From contig JACRJN010000131.1 of NCBI GenBank assembly GCA_016235675.1, positions 1,779 through 65,778 of the forward strand: a stretch of 64,000 nt of DNA, in the 5' to 3' direction. Shown piece after piece: positions 1 through 64,000 of the stretch. How positions within the stretch are numbered: the stretch's first letter is position 1; each line of letters starts with the position of its first letter. Source of the DNA: Candidatus Schekmanbacteria bacterium (lineage in GTDB: Bacteria > SZUA-182). The position numbers and the translations under genes are program-made. A model generated the notes under the pieces. It did no database searches. It had not been told where the DNA came from and worked only from the letters and a program-made list of their open reading frames with translations.

Positions 1-262
1 AAATAATATCCAGGACGCGCCGGATTTGGTGGTGGAGATAATTTCCGAAAGCAGTGTCTACCGGGATTCGGTAAGAAAAAAGAAGCTTTATGCCAAATTC
101 GGGGTCAAAGAATTTTGGCTGGTCGCTCCTGAAGAAAAAATGATTGAGGTTTATAATTTGGACAATCAGAGGTACCGTTTAAGCCAGACTTGTTTTTATA
201 ATGACAGCCTGGAATCTCAGGTTTTGAAAGGCTTCAGGATGGATTCGAAGGATATTTTTTAA
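1..262 (+). CDS. Uma2 family (DUF820) PD-(D/E)XK endonuclease, C-terminal part; 5' end lies outside the window
   Basis: ORF open to the window edge. The block PDLVVEIISES..YRD..KKKLYAKFGVKEFWLVAP is typical of Uma2 and clearly paralogous to 4772..5323. Confidence 0.8.
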   Translation, partial: NNIQDAPDLVVEIISESSVYRDSVRKKKLYAKFGVKEFWLVAPEEKMIEVYNLDNQRYRLSQTCFYNDSLESQVLKGFRMDSKDIF

Positions 263-359
263 ATCAATCACTATTCATTTGTCATGGTTTCGGCTTTTCT
301 CAAGCCAAACATCCTAACATGAGTTTTATACTCTTTTCGAATACTCCGGGGAATAAGTA

Positions 360-590
360 ATGAAAAATTTAACACGAATCACATTTGACCCCAATGTGAT
401 GGGCGGGAAGCCTTGTATCCGCGGATTACGCCTCACTGTTGGAACTATTGTCGGGCTGATTGCTACAGGATATTCCACTTCAGACATTTTGAAAGCATAT
501 CCTTATCTGGAAGAAGACGATATTCGCGAAGCACTTAAATACGCCGCCTGGCGAGTTGAAGAAATCGAATTACCCTTGGTACCCATATGA
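360..590 (+). CDS. DUF433 domain protein (antitoxin-like partner)
   Basis: 76 aa with VMGGKPCIRGLRLTVGTIV and a YP.L..DDI..AL..A signature. ATGA overlap with the next gene. Confidence 0.8.
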   Translation: MKNLTRITFDPNVMGGKPCIRGLRLTVGTIVGLIATGYSTSDILKAYPYLEEDDIREALKYAAWRVEEIELPLVPI

Positions 591-949
591 AACTGCTGGT
601 TGATATGAATCTTTCTCCTATGTGGATTGAATTTTTCGAACAGCAAGGGTGGCAAGCACTTCATTGGTCAACAGTGGGTAACCCTCGTGCAACTGATATT
701 GCAATCATGGATTGGGCGCGGGAAAATGATTATGCGGTATTCACTCACGATCTTGATTTTGGAGCTTTGTTAGCGGCTACCAGCGCTGACAAACCTAGTG
801 TTATTCAGGTACGTACACAAGATATTATGCCCCATAGTTTAGGCCCCAAATTAGTAAAAATATTACGGCAATATGAATCAGTTCTTAATAATGGGGCATT
901 GCTAACTGTGGACGAAAACAAGTCCAGAGTGCGTATTCTACTTTTTTAG
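587..949 (+). CDS. DUF5615 / PIN-like putative toxin
   Basis: 120 aa starting MKLLVDMNLSP, with an acidic FTHDLDFG motif. 4-nt overlap with the DUF433 gene, which is the classic pair arrangement. Confidence 0.7.
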   Translation: MKLLVDMNLSPMWIEFFEQQGWQALHWSTVGNPRATDIAIMDWARENDYAVFTHDLDFGALLAATSADKPSVIQVRTQDIMPHSLGPKLVKILRQYESVLNNGALLTVDENKSRVRILLF

Positions 950-984
950 CAACCAGTAATCACATAATTTCTAGGATTAAACCT

Positions 985-2025
985 ATGATCAACATTTCTT
1001 ACTCCGATTTAAGCTCCGATCCCCGCTATGCCTTTGCAGTCGGGAAAATCAGGGCGCTGGAAACAAACCTGATCACCAATCAGCAGGTCAACCGCCTGCT
1101 GGAGACCAAAGACGCCAACGCTCTTTGGTCGGAATTGGGCAATAACCGGGATTACGAAGCGCATCTGGCCCAATTCTACGATCCCCAGGATTTCGAAGCG
1201 GTTTTAAGCAGCGAATTGAAAAGGGTCTACGCTTTAACCCTGGGGATTTCTGCTGAGCGCACCGCCTTGGAATTACTGGCTTTGCGCCATGATTTCCATA
1301 ACTGCAAGGTTATCTCCAAAGCGTGCTTTTTGGGCGAAGATACGGATAGCAATTTAAGCCCCTTAGGAACGTGTCCCCCCAAAGAATGGGAACAACTCAT
1401 GGTTGCAGAAAAAGAAGCCGGGCTGTGCCGGTTACCTGCCGATTTGATGCAGATTGTCCGTGATGTGCAACAACAGCTTATCGACGAACAAAACTTGCGC
1501 CGGCGGGACATAATCTGGGATCAGGCGCTTTATCAATACCTCTCCCGCCACGCCGAAAAATCGAAAAATCTGTTTGTGCAGACCTGGCTGAAAATTCGCA
1601 TCGACGGCCTCAATTTGCTGACATATGTGCGCTGTATCAGGCAAAAGTCGGATAAGGGATTATTGAAGCTGGCTTTAATTGACAGCGGCACGATAGCTTG
1701 TGAAAAATTGCAAAACGCCTACGAAGGCGGCTTGGAAACGCTGGCCTCCCTGCTCTCCCCTACTCCCTATGCGGGAATGATCCAGGAGGGGCTGGCCTGT
1801 TATAAGCGGGACAACTCCTTTTCCTGTCTGGAAAAACTGTTCGACGATTACGAGATGGAGTTTTTGTCGCAGGCGCGCTATGTCTCTTTGGGGGTGGAGC
1901 CGTTGTTTGCCTATTTATTGGCCAAGGAGACCGAGATCAAGGTCTTGCGCATCCTGCTGGTGGGCAAAATAAACCGCCTGGACAAGACGGAAATCAGTAA
2001 ACGGGTAAGGAGGCTTTATGCCTAA
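985..2025 (+). CDS. ntpC: V-type ATP synthase subunit C (eukaryotic d homolog)
   Basis: 346 aa. YAFAVGKIRALE and LALRHDFHNCKV motifs. Overlaps the start of subunit F, directly upstream of F-A. Confidence 0.8.
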   Translation: MINISYSDLSSDPRYAFAVGKIRALETNLITNQQVNRLLETKDANALWSELGNNRDYEAHLAQFYDPQDFEAVLSSELKRVYALTLGISAERTALELLALRHDFHNCKVISKACFLGEDTDSNLSPLGTCPPKEWEQLMVAEKEAGLCRLPADLMQIVRDVQQQLIDEQNLRRRDIIWDQALYQYLSRHAEKSKNLFVQTWLKIRIDGLNLLTYVRCIRQKSDKGLLKLALIDSGTIACEKLQNAYEGGLETLASLLSPTPYAGMIQEGLACYKRDNSFSCLEKLFDDYEMEFLSQARYVSLGVEPLFAYLLAKETEIKVLRILLVGKINRLDKTEISKRVRRLYA

Positions 2026-2350
2026 GATGGCGATTTTAGGAGAAAGGGACGCGATTTTGGGCTTCAAAGCCGTGGGAGTGAATGTTTTCCCCATCAAAAA
2101 CACCGATGAAGCGGAGGCGGTTTTGCGCAAACTGGCAATGGAAGACTATGCCGCGATCTTTGTCAGCGAGCGTTACGCCCAGGATTTGGAACTGCAAATC
2201 AAGGAGATCGAGCGCTCCGGCGGCATGTTTCCCAGTATCGTAATTATCCCCGGCCCCGGCGTAAATCAAGGGTTGGGAATGAATAAAATCAAAAACATGG
2301 TTGAGAAAGCCCTGGGTATGGCTATTCTTTCCACAGACGAAAAACAATGA
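2018..2350 (+). CDS. ntpF: V-type ATP synthase subunit F
   Basis: 110 aa. MAILGERDAILGFKAVGVNVF N-terminus. Positioned between C and A. Confidence 0.85.
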   Translation: MPKMAILGERDAILGFKAVGVNVFPIKNTDEAEAVLRKLAMEDYAAIFVSERYAQDLELQIKEIERSGGMFPSIVIIPGPGVNQGLGMNKIKNMVEKALGMAILSTDEKQ

Positions 2351-2360
2351 GGTTTGACAT

Positions 2361-4112
2361 ATGCAGGCAGGAAAAATAATCAAAGTGGCTGGCCCTTTGG
2401 TGGTTGCCGACGGCATGGTTGACGCCAAGATGTATGACGTGGTCAAAGTCGGCCTTGAGGAACTGATCGGCGAGATTGTGGAAATCAAAGGCGATAAAGC
2501 CTCGATTCAGGTCTACGAGGAAACGGGAGGCATCGGCCCCGGCGATCCGGTGATCACTACCGGTATGCCGCTTAGCGTCGAGTTAGGCCCCGGATTGCTG
2601 CAAAGCATTTACGACGGTATTCAGCGCCCGCTGGAATTGATCTACGGCAAGGTCGGGGATTTGATCACCCGCGGGGTTAACGTCCCCAGCCTGAATCGGG
2701 AAAAGAAATGGGCGTTTACTCCGACTGGCAAAACGGGTGATAAGGTGCAGGCCGGGGATATTTTGGGCACGCTGCCGGAAACCAGGGTTATTACCCATAA
2801 GGTGCTGGTTCCGCCCGGAATCGAGGGAGAGATCGTTAAGATTGCGGCAGGCGGCGAATACACCATTACCGATACCATCGCCCGCATTAAAACCAAAAAC
2901 GGTGAACAGGATATTTGTATGCTGCAAAAGTGGCCGGTGCGTATCAGCCGTCCCTTAAAGGGTAAGCTTTCGCCCAAAGAGCCGCTTTCCACCGGACAGC
3001 GCATTATCGACACCCTCTTTCCCCTGGCCAAGGGCGGAACGGCTTGTGTTCCCGGCCCCTTCGGTTCAGGCAAGACCGTAGTGCAGCATCAGTTGGCCAA
3101 ATGGGCATCTGCCGAGATTGTGGTTTATATCGGCTGCGGCGAGCGCGGCAACGAGATGACCGACGTTTTGATCGAACTGCCGGAGATCGAAGACCCCAGA
3201 ACCGGTGAATCGCTGATGCAGCGCACCGTTTTGATCGCCAACACCTCAAACATGCCGGTGGCCGCCCGTGAAGCCTCGGTCTATACCGGGATCACCCTGG
3301 CCGAATATTACCGCGATATGGGCTACCATGTGGCGCTGATGGCTGATTCCACCTCCCGCTGGGCGGAAGCCTTGCGCGAGATGTCGGGACGTCTGGAAGA
3401 GATGCCCGGAGAAGAAGGCTATCCGGCTTATCTGGCGACCAAGATCGCCGATTTCTACGAGCGCGCCGGTCGGGTCAACACCCTGGGCAGCAACGGCAGA
3501 GAGGGATCGATCAGCGTTATCGGAGCGGTTTCCCCTCCCGGCGGCGACATGTCCGACCCGGTGGTGCAGGCCACCCTCAAGGTGGTTAAGGTCTTCTGGG
3601 GGCTGGACGCCAATTTAGCCTACCGCCGGCATTTCCCCGCCATCAACTGGCTGCAAAGCTATTCACTGTATATGGACAACCTCAAGGATTACCTGACCGG
3701 AGAAATTGCCCGCGACTGGGTCACCATCCGCCAGAAAGCCATGGCGCTGTTACAGAAAGAGGCGGAACTGGAAGAAATCGTACGACTAATCGGCAAGGAC
3801 TCCCTCTCCCCTACCGATCAGCTAACCCTGGAAATCACCAAGATCATCCGCGAGGATTTTCTGCATCAGAACGCCTTCCACGCCCAGGACTCCTACACCT
3901 CGCTGAACAAGCAATATAACTTGCTGAAGCTGATTCTCACCGCCGAAGAACTGTTCCGCTCCGCAGTCGAAGCCAAAATTCCCTTAAAGCGCATCCTCTC
4001 CATCCCGGCCCTGGAAGAAATCGCCAAAGCCAAGTTTATCACCGAAGACAAACCGGAGGAGATCGAAGCCATCGGGCAGAGATTGAGGGAGCAGGTAGGG
4101 GGGTTGAAGTAA
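2361..4112 (+). CDS. ntpA: V-type ATP synthase catalytic subunit A
   Basis: 583 aa. Walker A GPFGSGKTV, GCGERGNEM and SRWAEALREMSGRLEEMPGEEGYPAYL motifs. Confidence 0.97.
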   Translation: MQAGKIIKVAGPLVVADGMVDAKMYDVVKVGLEELIGEIVEIKGDKASIQVYEETGGIGPGDPVITTGMPLSVELGPGLLQSIYDGIQRPLELIYGKVGDLITRGVNVPSLNREKKWAFTPTGKTGDKVQAGDILGTLPETRVITHKVLVPPGIEGEIVKIAAGGEYTITDTIARIKTKNGEQDICMLQKWPVRISRPLKGKLSPKEPLSTGQRIIDTLFPLAKGGTACVPGPFGSGKTVVQHQLAKWASAEIVVYIGCGERGNEMTDVLIELPEIEDPRTGESLMQRTVLIANTSNMPVAAREASVYTGITLAEYYRDMGYHVALMADSTSRWAEALREMSGRLEEMPGEEGYPAYLATKIADFYERAGRVNTLGSNGREGSISVIGAVSPPGGDMSDPVVQATLKVVKVFWGLDANLAYRRHFPAINWLQSYSLYMDNLKDYLTGEIARDWVTIRQKAMALLQKEAELEEIVRLIGKDSLSPTDQLTLEITKIIREDFLHQNAFHAQDSYTSLNKQYNLLKLILTAEELFRSAVEAKIPLKRILSIPALEEIAKAKFITEDKPEEIEAIGQRLREQVGGLK

Positions 4113-4118
4113 CATAGG

Positions 4119-4165
4119 GTAGGGTGGGCTGCGCCCACCATTTTGATGGGCACAGCCCACCCTAC
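4119..4165. repeat. R-D doublet: GTAGGGTGGGC TGC GCCCACC ... GGGCACAGCCCACCCTAC
   Basis: Two inverted GTAG-anchored hairpins, starting 7 nt after the ntpA stop. Confidence 0.9.
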
Positions 4166-4192
4166 AGGCTACATGAAAAAAAGGGTTGCTTT

Positions 4193-4432
4193 GTGGAGAT
4201 AAATTTTTCTCGTCATGCCAAGAGAAGAGCCAGGTTATACAAAATCCCTGACTCAACAATTCTTAATCTTTTGGAATCGAAAATTTGGAACCAGGGAAAT
4301 CATGAGATTACAAAAATTGTTGCGGGGATTAAATACCCATTGAAAATTGTGTTTAATGTTGAAGACCATATTTTAACTGTAATAACTTGCTATCCTTTAA
4401 AAAAAGGAGCTAAGGGTGAAAGTATATTATGA
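4193..4432 (+). CDS. DUF4258-like small protein (putative toxin)
   Basis: INFSRHAKRRARLY ... ILTVITCYPLKK pattern. In-frame GTG at 4193 chosen because upstream codons translate the R-D repeat. Overlaps the DUF2283 gene. Confidence 0.6.
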   Translation: MEINFSRHAKRRARLYKIPDSTILNLLESKIWNQGNHEITKIVAGIKYPLKIVFNVEDHILTVITCYPLKKGAKGESIL

Positions 4433-4643
4433 CGACGAAGCAGACGCCCTTTATCTAAAATTGGGAGAAGAAACGCCGGAAGGGGTAATAGAGCTAGCCG
4501 AAGGGGTTAATCTGGACACCACTGCTGAAGATAAGATAGTAGGGATAGAAATTTTGAATGCCTCCAAGAAGATTGATTTAAAAACAATATTATCTTATAC
4601 CCTGGAGTTTGAAAAGGATTTAATAACCCAAGAAGCGGCCTGA
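4416..4643 (+). CDS. DUF2283 domain protein (putative antitoxin partner)
   Basis: 75 aa. MKVYYDDEADALYLKLGE and KIVGIEILNASKK are hallmark DUF2283 motifs. Confidence 0.8.
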   Translation: MKVYYDDEADALYLKLGEETPEGVIELAEGVNLDTTAEDKIVGIEILNASKKIDLKTILSYTLEFEKDLITQEAA

Positions 4644-4650
4644 TAGTAAC

Positions 4651-4742
4651 GTAGGGTGGGCTGTGCCCACCAAAGGCTAACCAGGGCAATTTGAACAGCG
4701 ACATATGGGCGAAAAACAAAAGGTTGGCAAAGCCCACCCTAC
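4651..4742. repeat. R-D doublet with about 50-nt spacer
   Basis: GTAGGGTGGGCTGTGCCCACC at the left end and AAGCCCACCCTAC at the right end. Confidence 0.85.
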
Positions 4743-4771
4743 ATAAATAAAACTCAAGGAGGTGAGCACCC

Positions 4772-5323
4772 ATGCAGGGTTTGGCGATAAAGCAAAAAAA
4801 ATATACTTATCAGGACTATTTAAAAACCCCGGACGATATGCGGTATGAACTAATTGAGGGAGATTTAATAATGACACCGGCGCCATATATTCGACACCAA
4901 AGAATTTCCAGTAACTTGTTTTTCAAGATGAGAGATTTCACAAGCACCAATAATTTAGGCGAGGTTTTTTACGCTCCCTGCGATGTCTACTTAGACGATG
5001 AGAATGTTGTTCAGCCGGATATACTCTTCGTTTCCAAGGAGCGTCTGGAAATTATCACGGAAAAGAATATCCAGGGTGCGCCGGATTTGGTAGTGGAAAT
5101 TGTTTCGGAAGGAAATGCTTACCGGGACACCATACAGAAAAAAAGACTATACGCCCGTTTCGGGGTGAAAGAATATTGGATAGTGGCACCGGGGGAAAAG
5201 ATGATCGAACAATATCATTTGAATAAGCAGGGTTACCAATTGATTAGGACTTATTATCATGAGGATCATCTCATATCCCAGGAATTGCAGGATTTCACGA
5301 TTGAATTGAGGGAGGTTTTTTAA
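4772..5323 (+). CDS. Uma2 family (DUF820) endonuclease
   Basis: 183 aa. YELIEGDLIMTPAP, QPDILFV and APDLVVEIVSE..YRD...K..LYARFGVKEYW motifs. Confidence 0.85.
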   Translation: MQGLAIKQKKYTYQDYLKTPDDMRYELIEGDLIMTPAPYIRHQRISSNLFFKMRDFTSTNNLGEVFYAPCDVYLDDENVVQPDILFVSKERLEIITEKNIQGAPDLVVEIVSEGNAYRDTIQKKRLYARFGVKEYWIVAPGEKMIEQYHLNKQGYQLIRTYYHEDHLISQELQDFTIELREVF

Positions 5324-5328
5324 AAAAT

Positions 5329-5386
5329 GTAGTTACCTGATTTATCAGGGAACGGCCTGCTGGTACCCGATAAATCGGGTAACTAC
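5329..5386. repeat. R-H doublet: GTAGTTACCTGATTTATCAGG ... TACCCGATAAATCGGGTAACTAC
   Basis: Inverted GTAG hairpin pair. Second copy at 25117..25172. Confidence 0.9.
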
Positions 5387-5415
5387 AAATGGCAGCATAA
5401 CACAGGAGGAATAAA

Positions 5416-6816
5416 ATGCCGAAAGAATACCGAACTGTGGCCTCGGTTTCCGGACCGTTGATTTTAGTGGACAAGGTAGAAAGCATTAAATACGAAGAAC
5501 TGGTGGAAGTGGAACTGCCCGGCGAACAAATCCGTCTGGGCAAGGTACTGGAGGTCTCAGGAAATACCGCCCTGGTGCAGCTTTTCGGTACATCTACCGG
5601 CATCAATATCTATCAGAGCAAAATTCGCTTTCTGGGCAAGGGGATTGAACTGGGGGTTTCTCCCGATTTATTGGGACGGATTTTCGACGGCCTGGGACGC
5701 CCGATCGACAATGGCCCGCGCATTATCCCGGAAAAACGCCTGAACATCAACGGGAATCCGATCAACCCCTATGCCCGCGATTATCCCTCGGAGTTTATCC
5801 AGACCGGTATTTCCACCATCGACGGCCTAAATACACTGGTGCGCGGACAAAAATTGCCCATCTTCTCAGGTGCCGGTCTCCCGCACTCCCAAATGGCGGC
5901 CCAAATCGCCCGTCAATCCAAGGTTTTGGGCAAGGAAGAAGCCTTTGCCGTGGTCTTTGCCGCCATGGGCATCACCTTTGAGGAATACGAGTTTTTCCGC
6001 CAAGATTTCCAGAAATCCGGTGCGCTGGAACGCTCGGTGCTGTTCGTCAATCTGGCCAATGACCCGGCGGTAGAACGCATCGCCACCCCGCGAATGGCCC
6101 TGACCGCCGCTGAATATCTGGCATTTGAGAAGGATATGCACGTTCTGGTTATCTTAACCGATCTGACCAATTATTGCGAAGCCCTGCGCGAGGTTTCCGC
6201 CGCCCGCAAGGAAATACCCGGTCGCCGCGGTTATCCCGGTTACATGTATACCGACCTGTCCACGATTTATGAACGCGCCGGACGCATCAAGGGCAAAAAG
6301 GGATCGATCACCCAGATTCCCATTCTTACCATGCCGGAAGATGACAAAACCCATCCCATCCCGGATTTGACCGGTTATATTACCGAGGGACAAATTATCC
6401 TGGGACGGGCGATGCACCGCAAAGGCATCTATCCCCCAATCGATGTCTTGCCGTGTCTTTCCCGCTTGCGGGATAAAGGCATCGGCGAGGGCAAGACCAG
6501 GGAAGACCACGCCGGCTGGTCGAATCAATTGTTTGCCGCCTATGCCAGGGGTAAAGAGTCTGAAGAATTGGCGGTTATATTGGGTGAATCGGCTCTATCG
6601 GCAGCCGATAAAACCTTCCTTAAATTCGCCCTGGAATTTGAGCGGCGGTTTGTACAGCAAGGGGCCTATGAAGACCGGGCTATCGAGGAAACTTTGGCTA
6701 TCGGCTGGGAATTAATGGCGGCACTTCCGAAAGCCGAACTCAAACGGGTGAAAGAGGATCATATCGCTAAATATATGCCGGCGGGGAAAGAATTAGGCTT
6801 GAGGCTTGAGGCCTGA
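5416..6816 (+). CDS. ntpB: V-type ATP synthase subunit B
   Basis: 466 aa. [21 protein letters not shown] and [21 protein letters not shown] motifs. The last codons (GLRLEA) are encoded by the GGCTTGAG tandem repeat. Confidence 0.97.
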
Positions 6817-6921
6817 GGCTTGAGTAATGAGATTTGAGGTAAAATCACAGGCAGGATGCCTGTGCTACCGTAGGGCGAATTTGTATTCGCCCTCTTTCCC
6901 TCAAGCCTCAAGTCTCAAGCC
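6796..6921. repeat. Composite palindrome: GGCTTGAG x3-4 arms enclosing an R-E hairpin and a GTAGGGCGAAT hairpin
   Basis: Left arm 6796..6824, right arm 6898..6921. Inner CACAGGCAGGATGCCTGTGCTACC and GTAGGGCGAATTTGTATTCGCCC. Confidence 0.9.
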
Positions 6922-7571
6922 TTTTTATTACAGCGATGAACCAAATTTCGGGCATTAACCCAAATTTGCTCTATCTGGGACTCGGTCAGCCCTGCGCCGA
7001 TGGCTACTTTAATGGCTTGTTCCTGCGAAATGAGGTCATCCGGTTCATGAGAGTCGGTATCAAGTATTAAAGAAGCATCTGATTTTGCGGCCAACTTGGC
7101 CACATGGCCGTTTGTCAGGGAATGTCCCTTACGGCTGGTAATTTCCAGAAAAATATGACGCTTTGCCGCCAAACGGACGTCTTCTTCGCTGATCAAACCC
7201 GGATGCGCCAATATATCGATGTCGGATTTTAAGGCATAATGATTGGTGCCAGGAACAACCGGCTCGGCTATGGTTTCCCCATGGACAACGATAATTTTAG
7301 CGCCCAGGGAGCGGGCACGGTACGCCAGATCGGGGATGAGCTTAGGCGGAACATGCGTTAATTCTATGCCGGGGATAGCGGTTATTTCCCAATGCTGATT
7401 AGCGGTTTGACAGGCTTGAATAATACGCGGGATTACAAATTCCAGGTTGGACGGATCGGCATGATCGGTCAAAGCGATGGCTTTATAGCCTTTAACGACG
7501 GCGTGGCGTATCAATTCCATCGGAAGGAGAACGCCGTCACTGAACAAAGAATGGGTATGAAAATCAAACAT
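6915..7571 (-). CDS. PHP-domain metal-dependent phosphoesterase (histidinol-phosphatase-like)
   Basis: 218 aa. FDFHTHSLFSDG and ALTDHAD motifs. Confidence 0.8.
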   Translation of the reverse strand: MFDFHTHSLFSDGVLLPMELIRHAVVKGYKAIALTDHADPSNLEFVIPRIIQACQTANQHWEITAIPGIELTHVPPKLIPDLAYRARSLGAKIIVVHGETIAEPVVPGTNHYALKSDIDILAHPGLISEEDVRLAAKRHIFLEITSRKGHSLTNGHVAKLAAKSDASLILDTDSHEPDDLISQEQAIKVAIGAGLTESQIEQIWVNARNLVHRCNKKA

Positions 7572-7573
7572 GT

Positions 7574-7933
7574 CTATTGAGCTAACTTAACGGTAACATT
7601 TTCAAAACGAGTCATCAATTCTTTCGCTTCCTGCATAAAACTATTCAATAAAGCGTCGCTGCAACATTGCTTACTTCTCAATTCATCACATAATTTACTG
7701 TTATCTAAATACAAGGTGATATTATTCGCGCCCATCCCCTTAGCCCTTCTTAAGGCAACTAAAAGCGCACAGGAATCCTGAATATCTTTGTTAGCCAAGG
7801 TAGCATTTTCCCGGATAATGCTCAAAAGGTTATCTTCATCATCTTTAACCATTACTTCAACGTAGCCGCGTGAATAGGGTTTTATCTGCTTTTGGCCATT
7901 TACAAATAAAATTAAGTGATTAAATCCCGCCAT
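7574..7933 (-). CDS. Small RNase H-like (RVT_3-type) domain protein, possibly catalytically degenerate
   Basis: Strand-helix pattern LILFVNGQ ... CALLVALRRAKGMG ... ITLYLDNSKL resembles the RNase HI fold, but Asn replaces the first Asp. Start uncertain (GTG at 7942 is possible). Confidence 0.35.
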   Translation of the reverse strand: MAGFNHLILFVNGQKQIKPYSRGYVEVMVKDDEDNLLSIIRENATLANKDIQDSCALLVALRRAKGMGANNITLYLDNSKLCDELRSKQCCSDALLNSFMQEAKELMTRFENVTVKLAQ

Positions 7934-8045
7934 AGCCCTCACCGCCTTTTTAAACCCAATTAAATTATAGCATCTTACTATTTAAAATGCAATTGAAGTA
8001 GTTTGTAAAATGTATCGCAGATAACACAAAGAAAAATAATATTTT

Positions 8046-8182
8046 GGTAGCGTTCTCAATAAGAGACCTAAAGCGTCAAAAGCGAGGCAGCCTTATCGCC
8101 GAAGCAATCTCATGTGCACGCATGGAGATTGCTTCGCTTCGCTCGCAATGACGCTTCAGGTCTGCGGTATTTCTACGCTACC
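8046..8182. repeat. R-C long form: GGTAGCGTTCTCAAT...GAAGCAATCTC...GAGATTGCTTCG...CTCGCAATGAC...CTACGCTACC
   Basis: Nested palindrome of about 137 nt. Copies or cores at 9105, 33199, 34497, 40990, 50099 and 60159. Confidence 0.9.
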
Positions 8183-8250
8183 AATAATTTTACACTAAAC
8201 AGTCATGCTCCTTCAGAACGACACAAAACATGAAAACATTCCCCCCTGCC

Positions 8251-8310
8251 GTAGTGCCGGGGCTTTAGCCCCGGTAGTTCAGCCCTGAAGGGCTGGAACT
8301 ACGAAACTAC
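8251..8310. repeat. R-B type hairpins (GTAGTGCCGGGGCTTTAGCCCCGG; GTAGTTCAGCCCTGAAGGGCTGGAACTAC)
   Basis: Read directly. Ends with a tandem GAAACTAC. Confidence 0.85.
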
Positions 8311-8335
8311 GAAACACAAACAGGCATTTAGCCTT

Positions 8336-9049
8336 TTATTTCTTCGTCTCCCCCTTTGCCGGTTCCATTTTTTTAATCCACTGTTTTATTTCTTCAGCTT
8401 GGGGAGAATTCGGTTCCAACTCTAAAAATTTTTGAAAATAAAAAACCGCTTTTTCCGGCTGGGATAATTTCTTGGCGTAGATTGTCCCCAGGTTAAAATA
8501 GGCATCGGAGGAATCGTACACCTCTAATACTTTTGAGTAATATTCGACGGCTTTTGCATAATCGCCGCTTACGGCTGCAATATTCCCTTGTTTCAGTAGT
8601 TGCATCATTGTATCGAGGGTTTCCTGACTCAAATCGTTTATCATCCGGCTTGTTTTCGCGGATTGAGGGTTATTGGTCGACAAATCATAAATTTTTTCTT
8701 TATCCAGGTATAATTTTATTTCCTTAATCCATTGGCGTACATGAGGAGTATCTGTATCGAAGGGTTTTAACTGGAGAAATTTTTCATAATAAAAAAGTGC
8801 CCTTTTGCGATCCTGGATATTAATCTCATAAGTCACCCCCAAATTAAACACGGCATCGATCGAATTATAACCGACAAAGGCTTTTTCATAGGCAGCGACG
8901 GCCTCCTGATAATTACCCTCTTCGCAAGCTTTATTCCCCTCTAAAACAAGCTGCGTCCCCGGATCATAACTTTCTTGTGCCGAAGCGATAGAATTTATAA
9001 GTAATATCGGGAAAAAGACGATAAATAAAATTGACGCTTTAAATCTCAT
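8336..9049 (-). CDS. Secreted TPR-repeat protein
   Basis: 237 aa. N-terminal signal-like MRFKASILFIVFFPILLINSIASA. Repeated A..YE/Y.KAL/FLEL.P TPR pattern. Paralog of 9291..10016. Confidence 0.75.
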   Translation of the reverse strand: MRFKASILFIVFFPILLINSIASAQESYDPGTQLVLEGNKACEEGNYQEAVAAYEKAFVGYNSIDAVFNLGVTYEINIQDRKRALFYYEKFLQLKPFDTDTPHVRQWIKEIKLYLDKEKIYDLSTNNPQSAKTSRMINDLSQETLDTMMQLLKQGNIAAVSGDYAKAVEYYSKVLEVYDSSDAYFNLGTIYAKKLSQPEKAVFYFQKFLELEPNSPQAEEIKQWIKKMEPAKGETKK

Positions 9050-9104
9050 TGCTAAACTCCACTTAGTACGCGATTTTATAAATAACTAAGATTATTTTTT
9101 AAGT

Positions 9105-9183
9105 GTCATTGCGAGCTTAAGCGAAGCAATCTCTACCCATGCGTCTGAGATTGCTTCGGCGATAAGGCTGCCTCGCTTTTGAC
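9105..9183. repeat. R-C core copy
   Basis: GTCATTGCGAGCTTAAGCGAAGCAATCTC...GAGATTGCTTCGGCGATAAGGCTGCCTCGCTTTTGAC, inside a wider AT-rich inverted repeat (about 9062..9220). Confidence 0.9.
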
Positions 9184-19261: not shown

Positions 19262-20287
19262 ATGGCATATCACTTCAGAAATCTGGTTTTCGAGGGCGGC
19301 GGCGTTAAAGGAATAGCTTATGTGGGGGCAATGAAGGTTTTGGAGAGCAAGGGAATTCTGCCGGACATCGTCAGGGTCGGCGGAGCATCGGCAGGGGCGA
19401 TCAATGCCCTGCTTGCCGGTCTGAATTATACACCGACTGAGGTAAAGCAAATCCTGGGCGATCTTGATTTCAAAAATTTCATGGATGATGATTTCGGGGT
19501 GGTGCGCGATACCGATCGTTTGATCTCCGAATTCGGCTGGTACAAGGGCGATTTCTTCCGCAATTGGGCAGCCCGGCTGATCCGGGACAAGACCGGTGAC
19601 AGCGAATCGACTTTTGACAAGGTAGCATCATTAAAGGAGAGCCGAAGGTTTAAGGATATTTATTTTATGGGCGCCAATTTATCGACTGGTTTTTCGGAGG
19701 TGTTTTCCGCTGAGCATACCCCCAAAAAGCGTGTGGCCGACGCTCTGCGGATTTCCATGTCTATCCCCTTGTTTTTCAAGGCTGTTCGGAGTGACAGAGG
19801 CGATGTCTATGTGGACGGCGGGTTGTTGGACAATTATCCGGTAAAGCTTTTCGACCGCCAGAAATATATCGACCAATTCTCGCTCAACACCGATTACTAT
19901 GACGAACACAACAAGCAATTAAAGGCTCAGGGCAGGCAAATAAGCCCTTACGTTTATAATAAAGAGACCTTGGGTTTTCGCCTGGATACCGCCAAGGAAA
20001 TTGCGATATTTCGGAATCAGGCCGAACCGGAGCATAAGAAAATTAAAGATTTTTTCGATTACGCCTGGGGGTTGGTGGATACCATTATGGAAAGCCAGCA
20101 GAGCCAGCATTTGCATGGCGATGATTGGCAACGCAGCGTTTATATCGATAGCCTGGGGGTCAAGACCACCGACTTTAATCTCAGCGACAAGAAAAAGGCA
20201 GAATTGGAAGATTCCGGGAGGAAAGGGGCGGAGATTTATTTTAAGTGGTATGATGATCCGGACAGTACTCCGGTGAATCGCCCGTAA
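19262..20287 (+). CDS. Patatin-like phospholipase
   Basis: FEGGGVKGIAY oxyanion motif, GASAGA (GxSxG) and YVDGGLLDNYP (catalytic Asp). ATG at 19262 chosen because upstream codons translate the R-G repeat. Confidence 0.85.
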   Translation: MAYHFRNLVFEGGGVKGIAYVGAMKVLESKGILPDIVRVGGASAGAINALLAGLNYTPTEVKQILGDLDFKNFMDDDFGVVRDTDRLISEFGWYKGDFFRNWAARLIRDKTGDSESTFDKVASLKESRRFKDIYFMGANLSTGFSEVFSAEHTPKKRVADALRISMSIPLFFKAVRSDRGDVYVDGGLLDNYPVKLFDRQKYIDQFSLNTDYYDEHNKQLKAQGRQISPYVYNKETLGFRLDTAKEIAIFRNQAEPEHKKIKDFFDYAWGLVDTIMESQQSQHLHGDDWQRSVYIDSLGVKTTDFNLSDKKKAELEDSGRKGAEIYFKWYDDPDSTPVNRP

Positions 20288-20294
20288 GCTAAAA

Positions 20295-20356
20295 CCGAGA
20301 TACGAGGTACGAGATACGTAGAAAAGCATTTTCGTATCTCGTATCTCGTGCCTCGG
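20295..20356. repeat. GAGATACG tandem-unit palindrome (copy 2)
   Basis: CCGAGATACGAGGTACGAGATACG...CGTATCTCGTATCTCGTGCCTCGG. Confidence 0.9.
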
Positions 20357-20484
20357 TAATTGAGGCACTTTTCTTGCAGTAACATTGCTAACTATAAATT
20401 AACGGTACAGGCTTGTAACGGGGGGCTGGTTTTTTTCGAGCCTCGCAAGCCTGGAAACAGCAAATTTCAAACAGGAGGTTCGGA

Positions 20485-21495
20485 ATGGAAGGACAAACAT
20501 TAAGCTTGGCAGCGCATTTGCGGGACGAGCAAAAAAAGAATCCCAAAATCACCAATGGATTGATTAGTTTGTTGGGCGAGATGGCCTCAGCGTCCAAAGC
20601 TATTTCCCGCGACGTTAACCGGGCGGGATTGGTGGGTATTCTGGGACTGGCCAACAAGGTCAATGTCCAGGGGGAGGAAGTAAAAAAACTGGACGAATAC
20701 TCCAATGAGATCGTCAGAGCGCAGATGAGCAAAAGCGGGCAGGTTTGCATCATGGCCTCGGAGGAAGTCGATAACTCCATGCCGGTCGATGAGGGCTGCG
20801 AAGGCCCGTATACCATTGCCTTCGATCCGCTGGACGGCTCATCCAATATCGACGTGAACGTCAGTATCGGCACCATCTTCTCTATCCATCACAAGATCAG
20901 CCCCGGCACAAAGGGAACCGATGATGATTTGCTGCAACCGGGCAATAAGCAGGTCTGCGCAGGCTACGTACTGTACGGCTCAAGCACCATGCTGGTCTAT
21001 ACCGCGGGCTCTGGTGTACACGGCTTTACCCTGGATCAGGGCGTGGGCGAATTCTATCTGTCCCATCCCAACATGCAGATCAAGCCCAAGGGGGATATTT
21101 ACAGCATCAACGAGGGGAACTACCTCTATTGGGACAAAAACACCCAAAAATATATCGACTACCTGAAGGCCGAAGACAAGGCCACCAAGCGGCCCTATAA
21201 GGCGCGCTATGTCGGATCACTGGTGGCCGATTTCCACCGCACCCTGATCTACGGCGGCTTGTTCCTCTACCCCATGGACTACAAAGACCCGCAAAAGCCC
21301 AAGGGCAAGCTGCGCCTTCTATACGAAGCCGCACCCATGGCCTACGTCGTCCAGCAGGCCGGAGGCTACGCCAGCACCGGTTTTGAAGCGATCCTGGATA
21401 TTAAACCGACCGGACTGCATCAACGGGTGCCGCTAATCATCGGCAGCGTGGAGGATGTGAAGCAGGCGGAGAAATTTATTCAGAGGAAGGCGTAA
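20485..21495 (+). CDS. fbp: Fructose-1,6-bisphosphatase class 1
   Basis: 336 aa. FDPLDGSSNIDVN, GYVLYGSSTMLV and LRLLYEAAPMAY motifs. AGGAGG RBS upstream. Confidence 0.93.
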   Translation: MEGQTLSLAAHLRDEQKKNPKITNGLISLLGEMASASKAISRDVNRAGLVGILGLANKVNVQGEEVKKLDEYSNEIVRAQMSKSGQVCIMASEEVDNSMPVDEGCEGPYTIAFDPLDGSSNIDVNVSIGTIFSIHHKISPGTKGTDDDLLQPGNKQVCAGYVLYGSSTMLVYTAGSGVHGFTLDQGVGEFYLSHPNMQIKPKGDIYSINEGNYLYWDKNTQKYIDYLKAEDKATKRPYKARYVGSLVADFHRTLIYGGLFLYPMDYKDPQKPKGKLRLLYEAAPMAYVVQQAGGYASTGFEAILDIKPTGLHQRVPLIIGSVEDVKQAEKFIQRKA

Positions 21496-21540
21496 GAGTT
21501 CATTGTAAATCTATTAAATTTTTGGTAGAATTGTATTTTA

Positions 21541-21575
21541 AAAGGAGGCGTTGATTGACGCCTCCTTTTATTTAT
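21541..21575 (+). terminator. Rho-independent terminator after fbp
   Basis: AAAGGAGGCG TTGATTGA CGCCTCCTTT followed by a T-rich TATTTAT. Confidence 0.7.
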
Positions 21576-21592
21576 AGGGGCGAAAATTCTAT

Positions 21593-21815
21593 TAAGACGT
21601 AGCGCAGGGCTTTAGCCCCAATACTGTTCCCCTAACGTAGCGCAGACCTTTAGGTCTGCTCCGGAGTGCTCACAAAGCCACCCCATAAGCAGGGATAGAA
21701 GCCCTGCGCTACGTCTTAAGTGAACGGTATTGGCTTTAGCCCTGCTTCCGGACACACATCAAACCCGGTAGCCGGTAGCAGACCTAAAGGTCTGCACTAC
21801 GTTAGGGGAACAGTA
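21593..21815. repeat. R-A element whose first hairpin is interrupted by a second R-A element
   Basis: GTAG at 21599. The host hairpin GCAGG GCTTTAGCCC TGC is split. The right end is GCAGACCTAAAGGTCTGCACTAC (to 21800) plus GTTAGGGGAACAG. Confidence 0.85.
21619..21732. mobile_element. 114-nt R-A MITE-like element (TIR CAATACTGTTC.../...GAACGGTATTG) with a 10-bp target duplication
   Basis: GCTTTAGCCC at 21609..21618 and 21733..21742. Removing the element plus one duplicate restores the canonical hairpin GCAGGGCTTTAGCCCTGC. Confidence 0.8.
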
Positions 21816-21826
21816 AAGGGGCGGCT

Positions 21827-22093
21827 ATGACTAAATCAGCTTTATTCTCTTATCTTGAAGGATATAAGCTGGCTGATAAAATCATTAAAAAGGAAAAAAA
21901 ACAGCGGCTTTCTCAAATGACGTTTGAAGAATCCTTGCTTGAGTTTAATAACCTTTGCCTAACCTGGGAATCAGTTTCCAACAAAGAAGGAATGGATAAT
22001 TTGGAAAAGCGAAAAATTACCTTCCTTATCGAACAAAGAGCTCGCTTAGATAAAGCCGGCAGCCGGAAAGTGAAAAATGAATCAATACGCTAA
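21827..22093 (+). CDS. Hypothetical small protein, partner of the downstream nucleotidyltransferase-fold gene
   Basis: 88 aa. 17-nt overlap with the next ORF. No recognisable motif. Confidence 0.45.
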   Translation: MTKSALFSYLEGYKLADKIIKKEKKQRLSQMTFEESLLEFNNLCLTWESVSNKEGMDNLEKRKITFLIEQRARLDKAGSRKVKNESIR

Positions 22094-22652
22094 AGCTATC
22101 GATGAATTGCATGAATTTTTTGACCGGGAGGGAATATCTTATGCCATTATTGGAGGCATTGCTCTACAATATTGGGGAGAGCCTCGTTTTACCAGAGATA
22201 TAGACGTCACCGTTCTGGTTGATTTAGGTAAAGATGAAATAATCCTGCAAAAAATTCTTTCTGTATTCACGCCCCGCATCTCTGATGCCTTGAAATTTGC
22301 CCTGCAAAATCGTGTTTGTTTGGTTAGAAGCCGGGATGGGATCGAAATAGACATTTCTCTGGGTATTCCCGGATACGAAGAGAAAATGATGGGGCGTACG
22401 GTAGAATGTAATCTGGGCGGCAGCTATAATGTTAAGATTTGCTCGGCGGAAGACCTGATCATTCATAAAGCCGTCGCCGGAAGACCGCAGGATTTAGCTG
22501 ATATTGAGAGCATAATAATGCGCCAGGGTGAAAAATTGGATGAAGCATATATCCGTTTTTGGTTGGATGAGTTTTCTCTCTTGCTTGAAACCAAAGAAGT
22601 ATTGGAGCGGTTCGAAAATCCCTGGCGGCGGTTGCTTGGGGAAGATGAATAA
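22077..22652 (+). CDS. Nucleotidyltransferase-fold protein (AbiEii/MNT-like)
   Basis: IIGGIALQYWGEPRFTRDIDVTV matches the G(G/S)..(n)..D.D NTase signature. Confidence 0.5.
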   Translation: MNQYAKAIDELHEFFDREGISYAIIGGIALQYWGEPRFTRDIDVTVLVDLGKDEIILQKILSVFTPRISDALKFALQNRVCLVRSRDGIEIDISLGIPGYEEKMMGRTVECNLGGSYNVKICSAEDLIIHKAVAGRPQDLADIESIIMRQGEKLDEAYIRFWLDEFSLLLETKEVLERFENPWRRLLGEDE

Positions 22653-22697
22653 TTTGACTAACAAAAATTTTAAATAACAACATAGGAAGTAAAACTA

Positions 22698-23798
22698 ATG
22701 GGTTTAAATTGCGGTATCGTGGGCTTGCCGAATGTGGGCAAGTCCACCATTTTTAATGCACTGACCAGAGCCGGGGCGGAAGTTGCCAATTATCCCTTTT
22801 GCACCATTAACCCCAACGTGGGAGTGGTGGAGGTGCCGGACGAGCGCCTGGACACTCTGGCGCGGATGATGCAGCCCTCCAAGGTAACGCCGACCAACAT
22901 GCAATTTGTGGACATCGCCGGTCTGGTCAAGGGAGCCAGTACCGGCGAGGGTTTGGGCAATCAATTTTTGGGGCATATTCGGGAGGTCAACGCCATCGCT
23001 CATGTGGTGCGCTGTTTCGATGACCCGGATGTAGTGGTATCCAACAGTACCACCCTCGATCCCGGCCAGGATATTGACATTATCCACACCGAATTGATTT
23101 TGTCCGATCTGCAAAACCTGGAGAAGCGTTTATACAAGCAGCAAAAGGCCGCCAAATCGGGCGATGAAAAAGAGCGTCAGACTTTAACCACTTGCAGTAA
23201 AATCAAGATCGGTCTGGAAAAGGGCATTCCGGCGCGACAGTTAAGCCTCTCAGCAGAGGAAACGGTTATCCTAAACGAGCTGCAATTGATGACCGGAAAG
23301 CCGGTGCTTTATGTGCTCAATGTGGGCGAAGACCCGTCTCCCAAGGAACAGCAGCATATCCAGACAGTAACCGAACTGGCGCAAAAAGAAAAAGCTGGGG
23401 TGGTAAGAATCAACGGTAAGCTGGAGGCGGAGTTAAACGAGTTGGAGCCGGAAGAGCGCAAAGCCTTTTTAGCTGAACTGGGATTGCAGACCAGCGGTTT
23501 GGAAAATTTGATTCAGGCCAGCTATAGCCTTTTGAATCTGATTACCTTTTTCACCGGCGCCGCCCGATGTGAATTGCGCGCCTGGACGATCAAACAAGGC
23601 ACCAAATTTCCCCAGGCCGCCGGAACGATCCACACCGATTTCGAACGCGGCTTCATCCGCGGCGAGGTCATCCATTATGAGGACTACGTTAAAGTCGGCT
23701 CGGAAGCCGCCGCCCGCGACAAAGGTATGCTCCATGTGGAAGGCAAGGAATATGTGGTGCAGGATGGGGATATTGTGCATATCCGGTTTAATGTGTAG
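22698..23798 (+). CDS. ychF: Redox-regulated ATPase YchF (Obg-family)
   Basis: 366 aa. GIVGLPNVGKST, DIAGLVKGAS and C-terminal TGS-like FERGFIRGEV motifs. Confidence 0.95.
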   Translation: MGLNCGIVGLPNVGKSTIFNALTRAGAEVANYPFCTINPNVGVVEVPDERLDTLARMMQPSKVTPTNMQFVDIAGLVKGASTGEGLGNQFLGHIREVNAIAHVVRCFDDPDVVVSNSTTLDPGQDIDIIHTELILSDLQNLEKRLYKQQKAAKSGDEKERQTLTTCSKIKIGLEKGIPARQLSLSAEETVILNELQLMTGKPVLYVLNVGEDPSPKEQQHIQTVTELAQKEKAGVVRINGKLEAELNELEPEERKAFLAELGLQTSGLENLIQASYSLLNLITFFTGAARCELRAWTIKQGTKFPQAAGTIHTDFERGFIRGEVIHYEDYVKVGSEAAARDKGMLHVEGKEYVVQDGDIVHIRFNV

Positions 23799-23859
23799 CG
23801 TATGTTTTTGTATAGCGCACGGGGTTAGAATCTCTCGTAAGAAACTCGTAATGCTCCCC

Positions 23860-25086
23860 TCACCTGGGACTTAAAGCCATAAGCGCATAGGCCGCATTCA
23901 TGAACGCCCCTGGCATATATGTCTTGTCCGCTATTTGAAGTATGGTACCGCTTTTATCCCAACGGGCAAAACCGGACAGATTATAAATCTCCATCCCATC
24001 TGTTCCGCTGCCGTCGACACGTGCAGCCATCGAAGTATAGTTAGGCGCGCCCACGGCAAAAACCACATCCCGAAAGGTGGCGGCGTATTTTTCCATATCC
24101 TTATCCGGATAATAATCTCCGAATTTTTCCAGAGACATTTCCATCACCATAGTCATGAAATACTCGGCATAATTAATCTTTTGATAACCCTCGTCGTTTC
24201 CCCAGACGTTATGTTTCCAGACAAAAGCCTGCGGTTTGGCAGTATTGGTTTGGACATGCTTTACCAACATATCGGTATAATAGTTGGCTTTTTGTAAATA
24301 TATCTCCTTCCCGGTCATTTTATATAAATAATAGGCGATGCGCGCCAAATTGGAAATCGGATGGGTGAAACGTTTTTCAATCCCGCTCCAGGCCTCGGAA
24401 AGACTCCCTTTTCTCACAGCCCATTTGCCCATAAAATGATTCTGCAAATAATTCAGCCAAAAATCAGCCTGTTGCTGATATTTCGGATTTAAGTGCTTGT
24501 TCAGGTAAAAGGCATAGGTAATCGCCGCTACCCCGCCGTGTGTCATGGCCTCATCCATCGGGTCTTCATCGGTGCAGAAGTAAGGGTAATTGACGTTATA
24601 ACCGCTTTTGGGATAGAATTCCAGTTGCAGCCAGTCTAAAAACCCATCCGTACTGCCGTTGCATTTATCGGCGCCCGGCATGGCGTTGTCCGGCAATCGC
24701 CATTCGTCTTTAAGCAGCGCACGCGCCATATCCATTATCGCCGCCGCTTCATCTAAAAATTTCAAATCCCCGGTCGCCCGCAAGGCCATCATCAGCGCGC
24801 TGACATACTCATTGACCACCCGCATCCGGTAAAGACTGCCGCTTTTGGCATTGTATTCGATATATGATTTTCTATCCGCTATCGATTCCCAAAGGCGGTT
24901 ATACCAAACCCGCATTTGGGGGGATAATTCGTCGGGATTGAATTTGGGATTGCCGTATAAAGGCACAGAGATGACTGTAGCGCTGACCACTTCTTTATTG
25001 GAACTAACCTTGGCTTGCGCCATATTATTGAAGATTAAGATAAAAGTTATAATGTTAAAGAATAATCTTTTTGTCCATGGTTTCAT
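23860..25086 (-). CDS. Secreted protein of unknown function, last gene of the polysaccharide locus (possibly an alpha/alpha-toroid lyase/hydrolase)
   Basis: ATG at 25086 gives the signal-like MKPWTKRLFFNIITFILIFNNMAQA. Upstream track codons translate the R-H repeat. The functional guess rests on context only. Confidence 0.4.
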   Translation of the reverse strand: MKPWTKRLFFNIITFILIFNNMAQAKVSSNKEVVSATVISVPLYGNPKFNPDELSPQMRVWYNRLWESIADRKSYIEYNAKSGSLYRMRVVNEYVSALMMALRATGDLKFLDEAAAIMDMARALLKDEWRLPDNAMPGADKCNGSTDGFLDWLQLEFYPKSGYNVNYPYFCTDEDPMDEAMTHGGVAAITYAFYLNKHLNPKYQQQADFWLNYLQNHFMGKWAVRKGSLSEAWSGIEKRFTHPISNLARIAYYLYKMTGKEIYLQKANYYTDMLVKHVQTNTAKPQAFVWKHNVWGNDEGYQKINYAEYFMTMVMEMSLEKFGDYYPDKDMEKYAATFRDVVFAVGAPNYTSMAARVDGSGTDGMEIYNLSGFARWDKSGTILQIADKTYMPGAFMNAAYALMALSPR

Positions 25087-25116
25087 AATGCCCCCTTTTA
25101 AAGACTGTGCCGCAAT

Positions 25117-25172
25117 GTAGTTACCTGATTTATCAGGTACGACCCGTGGTACCCGATAAATCGGGTAACTAC
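25117..25172. repeat. R-H doublet (copy 2)
   Basis: GTAGTTACCTGATTTATCAGGTAC...GGTACCCGATAAATCGGGTAACTAC. Confidence 0.9.
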
Positions 25173-25181
25173 AATTACCCA

Positions 25182-26936
25182 TCACCCTTTTCTCCAAATA
25201 GCATAATCATTGATGACTAATAAATCAAGCTTTGATTTTAATAAAACGTCAACAGCCTGATCGCTGTTTTCCACAATGGGGTGACCGTGCAAATTAAATG
25301 AGGTATTCAGCACACAGGGAATCCCGGTCTTTTGGTAAAAGCCCTCGACAATCTGATAGAAATCCGGATAGCGCTCTTTGGTCACCGTCTCAGCACGGGC
25401 GGTAAAATCGGACTGATGCAGGGCGCAGGCGATACTCTCCCTTTGGTCTTCCACGGTTTCGAAGGCAAACATCATATACGGCGATCCTTGAGATTTTAAA
25501 GCGTTGGGAATCCTGATCAATTGCCCGGCTTTGTCCCATAACATCGCCGGAGCAAAGGGCATCCAGAAATCCCGGTTCTTTATCGCCCGGTTGATTTTGC
25601 CCACCACATTTAAATTGGAAGGGTTAGCCAGAATGGATCGATTTCCCAGCGCTCTTGCGCCGAATTCCATCGGCCCGGAACAGCGCGCCACAATCTTGCC
25701 GGCAACCAATTGCCCGACAATGTAAGCGTTGATGTCCTTGATTCGCTCGTATTCGATCTGCCCCCGGTATTTTTCTAAAACCGCGGGCAAATCCCCGCCG
25801 ATAACAGACCCCAGGCAATAGGATTTTAAATTGTCCACCTTTTTTTCTATATGGGTGTTGTACAGATAAAACCCGGCGCCGAACACATTGGATTCATCCC
25901 CGCAGGAAGGGAAAACATCGATGTATTCCACCTCCGGCATCTGAGACAAAAGCATATTGGTCTTGACGTTCATAAAAACACCGCCGCTGCACAGAATTTT
26001 CCCGACCCCGTATTTTTTGATCGCCCCCCGAATCCAGGCGCCGAGAATCTCCTCGGTAAAGGCTTGCAGACCGGCAGCCACATTATCAAAACGCGCCCTT
26101 TTCAAATCATTTAACAAATGGCGCATGAAAATTTCATGATATAACAATTTGGAATTTTCAAAGCGGGTATCGTCGTCGGCCAGTTTGAGAAACTGGCTGA
26201 AATACTTTTTATATTTGTCTTGATGTTTTTTGTCAACATAAGGAGCCAAACCCATTAATTTATATTCATGTTCGTGAGGGGTAAAACCCAGATGATGGGT
26301 CACCGCCGAATACATATTCCCGATCGAATAGCAAGGAGAGCTTGACAACAACTGCAAGTTTCCGCCCTGCCCCAGATACAGCGCGCTGGTATAGCGATCC
26401 CCGCCGCCGTCTAAGGTAAACACCAGGTACTTTTCATCCAGATGCCTGGCCAGTCCGTAATAAGCCGCCGAGGCATGGCACAAATGGTGCTCGACGCGCT
26501 CGATTCTGTCCGGCCTAAACCCCAGGTGCGCCAAATAATCCAAATCTTTTTCTTTGCCGCGGTTAATTTGCTGACGCGAGCGCAGATAGACCCCGAACAG
26601 GAAATCGCTGGACTTGATATTTTTTCTTAGCTCATTGCGTACTCTGGTGATATTGATCGGATTGCCGCAAGCCCGCCGATAATGCCGCTCATAGTTATTG
26701 TAAAAGGTGGTGCGGTTCAGCTCCCGATAAATGGCGTTAGCAATACCGACATATTCCACCTCAGATGGCCGGACGATTCCGTTTTTGATGATATAATCCA
26801 GCGCTTTATAGGGGAAGCCCATCCAGTTTTTGGTTCTAATCAGACGCTCCTCTTCCATACAAAACACCGGTTTGCCGTTCTGAAAAACCCCCAGCGAACT
26901 GCCTAACCCCGAATTTATGGTCACTATTGTGCTCAT
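25182..26936 (-). CDS. Carbamoyltransferase (NodU/CmcH family)
   Basis: MSTIVTINSG..S.GVFQNGK N-terminus, HHLCHASAAYY, and a C-terminal NTSFNLHGHPIV motif. ATG at 26936 follows AGGAGAAGG. Confidence 0.88.
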   Translation of the reverse strand: MSTIVTINSGLGSSLGVFQNGKPVFCMEEERLIRTKNWMGFPYKALDYIIKNGIVRPSEVEYVGIANAIYRELNRTTFYNNYERHYRRACGNPINITRVRNELRKNIKSSDFLFGVYLRSRQQINRGKEKDLDYLAHLGFRPDRIERVEHHLCHASAAYYGLARHLDEKYLVFTLDGGGDRYTSALYLGQGGNLQLLSSSPCYSIGNMYSAVTHHLGFTPHEHEYKLMGLAPYVDKKHQDKYKKYFSQFLKLADDDTRFENSKLLYHEIFMRHLLNDLKRARFDNVAAGLQAFTEEILGAWIRGAIKKYGVGKILCSGGVFMNVKTNMLLSQMPEVEYIDVFPSCGDESNVFGAGFYLYNTHIEKKVDNLKSYCLGSVIGGDLPAVLEKYRGQIEYERIKDINAYIVGQLVAGKIVARCSGPMEFGARALGNRSILANPSNLNVVGKINRAIKNRDFWMPFAPAMLWDKAGQLIRIPNALKSQGSPYMMFAFETVEDQRESIACALHQSDFTARAETVTKERYPDFYQIVEGFYQKTGIPCVLNTSFNLHGHPIVENSDQAVDVLLKSKLDLLVINDYAIWRKG

Positions 26937-26971
26937 GCCTTCTCCTGACAATAAACCCCACCTTGAATTTC

Positions 26972-27031
26972 GTAGTCCCAGCCCTTCAGGGCTGATCTTC
27001 CAGGGCTAAAGCCCTGGCACTACGGCTACGG
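26972..27031. repeat. R-B doublet: GTAGTCCCAGCCCTTCAGGGCTG ... CCAGGGCTAAAGCCCTGGCACTAC(GGCTACGG)
   Basis: Lies between two 47-nt direct copies of the gene junction (26899..26945 and 27052..27098). Confidence 0.9.
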
Positions 27032-27085
27032 CAGGAATGTTTGGTGGTATCCTGCCTAACCCCGAATTTATGGCCACTATCGTGC

Positions 27086-28216
27086 TCATGCCTTCTCCAA
27101 TACCTGTATATACAACTCTTGGGTAGTTTTCAGCATCTGCCGCAGGGAAAACCGCTCTTCGATAATTCTTCTCCCGCGCTTTCCAAAAGCCTCCGCCAGA
27201 TTCTTATCCGCTAACACCCGGTTAATCGCCGCAACCAGCGGCTCAGGCTGATTGGAGGGGACTAAAAACCCGCTGACACCGTCTTCAACCAATTCAGAGC
27301 AGCCGCCGACGTTAGTTGCGACTACCGGCTTTCGGGCGGCCATCGCCTCCATGATCGCACCCGGCAGACCCTCGGAGATTGAGGTAAGCACCAGAACATC
27401 GAAAACCTGCAAAATCCGGGGGATGTCATCCCGCGTACCCAGAAAGAAAAAACGATCCCTTAGGGAAAAATCCTTCAGCCAGCCGGCCTTGGCGGTCTGA
27501 TCCAAACCCTGGCCGGCCAGGACAAAACAGAGATGCTCTTTTTGAGCGGCTAAAATTTTGGCGGCCTGAATAAATAAGGGAATGTTCTTGGCCACAGCAT
27601 CCCGGCTGATTATTCCCACTACCTGAGAATCCGACGGCAAGCCCAACTGCGCCTTAATTATTCCCCTGTCTTCGGTCAATTTAAACAGGTCTGGATCGAT
27701 CCCGTTAAAAATAGTTATAATCTTGCTTTCATCCAACCCAAGATTATCGACCAGGTAATCCTTTAAATCCAGGGAATTGACCATGACGATCGCTGCTGAA
27801 TTAAGTGCTAGGGTATCGAAAAATTTTCTTAAAGCCGAGGGACTTTTCCGATAGCCCAGCACCGAGGGGATAAAAGCCTTGATGCCCGCAAGCTTACAGG
27901 CAAAATAGCTGTACACGACAGCAATATACAACAGGGCATGAACGATTTGAATTTTTTCTTTTTTAAAGAGCCAGGCCAGTTTAAATAAGCGGATTAAATC
28001 GAAGTTGGATTTTCTTTTAAAGGTATAGACCTTGATCCCCTGCTTCGTCAGCTTTTCCCCGTAAGGGTAATCCTTCTCCGACAGGCAAAACACTGTGGGA
28101 TTAAACCGGGTGCGATCCAGGCGAATCACCATTTCATATAGCTGCTGCTTTTCCGCCCCGCCCCAGGATAACTGCCCGATGACGAGCGCCAGATTTATCG
28201 GTTGATCTATTTGCAT
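27086..28216 (-). CDS. Glycosyltransferase family 4 (GT-B)
   Basis: 376 aa. C-terminal SISEGLPGAIMEAMAARKPVVATNVGG (EX7E-type) motif. Confidence 0.88.
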   Translation of the reverse strand: MQIDQPINLALVIGQLSWGGAEKQQLYEMVIRLDRTRFNPTVFCLSEKDYPYGEKLTKQGIKVYTFKRKSNFDLIRLFKLAWLFKKEKIQIVHALLYIAVVYSYFACKLAGIKAFIPSVLGYRKSPSALRKFFDTLALNSAAIVMVNSLDLKDYLVDNLGLDESKIITIFNGIDPDLFKLTEDRGIIKAQLGLPSDSQVVGIISRDAVAKNIPLFIQAAKILAAQKEHLCFVLAGQGLDQTAKAGWLKDFSLRDRFFFLGTRDDIPRILQVFDVLVLTSISEGLPGAIMEAMAARKPVVATNVGGCSELVEDGVSGFLVPSNQPEPLVAAINRVLADKNLAEAFGKRGRRIIEERFSLRQMLKTTQELYIQVLEKA

Positions 28217-28224
28217 GTTTATTT

Positions 28225-28428
28225 TTTTGTATTTGGTAGCACAGGCTTCTAGCCTGTGATATCATTTTCTGGTTGTCATTCCCGAATGACTTTATCGGGA
28301 ATCCAGTTCTAAAGTTCTAATTGCTTGAAAAGCCATATCCCCGATAAAGACATTCGGGGATGACAGAGTGCCTTCTCAACCAGAAAATGATATGACCTGT
28401 GATGCACAGGCTAGAAGCCTGTGCTACC
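28225..28428. repeat. Composite palindrome: R-E hairpins at both ends plus ATCATTTTCTGGTT arms, enclosing R-K (28275..28364)
   Basis: GGTAGCACAGGCTTCTAGCCTGTG ... CACAGGCTAGAAGCCTGTGCTACC. The right end supplies the stop codon of 28424..29056. Confidence 0.9.
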
Positions 28429-29056
28429 ATACCACCCTGGCAGGGTTGCCGAATACCGTGGTATTCTCTGCCACATCCTTTAAAACCACCGCTCCGATTC
28501 CAACTTTTGACCAGCGGCCTATAATACGACCGGGAATAATCGCGGCGTTGGCTCCGATGTCGGCGCCTTCCAGAATTTTCACCCGCCCGGTAATATTCGC
28601 TCCGGGAGCGATGGTGCAATAGTCCTCCAACAGGCAATCGTGCCCGATTGTGGCATTCAGGTTGATCGTGATATGATCGCGTATATCGGTTTCACCGGCA
28701 ATGACTACGCCCGCTCCGATAATCACCCCTTTGCCCAATTTTACGCTGGGAGCGATTGTGGCCGCCGGATGCACCGCGTTGATATAATCAATATTGCCGG
28801 CCAATCTTTGTTTGATTTGCTTTTTGACTTCAGGATTGGCGATGGCCAGGATGCAGCTATAAGCTTCCGTTGTCTGATTCAGCCGGTCAATTTTGCCCAA
28901 AACCAGGATTTGGTTGATGATCAGCCCCTGTTTATCGGCCGCGTCATCCACAAACCCCGCCAGTGTAAATTGCGGGTTTAGTTCATTTTGCGCCCGCAAA
29001 ATCTCCCAAACCCCGCGGCCGTGATCCCCTGCGCCGATGATAATTATTTTTTTCAT
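28424..29056 (-). CDS. Sugar N-acetyl/acyltransferase, NeuD/PglD family (left-handed beta-helix)
   Basis: MKKIIIIGAGDHGRGVWEIL Rossmann-like N-terminus followed by hexapeptide repeats (IGANAAIIPG..IG). ATG at 29056 chosen because upstream codons are repeat-derived. Confidence 0.82.
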   Translation of the reverse strand: MKKIIIIGAGDHGRGVWEILRAQNELNPQFTLAGFVDDAADKQGLIINQILVLGKIDRLNQTTEAYSCILAIANPEVKKQIKQRLAGNIDYINAVHPAATIAPSVKLGKGVIIGAGVVIAGETDIRDHITINLNATIGHDCLLEDYCTIAPGANITGRVKILEGADIGANAAIIPGRIIGRWSKVGIGAVVLKDVAENTTVFGNPARVVW

Positions 29057-29068
29057 GTGCATTATCCT

Positions 29069-29248
29069 GTAGGGTGGACACACAGAACGGTAGCACAGGC
29101 ATCTTGCCTGTGATGTGGGCAACGCCCACACAAAAACGGTGCAATGACTGGAAGTTGTTGGGTAAATCGAAAGCTTCCATTCTATGCCGCAACACACAGG
29201 CTGGAAGCCTGTGCTACCCTACCCAATGGTGGGCACAGCCCACCCTAC
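29069..29248. repeat. Composite palindrome: outer R-D halves, inner R-E hairpins and a GTGGGCAACGCCCAC hairpin
   Basis: GTAGGGTGG...GGTAGCACAGGCATCTTGCCTGTG ... CACAGGCTGGAAGCCTGTGCTACC...GGTGGGCACAGCCCACCCTAC. Confidence 0.88.
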
Positions 29249-29850
29249 TTTTTCCAATAATCCGCCTTGGCCAGATCCTCTTCTCTTGATATTAAAGCCG
29301 GAAAAGTCAGCAGCAATATCTTGCAATCCAGAAGAAAGGACAGGTGGCGGATATATTCTATATCGTATTCGATTCTTTTATCCCAATCAATGGATTTCCG
29401 TCCGCTGACCTGAGCCAGACCGCTAATTCCCGGCCTTATAAGCAGCCTTTGCCTTTGATGGGGCGTATATTGATCCACCTGATATTTTAACGTCGGACGC
29501 GGCCCGATGATGCTCATATCGCCGCGCAAGATATTGATCCCCTGGGGCAATTCATCCAACCCGCTGACGCGCAACCATTGGCCGATGCGGGTCACCCTGG
29601 GGTCGTTTTTCTCCACCAGTATCCCCGCTCCCATTTTGGCGGCATTGGGCAGCATGGTGCGGAATTTGTATAAATCAAATAACTTGCCGTCTTTGCCTAC
29701 CCGCTCCTGGCTGAAAAATACCGTCCCTTTAGAATCCAATTTTATCAGCAGGGCGATGATTAGCATGGGAATAAGCATCAGCGACAAAATGACCAGGATG
29801 AAAATTATGTCTAACGCCCGCTTAAAATATTTGGAATAAAGCCCGTTCAT
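29245..29850 (-). CDS. Undecaprenyl-phosphate sugar phosphotransferase (small PglC/WbaP C-terminal type)
   Basis: KRALDIIF, one TM helix, and KFRTM...DELPQ..NILRGDMSIIGPRP motifs. ATG at 29850. Confidence 0.9.
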   Translation of the reverse strand: MNGLYSKYFKRALDIIFILVILSLMLIPMLIIALLIKLDSKGTVFFSQERVGKDGKLFDLYKFRTMLPNAAKMGAGILVEKNDPRVTRIGQWLRVSGLDELPQGINILRGDMSIIGPRPTLKYQVDQYTPHQRQRLLIRPGISGLAQVSGRKSIDWDKRIEYDIEYIRHLSFLLDCKILLLTFPALISREEDLAKADYWKK

Positions 29851-29870
29851 TATTTTCCATTTCCATCTTT

Positions 29871-29947
29871 GGTAGCACAGGCTTCCCATCCTGTGACACA
29901 GGCAAGATGCCTGTGCTACCGGAGGCAGGGATAAAGCCCTGCGCTAC
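29871..29947. repeat. Triple-hairpin element (R-E, R-E, R-A half)
   Basis: GGTAGCACAGGCTTCCCATCCTGTG A CACAGGCAAGATGCCTGTGCTACC GGAG GCAGGGATAAAGCCCTGCGCTAC. Same architecture at 35867..35942. Confidence 0.9.
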
Positions 29948-29950
29948 GAC

Positions 29951-31474
29951 TTATTTCAGCAAATGTTTCTGCACCTTGCCCGATGCGGTCTTGGGCAATT
30001 GAGCCACAAATTCCACCACTTTGGGGACTTTATAGGAGGCCAGATTCCTGGCGCAGAAGATCAGCAGTTCTTCCTTGTTTACGAGTTGTCCATCTTTGCT
30101 GACGATATAGGCTTTGACCGCCTCGCCTAAAATCTCATCCGGCATCCCCACCACCGCCGCTTCATAAACGGCGGGATGGGAGATCAATACCGCCTCGACT
30201 TCTTTGGCGCTGATCTTTTCACCCCTGCAATTGATAATATCACTCTTGCGCCCCTTGATAAAAATAAAACCGTCTTCATCAATTGTGGCCATATCGCCGG
30301 TATGCAGACCGTCCTTTTGGAGCACCCGCCCGGTTTCCACCGGGTTGTTCAAATAACCCTTCATCACGTTGGAGCCGCGGATTACGATTTCCCCCGTTTC
30401 GCCGGGAACTACCTCCCGCCCGTCCGGATTCAGCACCCGCACTTGCACATTAGGGATCGCCTTGCCGATGGAGCCGATCTTCTCCCTGGCGTATTTAAAA
30501 TCCAGATAAGTGGCGCGGGGGGCAACCTCGGAACAGCCGTAATTGTTAATAATCTCCACACCGGGAAAAGCGCTCAGCAACCTTTCGATGATGGCGGGAT
30601 AAATCGGGCCGCCGGCGTTCAGGATATAGCGCAAGCTCGACAAATTATAGGTTGGCAGATTGCCGATGCGCAGTAGAATATTATAGGTTGTCGGAACCCC
30701 GCCGAAGCCGGTCACCCCCTCCTGCCCGACTAAGCTTAGCGCCCGCTGGGGAAAAAGAAAATCGCGCATCAGGGTAATAGTGCCGCCCGCTCTTAAAACG
30801 GTCAGCATTTGCGATAGCGCATAGGAATAGAACAGAGGCAGAAATATCAAGGTGTTATCATCTTCGGTCAGCCTTAAGTAATGGACTATCGAATTTACAT
30901 TGGAGAGGATATTCAAATGGGTTAAGACCACCCCTTTGGGCTGTCCGGTGGTGCCGGAGGTATAGATAATAACCGCCTCATCGGCATCGATTAAGGATAG
31001 GCCGGGATGATCATTCGCCCCCTCCTCCGTTTGCAGGTTCCAAAACTGAATACGCCCGTCTCCGGCTATTTTGGGATCAGTTGTCAGGACGATCGCTTGC
31101 TGAACAGTTGTCAGATGCGGCAGAGTCTGGTTTATAAAGGAATCAGTTGCCAGATTGGTCAGTAACATCCGGGTTTGGCAGTTTTCCAGAATATATTGCA
31201 ACTCCCTTAATTTCAATTGGGTATTGACGGGAACAACGACCGCGCCGATCCTTATCAGCGCAAAATAGGCGATGATAAACTCCGGAGCGTTGGTAATGAA
31301 CAGGGCGGCCTTTTCACCTTTGGCGATCCCCTGCCCGATTAATTTCCGGGCGCATTGATTGATCTTGCGCTCCAACTCCCGGTAGCTATACCTTTGGCCA
31401 TCGAAAATCAGGGCGGTTTTATCCGGGGTTTTCAGGCTGGTCTGAGTTATTATCTCGCCGATGGTGTAGATCAA
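29951..31474 (-). CDS. AMP-dependent synthetase/ligase (acyl-CoA or acyl-carrier-protein ligase)
   Basis: 507 aa. YTSGTTGQPKGV (A3), GEIVIRG, and a TGD...DEDGF...GR.SD motif. Confidence 0.9.
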   Translation of the reverse strand: MIYTIGEIITQTSLKTPDKTALIFDGQRYSYRELERKINQCARKLIGQGIAKGEKAALFITNAPEFIIAYFALIRIGAVVVPVNTQLKLRELQYILENCQTRMLLTNLATDSFINQTLPHLTTVQQAIVLTTDPKIAGDGRIQFWNLQTEEGANDHPGLSLIDADEAVIIYTSGTTGQPKGVVLTHLNILSNVNSIVHYLRLTEDDNTLIFLPLFYSYALSQMLTVLRAGGTITLMRDFLFPQRALSLVGQEGVTGFGGVPTTYNILLRIGNLPTYNLSSLRYILNAGGPIYPAIIERLLSAFPGVEIINNYGCSEVAPRATYLDFKYAREKIGSIGKAIPNVQVRVLNPDGREVVPGETGEIVIRGSNVMKGYLNNPVETGRVLQKDGLHTGDMATIDEDGFIFIKGRKSDIINCRGEKISAKEVEAVLISHPAVYEAAVVGMPDEILGEAVKAYIVSKDGQLVNKEELLIFCARNLASYKVPKVVEFVAQLPKTASGKVQKHLLK

Positions 31475-31488
31475 TTTTATTTCCCTTT

Positions 31489-31700
31489 AACCACGGAAGC
31501 CACGGAAGCCACGGAAAATCAAACTATTCTCCCCCTCTTTGGCAAAGAGGGGTCGGGGGAGATTTTAAAATTGCTTTCAACCATCAAGTATTTTTAATTA
31601 CTTATGGGAAAATGACAATTTGAAAATCCCCCTTTATCCCCCTTTGCTAAAGGGGGAATTATTATTGATACTTTTCCGTGCCTTCCGTGCCTTCCGTGGT
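31489..31700. repeat. R-F composite: CACGGAAG nonamer-triplet arms enclosing an R-I element
   Basis: CCACGGAAGCCACGGAAGCCACGGAA ... CCCTCTTTGGCAAAGAGGG ... CCCCCTTTGCTAAAGGGGG ... TTCCGTGCCTTCCGTGCCTTCCGTGG. Confidence 0.9.
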
Positions 31701-31951
31701 TAACTCTTGTTAGATTTCCTCTCGATATAACCCGCCAAAGACCCCATATCGGCAAAGACTTCCGGGCCGACATCTTCATCCGCCACCCTGATCCCGAATT
31801 CGACCTCCAAGCCGCCGATCAAATCGATCATCCCGATGGAATCGATCCCGATCTCTTTGAGCGCTTGAGCCTCCGATATATCAGAGACTTCCTGATTGGC
31901 GATTCCGGCCACTAATTTTTTCAACCTGATATTTATTTCATTGGTACTCAT
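31700..31951 (-). CDS. Acyl carrier protein
   Basis: 83 aa. GIDSIGMIDLI phosphopantetheine-attachment serine motif. Overlaps the upstream GT gene. Confidence 0.85.
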   Translation of the reverse strand: MSTNEINIRLKKLVAGIANQEVSDISEAQALKEIGIDSIGMIDLIGGLEVEFGIRVADEDVGPEVFADMGSLAGYIERKSNKS

Positions 31952-33185
31952 TTTTCACCCGAACTAAAATGTCGTTCAATTTATCGGCTATGTTTTTGCG
32001 CATAAAATTTTTCAGCACATAATCCCGCCCGGTTTGCCCTTGCCGCTCCCGCTCCTGCCTTGATAAACGGGAATAATTCAAGACCGCATCGGCTAATCCC
32101 CGATCATCCCCCGGAGCAACTACCACTCCCGCCCCCGATGCCTCGATAATCTGCCTGGTATCCCCGCAGGCGCAGGCGATAACCGGCGATCCCGCCGCCA
32201 GATAATCGAAGGTCTTATTTTGCACCATGCCGTGAAAAACCGGCTCATCCCGCAAGGGCAGAAGGCAGACGTCGGCTGTGCCCAAATAGGCGGGCACCGT
32301 TTTCTTAGAGATCGGATCAAGAAAAATCAGGTTTTCCAGTTTCCATTCCTCCCTGGTTTTGAGCAATTCAGGCTTTTCATCCCCGTCGCCGATCAAGAGA
32401 AAGGCGATCTGGGGATATGCCTTTAAACGCCGCGCCGCTTTTAATATTACTTGCAAGTTGTTGACCATCCCGAAAGCGCCGACGTAAATCGCTACGAATT
32501 TATTCTCCAATCCCAATTGGCATTTCAATGCCTCCTGCTTGGGGATGTGATCGAAAATATCCAAATCCACCCCGTGCGGGACTACTTCCACCTTAGAGGC
32601 TTCTATTCCCCTTTGTATGATCTGTTTACGAAACCCGTTAGTTACCGCCACGACACAATCCGCCTGGCGATAAAGAAAATTGGCTAACCCTTGCCCCAGT
32701 CTTGCGATTTTGCTTTCCGGCTTGAACACCCCTAAGGCCACTACCGCCTCCGGCCAGGGATCGCGGATTTCAAAGACAAAGGGAATGCGCTTTAAAAGCC
32801 CCAGGAGCCAGCCGGGAATCCCCACAAATAAAGGGGTGGAGGAAGCCAAAACCAAATCGGCCTTTTCCTGCCATCCGGCGACAAAAGCCATGAGCATAAA
32901 AGAAAGGTGGTTGAGGAGACGTTTTTTGACGTTGATTTTGCCGTCATCCCCGCGGTAATTGGCATAAACGTAGGTTCTTAAAACCCGAACCCCGGCGACT
33001 TGTTCCCCGGTAATTAATTTGCCTTTGTAGCGATCGGGAATCAACCCGGTACGGTAGTTTTGCGAACCGGTGATCACCGTTACCTGATGCCCCCGTTTTT
33101 GCAGTTCCGTAGCCGAAGCAAAGTGCCTCCCGGCTCCGGCTTCCTCAGGCAGATTGAAGTATTGGGCGATGTAAATTATTTTCAT
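31938..33185 (-). CDS. Glycosyltransferase family 4 (WcaI-like)
   Basis: MKIIYIAQYF..PE.GAG start at 33185. The ATG at 33203 lies inside the R-C repeat. GT-B C-terminal domain. Confidence 0.85.
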   Translation of the reverse strand: MKIIYIAQYFNLPEEAGAGRHFASATELQKRGHQVTVITGSQNYRTGLIPDRYKGKLITGEQVAGVRVLRTYVYANYRGDDGKINVKKRLLNHLSFMLMAFVAGWQEKADLVLASSTPLFVGIPGWLLGLLKRIPFVFEIRDPWPEAVVALGVFKPESKIARLGQGLANFLYRQADCVVAVTNGFRKQIIQRGIEASKVEVVPHGVDLDIFDHIPKQEALKCQLGLENKFVAIYVGAFGMVNNLQVILKAARRLKAYPQIAFLLIGDGDEKPELLKTREEWKLENLIFLDPISKKTVPAYLGTADVCLLPLRDEPVFHGMVQNKTFDYLAAGSPVIACACGDTRQIIEASGAGVVVAPGDDRGLADAVLNYSRLSRQERERQGQTGRDYVLKNFMRKNIADKLNDILVRVKNEYQ

Positions 33186-33198
33186 GTTTTGAAATTCT

Positions 33199-33276
33199 GT
33201 CATTGCGAGGCAGCCTTATCGCCGAAGCAATCTCAGACATACGAGATTGCTTCACTCCTTCGTCGTTCGCAATGAC
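33199..33276. repeat. R-C core copy
   Basis: GTCATTGCGAGGCAGCCTTATCGCCGAAGCAATCTC...GAGATTGCTTCACTCCTTCGTCGTTCGCAATGAC. Confidence 0.9.
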
Positions 33277-33288
33277 AATTCTGAAATT

Positions 33289-34467
33289 TTAACCAATTTG
33301 CCCCTTCACCTGTACCCTGTTCTCATAAATCCGCTCAATCGCCTCACAAACCTTGATTACCTTCTCTTCCGGCAAGTGGGTAAACAAGGGCAGGCAGCAA
33401 ATCCTTTTACAAACCCAGGCGGTGGCCGGTAATTGATCCTGATATTGCTGATAATAATCTTTATAGGCGTCCTGCTCATGCACCGGGGGATAAAAATATT
33501 TTCTGGTCATGATATTTTCCGGCTTCAGGGCGGCAGATAGTTGATCGTTATTCAGACCGAATATCTCTTCATCCACCAAAACAGAGAAATAATTGTAAGA
33601 TGTGCGGGCATTGGCCTCAATCTTTTGAAAGCTTATCCCCGGCAATTTCTGCAACCTGGATTTATATAAATCTACCAGTTTATACCTGGTATTAATGCTT
33701 TCCTCTAATTTTGTCAGGCATTTACCGGCCAATAAAGCGTGCATCTCGCTCATACGGGCGTTTAAGCCGATAAACCGGGTGTTGTAGTTTCCCGGATTGC
33801 CGTAATCCCTGGCGATCTTCAGATCGGCAGCCAGTTGATCGTTATTGGTGGCGACGATCCCCCCCTCGCCGGCCACTACCAATTTGGTAGGCGCCAGGCT
33901 GAAGACCTCCGCATCTGCGAAATTCCCGGCAAATTTGCCGTGATATTTTACACCCAAAGCATGTGCCGCATCGGAAATCATTTTGAGATGATGTTTGGCG
34001 GCGATGGAGGTTAAACGATCCAGTTGCGGCGGGTTGCCGAAGATATAAACCAGCATAATGGCGCAGGTCTGCGGCGTGATTTTCTTCTCTACCTCATGCG
34101 GATCGATATTAAAGGTCTCCGGGTCGCAATCCACAAAGACCGGCTTTAAATTATTCCACAGCAGGGCATGAACCGTCGCCGGAAAGGTAAAGCTGGGGAC
34201 AATTACTTCCCCCTTCAAACCCAATAATTTCAAGCTCAACAACAAACCGGAAGTGCAACAGGAAACGGCTACCGCGTTTTTTACCTCAAGATAATCGGCG
34301 CATTCATTTTCAAAGCGTTTGACATAGCGCGCATTGGTCAGCATCCCGGAATTAAATATATCCGTTAATTCAGCGGTCAAGTCATCAACCTTCGGCAAAG
34401 TCGGCTGATTAATCGGTAATAATTGGTCGAAAGCGGGGCTGCCCCCTAAAATAGCCGGTTTTTTCAT
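33289..34467 (-). CDS. DegT/DnrJ/EryC1/StrS family sugar aminotransferase (PLP-dependent)
   Basis: 392 aa. A SLAPTK segment is the likely PLP-lysine site. Typical N-terminus ..P.I..P..P. Confidence 0.88.
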   Translation of the reverse strand: MKKPAILGGSPAFDQLLPINQPTLPKVDDLTAELTDIFNSGMLTNARYVKRFENECADYLEVKNAVAVSCCTSGLLLSLKLLGLKGEVIVPSFTFPATVHALLWNNLKPVFVDCDPETFNIDPHEVEKKITPQTCAIMLVYIFGNPPQLDRLTSIAAKHHLKMISDAAHALGVKYHGKFAGNFADAEVFSLAPTKLVVAGEGGIVATNNDQLAADLKIARDYGNPGNYNTRFIGLNARMSEMHALLAGKCLTKLEESINTRYKLVDLYKSRLQKLPGISFQKIEANARTSYNYFSVLVDEEIFGLNNDQLSAALKPENIMTRKYFYPPVHEQDAYKDYYQQYQDQLPATAWVCKRICCLPLFTHLPEEKVIKVCEAIERIYENRVQVKGQIG

Positions 34468-34496
34468 TATAATTTGTCCCTTCTTGTAAATAAATT

Positions 34497-34594
34497 GGTA
34501 GCGTTTTCAACAGAAGACCAGTAGCGTCATTGCGAGCGGAGCGAAGCAATCTCCATGCGTGCGTAGAGATTGCTTCGCTTAAGCTCGCAATGAC
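34497..34594. repeat. R-C long form, right outer arm missing
   Basis: GGTAGCGTTTTCAACAGAAGACCAGTAGCGTCATTGCGAG...CTCGCAATGAC. Followed by the CCTCAAGCCTCAAGCCT fragment at 34619..34636. Confidence 0.85.
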
Positions 34595-34639
34595 ATTTTT
34601 CAGCCGAAAGAAAATTATCCCTCAAGCCTCAAGCCTAGT

Positions 34640-35851
34640 TTATGCCGTAATCAATTCGGCTAATTGAGCCACATTCTTTCTAATATCAAAAGATTCGCAA
34701 ACCCTTTGCCGCCCGGCTTTTCCTAACCTTTGGCGCAAATCCGGGTCGTGATATAGTTTTTTAATCGCCTCCTTCAAGGCCAAAACATCTGCGGGAGGAA
34801 CGATTAGCCCGGTTTCCATATTATGCACCAATTCGGGAATAGCGGAAATATCGGTTGAGATTACCGGCACTTCCAATGCCAGCGCTTCGATAAATACGTT
34901 GGGAAGGCCATCCTGCCGGTTACCGTTGAGTGTAACGCAAGGCAGGACAAAGACATCAGCCGACTTCATCTTTTCAATTACCTGAGGATGAGGCAAATGA
35001 TTGCTGATTTTCACCCGGTCACCTAATTGATATTTTCGGTGCAAGGCGATTATTTCCTCTTTGGCCGGGCCGTTTCCGCCGATAATCTCCGCACTAAATT
35101 CCATCCCTTCTTTTTTCAGCAGATGAAGCGCTTCGATTAAATATTTGAACCCCTTCTTTTCCACCATCCGCCCAACCGCCAGGATATTGAATTTCCCGTT
35201 GCTTCTACTCCCAAGAGGCTGATAATGATTGGGGTTCAATCCATGATAATTTACCTTAATTTTATCGGCAAAGCCGTTTTCACATAAAGTAATTAAATAT
35301 TTCTGATTAAATTGTGTACAGGTAACCATACATTTGGCTTTTTTAATCTTCTGCCGCAACCCATATGTATCTACAAAAATATCCCAGGCATGACCGGTAA
35401 AGGAAAATCCCAACCCTAAAAGCCGGGCGATTATCATGGCGCTTGCCGTAGAAGTCGTCGCCCAATGGGCATGGATATAGCGAATATTTTGTTCCTCGAT
35501 AAGTTTAGCGTAATAAACAGATTTTGGGAAGATAGCCAACGCCCTAAGGATAAAAGCTAACTCGTTAGAATTGGTAAAAAGTTCTTTTAAGACGGCTAGA
35601 TATTGCTTGGGTTTTTTCGCAAGATAATAAATATGCGCCCATAAAATCTTTAAGGATAACAGGTAGGGGCTGTAATAAACCGGCCTTTTCAGTTGATTTA
35701 ATAACGGATAATTTTTCTCCAAATCAGCCAGTTTTTTCCCCAAGGCAAATATATGTAAATCAATTCCCTGATTGGCTAATTCCAGCATCTCCCGCAGAAT
35801 AAATTCCGATCCCAGAGATGTGTTGATATAAGCTATCTTTTGTTTTGCCAT
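34640..35851 (-). CDS. Glycosyltransferase family 4
   Basis: 403 aa. VFVLPC....NRQDGLPNVFIEALALEVPVISTDISA motif. GAAGGAAG RBS directly next to the repeat. Confidence 0.88.
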   Translation of the reverse strand: MAKQKIAYINTSLGSEFILREMLELANQGIDLHIFALGKKLADLEKNYPLLNQLKRPVYYSPYLLSLKILWAHIYYLAKKPKQYLAVLKELFTNSNELAFILRALAIFPKSVYYAKLIEEQNIRYIHAHWATTSTASAMIIARLLGLGFSFTGHAWDIFVDTYGLRQKIKKAKCMVTCTQFNQKYLITLCENGFADKIKVNYHGLNPNHYQPLGSRSNGKFNILAVGRMVEKKGFKYLIEALHLLKKEGMEFSAEIIGGNGPAKEEIIALHRKYQLGDRVKISNHLPHPQVIEKMKSADVFVLPCVTLNGNRQDGLPNVFIEALALEVPVISTDISAIPELVHNMETGLIVPPADVLALKEAIKKLYHDPDLRQRLGKAGRQRVCESFDIRKNVAQLAELITA

Positions 35852-37412
35852 CTAACTTCCTTCTTTGGTAGCACAGGCTGGAAGCACATGACACAGGCTG
35901 GAAGCCTGTGTTACCGGATGCAGGGCTGAAGCCCTGCGCTACACTTTTTTGCCTCCCGGTTAAAAGCCTCCCTTTAGCTTTAACAGTAATTCCGGCCATG
36001 ATCCAAAAATAAGCCGTTAATTCATTGGAAAAAAAGCGCGCTCCCGATAAATCCAATAAAAACAGGGCGATGACACAACCCAGTAGCCCGCCGGCCAGCG
36101 CCTTAATGTAGGGATCGTCCGTCTGGCGCATTACCTGCCGGGCACTAAAAAAAACAGCCGCCAAAATCCATAAATACAAAATTAACCCGACGATTCCTTC
36201 CTCGACTGCAATCCAAATAAACGAACTATGAGCCGCTTTGGGAAACGGAAGCACCCCACATCTGACCACCACTTCCTGGAATGTTTCAAAACCCGTACCC
36301 AAGATGGGGGCTTCGGCCATCATCCGCGGCAATCCTTTCCACTGGCGTAGCCTCAATTCTGTGGAATTATCGTATTGCTGATTTTCATATTTTCCCTGCA
36401 CCCCTTCTTCCAGAAAGGTATCGTCTACCCGTTCTTCTACCGCCGGCGGCGGATGCACCAAGATCACAACTAAAGCCAACAACATAAATAAAAGCAGGCG
36501 CTTATCTTTAACCAGTCCCAGGAACAAAAGACTGGCCAAACAGGCCAGCCAGGAACCGCGGGATAAGGTGGTAAACAAGGCCAGAAAACATAAACCGGTA
36601 CCCGCTAAAAGCAGGTAATGCCGTTTGGAGGGCAGTTTCAGATATAAAGAGCAAATAAATAGCGGGGTATACATAGCCAGAAAGCCGCCATATAAATTAG
36701 GCTGATCCCCGATTACCCCGCCTCCGTTTCTGTTCCGCTCGATATAATCCGCTATTCGAAAAAAATCTTTTAACGAAAGTATTACGATAATTCCGATCGT
36801 TACTAAAAGAAAAATCAACAAACGGCGGCTATAATGCAAATCGTAAGATTTTAAGGTGATGAAATATAAAGAAACATAAATAAGCCAATTTTTAGCGACA
36901 CTTAAGCGTTCAACATCCGAACAATACGCGGAAGGCATCCTGAAAATGGATAATAAAGTAAAAAATACAAGCAGATAAACAGGTATTTTTAACGGATCGC
37001 ATCTCGAATTTTCTTGCGGCTGCTTTTGGGAAAACACGCCAAGAAATAAAATGGCCACAATAATAGTTTGGGCGTTTATTCCGGTTATGCCGAAAAAATC
37101 AGGGGGAAAGAGGTCTAAAATCGGCATAAAAAAGATAAAAAAACAAACCGCTAAATCGATTCTTACAAAGGCCAAATAAGTCCAAAAAATACCCAGGGAA
37201 AACCCTAAGAAAATCTTTACCGGATAATAAGGCAAAAATATCGCGCAAATTACCGCCGCCACAAGAACCGATAAACTTGTTTTTTCAAACCGATCAACCG
37301 AAGAGACATCAGATTTGCCGGATGTTTCGGTTGGATTTAAATAATTTAATTGATACACAGGTGAAGTGTCCACAACTTTCCTCAGTGCTATGAAATACGA
37401 CAAAACTCCCAT
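35760..37412 (-). CDS. O-antigen ligase/polymerase-like (Wzy/WaaL family) polytopic membrane protein
   Basis: About 10 predicted TM helices with a large loop (SRGSWLA...). Both ends are uncertain: start alternatives at 37496 (GTG) and 37412 (ATG). The 3' end reads through the repeat and 92 nt into the next gene. Confidence 0.65.
   Translation of the reverse strand: MGVLSYFIALRKVVDTSPVYQLNYLNPTETSGKSDVSSVDRFEKTSLSVLVAAVICAIFLPYYPVKIFLGFSLGIFWTYLAFVRIDLAVCFFIFFMPILDLFPPDFFGITGINAQTIIVAILFLGVFSQKQPQENSRCDPLKIPVYLLVFFTLLSIFRMPSAYCSDVERLSVAKNWLIYVSLYFITLKSYDLHYSRRLLIFLLVTIGIIVILSLKDFFRIADYIERNRNGGGVIGDQPNLYGGFLAMYTPLFICSLYLKLPSKRHYLLLAGTGLCFLALFTTLSRGSWLACLASLLFLGLVKDKRLLLFMLLALVVILVHPPPAVEERVDDTFLEEGVQGKYENQQYDNSTELRLRQWKGLPRMMAEAPILGTGFETFQEVVVRCGVLPFPKAAHSSFIWIAVEEGIVGLILYLWILAAVFFSARQVMRQTDDPYIKALAGGLLGCVIALFLLDLSGARFFSNELTAYFWIMAGITVKAKGRLLTGRQKSVAQGFSPASGNTGFQPVSCASSLCYQRRKLDGKTKDSLYQHISGIGIYSAGDAGISQSGN
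35867..35942. repeat. Triple-hairpin element (copy 2 of the 29871 type)
   Basis: GGTAGCACAGGCTGGAAGCACATG A CACAGGCTGGAAGCCTGTGTTACC GGAT GCAGGGCTGAAGCCCTGCGCTAC. Lies inside the 3' end of ORF 35760..37496. Confidence 0.9.
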
Positions 37413-38842
37413 AACCGGTACAAGCGCGCCTTTTCCTGGGCGGCAAAAAAACCGCTCAGCCAAAGTAATACGGGAAACAAAAGAATTAACATGCACTTAT
37501 AAGCGATAGCCACGCTTATTGCTTCAATATTAATCAGTACCCCCGCCAAATATAAAGCTAAGCTAATCGCTATTAATTTGATGATACGACCAAATTCATA
37601 TCTGACAGGATAAAGCTTCATCGAAAGAACGACTATCATAATAAATTGAAAAATATAGGCCAGCAACGTCGCATAAGCCGCCCCCATCATCCCAAAAGAT
37701 GGGATCCAAAGAAAATTCAATCCGACATTCAACAGCGCAGCAATTCCTACAGCCGTGCTGAAATATGAAGTTTTACTCTTCAAATATACACCGACCGCCA
37801 CTACATTGAACAGCCCGTAAAATAACTGGGATAGGGCAATGATCGGAATCACCCGGTAAGCCTCTAAAAATTTAGGCGTGGTGGCTAAAATAATAATTTC
37901 CCTGGCCAATATCGATAAGGACAGGCAGACAAAGGACATTATCGCAAAAAAATAAGTGCTGGTTTTGGAATATAACTCGTTGGCATTTGGCGATTTTTCG
38001 TTGGAAAACACAAATTGCGGCCAGGCCAGTTGAAAAGCCCAGGCCAGAAACCACAGAATTTCCCCGAATCTATAGCCTAATGAATAGATACCCACTTGAT
38101 CCAGCGTACTATACATTTTTAACATGTATCTGTCCGACAGGGTTAAGATTATCCCGCCGATGCCGGAGAAGATTAAGGGAACGCCGAACCGCAGCAGACT
38201 TTTTGCTTCGGTTAAAGAAAACCGAAAAGGCACATCCCTTAAAATCCAGGGGATAAGAATGAGGCAAACTAACAAACCGGCCAGGCATTGACTGATTAAA
38301 ATCCCCCAGAACCCTTTTTTAAATGCCACTACTAAAAAAATAGTCAATAACAAGGTAAAACCGGTATCGGATAAAGTCAGTACGGCATATTTCTTCGATT
38401 CGCCTTGCGCCCGCAGGCAGGAAAAAGGGATTTTGGCCAATTGGGAAAAAACACCGGTTAAAGACACGATGATCACGGCATTGGCATAAACCGGGCTTCC
38501 CAGCAACAATCTGGAAATCCCGGCTGAATTAACAATAATAATGCCCATCACCGGCAGAGAAATCAGCAGCATTATAAATCCGGAGGTGCTTAAAACCAGG
38601 TTTTTCCCCTCCGGTGTCTCGGCCTTAAAATAATTTTTAAATATGGCGCTGCTCATCCCCAGGTTTAAAAATATAAACAAAAAGGAGCCGAACAGGGAAC
38701 ATAAAGACAAGATTCCATAATCCGCGGGCGTCAGATAACGGGTATAAAGCGGAATCAGCAAAAATCCCACTATTTTCCCGGCGGTATTTCCTAAAACATA
38801 GAAAATACTATCGGAAAATAATTTTTTAATTTTGGAAAACAT
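37388..38842 (-). CDS. Polysaccharide flippase (Wzx, MOP superfamily)
   Basis: 484 aa, about 12-14 TM helices. N-terminal GNTAGKIVGFLLIPLYTRYL motif. Confidence 0.85.
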   Translation of the reverse strand: MFSKIKKLFSDSIFYVLGNTAGKIVGFLLIPLYTRYLTPADYGILSLCSLFGSFLFIFLNLGMSSAIFKNYFKAETPEGKNLVLSTSGFIMLLISLPVMGIIIVNSAGISRLLLGSPVYANAVIIVSLTGVFSQLAKIPFSCLRAQGESKKYAVLTLSDTGFTLLLTIFLVVAFKKGFWGILISQCLAGLLVCLILIPWILRDVPFRFSLTEAKSLLRFGVPLIFSGIGGIILTLSDRYMLKMYSTLDQVGIYSLGYRFGEILWFLAWAFQLAWPQFVFSNEKSPNANELYSKTSTYFFAIMSFVCLSLSILAREIIILATTPKFLEAYRVIPIIALSQLFYGLFNVVAVGVYLKSKTSYFSTAVGIAALLNVGLNFLWIPSFGMMGAAYATLLAYIFQFIMIVVLSMKLYPVRYEFGRIIKLIAISLALYLAGVLINIEAISVAIAYKCMLILLFPVLLWLSGFFAAQEKARLYRLWEFCRIS

Positions 38843-40157
38843 ATTTCTTTAATTCTTGATTCAACACACCGGCCAATAAATGGGTTAAATTCCGGCTGTT
38901 GAATTTTTTCCACAATACACTCGGTTGTTCTTTCAATGTTCCATTAATATATTGGAGATAAAATTCCTTGATTGCCTCTTTGATCTGAAGAATATCCTCC
39001 GGATCGACAACCTTTCCGGAAACATTTTCCGACGAAAACAAATCGGCTAAAGCCCCTGGCTCAGCCAGCGCCAATATCGGCTTGCCCGCCGCAAAATATT
39101 CAAATGTTTTAGAGGGAATCTGACAACATCCCAGATAAATATTGGTCAACAAAAGCAAATGGGCTGAATTCATTAATTCTAAAGCTTTTTTATGCTCTAC
39201 CTGCTTTTTCCAGGTTACCAGCTTGCCTAAACCCGACTTTTCAATCAAATCAAAGTATTTATGAAAACCGCTACCCGCAAAAACCAGTTGAATCTTGTCC
39301 TCTAACGTTTTGTCTTCGTTGAGTAATTCCCTTAGTGCAAAAAAGAAATTCGACGGATTGCGGGCGGAATAAAAAGACCCGGTAAAAACTATAGTAAATT
39401 TTTCATAGTGTTGTTTGCTTAATTTAGAAAAATCGGCCTCATCGAATCCGTTATTGATGACGATTACTTTATTTTCCTGAATGTTATGATTTAAAACCAG
39501 TTGTTTCTTTAAAGTTTCGGTGTTAGCGATAACGACATCTGCATTTAAAACCGCCGATTTTTCACAAATCCAGGCCACTTTGTTCAACCAGGGATGACTC
39601 CACATGTTATTATAATCACTAGCCCATGGGTCTCTGAAATCCACCACCAGCGGCTTGCCGCTGATTTTCTTCAACCACACCGCGGTAATAAAGGTGGAAA
39701 AAGGCCCGCCCGTTGCGTAAATAGCGTCGATTTTTTGAGTATAAATCAAATATAGTCCGGCAATAAAGGCAAAAGGAATCCAGCCGACCGCCTCATCAGG
39801 CGTTCTTAATAAATCCGCCGGAATCTTTTTCCAGGAGACTTTGCTTTTGGGGGCCGGATTCTTTCCGCCTTTAATCCCGTCACCGTCCGGCGATTTTTTA
39901 ACAATCTTTCTGACGGCTTTAATTATCTGCGAGTAACGACTATAAAAAAGCCAGGCCGGGGTTCGGTAAATTTTTGCCACCGGGGGCACTTCATTGACTA
40001 AATTGTTATCGATAATCTCATATTTTTTCTCATCCAGCGTCAGAATTATCGGCTGCCAGCCTTCATCAGGCAGGTATTTACTAAAACGCAAAGTTCTATA
40101 TGTGCCCGTTCTGGCAGACGGGGGATAGGCATAGGCCAGCATCAGTAGTTTTTTCAT
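38826..40157 (-). CDS. Glycosyltransferase (GT-B, GT4-like)
   Basis: MKKLLMLAYAYPPS..TG N-terminus. Alternative ATG at 40172. Confidence 0.75.
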   Translation of the reverse strand: MKKLLMLAYAYPPSARTGTYRTLRFSKYLPDEGWQPIILTLDEKKYEIIDNNLVNEVPPVAKIYRTPAWLFYSRYSQIIKAVRKIVKKSPDGDGIKGGKNPAPKSKVSWKKIPADLLRTPDEAVGWIPFAFIAGLYLIYTQKIDAIYATGGPFSTFITAVWLKKISGKPLVVDFRDPWASDYNNMWSHPWLNKVAWICEKSAVLNADVVIANTETLKKQLVLNHNIQENKVIVINNGFDEADFSKLSKQHYEKFTIVFTGSFYSARNPSNFFFALRELLNEDKTLEDKIQLVFAGSGFHKYFDLIEKSGLGKLVTWKKQVEHKKALELMNSAHLLLLTNIYLGCCQIPSKTFEYFAAGKPILALAEPGALADLFSSENVSGKVVDPEDILQIKEAIKEFYLQYINGTLKEQPSVLWKKFNSRNLTHLLAGVLNQELKKYVFQN

Positions 40158-40177
40158 ATCCGTTTTCCCCATATTAT

Positions 40178-40957
40178 TCAGCCTGAGCATTTCAGGTAAA
40201 GCACCCCGATCCAGCTTTTTTGTTTTAAAGGAATCTTTTTTAGAAGCTTCTCAAAAGCCCCGCAAATCATAGTTACTATATTTCTTTGGGTATAAGGAAA
40301 TTCCGTGTTGCCGCAGCGCAGGCAAACCGTATGTTCTTCGGCCTTAAACCAGCGGTTTCCTAATTTTTGTTTGATAATTAAGATTAAATTACTTTTATAT
40401 TCCCTGTTTTCGCCGAAAAAGGCGTATTTAATCGGTTTATACCCGGAAAATAGGTTTTCCAGATCTTTCGTGCCCTTAAAATCACGGATATGCTGCCAGA
40501 CATGAAAGATATTAGCGCATTTTTCGCACTTGATAAAGCCGCTTCTTAAGTTTTGCCGGTATGGTACGGTGACCAGGATGTATTTTTTACTGACATTTTG
40601 AACGTTTCTTACCGTCTCATAAAAGAAATCATCCGTTAAATGCTCTAAAACCTCAGTCAGCATCACTAAATCGAAGCTATTTTCCTTGAAGGCTAATTTT
40701 TTGATTTCCGTGCAGGTTTTAGCGGCTTTTAATTTTTTTAAGGGATGGAAAATAAAATCCGCGCCTACCACCCAATAATCGGAGGCCAATAAATTGGCAA
40801 TCCGCCCATCGCCGCAACCGATGTCTAAAATTGTTTTCACATCTTCCGGGATTAGATTTATGGTGGAACAAATCCGGTCGTGTTCTTTTTCCGTTAAGGA
40901 TTCGTCAGTTTTGTCGAAGATATTTGTATAATATTCTTTTAGGTAAGATGCTTCCAT
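40178..40957 (-). CDS. Class I SAM-dependent methyltransferase with C-terminal CxxC...CxxC segment
   Basis: ILDIGCGDGR motif I. CEKC and CLRCG pairs. Confidence 0.8.
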   Translation of the reverse strand: MEASYLKEYYTNIFDKTDESLTEKEHDRICSTINLIPEDVKTILDIGCGDGRIANLLASDYWVVGADFIFHPLKKLKAAKTCTEIKKLAFKENSFDLVMLTEVLEHLTDDFFYETVRNVQNVSKKYILVTVPYRQNLRSGFIKCEKCANIFHVWQHIRDFKGTKDLENLFSGYKPIKYAFFGENREYKSNLILIIKQKLGNRWFKAEEHTVCLRCGNTEFPYTQRNIVTMICGAFEKLLKKIPLKQKSWIGVLYLKCSG

Positions 40958-40989
40958 ATATTCTTTAAAACTCTAAGAAAGGTAAAAGC

Positions 40990-41067
40990 GTCATTGCGCG
41001 CGAAAGCGAAGCAATCTTCGTTCGTGCGTCTGAGATTGCTTCGGCAATAAAGCCGCCTCGCAATGAC
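40990..41067. repeat. R-C core copy
   Basis: GTCATTGCGCGCGAAAGCGAAGCAATCTTC...GAGATTGCTTCGGCAATAAAGCCGCCTCGCAATGAC. Followed by CATTATCCATTGTCAATTGTCCATTATC. Confidence 0.9.
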
Positions 41068-41098
41068 ATTTGCATTATCCATTGTCAATTGTCCATTA

Positions 41099-41731
41099 TC
41101 AAGGCAGCCAGGGGTCGAGCGCCGGAAGCAATCCCTGGATAAAATCCTCCAGATCAGCCTGGGAGTCGGCGGAGACCCGCACCAAACCGCTGGCGCAATA
41201 GCCGTTGACCAGGCTGGAGCAGATATTGGCCGTCATCTGGCTGAATCTGTCGGTCATTTGCTTTTTGCCCTGGGCAAACCACCAATAGAGAACGGTCGAC
41301 CTTCCCTGGTCAATTTTTTCCACTTCCAGTTTGTTGACCGCTATCCCGGCTTGGGCCAGCTTAACTACTTGCGTATTCAATCCGTCAGCCTTAACAATCG
41401 ACCAGCCTTGCGAGGTGTAGCAAGTCTGCACATCATGGGCGCCCCAGCGGTCGTTTTCATGAAATACCACCACTAACAGTATGCGTGCGCCGGATTCATT
41501 GCCGTATTCCCGGAAGATCAGGGCTTGCGGGCCAAGCGCAGAAAAGCTTTTCTCATCCATCGCGATGTCGGAAATATAGCGCCAGCCGCCGATTTGCCTG
41601 GGGAAGCTTTGGATTTTCTGCGCAAACGCCACCGAGCCGAATTCCCCCTGGCGGGGCTGGTTAAAAAATTCCAGATAGATACAAACGGGGATAAGTAAAG
41701 CGATTATAATCAGGAGGCGCTTATTTGGCAT
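41099..41731 (-). CDS. EpsI-family exosortase-associated protein
   Basis: MPNKRLLIIIALLIPV anchor. Size and position overlapping the exosortase stop. ATG at 41731. Confidence 0.7.
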   Translation of the reverse strand: MPNKRLLIIIALLIPVCIYLEFFNQPRQGEFGSVAFAQKIQSFPRQIGGWRYISDIAMDEKSFSALGPQALIFREYGNESGARILLVVVFHENDRWGAHDVQTCYTSQGWSIVKADGLNTQVVKLAQAGIAVNKLEVEKIDQGRSTVLYWWFAQGKKQMTDRFSQMTANICSSLVNGYCASGLVRVSADSQADLEDFIQGLLPALDPWLP

Positions 41732-42540
41732 TTCATGAGCCTTCCTATAAATAGTAAGCCGACGGCGGTCATGGCTACGATGATCAAACTGATCGCGGTT
41801 TCCCAATTAGTATTGGAAACGCTGATTCCCCAATAGTTGAGCAATAATATCGCGGTAATGATTCTGATACTGTTTCCCAGGATTACCAAGGGAATGGTAA
41901 AGGAAAAAAGTAACATTTTTTTAAAGCCGGTTCCCTGGGCTAAATAGGCGAAAACGGTTCCCATCATTAGAAAGGTAAACAGGGAGCGGATACCGCTGCA
42001 CGGGTCGGCTACTTCCAAAGCGCCCCTGCCGGTAGTGAGGATCACCCCTTCCCGGTAGACGGGGATTCCCAGACTCTGCACGATTTGCGCCGATAAGTAG
42101 CTGGACAACAGTTTCAGCCGGTAACTTACCGGGTCGATCAGGAATTGGGAGACCGGGATCATAAACAATAAAAACAGCAGGGGGAATAAAACCTCTTTGG
42201 TCGCATCAATGCCCCATTGGTATAAGCTTATCCCGATTAGCAAACCGATCAGGGAATAGGCGGTGATGAAATTTACCCCCATCCTCCTTCCGGCCAGCAG
42301 AATCAGCAGTGCGCCGAGGATGATAAACAAACCCAGGCTGGATGAACTTTGGGGGAATTGTTTCAGCTTGCCCTTCTTTTTCCAGATAATCCAGCCGCAG
42401 ATCAGCGGTACGGCGAATCCATGGGAGTAATCTGGATTTTCCCGCCAGCTTGCGATCAGCCAGACCAATATTGGCCGGTAGATGAGGATGATTAGGCCGG
42501 CGATGGTTATGTAGAGTATGTTTTTGTATGTGTTTTTCAT
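41710..42540 (-). CDS. Exosortase (EpsH/Xrt family)
   Basis: 276 aa polytopic. W..NP.YSHGF..P N-terminal signature. ADPCSGIRSL catalytic Cys motif. A conserved Arg (NS.RI) lies downstream. Confidence 0.88.
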   Translation of the reverse strand: MKNTYKNILYITIAGLIILIYRPILVWLIASWRENPDYSHGFAVPLICGWIIWKKKGKLKQFPQSSSSLGLFIILGALLILLAGRRMGVNFITAYSLIGLLIGISLYQWGIDATKEVLFPLLFLLFMIPVSQFLIDPVSYRLKLLSSYLSAQIVQSLGIPVYREGVILTTGRGALEVADPCSGIRSLFTFLMMGTVFAYLAQGTGFKKMLLFSFTIPLVILGNSIRIITAILLLNYWGISVSNTNWETAISLIIVAMTAVGLLFIGRLMKCQISAS

Positions 42541-42544
42541 TTTT

Positions 42545-42602
42545 GTTGTCAGTTGTCAGTTGTCGGTTTTAATTCTTTAACTGACAACCGACAACTGACA
42601 AC
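42545..42602. repeat. GTTGTCA heptamer-triplet palindrome
   Basis: GTTGTCAGTTGTCAGTTGTCGGTT...AACTGACAACCGACAACTGACAAC. Confidence 0.9.
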
Positions 42603-42620
42603 TTTTTTTCATCACCAGCC

Positions 42621-42686
42621 GTAGTCCCAGCCCTTTAGGGCTGAATTTCCGGGGCTAAAGCCCCGGCACTACGGCTACGGCTACGG
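42621..42686. repeat. R-B doublet plus tandem CTACGG x3
   Basis: GTAGTCCCAGCCCTTTAGGGCTG...CCGGGGCTAAAGCCCCGGCACTACGGCTACGGCTACGG. Confidence 0.9.
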
Positions 42687-42705
42687 CTGACAATCGCCTG
42701 TACCG

Positions 42706-43446
42706 TCAGCCGCTTTTCTTCTCCATCACCAGCTTAAAAGCGCTTCTGGTAAAAAATGCACCATACCGGTTGGCTAAAATCTTTTCAAAGCTTTTTAATT
42801 TCGCCGGAACCAACCAATCTACCCGCGGGTTAGTGTAGCCGCATTGCTTCAGCAGTTCGATCCAAAGATCGGGCGTTTGATGCTTATGCCATTCAATCGT
42901 AGAGGATAGAGGGTTTTTCATTCCCAGTGTGTCGAAGAAATTATAGGGAGAACAGTCCAGGATTACAATTTTCCCGCCATTTTTGGTAATGCCGCTTAAT
43001 TTAGTGAAGATGGACAGGTATTTTTCCCGCGCCGCCCGGCTGGTTCTTAATCCGACACAGGCTTTCTCATCTAAATGATTGATGGAACTGTGCGATAAAA
43101 TCAGATCGAACGAAAGCCCGTTGGGTGCAAATTCCTGCAAGGTTTGCGGATAGCAAACGATATTCGCTAATTTAAGGGCCGCGGCCATTTTGTTGAATAC
43201 CGCGGCGGAACTGCTGCTGCTCCCGGCCTCTTCCGGCTCAAGACCGATGACCTGCGCCGCTCCCCGGCAGGCACTGTAAATGCTCATCAATCCCGTCCCG
43301 CAACCGATGTCCAGGATGTTTTTGTCTGCAAGATCGACGCCGTCTAAAAAGCGGTCGATATACCCTTGCGCCAAAGCCGGTGTTTTAAATCCGATTTCCT
43401 GCACCGCTAAAGATAAAAAATGATCTGTTAATGTTTGGCTGGTCAA
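42706..43446 (-). CDS. Class I SAM-dependent methyltransferase
   Basis: ILDIGCGTGL motif I. 246 aa. Confidence 0.8.
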   Translation of the reverse strand: MTSQTLTDHFLSLAVQEIGFKTPALAQGYIDRFLDGVDLADKNILDIGCGTGLMSIYSACRGAAQVIGLEPEEAGSSSSSAAVFNKMAAALKLANIVCYPQTLQEFAPNGLSFDLILSHSSINHLDEKACVGLRTSRAAREKYLSIFTKLSGITKNGGKIVILDCSPYNFFDTLGMKNPLSSTIEWHKHQTPDLWIELLKQCGYTNPRVDWLVPAKLKSFEKILANRYGAFFTRSAFKLVMEKKSG

Positions 43447-43476
43447 TGTTTTCTCAAATTAAAAGCCGGGCAAAAT

Positions 43477-43557
43477 GTAGCGTTGGGGTTTATCCCCAAC
43501 ATTGCGGACGCAGGAGATACCCCTACGTAAAAAGCGGGGGATAAACCCCCGCGCTAC
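43477..43557. repeat. R-G doublet
   Basis: GTAGCGTTGGGGTTTATCCCCAAC...GCGGGGGATAAACCCCCGCGCTAC. Confidence 0.9.
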
Positions 43558-43586
43558 TTTAAAAAATCTTGGTGTGAATTATTTCC

Positions 43587-45500
43587 TCAATTATGCACAG
43601 GCGGATGAAACTCCGGCACTACCTCTTGCAGCTTTTTGATAATCCCCTCGAATTCCATTTTCAAAGATAACACCTGCAATTCTTTAATGTTTTTATACAA
43701 TGAAGTATTATACCTTGTTCCGTTCGGACATACCATCCAAATTTTATTTTGGTTAGTTTTAAGTACGTCCTCTTTTTTCATCGCCAATTCTTCATAAAGT
43801 TTTTCGCCGGGGCGCAGCCCGATGAAATCGATTGCAATATCCTTGCCCGGCTCGAATCCGGCCAGACGGATGGTCTCCTTGGCTAAATCGACGATTTTGA
43901 CCGGCTCTCCCATATCCAGGATGAAAATTTCTCCACCCTTGCCCATCGCACCCGCTTGTATCACCAATTGCGCCGCTTCCGGAATAGTCATGAAAAACCT
44001 GGTGATCTCCGGATGAGTGATGGTAATCGGGCCACCTCTGGCGATTTGCTCTTTGAAAAGCGGGATCACGCTGCCCCGACTGCCCAACACATTGCCGAAC
44101 CGTACCGCCGCGCAAATAGTTTTTTGATTGGGGCGGGACTGCACCAGCAATTCCGTAATCCGCTTGCAACAACCCATAACGCTGGAAGGATTGACCGCCT
44201 TATCCGAAGAAATGCAAACCACCCTCTCCGTCTCGAACTCTTCCGCTATTTCCAGTAAATTCAGGGTGCCGACAATGTTATTCAAAACCGCCTCGTCCGG
44301 ATTGCTCTCCATCAGGGGAACATGTTTATCCGCACCGGCATGAAAAATCACCTGCGGGCGGTATAATTTAAAAACACCCTCCAGCTTGCGTTTATTGATC
44401 ACATCGCCGATTACCTCTTTAAGCTCATATCCGTTGCGCCTGGAATTGCGCAATTCGTTGGCGATACAAAAAATACTGTGCTCACCCCTTCCGAAAAGTA
44501 TCAATTGGCTGGGATGAAATTTCAGGATGTTCCGGCATAGCTCCGAACCTATGGAACCGCCGGCGCCGGTCACTAATACACGTTTACCGGTCAAATAAGG
44601 TAACTGCTCATTGAAATCGAATTCGACCCCTTCCCGGCCTAAAAGGTCTTCCACCTGCACGCCTCTTAAATTATTTATTTCTTTCCCCCTTAAGATTTCC
44701 TCAAGCTGCGGCACCAGCCTGATTTTGCTATACAAAGCCGGATCGGTTTTATCCATCAACTCCCGCAGCTTTTTGCCTTGGAGGGACGGAATAGAGATAA
44801 TAATTTCCTCGATCTTTTTATCCTTTACAATTTTAGCTAAATCCTTGATCGCCCCTAAAACCTCGATGCCGTGGATTCTTAAACCCCGTTTAGCGGGGTC
44901 ATCATCAATAAAACCAATTATGTTATACTTTTGATTTAATTTTTCCCGATTCGTAATCCCCCGCAGCGTCATTTCCCCTAAATCGCCCGCTCCCAATATC
45001 AGCGCCCGTTTTTGCGATTCACCGTAACATGATAAATTATTATGCCCCTCGAAACGGATAGTCTTAATCAGGCTATGATATATTCTGTGGTAAAACCTCA
45101 TAGAACCAATGACAAACATATTTAACAACCAATCGACCACAAAAACCGAACGCGGATACCCTACCGGGTAATGCAGATTAAAATATAACAAGACACTCAA
45201 AGCGATACATAACGAGCTAAAAGAAACGGCTTTGACCAAGGTTATTAAATCATCTATTCCGGCATATTTATAAATTGATTTATAGGTGCCGAAATAAAGC
45301 AGGCTAAAAATTCTGACGACAACGGTTACAATCAGGGAATGAAGGAACAAGGTATAATATTTTGCGGGAATATTCCCATCGAAACGCAGGATAAAGGCCA
45401 GATAATAAGAGCAGATTATAACAATAAAATCAAGAAAACATAATAACATCCTTCTCTTGTTTCTCAGGCTTCTCAATTTTAAAAGCATATTTTGAGACAT
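43587..45500 (-). CDS. Membrane-anchored NDP-sugar 4,6-dehydratase/epimerase (CapD/PglF/WbpM family)
   Basis: 637 aa. Four N-terminal TM helices. LILGAGDLG and VTGAGGSIGSEL Rossmann motifs. Confidence 0.9.
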   Translation of the reverse strand: MSQNMLLKLRSLRNKRRMLLCFLDFIVIICSYYLAFILRFDGNIPAKYYTLFLHSLIVTVVVRIFSLLYFGTYKSIYKYAGIDDLITLVKAVSFSSLCIALSVLLYFNLHYPVGYPRSVFVVDWLLNMFVIGSMRFYHRIYHSLIKTIRFEGHNNLSCYGESQKRALILGAGDLGEMTLRGITNREKLNQKYNIIGFIDDDPAKRGLRIHGIEVLGAIKDLAKIVKDKKIEEIIISIPSLQGKKLRELMDKTDPALYSKIRLVPQLEEILRGKEINNLRGVQVEDLLGREGVEFDFNEQLPYLTGKRVLVTGAGGSIGSELCRNILKFHPSQLILFGRGEHSIFCIANELRNSRRNGYELKEVIGDVINKRKLEGVFKLYRPQVIFHAGADKHVPLMESNPDEAVLNNIVGTLNLLEIAEEFETERVVCISSDKAVNPSSVMGCCKRITELLVQSRPNQKTICAAVRFGNVLGSRGSVIPLFKEQIARGGPITITHPEITRFFMTIPEAAQLVIQAGAMGKGGEIFILDMGEPVKIVDLAKETIRLAGFEPGKDIAIDFIGLRPGEKLYEELAMKKEDVLKTNQNKIWMVCPNGTRYNTSLYKNIKELQVLSLKMEFEGIIKKLQEVVPEFHPPVHN

Positions 45501-45866
45501 AAATCGGTTACCTCTTTGATTTCATAAATCCCCCCCCTCTTTAAAATTGCGTTTTTAAGTTATGAAATCTCAATTAAATAATCCACGATGTTAAAGATAT
45601 TCAAATTCTATATGATGTTTATATATGTGTCAAGAAAAAAAGTAGTCATAACCAACAATTAGTGTAATTTTTTGGTTAATTCGGATATTATTATCATGTT
45701 ATAACTAATTATTATAGTAGTTTTATATAAACTATGTGCAGTAGTTATAATATATTTTATGACATATACTGACGAAAGATTATCTATACTCTGAATAAGG
45801 GATAGGCTATAATGTCTTTTAAAAGGTGCTCCTCTTTTATCCACTCGTTTATTTTGAGGATAAACA

Positions 45867-46103
45867 ATGATTATTAAAAAAAATATTCAAAAGGAAACAT
45901 CGTTGGAATTGCCTTGGCATTTATTAGAAAAAGCCCATCTTAAGGGGAAAATAAATATTATTGTGGAAGAAAATGAAATCCTGATTAAAAAACAAACTAA
46001 AAAATCTAAGGTTGTCGATGAAATGATCGGTCTGGGAAAGGGTATTTTTAGTGAAAACTCGCTAACTCTTCAGAAAAAAATTCGGGAGGATTGGAAACTG
46101 TGA
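45867..46103 (+). CDS. Putative VapB-type antitoxin
   Basis: 78 aa. GAGGA RBS. 13-nt overlap with the PIN gene. An AbrB-like strand pattern is suggested. Confidence 0.55.
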   Translation: MIIKKNIQKETSLELPWHLLEKAHLKGKINIIVEENEILIKKQTKKSKVVDEMIGLGKGIFSENSLTLQKKIREDWKL

Positions 46104-46531
46104 AAAGAATTGGTCTCGATACCAATATTTTTATGAGCGTTTTTTTGGAAGAAAAGGGGAAATTAGAAGCTTGCCTGGCGATTTTACAAAATATTCATGA
46201 CGGTATTCTGGAAGGGATTATCAGTGTAATTACATTAGTAGAAATAGCCGTACTTTTTTACCAAAAAAATGAATATCTAAAAGCTAAGAAAGCCTTATCC
46301 CTTATCAACTCTCTTTCAAATATTGCCATTATTGACATAACTCCACATTTGGCTTTAAAAATAGCTGCTATAAAAACTTCAGATAAATTATCTGTTGCGG
46401 ATGCAATTATTCTTGCCACAGCGGTACACGCATCTGCGGAAGCTTTTTTAACGTATGACCATGACTTTGCCAAAGTAAAAACCATCAGGTGCATTAAACC
46501 GGAAGATTATCTTCAAGAGATGAATATTTGA
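46091..46531 (+). CDS. vapC: PIN-domain ribonuclease toxin (VapC)
   Basis: RIGLDTNIFM (first acidic residue) and a downstream E. The DAIILATA and TYDHDF motifs complete the PIN acidic quartet. Confidence 0.8.
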   Translation: METVKRIGLDTNIFMSVFLEEKGKLEACLAILQNIHDGILEGIISVITLVEIAVLFYQKNEYLKAKKALSLINSLSNIAIIDITPHLALKIAAIKTSDKLSVADAIILATAVHASAEAFLTYDHDFAKVKTIRCIKPEDYLQEMNI

Positions 46532-46564
46532 TCGTTCATTTTATGCCCCTAAAGGACAAACACC

Positions 46565-48328
46565 TTGAAAAATTTCCTGCGCCTGAAAAAATACTTCTAC
46601 CAATACCGCAAGTCGATCTTGGCCGGGGTTATGTGTTTAGTCCTGACTAATCTGGTGAGTTTAACCGCTCCCTGGGTCTTGAAAACCGCCATCGATCAGT
46701 TGCGCCAGTCCCTTACCCATAAGCGTCTGTTCTATTATGCCGCCCTGATTTTGGGAATCAGCATCGTACAGGGAATTTTCCGCTATCTTACCCGCCAGAT
46801 ATTAATCGGCGCCTCCCGCCACATTGAATACCATTTCCGCAACGATATTACACTCCATTTGCAGAAATTGCCCTGGAGCTTTTTTATCAAACACAAGACC
46901 GGCGACATTCTCGCCCGCACCACTGAAGATTTGAATGCGGTACGCATGGCGATTGGCCCCGGCATCATGCACTTTTCCCATACTATTGTGTTGTTCTTCG
47001 TGGTGGCCGGATTGTTGTTCTACATCAATCCGGTCCTGGCTTTCTGGGCCTTGCTGCCGCTACCGGTTTTTTCCCTCTACATCAAAAAGAATACCAAGCG
47101 GGTTTATCAGTCCTTCATGTCGGTGCAGCAAAAACTGTCCGCCCTGACCTCCCATGTGCAGGAAAATTTCTCCGGCATCCGCATCATCCAGGCTTATCAG
47201 CGGGAAGAAGCATCCATCGAAACCTTTCAAAAGCTGGGGAGGGAATACATCCAGGGCAATATGGAACTGGCGCGTTACTGGGGGCTGCTGCTGCCGCTGA
47301 TGATGTTAATTTACGGTCTGGGGCAGATAATCGTACTTATGCTGGGAGGCCGTCAGATTATCCTGGGCCAATTGAGCTTAGGCGAGTTCGTCGCTTTCAA
47401 CGCCTATCTGGCCATGCTGCTTTTCCCGATGATGGCTTTAGGCTGGGTAATGAATCTCTTCCAGCGGGGAGCGGCGGCCATGGAGCGCATCTCGTTGATT
47501 CTGGATGAACCGGAACAAGAAAACCGGGGGCAATTATCGGAAACCCCCGCAAAAGGAGAAATAGAATTCCGCCACTTACATTTTTCCTACGAAACGCAAA
47601 ACAAAAAATGGGCATTGAAAAACATCAATCTGAAAATCCCCGCAGGAACGACATTAGGCATTGTCGGAGCGGTGGGAGCGGGCAAGACCACTTTAGTTAA
47701 TTTACTCCCCCGCTTACTGGAAATCAGTCAGGGGCAGATTTTAATCGACAACCAGGAGATTAGAAACATTCCCTTAAAGGCATTGCGCAGCCTGATTGGA
47801 TATGTCCCTCAGGAAGGCTTCCTCTTTTCCGCCTCCATCAAGGAAAACATCCTCTACGGCTTCGAATGCTTAATTGACAAATGCAACGAGGAAGAAAAAA
47901 TTATTGAGGCTGCGCAAATCTCCCAGATATGGGAGGAAATCCACACCTTACCGGAGCGTTTCGAAACAAAACTGGGGGAACGCGGAATCACCCTGTCCGG
48001 CGGCCAGCGTCAGCGCACGGCTTTGGCCCGCGCCCTGATTCGCGACCCTAAGATATTGATACTGGATGACTCCTTTGCCAGTGTCGATACCTATACGGAA
48101 AGGAAAATCCTGCAACACCTCAAACCATTTATGGCAGGCCGCACCTGTCTGATTATTTCGCACCGCATATCAACGGTGATGGACGCCGACCGGATAATTG
48201 TCCTGGATGAGGGGGAAATCGTTCAGCAGGGGCGGCATGAGGATTTAATCCGGAACCCGGATGGTTTTTACGCCAAAACCTATGCCAAACAATTATTATT
48301 GGATGAGATTACCAGGGGAAACAAATGA
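46565..48328 (+). CDS. ABC exporter, fused permease/ATPase (type I exporter half-transporter)
   Basis: 587 aa. TTG start. GAVGAGKTT Walker A, LSGGQRQR signature, ILILDD Walker B. Confidence 0.9.
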   Translation: MKNFLRLKKYFYQYRKSILAGVMCLVLTNLVSLTAPWVLKTAIDQLRQSLTHKRLFYYAALILGISIVQGIFRYLTRQILIGASRHIEYHFRNDITLHLQKLPWSFFIKHKTGDILARTTEDLNAVRMAIGPGIMHFSHTIVLFFVVAGLLFYINPVLAFWALLPLPVFSLYIKKNTKRVYQSFMSVQQKLSALTSHVQENFSGIRIIQAYQREEASIETFQKLGREYIQGNMELARYWGLLLPLMMLIYGLGQIIVLMLGGRQIILGQLSLGEFVAFNAYLAMLLFPMMALGWVMNLFQRGAAAMERISLILDEPEQENRGQLSETPAKGEIEFRHLHFSYETQNKKWALKNINLKIPAGTTLGIVGAVGAGKTTLVNLLPRLLEISQGQILIDNQEIRNIPLKALRSLIGYVPQEGFLFSASIKENILYGFECLIDKCNEEEKIIEAAQISQIWEEIHTLPERFETKLGERGITLSGGQRQRTALARALIRDPKILILDDSFASVDTYTERKILQHLKPFMAGRTCLIISHRISTVMDADRIIVLDEGEIVQQGRHEDLIRNPDGFYAKTYAKQLLLDEITRGNK

Positions 48329-50094
48329 GCACTGATTATTACCAGGGGGCGGACGGTGATAAGGCTTACGACAGCTATCTGATGAAGCGGCTGTTGACCT
48401 ATTTGCGCTCCTATAAATTACTGGTGGCCTCCGCTTTGGGCTTGCTGTTGCTGGTTTCCGTCCTGGGACTTTCCGGGCCGTATCTTATCAAGATCGCTAT
48501 CGACCGGCATATCCACAATAAAGATATGGCGGGGCTGACCGTTATCGCCGCGGTCTATTTTCTGGTAATGTTTCTGGAATTTATCCTGCGTTACTGGCAA
48601 ATCTATCTGATGCAGCTTACCGGCCAGAAGGTCATGTTTGATTTGCGCCGGCAACTTTTCTCCCATCTTGCGCGGATGCAGGTCGGATTCTTCACCGAGC
48701 AGACCATCGGAGGCTTAATCAGCCGCCTGATCAGCGACATCGAGGTTTTAAACGAAATGTTTTCCGCAGGCTTAGTCGCGGTATTCGGGGATATTGCCAT
48801 GCTGCTGGGGATCATGTTTATGCTGCTGTATATGAACTGGAGGCTGGCCTTGGTGGTCTTTACCGTGATTCCTTTGATATTTTACGTCACTTACCTGTTT
48901 CGCCAAAAGGTACGGGTGTCCTTTCGCGCCATCCGTCAGCATACCGCCCGCATCAGCGCCTTTATGCAGGAAAACCTCACCGGCATGTCGATTATTCAGG
49001 TTTTCAACCGCCAGGAAAAGAATTTTAAGCAATTCGACCGCCTGAATAACGACTACCTGGAGGCTTACAAGCAAACCATCTTCTATTACGCCATGTTCTT
49101 TCCGGTGGTCGAATTCCTGGGCGCGCTTTCCATCGCCCTGATGCTTTGGTACGGCGGGATGCAGGTAATCCAAAAGCTGATCACCTTCGGGGTGCTGGTG
49201 GCTTTCATCGAATATAATCAGCGCTTCTTCCGCCCGATCGATGACTTGATGGAAAAGTACAATATCTTTCAATCCGCCATGGCCGCAGCGGAACGCATTT
49301 TCAAACTTCTGGATACCCCGGCAACCATCCGCGACGCGCCTAATTCCACCCCCTGGCCGGGATTACGACAGGAGATAAGCTTTCAAAATCTCTCCTTTGC
49401 CTATAACGGGGAGGATTTTATTTTGAAGGACATTAATCTGCGGATAAAAAAGGGAGAAAAATTAGCGGTTGTCGGTCTCACCGGTTCGGGAAAAACCACT
49501 TTGGTCGGGCTTTTGCACCGTTTTTATGAGGCACAATCCGGCCGGGTGCTTTTGGATGGAATCGACATCCGGAATATCTCTCTCCATGATTTACGCCAAC
49601 ACACCGCCGTCATTTTGCAGGAGCCTTTTATTTTTTCCGGCAGCGTTTGTGATAATATCCGCTTAGGGCGCACCGATATACCGATGGACAAAATAATCTG
49701 GGCGGCGCATCAGGCCAACGCCCATGACTTTATTCAGCAGTTTGCCGACGGGTACCGGCATGAGTTGAAAGAACGGGGAGCCGATTTATCCGCCGGACAA
49801 AAACAATTGCTCACCTTTGCCCGCGCCTTAGTCTTCGATCCGCAGATATTGATCCTCGACGAAGCCACCTCCAATATCGACTCTCAGACCGAGGGCTTGA
49901 TCCAGGATGCCCTGGATAAGATTTTGCAGGATCGCACCTGCATCGTAATCGCCCACCGCCTGGCCACCATCCAGAAAATGGAACGCATTATCGTAATGGA
50001 CAAGGGACAAATCAAGGAAGAAGGCAATCATCAGCAGTTATTGCAGCAGAACGGGCTATACGCCAAATTGTACCGCTTGCAGTTTACGGTTTGA
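48325..50094 (+). CDS. ABC exporter, fused permease/ATPase, partner of 46565..48328
   Basis: 589 aa. ATGA overlap. GLTGSGKTT Walker A, LSAGQKQL signature, ILILDEATS Walker B. Confidence 0.9.
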   Translation: MSTDYYQGADGDKAYDSYLMKRLLTYLRSYKLLVASALGLLLLVSVLGLSGPYLIKIAIDRHIHNKDMAGLTVIAAVYFLVMFLEFILRYWQIYLMQLTGQKVMFDLRRQLFSHLARMQVGFFTEQTIGGLISRLISDIEVLNEMFSAGLVAVFGDIAMLLGIMFMLLYMNWRLALVVFTVIPLIFYVTYLFRQKVRVSFRAIRQHTARISAFMQENLTGMSIIQVFNRQEKNFKQFDRLNNDYLEAYKQTIFYYAMFFPVVEFLGALSIALMLWYGGMQVIQKLITFGVLVAFIEYNQRFFRPIDDLMEKYNIFQSAMAAAERIFKLLDTPATIRDAPNSTPWPGLRQEISFQNLSFAYNGEDFILKDINLRIKKGEKLAVVGLTGSGKTTLVGLLHRFYEAQSGRVLLDGIDIRNISLHDLRQHTAVILQEPFIFSGSVCDNIRLGRTDIPMDKIIWAAHQANAHDFIQQFADGYRHELKERGADLSAGQKQLLTFARALVFDPQILILDEATSNIDSQTEGLIQDALDKILQDRTCIVIAHRLATIQKMERIIVMDKGQIKEEGNHQQLLQQNGLYAKLYRLQFTV

Positions 50095-50098
50095 TTTT

Positions 50099-50303
50099 GT
50101 CATTGCGAGCGACCGGAGGGAGCGAAGCAATCTCGGCGTCCGTTGCCATAACGAGATTGCTTCGCTCCGCTCGCAATGACTATCGGTTAGATATTTCGGC
50201 GTGTCCCCACGCCGAAATTATCAAGGGGTAACGTTCCCCCTTTACGGTTTCGGTGTGAGGACACACCGAAATATCAAATCACAGGCTGAAAGCCTGTGCT
50301 ACC
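50099..50303. repeat. R-C core (50099..50180), two ATTTCGGYGTG hairpins, R-E hairpin (50280..50303)
   Basis: GTCATTGCGAGCGACCGGAGGGAGCGAAGCAATCTC...CGCAATGAC. ATTTCGGCGTGTCCCCACGCCGAAAT. TTTCGGTGTGAGGACACACCGAAA. CACAGGCTGAAAGCCTGTGCTACC. Confidence 0.88.
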
Positions 50304-50433
50304 GGAAAGAAATTTCGGCATAACAATCTATTTCGGGAATAATTCCCTTGGTAATTTTATCTTTATATTTAAAACAACATGTTGTTGACACCTCGGTCAC
50401 TTATGGTTAGTATAGTAATAGGAGGCTAATATT

Positions 50434-51297
50434 GTGAGTCCGGCAGGGAAAACGAATAACATCCAATTGCGCAGCCTATTGCTGATTCTGATATTCTTTA
50501 CCTTTGTCAGCCTGTTGATTCATGACAGTAAGGATATTGGGATGTTCTGGCATTTGTATATAATTCCTCTATATATCGCGGCGGTCTCTTACGGTTTGGC
50601 GGGAGGATTAATAGTAGGAATCTTAAGCACATGCAGCGTTGTGGGCTGGCTCTATGCCTTACAAATGTTCACGCCCCAGCAAGCGGAAAAGTTATGGGAA
50701 ATCGGTATCGGCATGGCTTTGTTTATCGGGACGGGTATAACCTTGGGACATTCATCCGGTAAGCAAAAGGCGCAAAAGGACATGCTGGAGGGGCTTTCCA
50801 TCCGTGACCGCTTGACCGGTTTATTCAATTACGGTTATTTTCTGGATCATCTGGAAAAAGAGCGCAAGCGTGCTCAGCGTTATCAGAATCCCCTATCCGT
50901 TATTATGATCGATGTGGATTTTTTCAAGCGCTTCAACGATACCTTCGGCCATGAAAAGGGCAATGAGGTTTTAAAGCGGGTGGCTAAGGTATTGGTGGAA
51001 AACACCCGCAATGTGGATACGGTAGCGCGCTACGGAGGAGAAGAATTTGTCGTCACCCTGCCTAATGCCACTGCGGAACAAGCTCAAACCGTGGCGGAAA
51101 GAATCCGCGAAGCCGTAGCCTGCGAAACCTTCGAAGGAAATGATCAGCAACCTATCGTCAACGTCACCATCAGCGGCGGTATCGCCGGCTATCCCACTCA
51201 GGCCGAACAGATCGATAAACTGATCTATAAGGCCGATCAAGCCCTCTATTCGTCCAAAGAGAATGGCCGCAACCAAATCCGTATTTTTTCGGAATAA
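50434..51297 (+). CDS. Membrane-anchored diguanylate cyclase (GGDEF)
   Basis: GTG start after AGGAGG. Three or four TM helices. RYGGEEF active site. Confidence 0.88.
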   Translation: MSPAGKTNNIQLRSLLLILIFFTFVSLLIHDSKDIGMFWHLYIIPLYIAAVSYGLAGGLIVGILSTCSVVGWLYALQMFTPQQAEKLWEIGIGMALFIGTGITLGHSSGKQKAQKDMLEGLSIRDRLTGLFNYGYFLDHLEKERKRAQRYQNPLSVIMIDVDFFKRFNDTFGHEKGNEVLKRVAKVLVENTRNVDTVARYGGEEFVVTLPNATAEQAQTVAERIREAVACETFEGNDQQPIVNVTISGGIAGYPTQAEQIDKLIYKADQALYSSKENGRNQIRIFSE

Positions 51298-51372
51298 ACC
51301 AACCAACATATTCCAATTGACAATGCCGACGGTAAAGATTATATTTTATAATATTTGGCTAATGTTGTTTTT

Positions 51373-51686
51373 TTACCACGAAGGCCACAAAGCACACGAA
51401 GAAAAAATTTCGAGAGTGTTCACCTAAAGATAGATATTTATATATTTAAAAACGTAGTCCCGTGGCTTTAGCCGCGTATTTTCAGCCCCTTAGGGCTGCA
51501 AAAAAAGGTGTGTTCGTATGGAACGCGCCGAAAGTATTGAGAGTCATAATTGCAGGGCTAACGCCCTGAAGTTCAGCCCTGAAGGGCTGGGACTACGATA
51601 TTACTGGGACTACGATATTATATTGATGTTTTGGCCAATCCCCAGGCCGAAAAATTTCTTCGTGCTCTTCGTGTGCTTCGTGGTTG
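51373..51686. repeat. R-F composite: CACGAAG arms enclosing four R-B-type hairpins
   Basis: CCACGAAGGCCACAAAGCACACGAAGAA ... GTAGTCCCGTGGCTTTAGCCGCG, CAGCCCCTTAGGGCTG, GCAGGGCTAACGCCCTGA, CAGCCCTGAAGGGCTGGGACTAC ... TTCTTCGTGCTCTTCGTGTGCTTCGTGG. Confidence 0.88.
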
Positions 51687-51707
51687 GTAATTTCATCTGG
51701 GAGCGAC

Positions 51708-52928
51708 ATGCCTGTTTTCGTTTACAAAGCCTGTGACAGTACCGGGAAAATTATTACCGGCACCATGGAAGTAAAGGATCGGACGGCGGTGACAGCCGGT
51801 CTGCAAGCCTCTAATTACTACCCGTTGCAGATCGATGAACAGCAAAAAGATCAGGGCATATCCGCAACCGCCGGTTTAACTTTAAGCTTTCAGCGGGTAA
51901 AGAAAAGAGATATATTAACCTTTACCAACCAATTGGGAATCCTCATGGAAGCCGGATTGCCGCTGGATCGCAGCTTAGCCATCCTCAAAGACCTGACGGA
52001 TAATAAAAAATTCGCCAGGATTATCGATAACATCCTGCGCAGCATCGAAGGCGGCAGTTCGCTGGCCGACGCCTTGGCGCGTCATCCCCGCGTTTTTTCC
52101 CGCCTCTATGTCAACATGATTAAGGCGGGCGAAACCGGCGGCGTGCTGGAATTGGTCATCAAGCGCCTGAGCGAATTTCTCGGCAACTCCCAGGCATTGC
52201 AGGATGATATTATATCGGCTATGATCTACCCGACTCTTTTGACCCTGGTGGCGGCAAGCGCGGTGGCCACTTTGTTGCTCTTCGTCGTCCCCAAATTTGC
52301 CGCCATGTTCAGCGATATGGGGCAGGCTTTGCCCCTGTCCACCCAAATTTTACTGGGCGTTACCGATATTTTGATTAATTATTGGTGGGCGATTTTAGGC
52401 AGCCTGGTGTTGCTGATTATCGCTTCCCGTTATTTTATCGGAACCGAGTCCGGTAAATATACCTGGGACGGCTGGAAGCTCAAGATTCCTTTATTGGGCG
52501 CACTGATTCAGCAAATCGAAGCCGCCCGTTTTACCCGCACCTTAGGCACATTGATTAAAAGCGGAGTCCCGATCCTGCAAGGGCTGAATATAGTAAAGGA
52601 CATCATCAGCAACAGCGTCATCTCCGCCGCGATGTATAAAGTCAGCAACGGCTTGAAGGAAGGCGGCGGAATAACCACCCCTTTGATGGAAAGCCACGTC
52701 TTCCCCCCCCTGGTAACGCACATGACCGCCATCGGAGAAGAAACCGGGCAATTAGACACTATGCTGATCAAAGTGGCCGATAGTTACGACGAAGAAATAC
52801 GCAACAGTATCAAAAGATTAATATCCTTTATCGAACCGGCGATGATTTTATTGATGGGCATCGTGGTCGGATTTATCGTGGTAGCCATGTTGATGGCGAT
52901 TTTCAGCGTCAATCAGATGCCGTTTTAA
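51708..52928 (+). CDS. Type II secretion / type IV pilus platform protein (GspF/PilC family)
   Basis: MPVFVYKA.D..G N-terminus. Two T2SSF repeats (L...L..GLPL..(S/A)L). Three TM helices. No cognate ATPase or pilin in the window. Confidence 0.85.
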   Translation: MPVFVYKACDSTGKIITGTMEVKDRTAVTAGLQASNYYPLQIDEQQKDQGISATAGLTLSFQRVKKRDILTFTNQLGILMEAGLPLDRSLAILKDLTDNKKFARIIDNILRSIEGGSSLADALARHPRVFSRLYVNMIKAGETGGVLELVIKRLSEFLGNSQALQDDIISAMIYPTLLTLVAASAVATLLLFVVPKFAAMFSDMGQALPLSTQILLGVTDILINYWWAILGSLVLLIIASRYFIGTESGKYTWDGWKLKIPLLGALIQQIEAARFTRTLGTLIKSGVPILQGLNIVKDIISNSVISAAMYKVSNGLKEGGGITTPLMESHVFPPLVTHMTAIGEETGQLDTMLIKVADSYDEEIRNSIKRLISFIEPAMILLMGIVVGFIVVAMLMAIFSVNQMPF

Positions 52929-52933
52929 AAAAT

Positions 52934-52994
52934 CGTTGACGGTTGACGATTGTCGGTTATTATTTTTTTAACTGACAACTGACAACCGTCAACA
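52934..52994. repeat. GTTGACG/GTTGTCA heptamer palindrome with T-rich loop (possible bidirectional terminator)
   Basis: CGTTGACGGTTGACGATTGTCGGTT ATTATTTTTTTA ACTGACAACTGACAACCGTCAACAG. Confidence 0.85.
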
Positions 52995-53005
52995 GAAATA
53001 TTACC

Positions 53006-53530
53006 ATGAACCTCTTATTACATATTTGCTGCGCTCCCTGCACGGTCTATCCGCATCAGCAATTAACCCAGGCCGGGGTTCAGATTAAGGGATTCTTCTT
53101 CAATCCCAATATTCATCCCCTTCAGGAATTTAAAAAACGGCTGCTGGCGGTGCAGCAGTTGCAAACAATCACCGGGCTACCGGTAATCTATCGGGATGAA
53201 TATGGTTTGGAAGAATTTGTGCGCCAGGTGGTTTTTCGGGAGCAACAGCGCTGTAGCTTTTGCTACTTTTGGCGCCTGGAGATGGTGGCTAAAACCGCCA
53301 AGGAACAAAATTGCGCGGCATTTTCCAGCACCCTGCTTTACAGCAAGTATCAAAAGCATGAATTGATCAAAGAAATCGCTGAAGATATAGCTCAAAAGGA
53401 AAAGATTCCCTTCTATTATGAAGATTTCCGCCGCGGCTTTTCGGAAGGCATAAATCTATCCAGGCAAATGCAGCTTTACCGCCAGCCCTATTGCGGCTGC
53501 ATTTACAGCGAGGCGGAAAGGTATAAATAG
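53006..53530 (+). CDS. queH: Epoxyqueuosine reductase QueH (DUF208)
   Basis: 174 aa. LLLHICCAPC, FFNPNIHP and a C-terminal YRQPYCGC motif. Confidence 0.85.
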   Translation: MNLLLHICCAPCTVYPHQQLTQAGVQIKGFFFNPNIHPLQEFKKRLLAVQQLQTITGLPVIYRDEYGLEEFVRQVVFREQQRCSFCYFWRLEMVAKTAKEQNCAAFSSTLLYSKYQKHELIKEIAEDIAQKEKIPFYYEDFRRGFSEGINLSRQMQLYRQPYCGCIYSEAERYK

Positions 53531-53550
53531 GTTTCGGTATCCGATATTAT

Positions 53551-53973
53551 CACCACGAAGAACACGAAGGGCACGAAGAATGGTATGAATAGGATAAAGG
53601 TAAAGAGTGAAGGTAAGGGACTTAGAAGATATTGACATACCCCCCACCCTAACCCTCCCCCGCAAGGGGCATAGGCGCTAACTTAGGCATTTAAAGTTCC
53701 CTCTCCCCCTGGGAGAGGGTTAGGGTGAGGGTACCATAATTTAATTTTTTAAGCTTTTGTACCATCATCCCGACCTTCTCCCAAGGGGAGAAGGAGCCTA
53801 AGTTAGCGCTTATGCCCGCAAGGGGGGAGGGAATTTATCCCCCTCCCCCCTTGATGGGGGAGGGTCGGGGTGGGGGTGATTATCGCGATCCTGAAACGGT
53901 ATGTTTGAAAATTTCAAGTCCCTAAACACCCTTTTCCCTTTTTCCCTTCGTGGCCTTCGTGCTCTTCGTGGTG
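53551..53973. repeat. R-F composite: CACGAAG arms enclosing about 360 nt of nested G/C-run palindromes
   Basis: CACCACGAAGAACACGAAGGGCACGAAGAA ... CCCCCACCCTAACCCTCCCCCGCAAGGGGC, CTCTCCCCCTGGGAGAGGGTTAGGGTGAGGG, CCTTCTCCCAAGGGGAGAAGG, GGGGGAGGGTCGGGGTGGGGG ... CCCTTCGTGGCCTTCGTGCTCTTCGTGGTG. Confidence 0.88.
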
Positions 53974-53997
53974 AATCAAAAAATTGGAATCAGCAAC

Positions 53998-55320
53998 ATG
54001 ACCACTAAAATAATCGATGCGGTCTGCGCCGCCGGGGTAGTCGGAGCGGGCGGAGCCGGATTTCCCGCTCATATCAAGCTGCAAGCCAAAGTCGATCTGA
54101 TCATCGCCAACGGCTGCGAATGCGAACCGCTGCTTTGTACCGATCAATATCTTATGGAAAATCAGGCCGATGCGGTGATAAAGGGATTATCCCTTGCCCT
54201 TCAGACCACCGGAGCGGATAAAGGTATCATCGCCCTGAAGGGAAAATACTCCGCTTCATACCAAGCGTTACAAAAAGCGGCTAAAGGTATCAAGGCAATA
54301 GAATTCAGCTTATTGCCCAATTATTATCCCATGGGGGATGAACAAATCCTGACCTGGCAGGTTTCGGGACGCCTGGTGCCCCTGGGCGGGATTCCCACCC
54401 AGGCCGGGGTTTTAGTGCAAAACGTGACCACACTGTCCCAAATAGCCGCAGCTATTGACGGGCTGCCGGTCACTCATCGAATGGTTGCCGTTTTGGGAGA
54501 AGTCGCCGAACCTAAGGTATTGAAAGTCCCTGTCGGTACCCCGGTTTCCCAGGTCATCGCATGGACGGGCGGCTTTCTGCGTGAGGACGTCGCGATCATT
54601 ACCGGCGGCCCGATGATGGGGCAATTGACGGTCGATCCCGACACCCCGATAACCAAAACCACCAATGCCTTGCTGGTATTGCCTAAAGAACACCATTTAA
54701 TCCTCAACAAAAGAAAAAACCTGCTGCATATGCAGCGCCACAGCCAATCCTACTGCCACGCCTGCTCAGGCTGTCAGATATTGTGCCCGCGCCAGGGTTT
54801 GGGACATCCCATCAGGCCGCAGCGTTCCATGCGTTCTGCCGGTTACCCCTTTACCACCCTCCCCTCCCCTTTACACAATATAACAGCATGCAGCCAATGC
54901 GGAGTTTGCGGATTTTATGCTTGCCCTATGGGATTAAATCCGGCTATAATACATAAAGACTTGCAAAAATATCCAAAAGATCATAAAATAATGATTATTC
55001 CCACATCACGCTCACAAAATCGATCGCTCCCCTTGGGAATTCCCACTGTCCGCCTCATTCAACGTCTGGGGCTGGGACGCTATAACCAACATCCGGCGCT
55101 GGATAACAACCGTTATCAGCCACAGTGGGTCAGATTGCCTTTAAAACAGCATGTAGGCGATGCTTCAATTCCGGTGGTGTCGGAAGGCGCCAAAGTTAAA
55201 GCCGGGGATTTACTGGCAAAGATTCCCGCCGGTAAATTAGGGGCCAGACTACATGCTTCGATAAATGGCAAGGTTAAGAAGATTACGGAGCGGGAAATAA
55301 TTATAACAATGGACAATTGA
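53998..55320 (+). CDS. RnfC/PduS-like electron-transfer protein (NADH-binding-like domain, SLBB, two 4Fe-4S motifs, C-terminal barrel-sandwich hybrid)
   Basis: GVVGAGGAGFPAHIKL. CHACSGCQILCP and CSQCGVCGFYACP. C-terminal VKAGDLLAKIP..KLGARLHASINGKV. ATG at 53998 chosen because upstream codons are repeat-derived. Confidence 0.7.
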   Translation: MTTKIIDAVCAAGVVGAGGAGFPAHIKLQAKVDLIIANGCECEPLLCTDQYLMENQADAVIKGLSLALQTTGADKGIIALKGKYSASYQALQKAAKGIKAIEFSLLPNYYPMGDEQILTWQVSGRLVPLGGIPTQAGVLVQNVTTLSQIAAAIDGLPVTHRMVAVLGEVAEPKVLKVPVGTPVSQVIAWTGGFLREDVAIITGGPMMGQLTVDPDTPITKTTNALLVLPKEHHLILNKRKNLLHMQRHSQSYCHACSGCQILCPRQGLGHPIRPQRSMRSAGYPFTTLPSPLHNITACSQCGVCGFYACPMGLNPAIIHKDLQKYPKDHKIMIIPTSRSQNRSLPLGIPTVRLIQRLGLGRYNQHPALDNNRYQPQWVRLPLKQHVGDASIPVVSEGAKVKAGDLLAKIPAGKLGARLHASINGKVKKITEREIIITMDN

Positions 55321-55382
55321 CAATGGACAATTGACAGTTTTTCGTTATCCATTATCCACTATCCACTATCCACTATCCATTG
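55308..55382. repeat. GGACAATTGACAAT x2 and CCACTAT heptamer x3 tracts
   Basis: CAATGGACAATTGACAATGGACAATTGACAG overlaps the stop of 53998..55320. Followed by CCATTATCCACTATCCACTATCCACTATCCATTG. Confidence 0.85.
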
Positions 55383-55399
55383 AATTAACAACAATATTT

Positions 55400-57136
55400 A
55401 TGTCCATAAACAAACCTAAAAATTGGGATTTTTACCCCCCGAATCCCGAATTGCAAAAGAAACTCCAATCGGAATTAGGGATAAAATCCCGATTGGCCGA
55501 TCTGATGATCAACCGCGGCATCGAAACCGTCGCCGACGCCGGGATTTTTTTATGGGGGACTTTAGCGGAATTACACAGCCCATTTATCATGAAAGGGATG
55601 ACCACCGCCGCCGGAATCATTCTTAACGCCGTCCGGCAAAAAGATAAAATCTGTGTTTACGGGGATTACGACGTCGATGGATTAACCGGTGTGGCTTTGC
55701 TGTTCAAAACCCTGAGTTCGCTCCAGGCCGACGTGATCTTTTACATCCCCCACCGGCTGGAAGAAGGTTACAGCCTGAATTGTCAGGCGCTGGACGAGAT
55801 CAAAAACGCCTCCGTCAATTTAATCGTAACCGTGGACTGCGGCATCACCTCCTGCAACGAAGTCAATTACGCCAATAAATTGGGGATGCAGGTAATTATC
55901 AGCGACCATCATCAATTGGGAAATAATCTGCCTGCCGCCGCGGCCATTCTCAATCCCTTACAACCCGGATGTCCCTATCCTTTTAAAAAACTGTCCGGCG
56001 TAGGTATTGCCTTGAAATTAGCGCAGGCCATATTGGCGCAATCCGGTTTAATCCGCGAGGCGGCTGATCTTTTAAATAATGATTTGGACCTGGTAGCCCT
56101 GGGAACAATAGCCGATATGGTACCTTTAATGGGGGAAAACAGGATTTTAGTAAAATATGGTCTTAAACAATTGACAAATTCCTCCAAATCAGGTATAAAA
56201 GCATTAAAGCAGGTTACAGGTCTGGCTATTGACCAGGAAGTTAGCGTAGTAGACGTAGCATATAAGCTAGCCCCCCGGTTAAATGCCACCGGCAGAATGA
56301 GCGACCCTCAGCAGGGGTTGGAACTGCTGGTATCCAATAACGACACTGAAAGCGCTAATCTGGCTAAGCAAATAGAAGAAAACAATGTTCAGCGCAAAGC
56401 TATCGAAGGGATAATCCTGGAACAAGCCAGGACGCAATTGCAGCAAGCTATCGAGAACAACGCTCCGCCAAAAGCGATTATTTTAGCGGCCGAGGGCTGG
56501 CATATCGGCGTAATCGGAATCGTCGCCTCCCGCATAGTGGAAGAGTATTTCCGCCCGACGATCATTATCGGGCTTACATCGGGTGTCGGCAAAGGTTCAG
56601 GCCGAAGTATCCGTAACTTGCACCTGCAGCAAGTTTTATTGAAATGTCAGGATTTACTGCTGGAGTTCGGCGGCCATGAAATGGCGGCGGGCTTGAGTAT
56701 TCTGGAAGAAAATATACCCCGGTTCAAAGAGCGCATCAATCAACTGGTGGAAGATTCTTTACAGGAAAACGACTTTATACCCAGCTATAATCTGGACGGC
56801 GTGGTGGAATTAAAAGAGCTGACCTTGTCGTTTTGGCAGGAAATACAATTAATGGAGCCGTTCGGCATAGGCAATCCGGCGCCGTTATATTGTGCACGCC
56901 ATTTAGAAATAATGCCGCCGCTGCGCTTAGTGGGCAATAACCATTTAAAATTGAAGCTCAGGCAAAACGACCTGACTATGGAAGCCATCGGTTTTAATAT
57001 GGGAGATTGGCTCTCATTTTTAAATACTCCGGGCAATAAATCGATAGATGTGATTTTCCGCCCCCAGTTGAATGTCTGGCAAGGCAAAGAGCAATTGCAA
57101 TTGTCCCTGCAGGACATAGTGCAGACCAGGGATTAA
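55400..57136 (+). CDS. recJ: Single-stranded-DNA-specific exonuclease RecJ
   Basis: VYGDYDVDGLTG, TVDCGI and ISDHH (DHH) motifs, and GGHEMAAG (DHHA1). ATG at 55400. Confidence 0.93.
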   Translation: MSINKPKNWDFYPPNPELQKKLQSELGIKSRLADLMINRGIETVADAGIFLWGTLAELHSPFIMKGMTTAAGIILNAVRQKDKICVYGDYDVDGLTGVALLFKTLSSLQADVIFYIPHRLEEGYSLNCQALDEIKNASVNLIVTVDCGITSCNEVNYANKLGMQVIISDHHQLGNNLPAAAAILNPLQPGCPYPFKKLSGVGIALKLAQAILAQSGLIREAADLLNNDLDLVALGTIADMVPLMGENRILVKYGLKQLTNSSKSGIKALKQVTGLAIDQEVSVVDVAYKLAPRLNATGRMSDPQQGLELLVSNNDTESANLAKQIEENNVQRKAIEGIILEQARTQLQQAIENNAPPKAIILAAEGWHIGVIGIVASRIVEEYFRPTIIIGLTSGVGKGSGRSIRNLHLQQVLLKCQDLLLEFGGHEMAAGLSILEENIPRFKERINQLVEDSLQENDFIPSYNLDGVVELKELTLSFWQEIQLMEPFGIGNPAPLYCARHLEIMPPLRLVGNNHLKLKLRQNDLTMEAIGFNMGDWLSFLNTPGNKSIDVIFRPQLNVWQGKEQLQLSLQDIVQTRD

Positions 57137-57138
57137 GG

Positions 57139-57265
57139 TTCACTTAAGACGTAGCGCAGGGCTTTAGCCCTGCTTATGGCGGCTTTGGTAGGCACTCCGG
57201 AGCAGACCTAAAGGTCTGCTCTACGTTAAGTGAACAGTCTGCGCTACGTTAAGTGAACAGTATTG
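57139..57265. mobile_element. R-A MITE-like element at the recJ/cytochrome junction (left TIR lacks its first 8 nt; right end partly duplicated)
   Basis: TTCACTTAAGACGTAGCGCAGGGCTTTAGCCCTGC...GCAGACCTAAAGGTCTGCTCTACGTTAAGTGAACAGT CTGCGCTACGTTAAGTGAACAGTATTG. Flanked by GGATTAAGG at 57130..57138 and 57266..57274. Confidence 0.75.
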
Positions 57266-57288
57266 GGATTAAGGAGGGGTTTGGGGGA

Positions 57289-58773
57289 GTGTTAAAAAAG
57301 CAATTATTTTTTAGATTGTCGCTGGTTGTCGTTTTGGGATTTTATTTTATATGGCCGAATATCTTTTCCTGGGCGCAGGAAGAACCTGCTGCGATAAAAA
57401 CAGACAAACCGGAATTTGTGGAACCGGGTATGAATCCCAATGAGAACATACCCACTATCGATCAATTTGTTGTCCCGTCGGATCTGGCGCCTGCCGTAAA
57501 GGATATGGCGCCGCAAAAAAAAGAATCCGAAGCGGGTAAAAAGATAGAATCCGAAGCGCCGACATTACCCTCCGGCCTTCTCCCGGACAAAACACCGGCA
57601 GCCGCTCCTGTGGCACCGGAGATGCAGCCTACTTTAACGGACTGGAATAAAGAAAATTTACTGAAATCATATAGCGATTTTATGAAAATGATGTCTCCGA
57701 AACGGGATGGGATCAAATTGGAAGCGCAAACAACGGAAGCACAAGATAATCCGATTTGGAAATTTCATAGCTGGCTGCAAGACCAACTGGCAATTATGGA
57801 ACAAACCGGCGGAGAAACCGCCGGCGGCAAAGGCGGCCTGGAAGAACTGTGTTTTGTTTGCCATAACGGTAAATTGGTAGTCAACCCTAACTTCTCCGGC
57901 GATTATACCAGTATCAAGGATGTTTTTCAACTCACCAGCCGCCATCCGGTAAGAGCTGCCGATAAATCCAATTTCTACGATCCGCTGAATCCGGATGACC
58001 CGACCAAATCAGACCCGACCTGGGAACGCAAACTACAATGTACTACCTGCCATAATCCGGCGGTAGTTACCGGAAAAACCAAGGACGGCGGTTATCCCTT
58101 AACCCTGCCTACCGATCCCGAAGTCACCTGGACGCAAAAATTAATCGACGGCTGGCCTACTTTGGATAATCCACCCTGGCCTCATGACACCCCGCCCCGT
58201 CCGATAGTCTACGGGCGCCCCTATGCGGATGATCCCAATCCCGATGTGCCGGGGGACGAAAAATTGGGCCCCGATGCCACGGAATTACCTAATTTTACCT
58301 CCTATTGTCAAACCTGCCACCGGCAAATTTCCGGACGTTACGGCGTGAGCAATAACTATTCCCGCTTAAAATACGATCCGATCCGCTATATCAAGGGAGA
58401 TGGCGGCGGCAATGTTTCAACCCATGGTTTAGCGCGCGGCAGGGAAAGCAATACCCCACATTTAAAATTAAGAGAACCATTCTACTCTTTAAGATGCGAC
58501 GCAGAGGGAAATGTAGTTAACAATCTTTATCTGGCCTGCGTCGATTGCCATGAACCTCATGGCTCTTCCAATGCTTTTTTATTAAGAACGAAGGTAAACG
58601 GTGTAGCGGGTGTAAAAGCCGGGTATGACGGTAAATTTTTTACTTTATGTTCTAAATGTCACATTGTCGCCAATCCCTGGCCGGGCGGGTATCCGCACGG
58701 GTCTCCGGGGGATATGGCGGAAAGATCATGTATCCAGTGCCATAACCATTCATCAGGGGGGGGGCGTTTCTAA
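57289..58773 (+). CDS. Secreted or membrane-anchored hexahaem c-type cytochrome
   Basis: GTG start after AAGGAGGGG. Hydrophobic N-terminus. Six CxxCH motifs: CFVCH, CTTCH, CQTCH, CVDCH(EPHGS), CSKCH, CIQCH. About 190 aa Pro/Glu/Ala/Lys-rich linker before the haem domain. Confidence 0.85.
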   Translation: MLKKQLFFRLSLVVVLGFYFIWPNIFSWAQEEPAAIKTDKPEFVEPGMNPNENIPTIDQFVVPSDLAPAVKDMAPQKKESEAGKKIESEAPTLPSGLLPDKTPAAAPVAPEMQPTLTDWNKENLLKSYSDFMKMMSPKRDGIKLEAQTTEAQDNPIWKFHSWLQDQLAIMEQTGGETAGGKGGLEELCFVCHNGKLVVNPNFSGDYTSIKDVFQLTSRHPVRAADKSNFYDPLNPDDPTKSDPTWERKLQCTTCHNPAVVTGKTKDGGYPLTLPTDPEVTWTQKLIDGWPTLDNPPWPHDTPPRPIVYGRPYADDPNPDVPGDEKLGPDATELPNFTSYCQTCHRQISGRYGVSNNYSRLKYDPIRYIKGDGGGNVSTHGLARGRESNTPHLKLREPFYSLRCDAEGNVVNNLYLACVDCHEPHGSSNAFLLRTKVNGVAGVKAGYDGKFFTLCSKCHIVANPWPGGYPHGSPGDMAERSCIQCHNHSSGGGRF

Positions 58774-59774
58774 TGACGAATGAACTTGTGTTCGGCAGTG
58801 GCAGTATCATAGGGAAGAGTAAACCCATCAGGCATCTGTTTGGTCTCATCCCTTATTTGGCTGCCCAGGAAAATCCTGTTTTGATTCAGGGCGAAAGCGG
58901 CACCGGCAAAGAGCTAGTGGCTACCGCCATACATTCTTACAGTCAGCGTTCTCTGTCGCCGCTGATTAAAGTCAACTGTTCCGCCATAGATGAAACCTAT
59001 TTAGATGTCGAGTTATTCGGCGGGGTAAAAGAAACAGGAGAGGGGAAAAAAGAGGTAGCGAAGGGGTTATTCGAAATCGCCGACGGCGGCACAATTCTCC
59101 TGGATTGTATCGATAAATTACCCCCGGCGGGACAGGAAAAGCTCTCCCAGGTAATGAGCGAACATAAAATTCACCCCTTAGGTGTTCCGGAGATTAAGAA
59201 TATTAATGTACGGGTCCTGGCCACCACAGAATCTTCTTTAGCGGAGGCTGTCGGCCAGGGGGCATTTAATGAAGGTTTATACAACCAACTGCAAAATAAT
59301 GTCATCAGTATGCCGGCACTGCGCAAATTCCGGGAAGATATACCCTTGCTTGTCAAGCACTTTGCCACTAAATACAGCAAAAAACATAATAAATCAGTAA
59401 AAGGCATTTCGGCTGAAGCCTTGTCTATCTTGATGGAATACGACTGGCCGGGGAATATCAAAGAATTAGAGGAATGTATCGAGCAGGCTGTGATCATTGA
59501 GGATTTGGAAATCATCCAGGCGCACAGTCTGCCCTATGATTTGTTCCATACGGCGGAAAGCGCCCGTCATCGCCTGGCGGAGGAATATAATCTGCGCCGC
59601 CGCTTGAAGGCATTCGAGCGTCAATTGATCTTGCGCGCTTTAAACGAAACCAAATGGAAGAAGAAAGAAGCCGCTCAGTTAATGGGCATCGATCAGCGCA
59701 ATTTGAGCTATTTCTTAAGAAAGCATCACATTACCGATCCGGCCACCAGGGAAAAAGAGCGCGGGTATCTATAG
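58773..59774 (+). CDS. Sigma54-activator-like AAA+ / Fis-HTH protein with degenerate catalytic and sigma54-contact motifs, no N-terminal sensor domain
   Basis: GESGTGKE Walker A is intact. Walker B is GGTILLDCI (Cys in place of Glu). ELFGGVKETGEGKK replaces ELFGHEKGAFTGA. FNEGLYNQL replaces FRxDLxxRL. WPGNIKELEE and the C-terminal HTH are present. Confidence 0.8.
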   Translation: MTNELVFGSGSIIGKSKPIRHLFGLIPYLAAQENPVLIQGESGTGKELVATAIHSYSQRSLSPLIKVNCSAIDETYLDVELFGGVKETGEGKKEVAKGLFEIADGGTILLDCIDKLPPAGQEKLSQVMSEHKIHPLGVPEIKNINVRVLATTESSLAEAVGQGAFNEGLYNQLQNNVISMPALRKFREDIPLLVKHFATKYSKKHNKSVKGISAEALSILMEYDWPGNIKELEECIEQAVIIEDLEIIQAHSLPYDLFHTAESARHRLAEEYNLRRRLKAFERQLILRALNETKWKKKEAAQLMGIDQRNLSYFLRKHHITDPATREKERGYL

Positions 59775-59829
59775 CAGGACAGGCGTCCCGCCGGAAATTA
59801 TAAAATATTGTAGGGGCGGGGGTTTCCCC

Positions 59830-59966
59830 CAATGCTGTTGACTTAAGACGTAGCGCAGGGCTTTAGCCCTGCTTAAGACGCGGCATTTGACCCCTGTGGC
59901 TGTAGCAGACCTAAAGGTCTGCGCTACATAAACATCAAAACAAAATTCCTTAAGTCAACAGCATTG
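59830..59966. mobile_element. 137-nt R-A MITE-like element (TIR CAATGCTGTTGACTTAAGACGTAGCGCAG / ...CTTAAGTCAACAGCATTG) inserted in the loop of a GTAG hairpin
   Basis: 11-bp direct duplication GGGGTTTCCCC at 59819..59829 and 59967..59977. The host hairpin GTAGGGGCGGGGG TTT CCCCGCCC spans 59810..59981. Confidence 0.8.
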
Positions 59967-59996
59967 GGGGTTTCCCCGCCCTTTAATTAACTTAAG

Positions 59997-60057
59997 CCGT
60001 AGCCGTAGTGCCAGGGCTTTAGCCCTGGAAATTCAGCCCTAAAGGGCTTTAGACTAC
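59997..60057. repeat. R-B doublet with tandem CCGTAG x2
   Basis: CCGTAGCCGTAGTGCCAGGGCTTTAGCCCTGG...CAGCCCTAAAGGGCTTTAGACTAC. Confidence 0.9.
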
Positions 60058-60069
60058 GAAATTTAAGAG

Positions 60070-60410
60070 CTTATCCGTAAATAACCGTTACCTTTGGTTT
60101 CCCCCTTTAGCAAAGGGGGATTAAGGGGGATTTGCAAATTGTAATTTCCATAAAGAATTTGGCAGCGTTCTCAATCAGAGACCCAAAGCGTCATTGCGAG
60201 GCAGCCTTATCGCCGAAGCAATCTCATCCACACGCATGGAGATTGCTTCGCTTCGCTCGCAATGACACTTCGGAGTCTCCCTATTTCTACGCTACCAAGA
60301 ATTTAATCTTTTAACAATATGTCGTGTTCGAATAATTCTTAAGGTTAGATTCAATTTGAAAATCTCCCCAACCCCTCTTTGCCAAAGAGGGAAAAGTTAT
60401 TTACGGATAT
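60070..60410. repeat. R-I element (CTTATCCGTAAATAAC arms, CCCCCTTTAGCAAAGGGGG / CCCTCTTTGCCAAAGAGGG hairpins) interrupted by an R-C long-form copy at 60159..60298
   Basis: An uninterrupted R-I relative lies at about 31540..31660. The R-C copy runs TTGGCAGCGTTCTCAAT...CTACGCTACCAA. Confidence 0.8.
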
Positions 60411-60521
60411 ATTCTAAGTCTTTCTATTTCTACGCGACAATTTTTAAATAAATATTCTCTGTGTCTCAGTGGCTCTGTGTGAAAAATTTCTCCTGAATTT
60501 TAATTTAGCACCTACCCCATT

Positions 60522-61490
60522 ATGAAAATAATCTTTTGTGGCACGCCGGAATTTGCCCTCCCCAGCTTAAATACCCTACTGACGTCCAAACATCAGGTTT
60601 TGGCGGTGATTACCCCACCCGATCGCCCCGCAGGCCGGGGTAAAAAGCTCAAACCCTCTGCAATTAAGGAAGCCGCCTCAACTCATAATTTACCCATCTT
60701 GCAGCCGGGAAAAATCGGATCGGCGGATTCGCTGGAAAGCATGCGGCAATTGAATCCCGACGCCTTGGCAGTTGTCGCCTTCGGACAACTTCTCCCCCCC
60801 CCGGTACTGAATTTACCCCGCTACGGATGCATCAATGTCCATGCCTCCCTGCTTCCCAAATACCGGGGAGCGGCTCCCATCAATTGGGCGATCATCCGGG
60901 GGGAAACCCAAACCGGGGTCTGCACCATGCGGCTGGATAAAGGGATGGACACCGGCGATGTTATCTTATGCAAGGCTGTCGATATTAGGTCGGAGGAAAC
61001 CGCCGGAACATTACACGACAAGCTGGCCCCGCTGGGCGCGCAATTATTAGCGGAAACATTGGATCAGATCGAAGCGAATACCGCGCTTTATCATCCTCAA
61101 GACCATAACTCGGCCACCTATGCGCCGCTCTTGGATAAATCGATTACCATCATCGACTGGAAACAAAGCGCCGAACAAATCGACTGCCTGGTGCGCGGGT
61201 TAAATCCCTATCCCGGAGCAAAAACATTTTTGGACGATCTGCCGCTGAAAATTCTTACGGTGGAAATCAGCAAGCTAGCTAGCCCGGCCCTACCGGGACA
61301 AATAATTCAGCAAAATCGACGGCAGGGAATTTTAGTCGCGACAGGCAGCGCTCCCATTTGGCTGAAAACAATTCAGCCGGCCAACCGCCAGCCTATGACC
61401 AGTGGCGATTTTCTTTCCGGATTGCGTGAGTCTTTAATAAATAAGGAATTCCGTAGTCCCAGCCCTTTAGGGCTGAATCTCCAGGGCTAA
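60522..61490 (+). CDS. fmt: Methionyl-tRNA formyltransferase
   Basis: 322 aa. MKIIFCGTPEFA, INVHASLLPKYRGAAPI (SLLP) motif. The last ~12 codons and the stop lie inside an R-B doublet. Confidence 0.93.
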   Translation: MKIIFCGTPEFALPSLNTLLTSKHQVLAVITPPDRPAGRGKKLKPSAIKEAASTHNLPILQPGKIGSADSLESMRQLNPDALAVVAFGQLLPPPVLNLPRYGCINVHASLLPKYRGAAPINWAIIRGETQTGVCTMRLDKGMDTGDVILCKAVDIRSEETAGTLHDKLAPLGAQLLAETLDQIEANTALYHPQDHNSATYAPLLDKSITIIDWKQSAEQIDCLVRGLNPYPGAKTFLDDLPLKILTVEISKLASPALPGQIIQQNRRQGILVATGSAPIWLKTIQPANRQPMTSGDFLSGLRESLINKEFRSPSPLGLNLQG

Positions 61491-61504
61491 AGCCCTGGCA
61501 CTAC
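61453..61504. repeat. R-B doublet overlapping the fmt 3' end
   Basis: GTAGTCCCAGCCCTTTAGGGCTG AATCT CCAGGGCTAAAGCCCTGGCACTAC. The fmt stop TAA is in the second loop. Confidence 0.9.
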
Positions 61505-61555
61505 GACTGACAATGGACAACGAATTCATTATCCATTCAATAATGGAGAGCCCTC

Positions 61556-62155
61556 ATGAATTACATAGTAGCAATCAGCGGAGCCAGCGGAGCAATCTAC
61601 GCCCAACGATTGCTGCAAGCCCTGGCGCAGGAAGGCGCCCGGATCCAACTTATCATCAGCGATACTGCCCGCCTGGTGATCAAGCACGAACTGGGGATAG
61701 AACTAGCGGCTGACCCCACCGCCCAAAAAGCGATCATTGCTGAACAAATTCTGGGCAAGTCCGATTATCCCCATTTACACATCCACGCCATCGACAACCT
61801 GGCGGCCTCCATCGCCAGCGGCACAGCACCGATAGACGCCATGATCGTTCTTCCCTGCTCCATGGGCACACTCTCCCGCATCGCTCACGGCATTTCCGGC
61901 AACCTGATCGAACGCTCCGCCGACGTCGCCCTGAAAGAAAAACGCCCATTAATCTTAGCCCCCCGCGAAACACCCCTAAACACAATTCACCTGCGCAACA
62001 TGCTGGAATTATCCCAAGCCGGAGCGCAAATCATCCCCTGCATGCCAGCTTTCTACCACTGCCCTAAGCAAATCAACGACTTGATTGATTTTGTAGTCGG
62101 CAAGATTCTGGATGCGTTGAAAATCGATCATCAATTGTTTAAGCGCTGGGAATGA
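61556..62155 (+). CDS. ubiX: Flavin prenyltransferase UbiX
   Basis: 199 aa. VAISGASGAIYAQRLL and PCSMGTLS motifs. Confidence 0.9.
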   Translation: MNYIVAISGASGAIYAQRLLQALAQEGARIQLIISDTARLVIKHELGIELAADPTAQKAIIAEQILGKSDYPHLHIHAIDNLAASIASGTAPIDAMIVLPCSMGTLSRIAHGISGNLIERSADVALKEKRPLILAPRETPLNTIHLRNMLELSQAGAQIIPCMPAFYHCPKQINDLIDFVVGKILDALKIDHQLFKRWE

Positions 62156-62168
62156 TTTCTCGAATAAC

Positions 62169-62222
62169 GTAGTCTAAAGCCCTTTAGGGCTGAACCTCCA
62201 GGGCTAAAGCCCCGGCACTATG
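62169..62222. repeat. R-B doublet (right anchor degenerate: CACTAT)
   Basis: GTAGTCTAAAGCCCTTTAGGGCTG AACCT CCAGGGCTAAAGCCCCGGCACTAT. Confidence 0.85.
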
Positions 62223-62292
62223 GTAGGGGAAATTTTGAAACACTCAAAAATATATACAAACCGACAATATTATGCTATACTTTAAAAATTAT

Positions 62293-62660
62293 GGGGGCGA
62301 CTGGTTTCGACGGGGCTATTGAACCTCCAACTGCATGTCGAGCATTCTACTGACTCGTAAATCCGGTGGAAAAACAATAAACGCAAACTACTATGGCGAA
62401 AGCCAATTAGCTTTAGCCGCCTAATTAGTGCGGCTTCGTCCACCCTGCTTCGCTGATGGAGCGGGATGTGGGCGGCATATACATCAGATAGCGGATCCGC
62501 TTCGCCTAAGGGCGGACGAGCGAAACTACACTTTGGCTGGCCTTTCTTTGATCCTGCCGCCGGGAGCGGAAAGAGGCGAGAAACAATCCAGCGGCTAAAC
62601 ATGTAGAAGTTGCCGGCAAGGTACTCTCGGACGCGGGTTCGATTCCCGCCGCCTCCACCA
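62293..62660 (+). ncRNA. ssrA: tmRNA (SsrA)
   Basis: 5' GGGGGCGACTGGTTTCGACGGGG. 3' GGACGCGGGTTCGATTCCCGCCGCCTCCACCA. Acceptor stem pairs GGGGGCG with CGCCTCC and includes G3:U. Candidate tag ORF GCA AAC TAC TAT GGC GAA AGC CAA TTA GCT TTA GCC GCC TAA at 62383..62424 (ANYYGESQLALAA). Confidence 0.95.

Positions 62661-64000: not shown

Follow-up and report, generated by a model that had tools for sequence, protein, structure and literature searches.

A sensor-less, atypical relative of the sigma54 enhancer-binding proteins whose gene overlaps a hexahaem cytochrome gene downstream of recJ

We focus here on two overlapping genes in a metagenome-assembled genome (MAG) of Candidatus Schekmanbacteria, one for a multihaem cytochrome and the other for a protein of the enhancer-binding protein (EBP) family. 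They lie in a 64-kb stretch of DNA that we call the window. The genes and features of the locus are the following.

55331..57136, + strand: recJ (DHH, DHHA1 and RecJ_OB by Pfam), the gene 5' of the cytochrome gene
57138..57252, no strand: recJ-cytochrome spacer, with dispersed REP-like palindromes GTAGCGCAGGGCTTTAGCCCTGC and AGCAGACCTAAAGGTCTGC
57271..57279, + strand: Shine-Dalgarno sequence AAGGAGGGG of the cytochrome gene, 9 nt 5' of its GTG
57289..58773, + strand: hexahaem c-type cytochrome precursor, 494 aa (CxxCH motifs; Pfam matches Paired_CXXCH_1 and Cytochrome_C7)
57289..57375, + strand: predicted Sec signal peptide, residues 1-29
57376..57648, + strand: low-complexity Pro/Ala/Glu/Lys-rich linker (family alignment)
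57649..58770, + strand: conserved haem domain, residues about 121-494 (family alignment)
58756..58764, + strand: run of nine G (G9) in the three Gly codons of GGGRF, 8 nt 5' of the EBP ATG; putative internal Shine-Dalgarno sequence
58771..58775, + strand: TAATG stop/start overlap (TAA 58771-58773, ATG 58773-58775)
58773..59774, + strand: sensor-less atypical EBP-family protein, 333 aa (Pfam: Sigma54_activat AAA+, AAA_lid_14, Fis-type HTH)
59775..60521, no strand: non-coding stretch 5' of fmt, 747 nt, dense in REP-like palindromes

The original prediction of a cytochrome ORF with six CxxCH motifs running into the EBP ORF through TAATG is confirmed, both for the ORFs and for their junction. Upstream, recJ is found directly 5' of the cytochrome gene at every examined locus with upstream DNA (L001, L003, L009-L012, L018-L020), and the spacer between the two genes, filled with repeats in the window, is of just -4 to 41 nt in the relatives. 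The cytochrome-EBP unit is framed by direct repeats (57138-57181 vs 59837-59880, 93% identical) that resembled the ends of a mobile element; as they belong to dispersed REP-like elements, of which the window has 7 copies against 0 expected, the idea of a mobile cassette was rejected. The 747-nt stretch that follows the EBP gene showed no Rfam family, sigma54-like promoter or shared dyad. The DNA 3' of the pair differs between the six orthologous loci: the next genes in L003, L004 and L005 encode a cytochrome of the b type (Ni_hydr_CYTB), proteins of the peroxiredoxin family, or both; neither the window nor L001 has such neighbours.

The start codon of the cytochrome gene is the GTG at 57289; another possible GTG stands at 57253, and the database protein P0121 (494 aa, 100% identity) begins at 57289. 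The six haem-binding motifs are CFVCH, CTTCH, CQTCH, CVDCH, CSKCH and CIQCH, at residues 188, 251, 340, 417, 454 and 481 (starting at nt 57850, 58039, 58306, 58537, 58648 and 58729). In the family alignment they are invariant, as are six further His (H160, H219, H379, H424, H470 and H487) and the C-terminal GGGRF; the motifs and the extra His would together be enough for six bis-His haems. The protein had been proposed to be exported or membrane-anchored. Export fits its predicted signal peptide, made of an n-region MLKKQLFFR, a 13-residue hydrophobic core LSLVVVLGFYFIW and a PNIFSWA|QEE cleavage site, and A-x-A|Q-like sites recur in the homologues; for an anchor, the sequence offers neither a cytoplasmic tail nor a lipobox. 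Since it carries this signal peptide, the cytochrome is probably periplasmic. The long disordered linker that had been proposed corresponds to the low-complexity stretch at about residues 30-120, of which both length and sequence vary among homologues.

This cytochrome has few close relatives. Both Pfam matches are above cut-off (Paired_CXXCH_1, 38 bits; Cytochrome_C7, 35 bits), and its C-terminal haem pairs are like those of paired-CxxCH multihaem cytochromes (DmsE/MtrC-type families), but just the last ~75 residues match these models, and scores against the DmsE and GSU2203 models stay far under the cut-offs. Sequence and profile searches of the PDB gave no meaningful match to a solved relative, and an AlphaFold2 model built on a 19-sequence family alignment was unusable (mean pLDDT 39, pTM 0.23). 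The family is narrow, with about 21 proteins, and eight further loci have the cytochrome gene without the EBP gene, so the cytochrome does not need the EBP. It is thus a family older and wider than the EBP pairing, and its constant partner is the upstream recJ, not the EBP.

Where the two genes do occur together, their linkage, which the original prediction had left to a neighbourhood check, turned out to be conserved. A T(A/G)ATG overlap of 1 nt is present at 6/6 orthologous loci (window, L001, L003, L004, L005 and L017). The same six loci spell the Gly codons of GGGRF as GGA/GGG-GGG-GGG, a Shine-Dalgarno spelling in which the run is GGAGGGGGG in five of them, where a synonymous alternative such as GGCGGTGGC would encode the same residues. 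In EBP-less loci, these codons are GGC/GGT-GGC/GGT-GGA/GGC/GGG (6/6), and the Shine-Dalgarno spelling is found in 0/6. As the six EBP-linked loci derive from one ancestral event, these 6/6 counts are not independent. Translational coupling of the two genes is nonetheless backed, at the level of sequence, by this codon-level internal Shine-Dalgarno and by the conserved overlap, which also bears out the more cautious proposal that the two genes are co-regulated in their expression. The link would be one of co-expression and not of physical contact, because the cytochrome is predicted to be exported.

The EBP-family protein has lost several motifs of sigma54 activators, as detailed below from its phmmer alignments to ZraR (1ojl), NifA (9qq6) and an NtrC-family protein (4l4u) and from the alignment of its orthologues.

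58890..58913, + strand: Walker A GESGTGKE, residues 40-47, intact
59031..59048, + strand: L1 loop, residues 87-92, GAFTGA replaced by ETGEGK (KGAFTGA aligned with KETGEGK)
59103..59108, + strand: Walker B D111-C112, DE replaced by DC (FLDEI aligned with LLDCI)
59265..59291, + strand: Arg-finger stretch FNEGLYNQL, residues 165-173 (GRFRQDLYYRL aligned with GAFNEGLYNQL)
59460..59462, + strand: K230 in GNIKELEE, in place of the Arg of canonical GNIRELEN
59604..59723, + strand: HTH_8 Fis-type DNA-binding domain (Pfam and alignment)

The AAA+ domain matches Pfam Sigma54_activat (PF00158) over residues 12-176 and model positions 1-165 of 168 (E 2.8e-43, 148 bits); it is followed by AAA_lid_14 (residues 186-266) and HTH_8 (residues 278-317, 31 bits). 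The absence of a receiver, GAF or PAS domain had been read from the sequence, and it holds: Pfam finds no domain N-terminal of the AAA+ domain, and the ORF cannot extend into an N-terminal sensor, since an in-frame stop stands upstream and no start codon lies between it and 58773. The protein likewise lacks a TM segment and any sensor domain, and no cluster of Cys is conserved across its clade. Walker A and the Fis-type HTH are kept, while GAFTGA, the Walker B Glu and both Arg of FRxDLYYRL (now N166 and Q172) are lost, just as had been claimed; a shifted alignment by eye had been named as the risk, and the three alignments are free of gaps across the motif stretches. The change of GNIRELEN to GNIKELEE is an extra loss, absent from the original prediction, and it touches the Arg that we take to be sensor II. 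Among the NCBIfam EBP equivalogs, the best score is that of PrdR (253 bits vs a cut-off of 795), and the others, ZraR, NorR and PspF among them, fall far under their cut-offs (NifA 244, AtoC 234 and TyrR 159 bits). Because the protein scores no closer to TyrR than to the canonical PrdR, NifA and AtoC, its loss of GAFTGA is independent of that of TyrR.

Two further comparisons were tried and set aside. The peroxiredoxin genes beside the pair in L003 and L005 raised a likeness to PexR, which is a peroxide-sensing EBP adjoining ahpC, with a GAF sensor and a dependence on sigma54 (PMC12754779); moreover, the two peroxiredoxin genes have no tblastn match to each other, and neither is matched in the window. 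MphX (PMC3063778) is not an EBP homologue.

The five EBP orthologues (63-68% identity to the window protein) form with it one clade within a sensor-less EBP family of about 332 aa, whose other members retain GAFTGA, DE and both Arg; a metagenome scan added just one short locus. GAFTGA and the second Arg are missing in 6/6. The rest of the decay is uneven: across the six, the Walker B Glu position reads C/E/E/Q/N/Q and the first Arg position N/R/R/R/N/N, and the GNIRELEN Arg is gone in some but not all. In P0002 and P0003, both Walker B DE and the first Arg are still present, and some clade members may hence still hydrolyse ATP. The proposal of a pseudo-ATPase would thus suit the window protein, in which the hydrolysis residues are lost, but it does not extend to the clade, where the Walker B Glu and the first Arg vary. 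The full triple loss is peculiar to the window genome, and looks like relaxed constraint after uncoupling from sigma54, not like a designed pseudo-ATPase state. A second degenerate clade (P0021-P0048), with SNLTES-type loops and Walker B DK/DM/DR, brings the origins of degeneration in the family to at least two; as no cytochrome gene adjoins its members, degeneration and cytochrome linkage are not generally associated.

The constraint on the protein has moved rather than vanished. Mean identity of the L1 loop is 18% in the degenerate clade, where its length also varies, vs 66% in the intact sisters, and that of residues 98-176 is 51-58% vs 67-77%; the lid (67% vs 44%) and the HTH region (83% vs 61%) follow the opposite trend. 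Constraint has shifted from the catalytic and sigma54-contact parts to DNA binding. With dN of 0.18-0.35, saturated dS and dN/dS of 0.07-0.08 where computable, the EBP is under purifying selection; between the window and L001, it is 68% identical, compared to 60% for RecJ and 56% for an RnfC-like protein.

Our preferred reading, to which we give a probability of about 0.55, is that of an atypical, sigma54-independent EBP-family regulator whose gene was appended to a recJ-cytochrome operon. Several rival readings were weighed. That the protein is still a sigma54 activator, working through a non-canonical L1 loop and a residual ATPase, would fit its strong Sigma54_activat similarity and the residues kept in P0002 and P0003, but we consider it very improbable: a conserved sigma54 contact cannot be reconciled with a loop so little conserved and so variable in length, none of the six members has the second Arg, and the intergenic DNA of the degenerate loci holds no sigma54-like -24/-12 (GG-N10-GC) promoters. 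The window has 27 matches to the sigma54 promoter consensus, no more than the 28.6 expected, and it holds no rpoN. Such promoters are well placed at the intact sister loci L006 and L008, and this location of the sisters among sigma54-like promoters counts for another possibility, in which the dead EBP takes the enhancer sites of intact paralogues or forms mixed inactive hexamers with them, so that a sigma54 regulon is damped upon expression of the recJ-cytochrome operon. The HTH GIDQRN and the following YF indeed show no variation between the degenerate clade and its intact sisters (P0007-P0018), and the residues between them almost none; the repeated origin of degeneration in the family points the same way, and hetero-oligomeric sensor-less EBPs exist, as HrpR/HrpS illustrate. 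However, no intact paralogue is known from these genomes and none lies within the window, and the candidate enhancer motif (GCGCATA / ATATGCGCATAT) that clusters about 100 nt 5' of the L008 sigma54-like promoters is absent from the sister L006 and from the intergenic DNA of the degenerate loci. The Arg-finger interface through which subunits would communicate is itself degraded, and we hold this possibility to be doubtful. An operator search found no perfect 6-nt dyad (spacer 0-12) common to the intergenic regions of any two degenerate loci.

The pairing with a cytochrome had itself suggested a redox-linked regulatory module, a sensor-effector pair in which the redox or maturation state of the cytochrome is relayed to the EBP. 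The two genes do stay adjacent and overlapping in six genomes despite a reshuffled downstream context, sometimes beside the b-type cytochrome and/or peroxiredoxin genes of L003, L004 and L005. We nonetheless find such a module unlikely, and the proposal was not supported by the comparison of loci: those neighbours are missing in the window and in L001, the invariant linkage of the cytochrome is to recJ, and its family extends to the eight EBP-less loci. Once mature in the periplasm, the cytochrome would be out of reach of a DNA-binding protein in the cytoplasm, which further weakens the idea; its precursor bears a predicted signal peptide and shows no segment that would stay in the cytoplasm, and the EBP lacks a TM segment, a sensor and a conserved Cys cluster. 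A more elaborate version, which we judge quite improbable, would make recJ, cytochrome and EBP one functional system, where a hydrolysis-dead, sensor-less AAA+ protein reads out the production or maturation of the exported cytochrome, via haem or apo-cytochrome availability or via strictly coupled translation, and tunes a regulon; if true, this would be a new signal input to the EBP scaffold without any sensor domain. Lastly, the loss of several catalytic residues could betray the remnant of a decaying gene, and a -1 shift on the G9 run, 8 nt before the overlap, would enter the EBP frame and yield a cytochrome-EBP fusion. This is hardly credible in view of a dN/dS of about 0.07, of the well-conserved HTH and of full-length ORFs in six genomes; GGAGGGGGG, the run of five of the six loci, is a Shine-Dalgarno and does not make a favourable slippery heptamer, and a fusion would send a cytoplasmic DNA-binding domain through Sec, which is topologically senseless.

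In the sigma54-independent regulator that we favor, the EBP gene would have joined the 3' end of the pre-existing recJ-cytochrome operon once, in one Candidatus Schekmanbacteria-related sublineage. It would be translated from the Shine-Dalgarno made of the last three Gly codons of the cytochrome, with the 1-nt overlap, so that read-through translation of the upstream gene would set the amount of EBP. As the protein has no sensor domain, its activity would be governed mainly by this amount, possibly also by ATP occupancy. The retention of the P-loop, the Walker B Asp, the lid and a near-invariant Fis-type HTH suggests that it binds nucleotide and DNA, while the loss of the catalytic Glu, of both Arg of the finger region and of the GNIRELEN Arg suggests little or no ATP hydrolysis, and the replacement of GAFTGA by an unconstrained charged loop, no remodelling of the sigma54 holoenzyme. 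By analogy with TyrR, PhhR, HupR, NtrX, VpsR and the NtrC of Rhodobacter and Caulobacter, it would act at sigma70-type promoters as an ordinary repressor or activator bound to DNA. For the proteins of the degenerate clade, the annotation "sigma-54-dependent Fis family transcriptional regulator" is probably incorrect. Atypical EBPs are cases of a sigma54-specific AAA+ motor turned into an ordinary transcription factor, and this clade would add one without a sensor domain, whose decay is traceable stepwise, from the losses common to all six to those seen in some. The Shine-Dalgarno made of synonymous Gly codons would be a clean natural example of codon choice selected for translational coupling. 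In practice the consequence is modest, and no long-standing question is opened.

The sensor-less layout is itself familiar. PspF and HrpR/HrpS are sensor-less "group V" EBPs of about 330 aa, made of AAA+ and HTH only, without any cis regulatory domain; they retain full sigma54-activator function, and the trans-acting PspA and HrpV control them. The window protein has the layout of PspF (E 1e-40), but the sigma54 loop and the catalytic residues are gone. The closest solved structure by sequence, ZraR (1ojl; E 6.3e-63 over residues 11-311), shares the AAA+/lid/HTH layout with ungapped motifs and differs by its GAFTGA, DE, FRQDLYYRL and GNIRELEN motifs and by its REC domain.

The clade belongs, as a variant, with the atypical enhancer-binding proteins already known, a group that counts HsfA among its members besides those named above. 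They are defined by homology to EBPs together with a GAFTGA loop that is lost or altered (PMC6158489), a definition that the window protein fits. Loss of both GAFTGA and Walker B residues, lack of ATPase and action with sigma70 have been described among them, and for some sigma54-independent regulators of the family it is ATP binding, not hydrolysis, that matters (PMC6158489; bioRxiv 10.1101/2023.06.06.543975). The joint loss of GAFTGA and Walker B already has its precedent in VpsR of Vibrio cholerae, which has no GAFTGA, a non-consensus Walker B and no detectable ATPase, and works with sigma70 RNAP (PMC6158489). VpsR and the window protein are alike in their EBP-family AAA+ and HTH domains, absent GAFTGA and altered Walker B; VpsR differs by its N-terminal REC, its response to c-di-GMP and a Walker B that reads ND instead of DC, and the window protein by having no N-terminal domain and by having also lost both Arg of the finger region. 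The R/N that we take to follow Walker A in the FleQ-type c-di-GMP site was not seen in the window protein, as judged from its residues. TyrR/PhhR, HupR, NtrX and the NtrC proteins of Rhodobacter capsulatus and Caulobacter have likewise lost or deleted the GAFTGA loop and act at sigma70-type promoters, but each of them has a sensor or receiver domain (ACT/PAS or REC), whereas the window protein starts 11 residues before its AAA+ domain. To our knowledge, all the characterised atypical EBPs have an N-terminal regulatory domain, and we know of no signal input described for a sensor-less one. The missing N-terminal regulatory domain is the main departure of this clade from the atypical EBPs described so far.

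The two genes of the pair lie on the same strand of the window and have one base in common, at the TAATG of 58771-58775:

57289 (GTG) to 58771-58773 (TAA), forward strand: hexahaem cytochrome, 494 aa
58773 (ATG) to 59774, forward strand: enhancer-binding-protein-family protein (EBP), 333 aa

The cytochrome start has the Shine-Dalgarno sequence AAGGAGGGG at 9 nt on its 5' side, which suggests canonical Shine-Dalgarno use by this organism, and the database protein for this gene (P0121) begins at the same 57289. For the EBP, 58773 is the earliest start codon past an in-frame stop, so that there is no space for a sensor domain. What had originally been predicted here, a degenerate, sensor-less EBP translationally coupled to a cytochrome, is real: the open reading frames, the motifs with their losses and the overlap were borne out in every detail, and the observation now extends to six loci. 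All six members of the EBP clade are found directly 3' of a cytochrome orthologue, and the overlap T(A/G)ATG is kept each time (the window and the relatives' loci L001/L002, L003, L004, L005 and L017). The coupling is conserved.

The codons at the junction are particularly informative. In the EBP-linked cytochrome genes (6/6), the three glycine codons of the invariant terminal GGGRF read GGA/GGG-GGG-GGG and create GGAGGGGGG, 8 nt before the EBP ATG; the window version is G9, and GGCGGTGGC is a synonymous-codon alternative. In cytochrome homologues with no EBP behind them (n=6), the same glycines are encoded by GGC/GGT-GGC/GGT-GGA/GGC/GGG. Shine-Dalgarno-like glycine codons are found in 6/6 EBP-linked genes vs 0/6 EBP-less ones, a count in which the six linked loci represent one descent event and not six independent trials. 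Of the evidence for use of the overlap, this synonymous codon choice is the strongest.

In the EBP, the Pfam domain Sigma54_activat covers residues 12-176 (model positions 1-165 of 168, E 2.8e-43) and is followed by AAA_lid_14 and HTH_8; no NCBIfam equivalog came near its cut-off, the best being PrdR with 253 vs 795 bits. The motifs were read from phmmer alignments to the solved EBPs ZraR (1ojl, E 6e-63), NifA (9qq6), an NtrC-family protein (4l4u) and CapR (6iy8), which run through them without any gap. Walker A (GESGTGKE) is retained, KGAFTGA has become KETGEGK, the Walker B LDEI has become LDCI, FRQDLYYRL has become FNEGLYNQL, and GNIRELEN has become GNIKELEE, this last loss being absent from the original list. 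Judged on these alignments, the losses are real. We take the positions concerned to be equivalent to PspF E108, R162/R168 and R227.

A Candidatus Schekmanbacteria MAG encodes a protein annotated as 'sigma-54-dependent Fis family transcriptional regulator' to which the window EBP is 100% identical. The five orthologues of the window EBP (P0002-P0006) have 329-332 aa and share 63-68% identity with it. By neighbour joining, these six proteins form one clade nested in a larger family of sensor-less EBPs, ~332 aa in length, in which the other members retain GAFTGA, the Walker B DE, both arginines of FRxDLYYRL and GNxRELxN. GAFTGA is missing in 6/6 clade members, as is the second arginine (Q/Y/C/Y/T/F), while the Walker B Glu position reads C/E/E/Q/N/Q, the first arginine N/R/R/R/N/N and the GNxRELxN arginine K/R/K/K/R/R. 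By this pattern, degradation has gone furthest in the window EBP, within a lineage whose catalytic constraint is relaxed. The shift of constraint is made explicit by region-wise identities in the degenerate clade vs the intact sisters: 18% vs 66% in the L1 loop (the GAFTGA position) and 51-58% vs 67-77% over residues 98-176, then 67% vs 44% in the lid and 83% vs 61% in the HTH region.

The surroundings of other sensor-less EBPs differ. The intact sisters P0007 and P0008 are beside a response-regulator/PilZ gene, not beside cytochromes, and their intergenic DNA holds well-placed TGGCA-N6-TTGC-type sequences; at the degenerate loci such matches lie in coding DNA only, and no shared operator was found among these loci. 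At one relative's locus (L008), GCGCATA / ATATGCGCATAT motifs (3105-3125, 4763-4835 and 6150-6160) lie ~100 nt 5' of three sigma54-like promoters (3214, 4913 and 6254), one upstream of the EBP and one before the adjoining response-regulator/PilZ gene, and these motifs are candidates for the enhancer site of the intact sister EBP. Across the window, the sigma54 consensus shows no enrichment; an intergenic site at 20363-20378 (forward strand), AGGCACTTTTCTTGCA, is one mismatch from the -24/-12 consensus and ~105 nt 5' of an ORF at 20485, possibly a hint that the organism uses sigma54. A second degenerate clade of 324-332-aa sensor-less EBPs (P0021, P0022, P0026, P0028, P0029, P0031, P0034, P0041 and P0048; loci L015 and L016) is independent, with L1 loops SNLTES, SAFIGD and similar and, in several members, Walker B DK/DM/DR. 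Its members are not adjacent to cytochromes, and at L016 the EBP gene begins 22 nt past a HAMP-PAS histidine kinase gene, yet its product has no receiver domain. Loss of sigma54 function is recurrent in the sensor-less family, and only one of its clades is linked to the cytochrome.

The cytochrome itself belongs to a narrow family (21 close homologues, 54-72% identity, and two remote hits), and Pfam places Paired_CXXCH_1 and Cytochrome_C7 towards the C-terminus of the protein; no PDB relative was found by sequence or profile, and AlphaFold2 gave no usable model (pLDDT 39). A predicted signal peptide and a low-complexity linker of variable length precede a domain of ~370 aa that is highly conserved and holds six invariant CxxCH as well as six further invariant histidines (H160, H219, H379, H424, H470 and H487), which would be enough for six bis-His haems. 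The N-terminus (n-region MLKKQLFFR, hydrophobic core LSLVVVLGFYFIW, c-region PNIFSWA, then Q) reads as a predicted classical Sec signal; A-x-A|Q-like sites recur in the homologues, and the sequence has neither a lipobox Cys nor a cytoplasmic tail. All 19 aligned cytochromes end in H(N/H)H(S/A/N/T)xGGGRF-stop, with or without a gene behind (window 58756-58770; 3' ends of L009-L014). The invariant GGGRF suggests a role in sorting, processing or haem-propionate contact; a C-terminal signal that matches it is not known to us.

The cytochrome is independent of the EBP and occurs without it at eight loci (L009-L013 and L018-L020). Its deeper, universal partner is recJ, directly 5' of it at every locus with upstream DNA (10 distinct loci: the window, L001, L003, L009-L012 and L018-L020), with a gap of -4 to 41 nt except in the window, where 152 nt of REP-like palindromes intervene. 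The genes flanking the recJ-cytochrome pair vary on both sides; an RnfC-like flavoprotein gene is often 5' of recJ (window, L001, L012 and L019). The EBP-linked cytochromes are mutual closest relatives (67-77% identity), and the most parsimonious history has the EBP gene inserted once, at the 3' end of a recJ-cytochrome operon that already existed. A multihaem cytochrome predicted to be periplasmic is here fixed behind the gene of a ssDNA exonuclease.

The DNA on the 3' side of the cytochrome-EBP pair varies from locus to locus: in the window, 747 nt of repeats lead up to fmt; L001 has glycosyltransferases; L003 has a b-type cytochrome together with a peroxiredoxin fragment; L004 has a b-type cytochrome plus queH and a T2SS-F gene on the opposite strand; and L005 has an opposite-strand peroxiredoxin-family (AhpC-TSA/Redoxin) gene. 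The b-type cytochromes (PF01292; L003 4119-4919 and L004 2408-3199, both reverse strand) are 79% identical, stand just 3' of the pair in 2/6 genomes and may serve the hexahaem protein as a partner for electron transfer at the membrane; the window has no homologue. At L012, whose genome has the cytochrome without a coupled EBP, an intact 333-aa sensor-less EBP (9031-10032, reverse strand; GAFTGA, DE, both arginines; 41% identical) lies 2 kb downstream in the opposite orientation. The repeats, REP-like palindromes GTAGCGCAGGGCTTTAGCCCTGC and related AGCAGACCTAAAGGTCTGC, have 7 copies in the 64 kb vs 0 expected, clustered in the recJ-cytochrome spacer and the gap 3' of the EBP:

16018, 16891, 21599, 29925, 35920, 57151, 59850: REP-like copies
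57201-57229, 59904-59932, 59819-59977, 60013-60063: further REP-like stretches
62293-62660, forward strand: tmRNA gene (Rfam 195 bits, tag peptide ANYYGESQLALAA)

The direct repeats flanking the pair belong to this dispersed family, and a mobile cassette was rejected. A 106-aa ORF overlapping the tmRNA gene (62282-62602, reverse strand) is probably spurious.

We favor, with a probability of about 0.55, an EBP that would be an atypical, sigma54-independent transcription factor of its family; that it no longer works through sigma54 is itself very probable. It would bind nucleotide through the retained P-loop and Walker B Asp, hydrolyse little or no ATP, be unable to engage sigma54, and act at sigma70-type promoters, binding DNA through a Fis-type HTH that is strongly conserved. 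As the sensor is absent, its activity would track its abundance, which would track translation of the cytochrome gene. We hold it to be unlikely that the EBP competes with intact paralogues that share its recognition helix, or acts on them as a poison subunit.

Slightly less credible still is an indirect redox relay from cytochrome to EBP. The original prediction had read the pair as a possible redox-linked module, and for this part nothing speaks beyond co-expression. The universal partner of the cytochrome is recJ, and a haem protein that has been exported, as is predicted for the cytochrome, cannot meet an HTH protein in the cytoplasm. Residual sigma54 activity is very improbable, and a pseudogene or a frameshift fusion even more so. 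The EBP gene is not decaying: dN is 0.18-0.35 with saturated dS, dN/dS is 0.07-0.08 in the two computable pairs, and in the comparison of the window with L001, identity is higher for the EBP (68%) than for RecJ (60%) or the RnfC-like protein (56%).

PexR and MphX, considered from the literature, do not apply. VpsR has no GAFTGA, carries ND in Walker B, shows no ATPase activity and has sigma70 RNAP as its partner, and TyrR, PhhR, HupR, HsfA and NtrX are grouped with it as atypical EBPs (PMC6158489); the NtrC proteins of Rhodobacter and Caulobacter are active at sigma70 promoters and have no L1 loop (bioRxiv 10.1101/2023.06.06.543975). The favored reading of the window EBP matches this class, which is already known. 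To our knowledge, all those proteins carry an N-terminal regulatory domain. The departure here is that, unlike VpsR, TyrR, PhhR, HupR, HsfA, NtrX and NtrC, the window EBP is entirely devoid of one.

Follow-up and report, generated by a model that had tools for sequence, protein, structure and literature searches.

The 137-nt element at positions 59830-59966 of the DNA analysed here (a stretch of 64,000 nt from a Candidatus Schekmanbacteria bacterium, called the window in the following) is very probably a non-coding MITE with the ends of an IS4-type insertion sequence, which a DDE transposase pasted into the tip of a GC-rich hairpin, leaving the 10-11 bp target duplication that is typical of this family. 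Judged by its sequence, the element is a non-autonomous derivative of the IS4 subgroup in every defining feature tested. The observations that carry this reading are the anatomy of the element, the link between its termini and IS4 transposase genes, the length of the duplications and the consensus of the targets.

The element is small, non-coding and multicopy, as it contains no ORF of at least 50 aa within its 137 nt and belongs to a family with at least four copies in the 64 kb. Its left terminal inverted repeat, CAATGCTGTTGACTTAAG, is of the IS4-subgroup type and occupies 59830-59847 on the plus strand, and the right one, at 59949-59966 on the minus strand, is its perfect complement, CAATGCTGTTGACTTAAG being found at both ends over 18 bp with no mismatch. 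In short form the termini of the family are written as CAATRCTGTTSAC, and also as CAATRCYGTTSAC. Each terminus is adjoined by one copy of an 11-bp direct repeat, GGGGTTTCCCC, at 59819-59829 on the left and at 59967-59977 on the right, and the 64 kb contain this 11-mer nowhere else, with a shuffle expectation of 0.02. A continuation of the inverted repeat into these flanks was considered and rejected: the central TTT runs in the same direction in both copies, which makes them a direct duplication. The earlier note had described a 137-nt element with terminal inverted repeats and a perfect flanking direct repeat, all of which were found at their places, with the direct repeat nowhere else in the window; only its 13-nt version of the termini proved too short, since the inverted repeats extend to a perfect 18 bp. 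Its proposal that the long form behaves like a MITE, with a duplication from a staggered cut, agrees with the 18-bp repeats, the 11-bp duplication and the termini shared with IS4-type elements.

Inside its terminal repeats, the element carries two hairpins. The first is a GTAG-headed unit, GTAGCGCAGGGCTTTAGCCCTGC, at 59850-59872 on the plus strand, of which the window holds 7 copies. The second is its inverted partner, GTAGCAGACCTAAAGGTCTGCGCTAC, at 59902-59927 on the minus strand, where it is read as GTAGCGCAGACCTTTAGGTCTGC. Both hairpins are GTAG-headed, and together they make up a REPIN-like inverted pair. The terminal repeats of this copy differ from those of the other three copies in the window: each of the two has G at positions 5 and 11, where the others have A and C. 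Its cargo and its left junction TTAAGAC|GTAG are nevertheless common to the other copies. That both arms have changed alike suggests either conversion from arm to arm or adaptation to a different transposase.

The identity of the termini was approached with a scan of representative genomes for the 17-nt motif CAATRCYGTTSACTTAA, which was present, among the matches listed, in more than 118 genome stretches from many bacterial phyla (Acidobacteriota, Pseudomonadota, Desulfobacterota, Bacteroidota, Planctomycetota, Verrucomicrobiota and others). Opposed CAATRCYGTTSACTTAA ends were found at two kinds of distance, 100-230 bp in miniature elements and about 1.4 kb. In at least 18 loci, 16 of them from the genome scan and two from plasmids that were found through the transposase, the terminus is closely followed, on its inner side, by an IS4-family transposase gene, and the transposase-bearing elements with both ends present, among the loci listed, mostly measure 1405-1740 bp. 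An element of 1405 bp in the locus L080 encodes a 412-aa transposase that matches the Pfam models Nterm_IS4 (2.8e-22) and DDE_Tnp_1 (8.4e-18), as well as the NCBIfam model transpos_IS4_1 (3e-68), and the transposases of the full-length elements with the exact motif of the window are 54-74% identical among themselves. The hallmarks of the IS4 subgroup are ends of the form -AATR--------WTW, a length between 1400 and 1650 bp and 10-13 bp direct repeats (PMC2266710, Table 1), and the repeat of the window, C-AATG-CTGTTGAC-TTA-AG, agrees with this signature position by position. An insertion sequence with the same termini, which the earlier note expected as an autonomous parent, does exist in other genomes, where such parents encode an IS4-family DDE transposase; within the 64-kb window, a tblastn search with an IS4 transposase gave nothing significant.

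The nearest named relative of these full-length partners is the ISBvi1 family, with 54% identity (plasmids), of which one copy has ends CAATACTGTTCAG..., a length of 1455 bp and a 10-bp duplication, CGGCTAGACA. This family of the IS4 subgroup (PMC2266710) shares with the window element the initial 12 nt of its terminus, CAATACTGTTCA, together with the -AATR--------WTW signature and a 10-bp duplication with a central CTAG/TTAG. The window element differs in its length of 137 nt and in having GTAG hairpins instead of a transposase gene. A more distant comparison is offered by IS4 of E. coli, an autonomous element of 1426 bp with the end TAATGCCGATCAGTTAAG and with 18-bp terminal repeats, of which the left one agrees with the window repeat at 13 positions out of 18 and differs at 5. 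Its transposase is homologous to that of L080 (27% identical), and its duplication, of 11-13 bp in general, was 12 bp in the copy read.

The target of the insertion can be rebuilt by removing the element and one of the repeats, which leaves GTAGGGGCGGGGGTTTCCCCGCCC, a hairpin with a 10-bp stem and a 4-nt loop (-21.4 kcal/mol). In terms of this reconstructed fold, the GTAG head (59810-59813) and the outer 5' stem GTAGGGGCG extend over 59810-59818 of the plus strand, and the 3' stem CCCCGCCC, ending at 59981, and the TTTAATT that follows it extend over 59974-59988 of the same strand. The fold bears out the first reading of an insertion at the tip of a hairpin. That this target was, moreover, a GTAG hairpin is right for its form, with a GTAG head and a stem, and wrong for a repeated sequence, as it is single copy: a second copy of the exact sequence was searched for in the 64-kb window and none was found, so that the hairpin at 59810 was rejected as a member of a repeated family by sequence.

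This hairpin begins 40 nt past the stop codon of a gene for a sigma-54-type regulator (58773-59774), and its sequence, with UUUAAUU after the stem, suggests that it may be the terminator of that gene. The filled region is predicted to fold as one long stem-loop (-102 kcal/mol) with the original hairpin stem at its base, a model in which terminator function could survive the insertion. More generally, insertion at the tips of terminator or REP hairpins would lengthen the stem-loop without destroying it and is, for that reason, probably tolerated. A search for an orthologous empty site found none, the nearest relative of the neighbouring regulator gene being only 68% identical at the protein level, which is too distant for a comparison of intergenic sequence. 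The same surroundings hold other repeats. Directly downstream of the right duplication, 59981-60075 appears to be a degenerate copy of the family (TTAACTTAAGCCGTAGCCGTAGTGCCAGGGCTTTAGCCCTGG ... CAGCCCTAAAGGGCTTTAGACTACGAAATTTAAG), with 70% similarity to the left end of the 59830 element (repeat D2). The intergenic region of the element also contains, at 60096-60135, a hairpin TCCCCCTTT/AAAGGGGGA followed by two tandem units of AAGGGGGATT and, at 60183-60273, a 90-nt palindromic element (CCAAAGCGTCATTGCGAG ... CGAAGCAATCTC / GAGATTGCTTCG ... CTCGCAATGACACTTCGG).

Elsewhere in the 64-kb window, further copies of the terminus motif lie at 21619/21732 and 57265, and a degenerate version is present at 16000-16111. 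The second copy of the family (21619-21732, minus strand) sits inside the tip of a GTAGCGCAGGGCTTTAGCCCTGC hairpin and splits it, with a perfect 10-bp duplication, GCTTTAGCCC, at 21609-21618 and 21733-21742, which confirms the 21619 case of the earlier note. Uninterrupted GTAGCGCAGGGCTTTAGCCCTGC hairpins in other places of the window, four exact copies and two with one mismatch, are paralogous empty sites for this insertion. Its host is an older degenerate copy at about 21586-21815, with ends ..ATTCTATTAAGAC and GTTAGGGGAACAGTAAAGG, and because the split hairpin belongs to an older copy of the same family, the insertion at 21619 is a nested self-insertion into a cargo hairpin. In the third copy (57138-57265, plus strand) the right end is intact and the left end is without its first 7-8 nt; GGATTAAGG directly flanks both sides of this copy despite the truncation, and an internal 23-nt tandem duplication is found at 57214-57236 and 57237-57259. 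The fourth copy (16000-16111, plus strand) has degenerate termini and no clear duplication. A clean structure of ends plus duplication is absent from two of the four window copies, those at 57138 and 16000.

Flanking duplications were tabulated for 42 paired ends, taken from the listed loci and the window, with at most one mismatch allowed. Duplications of 10-12 bp were present in 24 of them, measuring 10 bp in 16 cases, 11 bp in 7 and 12 bp in 1, against 0.26% reaching 9 bp in a control where the left flank of one element was combined with the right flank of another, a difference that rules out chance repeats from G/C runs. The logo of the 10 bases outside 133 termini is the pseudo-palindrome GGGYTARNCC, and duplications of even length show G at positions 1-2, a T-A centre and C at positions 9-10. 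When the reconstructed empty sites were folded, the duplicated bases came to lie at the tip of a perfect stem of at least 8 bp in 5 of 24 cases, and in 3 of 22 once the two window cases that prompted the analysis are set aside. At random positions of the same loci, stems of at least 8 bp occurred in 0.2% and stems of at least 6 bp in 1.1%. The enrichment at hairpin tips has a binomial P of 6e-6 at the 6-bp threshold, part of which may reflect the survival of insertions, as the control positions were random in the genome, intergenic or not. In the remaining 19 duplicated sites there was no stem of 5 bp or more. Hairpin tips as targets of two of the four window copies and of five duplicated sites amount to a preference only, and not to strict REP-specific insertion. 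Two of the sites at hairpin tips deserve mention, one at a bidirectional terminator-like hairpin (L030) and another, GTAGGGGCGGGTTTCAAACCCGCCCCTAC, that closely resembles the target of the window and has an identical repeat variant (L104).

A different arrangement was seen in some miniature copies from other genomes (L054 2641-2798, L112 5360-5538, L123 4621-4792 and L048 4281-4457), where the target repeats are inverted and not direct, for example GACGGGGTTTATCC / element / GGATAAACCCCGTC. Such flanks could have arisen by recombination between two copies that had entered copies of one repeated target in opposite orientations.

As for the mechanism, an IS4-type DDE transposase supplied in trans would bind both 18-bp terminal repeats and excise or copy the element, the two 3'-OH ends of which would be joined to the target at cuts staggered by about one helical turn, and gap repair would then produce the direct duplication of 10-11 bp. 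We infer this chemistry from homology with IS10/IS50, and likewise the supply of the transposase in trans within the source genome. The two-fold symmetric complex of the transposase would prefer a pseudo-palindromic target that is G-rich, then T-A in the centre, then C-rich (GGGYTARNCC), and good targets of this type would be the tips of hairpins with a GC stem and a T-rich loop, such as the hairpin at 59810 and the GGGCTTTAGCCC hairpin of the MITE itself. Tips of GC-stem hairpins with T-rich loops do match GGGYTARNCC, which explains both insertions at hairpin tips in the window, the nested one at 21619 among them. The IS4 family has been linked with duplications that span one helical turn (PMC2266710), and Tn5/IS50 is documented to use palindromic targets in which the duplication has G/C at its ends (PMC1525189; see also PMC2577343). 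Two mechanisms had been put forward in the earlier note, mobilisation by a DDE-type transposase or a structure-directed insertion. The first gains support from the IS4 DDE transposase elements bounded by the same termini and from the duplications of 10-12 bp throughout the family; the second is not required, in view of the sequence consensus and of the many sites (19 of 24) that are not in hairpins. The misfit of the element with a RAYT/IS200 model was also well seen, with an 11-bp duplication and 18-bp repeats of the IS4 type both present, and as the long form rides on IS4-family ends, the conflict between a GTAG/REP repeat and a target duplication is resolved.

We consider it unlikely that structure itself directs the insertion, with the transposase or some other enzyme recognising an extruded hairpin, a cruciform or strongly bent DNA, inserting at the tip and leaving the sequence consensus in a secondary role. 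The excess of perfect stem tips of at least 8 bp (5/24 sites versus 0.2% at random, among them L030, L104 and both window cases) would be expected in that event, complementarity reaches past the duplicated bases at several sites, and some elements of the IS4 subgroup are reported to have strongly conserved target arms (PMC2266710); moreover, the consensus alone may not fully account for the over-representation of hairpin tips. However, the 19 duplicated sites lacking a stem speak against this view, a sequence consensus exists within the 10 duplicated bases themselves, and a symmetric target consensus is known for DDE transposases such as Tn5 (PMC1525189, PMC2577343). In addition, the controls were random and not intergenic, and both hairpins and surviving insertions are concentrated in intergenic DNA. 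Recognition of structure is a possible contributing factor beside sequence.

The pasting of an IS4-ended MITE into a hairpin by a DDE transposase has counterparts among known elements. ISRm22 of Sinorhizobium meliloti, which is of the IS4 family, and IS1397, ISKpn1 and ISPpu9/10 insert at the symmetry axis of REP sequences, such REP-targeting insertion sequences leave a direct repeat, and the target consensus of ISRm22 is palindromic (PMC1525189). Since insertion of an IS4-family element at REP axes had been described before (PMC1525189), our finding is less unusual than the earlier reading implied. In contrast to ISRm22, whose nine copies are all located in REPs with 6-bp repeats (PMC1525189), the family of the window has a minority of its sites in hairpins, a repeat of 10-11 bp and a MITE as the inserting element. 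MIC231 and IS231A of Bacillus cereus (cited in PMC2266710) are similar in that a non-autonomous element with IS4-family ends is moved in trans. The likeness extends to a duplication of 10-12 bp and a symmetric target, G-rich and then C-rich, whereas their subgroup is a different one with CAT... ends, MIC231 carries genes and these elements are restricted to the B. cereus group. IS231A reportedly prefers the target GGG(N)5CCC, a preference said to come from Hallet et al. 1994, and GGGGTTTCCCC fits this formula literally. By analogy, the 59830 element would work like the MIC231/IS231A cassettes and other bacterial MITEs.

The cargo leads to a broader and unlikely reading in which IS4-type MITEs carry REPIN or REP hairpins of their host as hybrids acted on both by a DDE IS4 transposase and by a HUH RAYT, and in which a preference for the tips of the cargo leads to nesting in the element itself and in other REPs. 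If true, the outer repeats would be served by the DDE IS4 transposase and the GTAG cargo by the HUH RAYT, and one would have to think of a repeated capture of local palindromes, or of a real recognition of hairpins or cruciforms by this clade of transposases. In this line, copies from other genomes of several phyla enclose other hairpin-forming sequences, REP-like by form, within their 17-18 nt termini. The window itself holds about 41 perfect GTAG-headed hairpins, which fall into at least six stem types such as GTAGGGTGGGCTGCGCCCACC, GTAGCACAGGCATCTTGCCTGTG and GTAGCGCGGGGGTTTATCCCCCGC, and those of the cargo type are written in short form as GTAGCGCAG. The region inspected for a RAYT gene, 3900-5500, contained none. 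Here, what appear to be the genes for the A and B subunits of a V/A-type ATPase are separated by two small ORFs (4124-4432 and 4772-5323) with GTAG-headed hairpins around these ORFs at 4119, 4651 and 5386, and this arrangement (4119-5390) may be an insertion into an operon.

It is very improbable that the short copies never moved and are the remains, in place, of full-length IS4-type elements that lost their interior, even if termini and duplications would look identical in that case. The four window copies occupy separate sites in 64 kb, and in alignment A1 they form a single family in which the non-coding cargo and the spacer are common to all. Between the two terminal repeats come first GTAGCGCAGGGCTTTAGCCCTGC, then about 30 nt of spacer and then GCAGACCTAAAGGTCTGCGCTAC. 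As independent deletions would not yield the same interior, decay in place is contradicted, and the shared cargo indicates that the short element itself was amplified. A similar architecture is moreover found in an unrelated metagenome contig. This contig came from a metagenome scan for the lineage-specific junction ACTTAA(N0-2)CGTAGCGCAG, which gave mostly chance matches, with an IS4-type terminus in 4 of the 120 matches listed; in one of these (L236) the element has a terminal repeat on either side and, between them, first a GTAG hairpin and then one that ends in CTAC, and it is flanked by a 10-bp duplication with one mismatch.

The least probable reading takes the whole long form for a REPIN moved by a RAYT, a HUH tyrosine transposase of the IS200/IS605 type, with flanks that are G/C-rich coincidences, and it is disfavoured: in spite of an interior with the REPIN architecture of inverted GTAG-headed hairpins and of the same hairpin pair without outer repeats at 16891-16946, the duplications begin precisely where the IS4-type termini stop and measure 10-12 bp in 24/42 family members across phyla, and these termini bound IS4 DDE transposase genes. 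Transposition of the IS200/IS605 type is not known to make a target duplication or to need terminal inverted repeats. REPINs, for which Bertels and Rainey 2011 is named as the source, have no IS-type terminal repeats and no target duplication either. With REPINs and GTAG-tagged REPs (PMC3733652) the 59830 element has in common a cargo made of an inverted pair of GTAG-headed hairpins, whereas its outer ends and its duplication are of the IS4 type. GTAG dimers embedded in longer palindromes had already been noted in some genomes (Di Nocera et al. 2013, PMC3733652). In its mobilisation the element is not a REPIN, though its cargo is REPIN-like.

Taken as an IS4-ended MITE, the element belongs to a clade that is noteworthy for a terminus of 17-18 nt conserved across phyla, for the REPIN-like cargo and for the self-nesting. 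The motif CAATRCYGTTSACTTAA offers a simple annotation marker, valid across phyla, for this clade of insertion sequences and MITEs and for their 10-bp duplications. The case described here illustrates how a preference for symmetric targets brings a DDE transposase to the tips of terminator and REP hairpins, and the REPIN-like cargo together with the self-nesting is of interest for the way in which short repeats build mosaic intergenic regions.

Follow-up and report, generated by a model that had tools for sequence, protein, structure and literature searches.

The investigated tract extends from the stop codon of the EBP gene (59774) to the start codon of fmt (60522) and comprises 747 bp (59775-60521) of the 64-kb window, i.e. 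the whole stretch of DNA analysed, which originates from a metagenome-assembled genome (MAG) of an uncultured member of the Schekmanbacteria. The EBP gene, located upstream of the tract, encodes a sigma-54 activator. The tract contains no credible gene: the sole open reading frame (ORF) of at least 60 aa (60132-60314) lies entirely within repeats, and 69% of the tract recurs elsewhere in the window, compared with 30% of all intergenic DNA and 5% of the ORFs. Both results agree with a preliminary description of the locus as a gene-free tract of about 750 bp built of stacked and nested repeats. The window contains 49 units consisting of GTAG and a hairpin, against 0-5 in shuffled sequences, and the tract itself folds much more strongly than its shuffles (z = -11.5). 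A decayed gene has been rejected as the source of the tract, as the non-repeat remainder amounts to only about 230 bp in pieces of no more than 111 bp; a CRISPR-like array has been rejected due to the irregular spacing. Checked against the sequence, every element named in the preliminary description exists, with coordinates right to about 1 nt, and to this list a sixth, omitted piece has to be added, the solo R-C arm at 60412-60440. All these elements represent well-known kinds of small, transposase-less palindromic repeats, familiar as junk or regulatory DNA of bacteria, and not a new element type.

The part of the tract adjacent to EBP is occupied by a GTAG hairpin split by the repeat R-A, correctly placed from the beginning at 59810-59981. 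The left half of this host hairpin (59810..59829, + strand) is composed of GTAGGGGCG and GGGGTTTCCCC, the latter being the left copy of an 11-nt duplication (59819-59829). The right half (59967..59989, + strand) starts with the second copy of GGGGTTTCCCC (59967-59977), followed by GCCC and the T-rich tail TTTAATTA. Between them lies R-A, an element of 137 bp (59830..59966) with the terminal inverted repeats CAATGCTGTTGACTTAAGAC at 59830-59849 and 59947-59966, and with a core formed by a GTAG REP heterodimer (59850-59872 and 59905-59927). In silico excision of R-A together with one copy of the 11-nt duplication yields a perfect hairpin, GTAGGGGCGGGGGTTTCCCCGCCC, with a folding energy of -21.4 kcal/mol, followed by TTTAATT and located 35 nt past the EBP stop. 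This hairpin is single-copy in the window; GC-rich, prefixed by GTAG and followed by a T-tract, it looks like a terminator according to the predicted fold.

Besides the copy at 59.8 kb, members of the R-A family have been identified in the window at 16.0, 21.6, 21.7 and 57.1 kb. Their flanking repeats are as follows: (i) 11/11 nt, GGGGTTTCCCC, at 59.8 kb; (ii) 10/10 nt, GCTTTAGCCC, at 21.6 kb, where R-A is located inside the REP loop of another R-A; (iii) 9-10 nt with one mismatch at 16.0 kb; (iv) 9-10 nt, GGATTAAGG, at 57.1 kb, in a copy whose left end is devoid of its outer 8 nt; and (v) just 6-7 nt at the outer, degenerate R-A at 21.58 kb. The element IS231A produces an 11-bp duplication in the target GGGNNNNNCCC (PMC2577343 Table 1), a palindrome of the form GGG-N5-CCC. 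Among the R-A insertions this target is matched exactly at 59.8 kb (GGGGTTTCCCC), nearly, with N6 in place of N5, at 21.6 kb (GGGCTTTAGCCC), by half at 57.1 kb and not at all at 16.0 kb. Published ends read 'CAT-------AA--TAA---' for the IS231 subgroup, with direct repeats of 10-12 bp, and '-AATR--------WTW----' for the IS4 subgroup, with direct repeats of 10-13 bp (PMC2266710 Table 1). The R-A ends, (C)CAATRCTGTTSACTTAAGA, have the CA tip in common with the IS231F ends, CATGCCCATCAACTTAAGRA, and carry the same ACTTAAGA block at positions 12-19; they also fit the IS4-subgroup pattern. The IS231F ends and its duplications of 11-12 bp were read from pBtoxis, where the element is located in the second 50 kb and not in the first 50 kb, and a literature string search for IS231 ends retrieved only unrelated primers. 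The mobility of R-A is supported at the sequence level by an orthologous empty site for the 57.1-kb copy: in the relative L242 the RecJ stop is separated from the cytochrome start by 12 nt, versus 116 nt, filled by R-A, in the window. The ends of R-A, the length of its duplication and, at 59.8 kb, the target GGGNNNNNCCC correspond to IS231/IS4-family transposition, and R-A is read as an IS231-like (IS4-family) MITE with a GTAG REP dimer inside.

The next element, R-B (59997..60058), has REP units at 60005-60028 and 60034-60057, arranged with the tags outside. The term MITE, suitable for R-A, is better replaced here by GTAG REP dimer (REPIN, or 'HH' heterodimer); the tandem CCGTAG tag (59997-60008) and the CTAC end at 60057 had been located accurately. 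About ten copies of R-B occur in the window in both orientations, with 76-96% identity, and tandem tags are also found at 26.9, 42.6, 8.3 and 51.6 kb. No target duplication accompanies R-B. Each GTAG REP unit consists of an unpaired GTAG and a short GC-rich stem-loop, e.g. GTAGCGCAGGGCTTTAGCCCTGC (59850-59872) and GTAGTGCCAGGGCTTTAGCCCTGG (60005-60028), and inverted pairs with outside tags are separated by a spacer of 5-6 nt in R-B and about 32 nt in R-A. GTAG REPs, tags-outside dimers, heterodimers and REP dimers within longer palindromes have been defined by Di Nocera et al. 2013 (PMC3733652), and REPINs by Bertels & Rainey 2011 (PMC3116915, PMC3337134). In the 64-kb window, GTAG REPs are present in many copies, mainly extragenic, and the same 22-23-nt REP is found in genomes of at least about a dozen phyla, among the matches listed.

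The second nest is formed by the elements R-I and R-C. The former had been given as 60070-60410; inverted ends are indeed present at 60072-60093 (TATCCGTAAATAACCGTTACCT) and 60388-60409 (both + strand) and pair with each other around R-I, but this outer 22-nt repeat is private to the locus, and the family-defining core covers 60099-60394. A homology of the private repeat (GTAAATAAC...) to an element of L242 has been rejected, since chance suffices for the match of 9-13 nt. The left R-I arm with the beginning of the loop (TTCCCCCTTTAGCAAAGGGGGATTAAGGGGGATTTGCAAATTG..., 60099..60159) shows 94% identity to 31610-31658, whereas the segment containing the right AGAATT, the loop remainder and the right arm CAATTTGAAAATCTCCCCAACCCCTCTTTGCCAAAGAGGG (60298..60394) shows 82.5% identity to 31533-31595. 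The two arms pair with each other, and R-I has neither defined ends nor a duplication; its arm motif is found in more than 120 metagenome stretches. In the loop of this hairpin sits the long form of R-C, a 138-bp palindrome (60160..60297) with the ends TGGCAGCGT...ACGCTACCA, GTAG-tagged in other copies, and with the core hairpin GTCATTGCGAG...GAAGCAATCTC / GAGATTGCTTCG...CTCGCAATGAC at 60190-60266. The sequence TATTTCTACGC is confined, within the window, to the right ends of R-C. The short direct repeats previously noticed at the R-C borders are perfect, AGAATT (6/6 nt) at 60154-60159 and 60298-60303, and when R-C (borders 60159/60160 and 60297/60298) is excised together with one AGAATT, an R-I hairpin of 197 nt results, which is colinear with the copy of R-I lacking an insertion at 31533-31658, as expected from the proposed interruption of R-I by R-C.

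A second long R-C is located at 8044-8184 and is 87% identical to the copy at 60160-60297. The near-duplication reported around it (8046-8182) corresponds to the imperfect flanks ATAATATTT / ATAATTTTA, so that a perfect 6-bp flanking repeat accompanies one of the two full copies. The R-C core occurs by itself at 9.1, 33.2, 34.5, 41.0 and 50.1 kb. Viral contigs gave no matches to the long-form ends, and a literature string search for the core retrieved unrelated primers only. Because a perfect 6-bp repeat is present at one of two copies and the ends are GTAG-tagged, both a DDE route and a RAYT route appear possible for the mobilisation of R-C.

Two broken or incomplete pieces precede fmt. The solo right outer arm of the R-C long form (60412..60440, + strand; TTCTAAGTCTTTCTATTTCTACGCGAC) is 81% identical to 60269-60295 over 27 nt. 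It is followed by an 8-mer array of three units, CTCTGTGT CTCAGTGG CTCTGTGTG, and AAAAAT (60457..60481, + strand), 40 nt before the fmt ATG; this closing tract was described earlier with coordinates shifted by one (60458-60482). The CTCTGTGT... tract is unique in the window and resembles one arm of CTTCGTG-type arrays, the partner arm being absent. Arrays of this kind are located 17-40 nt upstream of five start codons (fmt and four others). Scans of the + strand upstream of fmt revealed no convincing sigma-70-type promoter and no sigma-54-type site. At both gathering and permissive thresholds, the tract was assigned to no Rfam family, with sub-threshold hairpin look-alikes only. Against Acido-Lenti-1 RNA (RF01687), scores of 16.6-19.3 bits were obtained for the REP units at 59846-59873, 16011-16041 and 35919-35954; these lie below the gathering threshold of 37 bits and provide a lead only.

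The comparison with related genomes, suggested in the preliminary description, revealed that the tract is not kept as a unit in the nearest relatives; the searched collections contained no relatives closer than about 65% protein identity. The gene order T2SSF-QueH-RnfC-like-RecJ-cytochrome-EBP is conserved in the window and two relatives, and the gene that follows is a different one in each of these three lineages. A relative with 68% EBP identity, the one that also provides the empty site for the 57.1-kb R-A, retains the upstream six-gene block and carries a different gene after EBP, which places the tract at a synteny breakpoint. In relatives, the fmt-ubiX pair is found in other gene contexts, and the spacers upstream of fmt (102-229 bp) are unrelated to the tract. 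A terminator hairpin is present directly after EBP in relatives too, and the post-EBP spacer of L242 is 486 bp long, hairpin-rich and equipped with an R-C-type element of related core. GTAG hairpins of the families described here are absent from 65 kb of relatives' DNA (L001-L004, L242, L244), where only two hits were obtained, both from L244, AT-rich and apparently fortuitous.

The tract is probably a product of accretion, in which at least five palindromic repeats, non-autonomous and independent of each other, collected in the spacer downstream of EBP, at the very point from which the gene order departs from that of the nearest relatives. The view that at least four families have inserted beside or into one another is supported, with two true nestings revealed by in silico excision. 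The proposed record of insertion order holds for the host hairpin before R-A and for R-I before R-C, and does not extend to neighbouring elements. Originally, the GC-rich, GTAG-prefixed hairpin with its T-tract, terminator-like in form, closed the EBP gene. The 137-bp R-A entered the top of this hairpin, duplicating 11 bp (GGGGTTTCCCC), and the loop of the R-I hairpin took up the 138-bp R-C long form, which has AGAATT on both sides; the R-B GTAG REP dimer, the broken R-C arm and the 8-mer array are located beside these nests.

The enzyme moving R-A in trans would be a DDE transposase of the IS4 family, IS231-like, encoded at another place of the genome and favouring GGG-N5-CCC palindromes. Such a preference would make GC-rich hairpins and REP stems (GGGC-TTTA-GCCC) natural landing pads, so that insertions pile up in nests. 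The REP pair within R-A, like R-B, presumably belongs to the GTAG REPs on which RAYT tyrosine (HUH) transposases act in single-stranded DNA, a mechanism which leaves no duplication. None of the 50 ORFs in the window encodes a transposase, RAYT or Y1 transposase domain, and the mobilising enzymes can therefore only be deduced. As every element is a palindrome, each insertion would keep or lengthen the hairpins, termination or mRNA-end functions could survive, and the spacer would be permissive.

The synteny breakpoint implies that part of the pile-up may consist of joined repeat-bearing spacers rather than repeats accumulated in place. It is conceivable, albeit not the likelier course, that the tract is largely a junction product, in which a rearrangement, possibly by recombination between repeats, united the post-EBP and pre-fmt spacers and brought their elements together. 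This agrees with the end of the six-gene block at EBP in the window and two relatives, each followed by a different gene, with the other contexts of fmt-ubiX, with the similarly long, hairpin-rich L242 spacer bearing an R-C-type element, and with the broken pieces (the solo R-C arm at 60412-60440 and the unpaired 8-mer array). However, the two nestings, whose duplications are intact, represent insertions regardless, no recombinant hybrid element has been identified at the join, and a junction would complement the accretion of repeats without replacing it. It is rather unlikely that the hairpin stack was selected as a functional module instead of being neutral transposon debris, e.g. as an EBP/fmt terminator or insulator, a stabiliser of mRNA 3' ends, a protein-binding cluster similar to the E. 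coli BIMEs or a carrier of the fmt promoter. Folding far above shuffles, the terminator-like host hairpin, whose outer stem is left intact by the palindromic R-A, and the position of arrays like the 8-mer one 17-40 nt before five start codons would suit such a role, and REPs are reported to have roles in termination and mRNA stability (PMC3733652). On the other hand, high foldability is automatic for palindromic repeats, the tract is not conserved in relatives, and the + strand offers neither a convincing sigma-70-like promoter nor a sigma-54 site.

Two further explanations carry very little weight. An assembly artefact caused by repeats, affecting the tract or the EBP-fmt adjacency, is improbable: the source is a MAG, the adjacency has not been found in relatives and the tract is rich in repeats, but the other copies, which share only 74-96% identity and for the most part measure less than 140 bp, would hardly promote mis-joining. 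Moreover, duplications that are exact and hosts that can be restored point to a biological origin, and unique sequence on either side runs continuously into genes. Scarcely credible is a single large structured non-coding RNA of 747 bp, for which the strong predicted structure would speak. The components of the tract are also found apart in the remainder of the window, where they take either orientation and combine differently; target duplications mark insertions, Rfam yields no family at threshold, and the tract is absent from relatives. The scenario of 750 bp conserved as one structured RNA, named in advance as the finding contrary to independent insertions, is not seen, given that the parts are separate elsewhere and the whole is not conserved.

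Independent accretion of repeats leaves room for a wider and speculative reading, which we regard as doubtful, namely that the stacked families belong to a set of nearly identical hairpin elements found between genes in several phyla, and are not debris private to one lineage. Such a spread is displayed by three families: (i) the GTAG REP pair with a conserved GGGC/GACC stem asymmetry; (ii) the CCCCCTTTAGCAAAGGGGG hairpin (R-I); and (iii) the GTCATTGCGAG...GAAGCAATCTC hairpin (R-C core). If true, this would mean horizontal spread, or constancy imposed by a recognition code that hosts or transposases share; targeting of hairpin loops would produce self-assembling nests; and the composite R-A would represent a REPIN captured by an IS231-type transposon, whereby REPs would gain a second route of spread, driven by a DDE enzyme and open to horizontal transfer. 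Motifs common to several phyla bear on the question of strictly vertical REP/RAYT inheritance. The tract also provides a worked example of palindromic-repeat nest building in an uncultured candidate phylum. An IS231-type MITE preferring GGG-N5-CCC palindromes would cause terminator and REP hairpins to attract further insertions, tolerated between a stop codon and the next ribosome-binding site and able to append a tail to an essential protein (fmt), with the genes unbroken in either case. For annotation, the nest accounts for a long 'empty' spacer and for a number of spurious small ORFs, and it draws attention to a synteny breakpoint.

The described elements share features with known systems. 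As in GTAG REPs and REPINs, R-B and the R-A core consist of GTAG, a 6-8-bp GC-rich stem and a 4-nt loop; they are paired in inverted orientation with tags outside and differing partner stems (heterodimers), and are multi-copy, mostly extragenic, without duplications and at times within genes. The differences relate to the window, which contains no RAYT gene, the host candidate phylum, absent from those surveys, the often tandem tags (CCGTAG x2-3) and the 22-23-nt REP, which spans at least about a dozen phyla among the matches listed. In common with IS231/MIC231 (PMC2266710; PMC2577343), R-A has the CA tip and, equally far from it, the ACTTAAGA block, duplications of 9-11 bp and one insertion exactly in GGGNNNNNCCC, and it lacks a transposase gene, as do the MIC231 cassettes moved in trans. 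In contrast, R-A measures only about 110-137 bp, it carries a REP dimer instead of a gene as its 'passenger', its ends deviate from those of IS231 in the outer 11 nt, its host is far from Bacillus, and the window encodes no cognate transposase.

Several palindromic repeat types gathered in one spacer between co-directional genes are also characteristic of the E. coli BIMEs and the Neisseria mosaic intergenic regions (PMC2817692, PMC3733652). In the tract, however, no single REP type alternates regularly with fixed linker motifs, and unrelated families are nested with target duplications; the BIME pattern of alternating REP orientations and conserved linkers is absent, each of two REP types being represented by a single dimer beside unrelated families and without a periodic array. 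The layout of R-A is the same as that of the Anabaena variabilis GTAG-15 dimers (PMC3733652), where a REP dimer occupies the centre of a longer inverted repeat, which is conserved and whose outer palindrome has not been found without REPs. Unlike in GTAG-15, the outer repeat of R-A has transposon-type ends and 9-11-bp duplications, which offer a concrete mobilisation route. REPs are known targets of insertion sequences (Tobes & Pareja 2006, PMC1525189; ISPpu9, PMC8450116), and R-A likewise sits within a GC hairpin and within the REP loop of another R-A. In contrast to those systems, the inserter is here a tiny non-autonomous repeat which itself carries REPs and thereby would make new targets for its own family.

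In this metagenome-assembled genome of Candidatus Schekmanbacteria, the EBP gene for a sigma-54 activator (58773-59774, + strand; domains Sigma54_activat, AAA lid and HTH_8) and the downstream fmt gene (60522-61490, + strand) are separated by a gap of 747 bp (59775-60521), in which the sole ORF of at least 60 aa (60132-60314) is made wholly of repeat sequence. Self-comparison of the window matched 69% of this tract to other parts of the 64 kb, compared with 30% of all intergenic DNA and 5% of the ORFs; the view of the tract as a stack of repeats, put forward in a preliminary description, is thereby borne out, and all element positions reported there were reproduced to within 1 nt. Scanned for GTAG and then a perfect stem of 6-9 bp, the window gave 49 units and shuffled sequences 0-5; nearly all are intergenic, mostly arranged as inverted pairs. 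Two stretches of about 1.3 kb without an ORF of at least 90 aa (34468-35759 and 37497-38825) are both longer than the tract; in-window repeats cover 9% of the former and 0% of the latter.

The R-A element (59830-59966) is bounded by CAATGCTGTTGACTTAAGAC and its reverse complement, and its core is a pair of GTAG-tagged short hairpins (REPs) with unlike stems, CAGGGC-TTTA-GCCCTG and CAGACC-TAAA-GGTCTG. GGGGTTTCCCC is present on both flanks; as the TTT loop points the same way in the two copies, these are direct and not inverted repeats. Excision of R-A with one copy of GGGGTTTCCCC yields GTAGGGGCGGGGGTTTCCCCGCCC followed by TTTAATT, an intact hairpin represented by one copy in the window. With a folding energy of -21.4 kcal/mol and a location 35 nt past the EBP stop codon, this restored host hairpin is therefore terminator-like, and a terminator hairpin also follows EBP in both relatives with a conserved EBP. 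The R-A copy at 21.6 kb is located in the left-REP loop of a second R-A (21582-21822), so that one family is nested in itself; it is flanked by a 10-nt duplication (10/10), GCTTTAGCCC, and its excision gives the exact REP consensus. At the outer copy (21.58 kb) the flanking repeat is only 6-7 nt long, and the copy at 16.0 kb has the flanks ATCTAATCA(T) and ATTTAATCA(T), with one mismatch.

The R-A copy at 57.1 kb (57139-57264) occupies the spacer from the RecJ stop codon to the cytochrome ribosome-binding site, and is flanked by the 9-nt GGATTAAGG. The RecJ stop codon is part of the left copy of this repeat, and part of the ribosome-binding site falls within the right copy; both signals have been kept owing to the duplication. 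In a relative's DNA (L242, 4540-4580), 12 nt at the RecJ-cytochrome junction form the orthologous empty site. The outer 8 nt of the left end are missing and the right end bears a 23-nt tandem duplication; the element is therefore rearranged. The GTG near 57289, rather than 57253, is probably the true start of the cytochrome gene.

R-I is a long hairpin whose arms (TTCCCCCTTTAGCAAAGGGGGATTAAGGGGGATTT... and complement) match the uninterrupted copy at 31533-31658. Its family-defining core spans 60099-60394, and the 22-nt inverted repeat bounding it (60072-60093 and 60388-60409) is private to this locus; no target duplication of R-I was recognisable. The long form of R-C (60160-60297) lies in the R-I loop, just past the left arm, with a perfect AGAATT on either side, and its excision leaves a 197-nt R-I hairpin of -70.6 kcal/mol, colinear with the 31.5-kb copy. 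In silico excision thus restored the hosts of both R-A and R-C, and the anatomy proposed earlier, at least four families inserted beside or into one another, was right. A solo R-C outer-arm fragment (60412-60440) is to be added to the elements listed in the preliminary description. The R-C core hairpin (GTCATTGCGAG...GAAGCAATCTC and complement) occurs solo at five further window sites; a complete pair of outer arms is found elsewhere only at 8044-8184, with imperfect flanks (ATAATATTT and ATAATTTTA), and at 34495-34598 the left outer arm is joined to the core without the right arm. Other R-C copies have GTAG-tagged ends (TTGGTAGCGT...ACGCTACCAA). Given the solo cores, imperfect flanks and tagged ends, two routes of R-C movement are possible: a DDE transposase with a 6-bp duplication, or a REP-handling Y1 transposase (RAYT) type of route with a chance repeat.

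R-B (59997-60058) is a GTAG REP dimer with the tags outside and unlike stems; by the nomenclature of PMC3733652 it is an “HH heterodimer”, and by that of PMC3337134 a REPIN (inverted REP pair). About ten copies are present in the window, in both orientations and with 76-96% identity, and no consistent flanking duplications were found at them; movement by RAYT, the standard inference for such elements, would apply to R-B. At several copies the tags stand in tandem (CCGTAG two to three times, or CTACGAAA twice), which may reflect repeated rounds of cutting and rejoining at the tag. Tandem GTAG/CTAC tags occur at 59997-60008, 42669-42688, 27021-27032, 8297-8315 and 51587-51620, and also at R-C right ends (…TCTACGCTACCAA); a doubled 17-mer is a further type at REP/R-C ends.

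One R-B dimer (61447-61508) overlaps the 3' end of fmt and codes the C-terminal ~10 residues (…RSPSPLGLNLQG); in the five nearest homologues the protein stops 8-11 residues earlier; besides this dimer the fmt-ubiX spacer has 65 nt only. Another GTAG REP dimer (16891-16946) is in frame within the leucyl-tRNA synthetase ORF (16335-18923, minus strand) and its translated residues lie between the catalytic domain and the anticodon-binding domain. A distance of about 1.3 kb separates the genes of V-type ATPase subunits A (2361-4112) and B (5416-6816); the DNA between them (4113-4771 on) includes a Uma2-family endonuclease gene (4772-5323) and a small ORF, along with two REP dimers of the GTAGGGTGGGC type.

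The array of three 8-mers at 60457-60481 (CTCTGTGT CTCAGTGG CTCTGTGTG) is unique in sequence and shares its design with the threefold CTTCGTG/CCACGGAAG 8-9-mer arrays of the window. Arrays of the CTTCGTG, CCACGGAAG and CTCTGTG type form long-range inverted pairs (11884-12090, 31491-31703, 51368-51687 and 53545-53975) that enclose entire intergenic regions and the other repeats contained in them. At all five array loci (the four pairs and 60457-60481) one arm precedes a start codon by 17-40 nt, in the same orientation, and the arrays may function in a promoter or a leader. For fmt, scans for promoters of sigma-70 and sigma-54 type gave nothing convincing. Sigma-54-like matches across the window equal the chance expectation in number; one of them, AGGCACTTTTCTTGCA (20363-20378), has one mismatch to the consensus and precedes the fructose-1,6-bisphosphatase gene (20485) by about 105 nt.

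Among 5.8 billion proteins searched, the nearest fmt and EBP homologues are just 59-68% identical, and no relative is close enough for an empty-site test of the tract. The block T2SSF-QueH-RnfC-like-RecJ-multihaem cytochrome-EBP (51684-59774) is kept in the relatives L242 and L244, with an EBP identity of ~65-68%. It ends at EBP in all three, and the next gene differs in each; the relatives continue with glycosyltransferases or AhpC, not fmt, and their fmt-ubiX genes are in other contexts. Since the conserved block stops at EBP and the relatives go on without fmt, the tract marks a synteny breakpoint. In L242 the spacer of 486 bp after EBP contains a canonical terminator and two further hairpins, one of them of the R-C core type (79% identity over 68 nt, E about 1e-12), and a second R-C-type core is located in another L242 spacer; R-C is accordingly an older or a shared family. 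GTAG hairpins of the window families are absent from 65 kb of relatives' DNA (L001-L004, L242 and L244), and the GTAG REP and R-A expansions appear, from this comparison, to be specific to the window's lineage.

A single conserved structured RNA, named beforehand as the explanation that would overturn independent insertions, is disfavoured: the tract is not conserved in relatives and matches no Rfam family, its parts are independent and found in both orientations, and target duplications are present. An assembly artefact is unlikely, as the repeat copies are diverged and the duplications exact. The pile-up may partly be a product of the rearrangement that joined EBP to fmt. A functional hairpin stack, with a BIME-like, terminator or promoter role, is compatible with independent insertions, which remain the preferred explanation.

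The 22-23-nt REP GTAG-N2-3-CRGGGCTTTAGCCCYG has at least 115 matches in species-representative genomes, with ~9 expected by chance. The matches listed cover about a dozen or more phyla, including Acidobacteriota, Thermodesulfobacteriota, Nitrospinota, WOR-3, Elusimicrobiota, Planctomycetota, Actinomycetota and Bacteroidota; 41 of 125 listed have an inverted partner within 130 nt, often as tags-outside dimers, and nine have the GACC...GGTC partner stem seen in R-A (GGGC/GACC pair). Rfam Acido-Lenti-1 matches these REPs below threshold. The R-I arm CCCCCTTTAGCAAAGGGGGAT is present in more than 120 metagenome stretches, and CCCCCTTTAGCAAAGGGGGAT(T/A)AGGGGGATTT is widespread in environmental metagenomes, typically as a compact hairpin of ~85 nt, with extra hairpins in the loop of several copies (e.g. 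L153, L204, L205, L229 and L231). R-C cores are present in loci of other phyla too; among the 1.5 Mb of DNA compared, the R-A transposon ends and R-C outer arms occur in the window only.

Transposase and Y1 domains are absent from all 50 window ORFs. The IS231 subgroup has ends CAT-------AA--TAA--- and direct repeats of 10-12 bp, and the IS4 subgroup has ends -AATR--------WTW---- and direct repeats of 10-13 bp (PMC2266710 Table 1). IS231F, read from plasmid pBtoxis, has the ends CATGCCCATCAACTTAAG(G/A)A and duplications of 11 and 12 bp; its CA tip recurs in R-A, as does the ACTTAAGA block, unchanged, at positions 12-19. IS231A makes an 11-bp duplication at the target GGGNNNNNCCC (PMC2577343 Table 1), to which the 59.8-kb duplication GGGGTTTCCCC is an exact fit; the target of the 21.6-kb copy is GGG-N6-CCC, that of the 57.1-kb copy fits by half, and the 16.0-kb copy shows no fit. 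The 9-11-bp duplications and CA-tipped ends point to the IS4 family, and from the ends, duplication lengths and the target match at 59.8 kb we infer that R-A is a MITE of IS231/IS4 type mobilised in trans. An IS231-type target preference would account for the location of R-A at the apex of GC hairpins and REPs.

New here are R-B as a GTAG REPIN, the extra R-C fragment, the synteny breakpoint and the empty site for a sister R-A copy, together with the putative identity of R-A, an IS231-like MITE built around a REP dimer and preferring palindromic targets. The tract elements themselves belong to known kinds of repeat. Insertion sequences targeting REPs have been described (PMC1525189), and GTAG-15 of Anabaena variabilis, like R-A, is a REP dimer within a longer conserved palindrome (PMC3733652).
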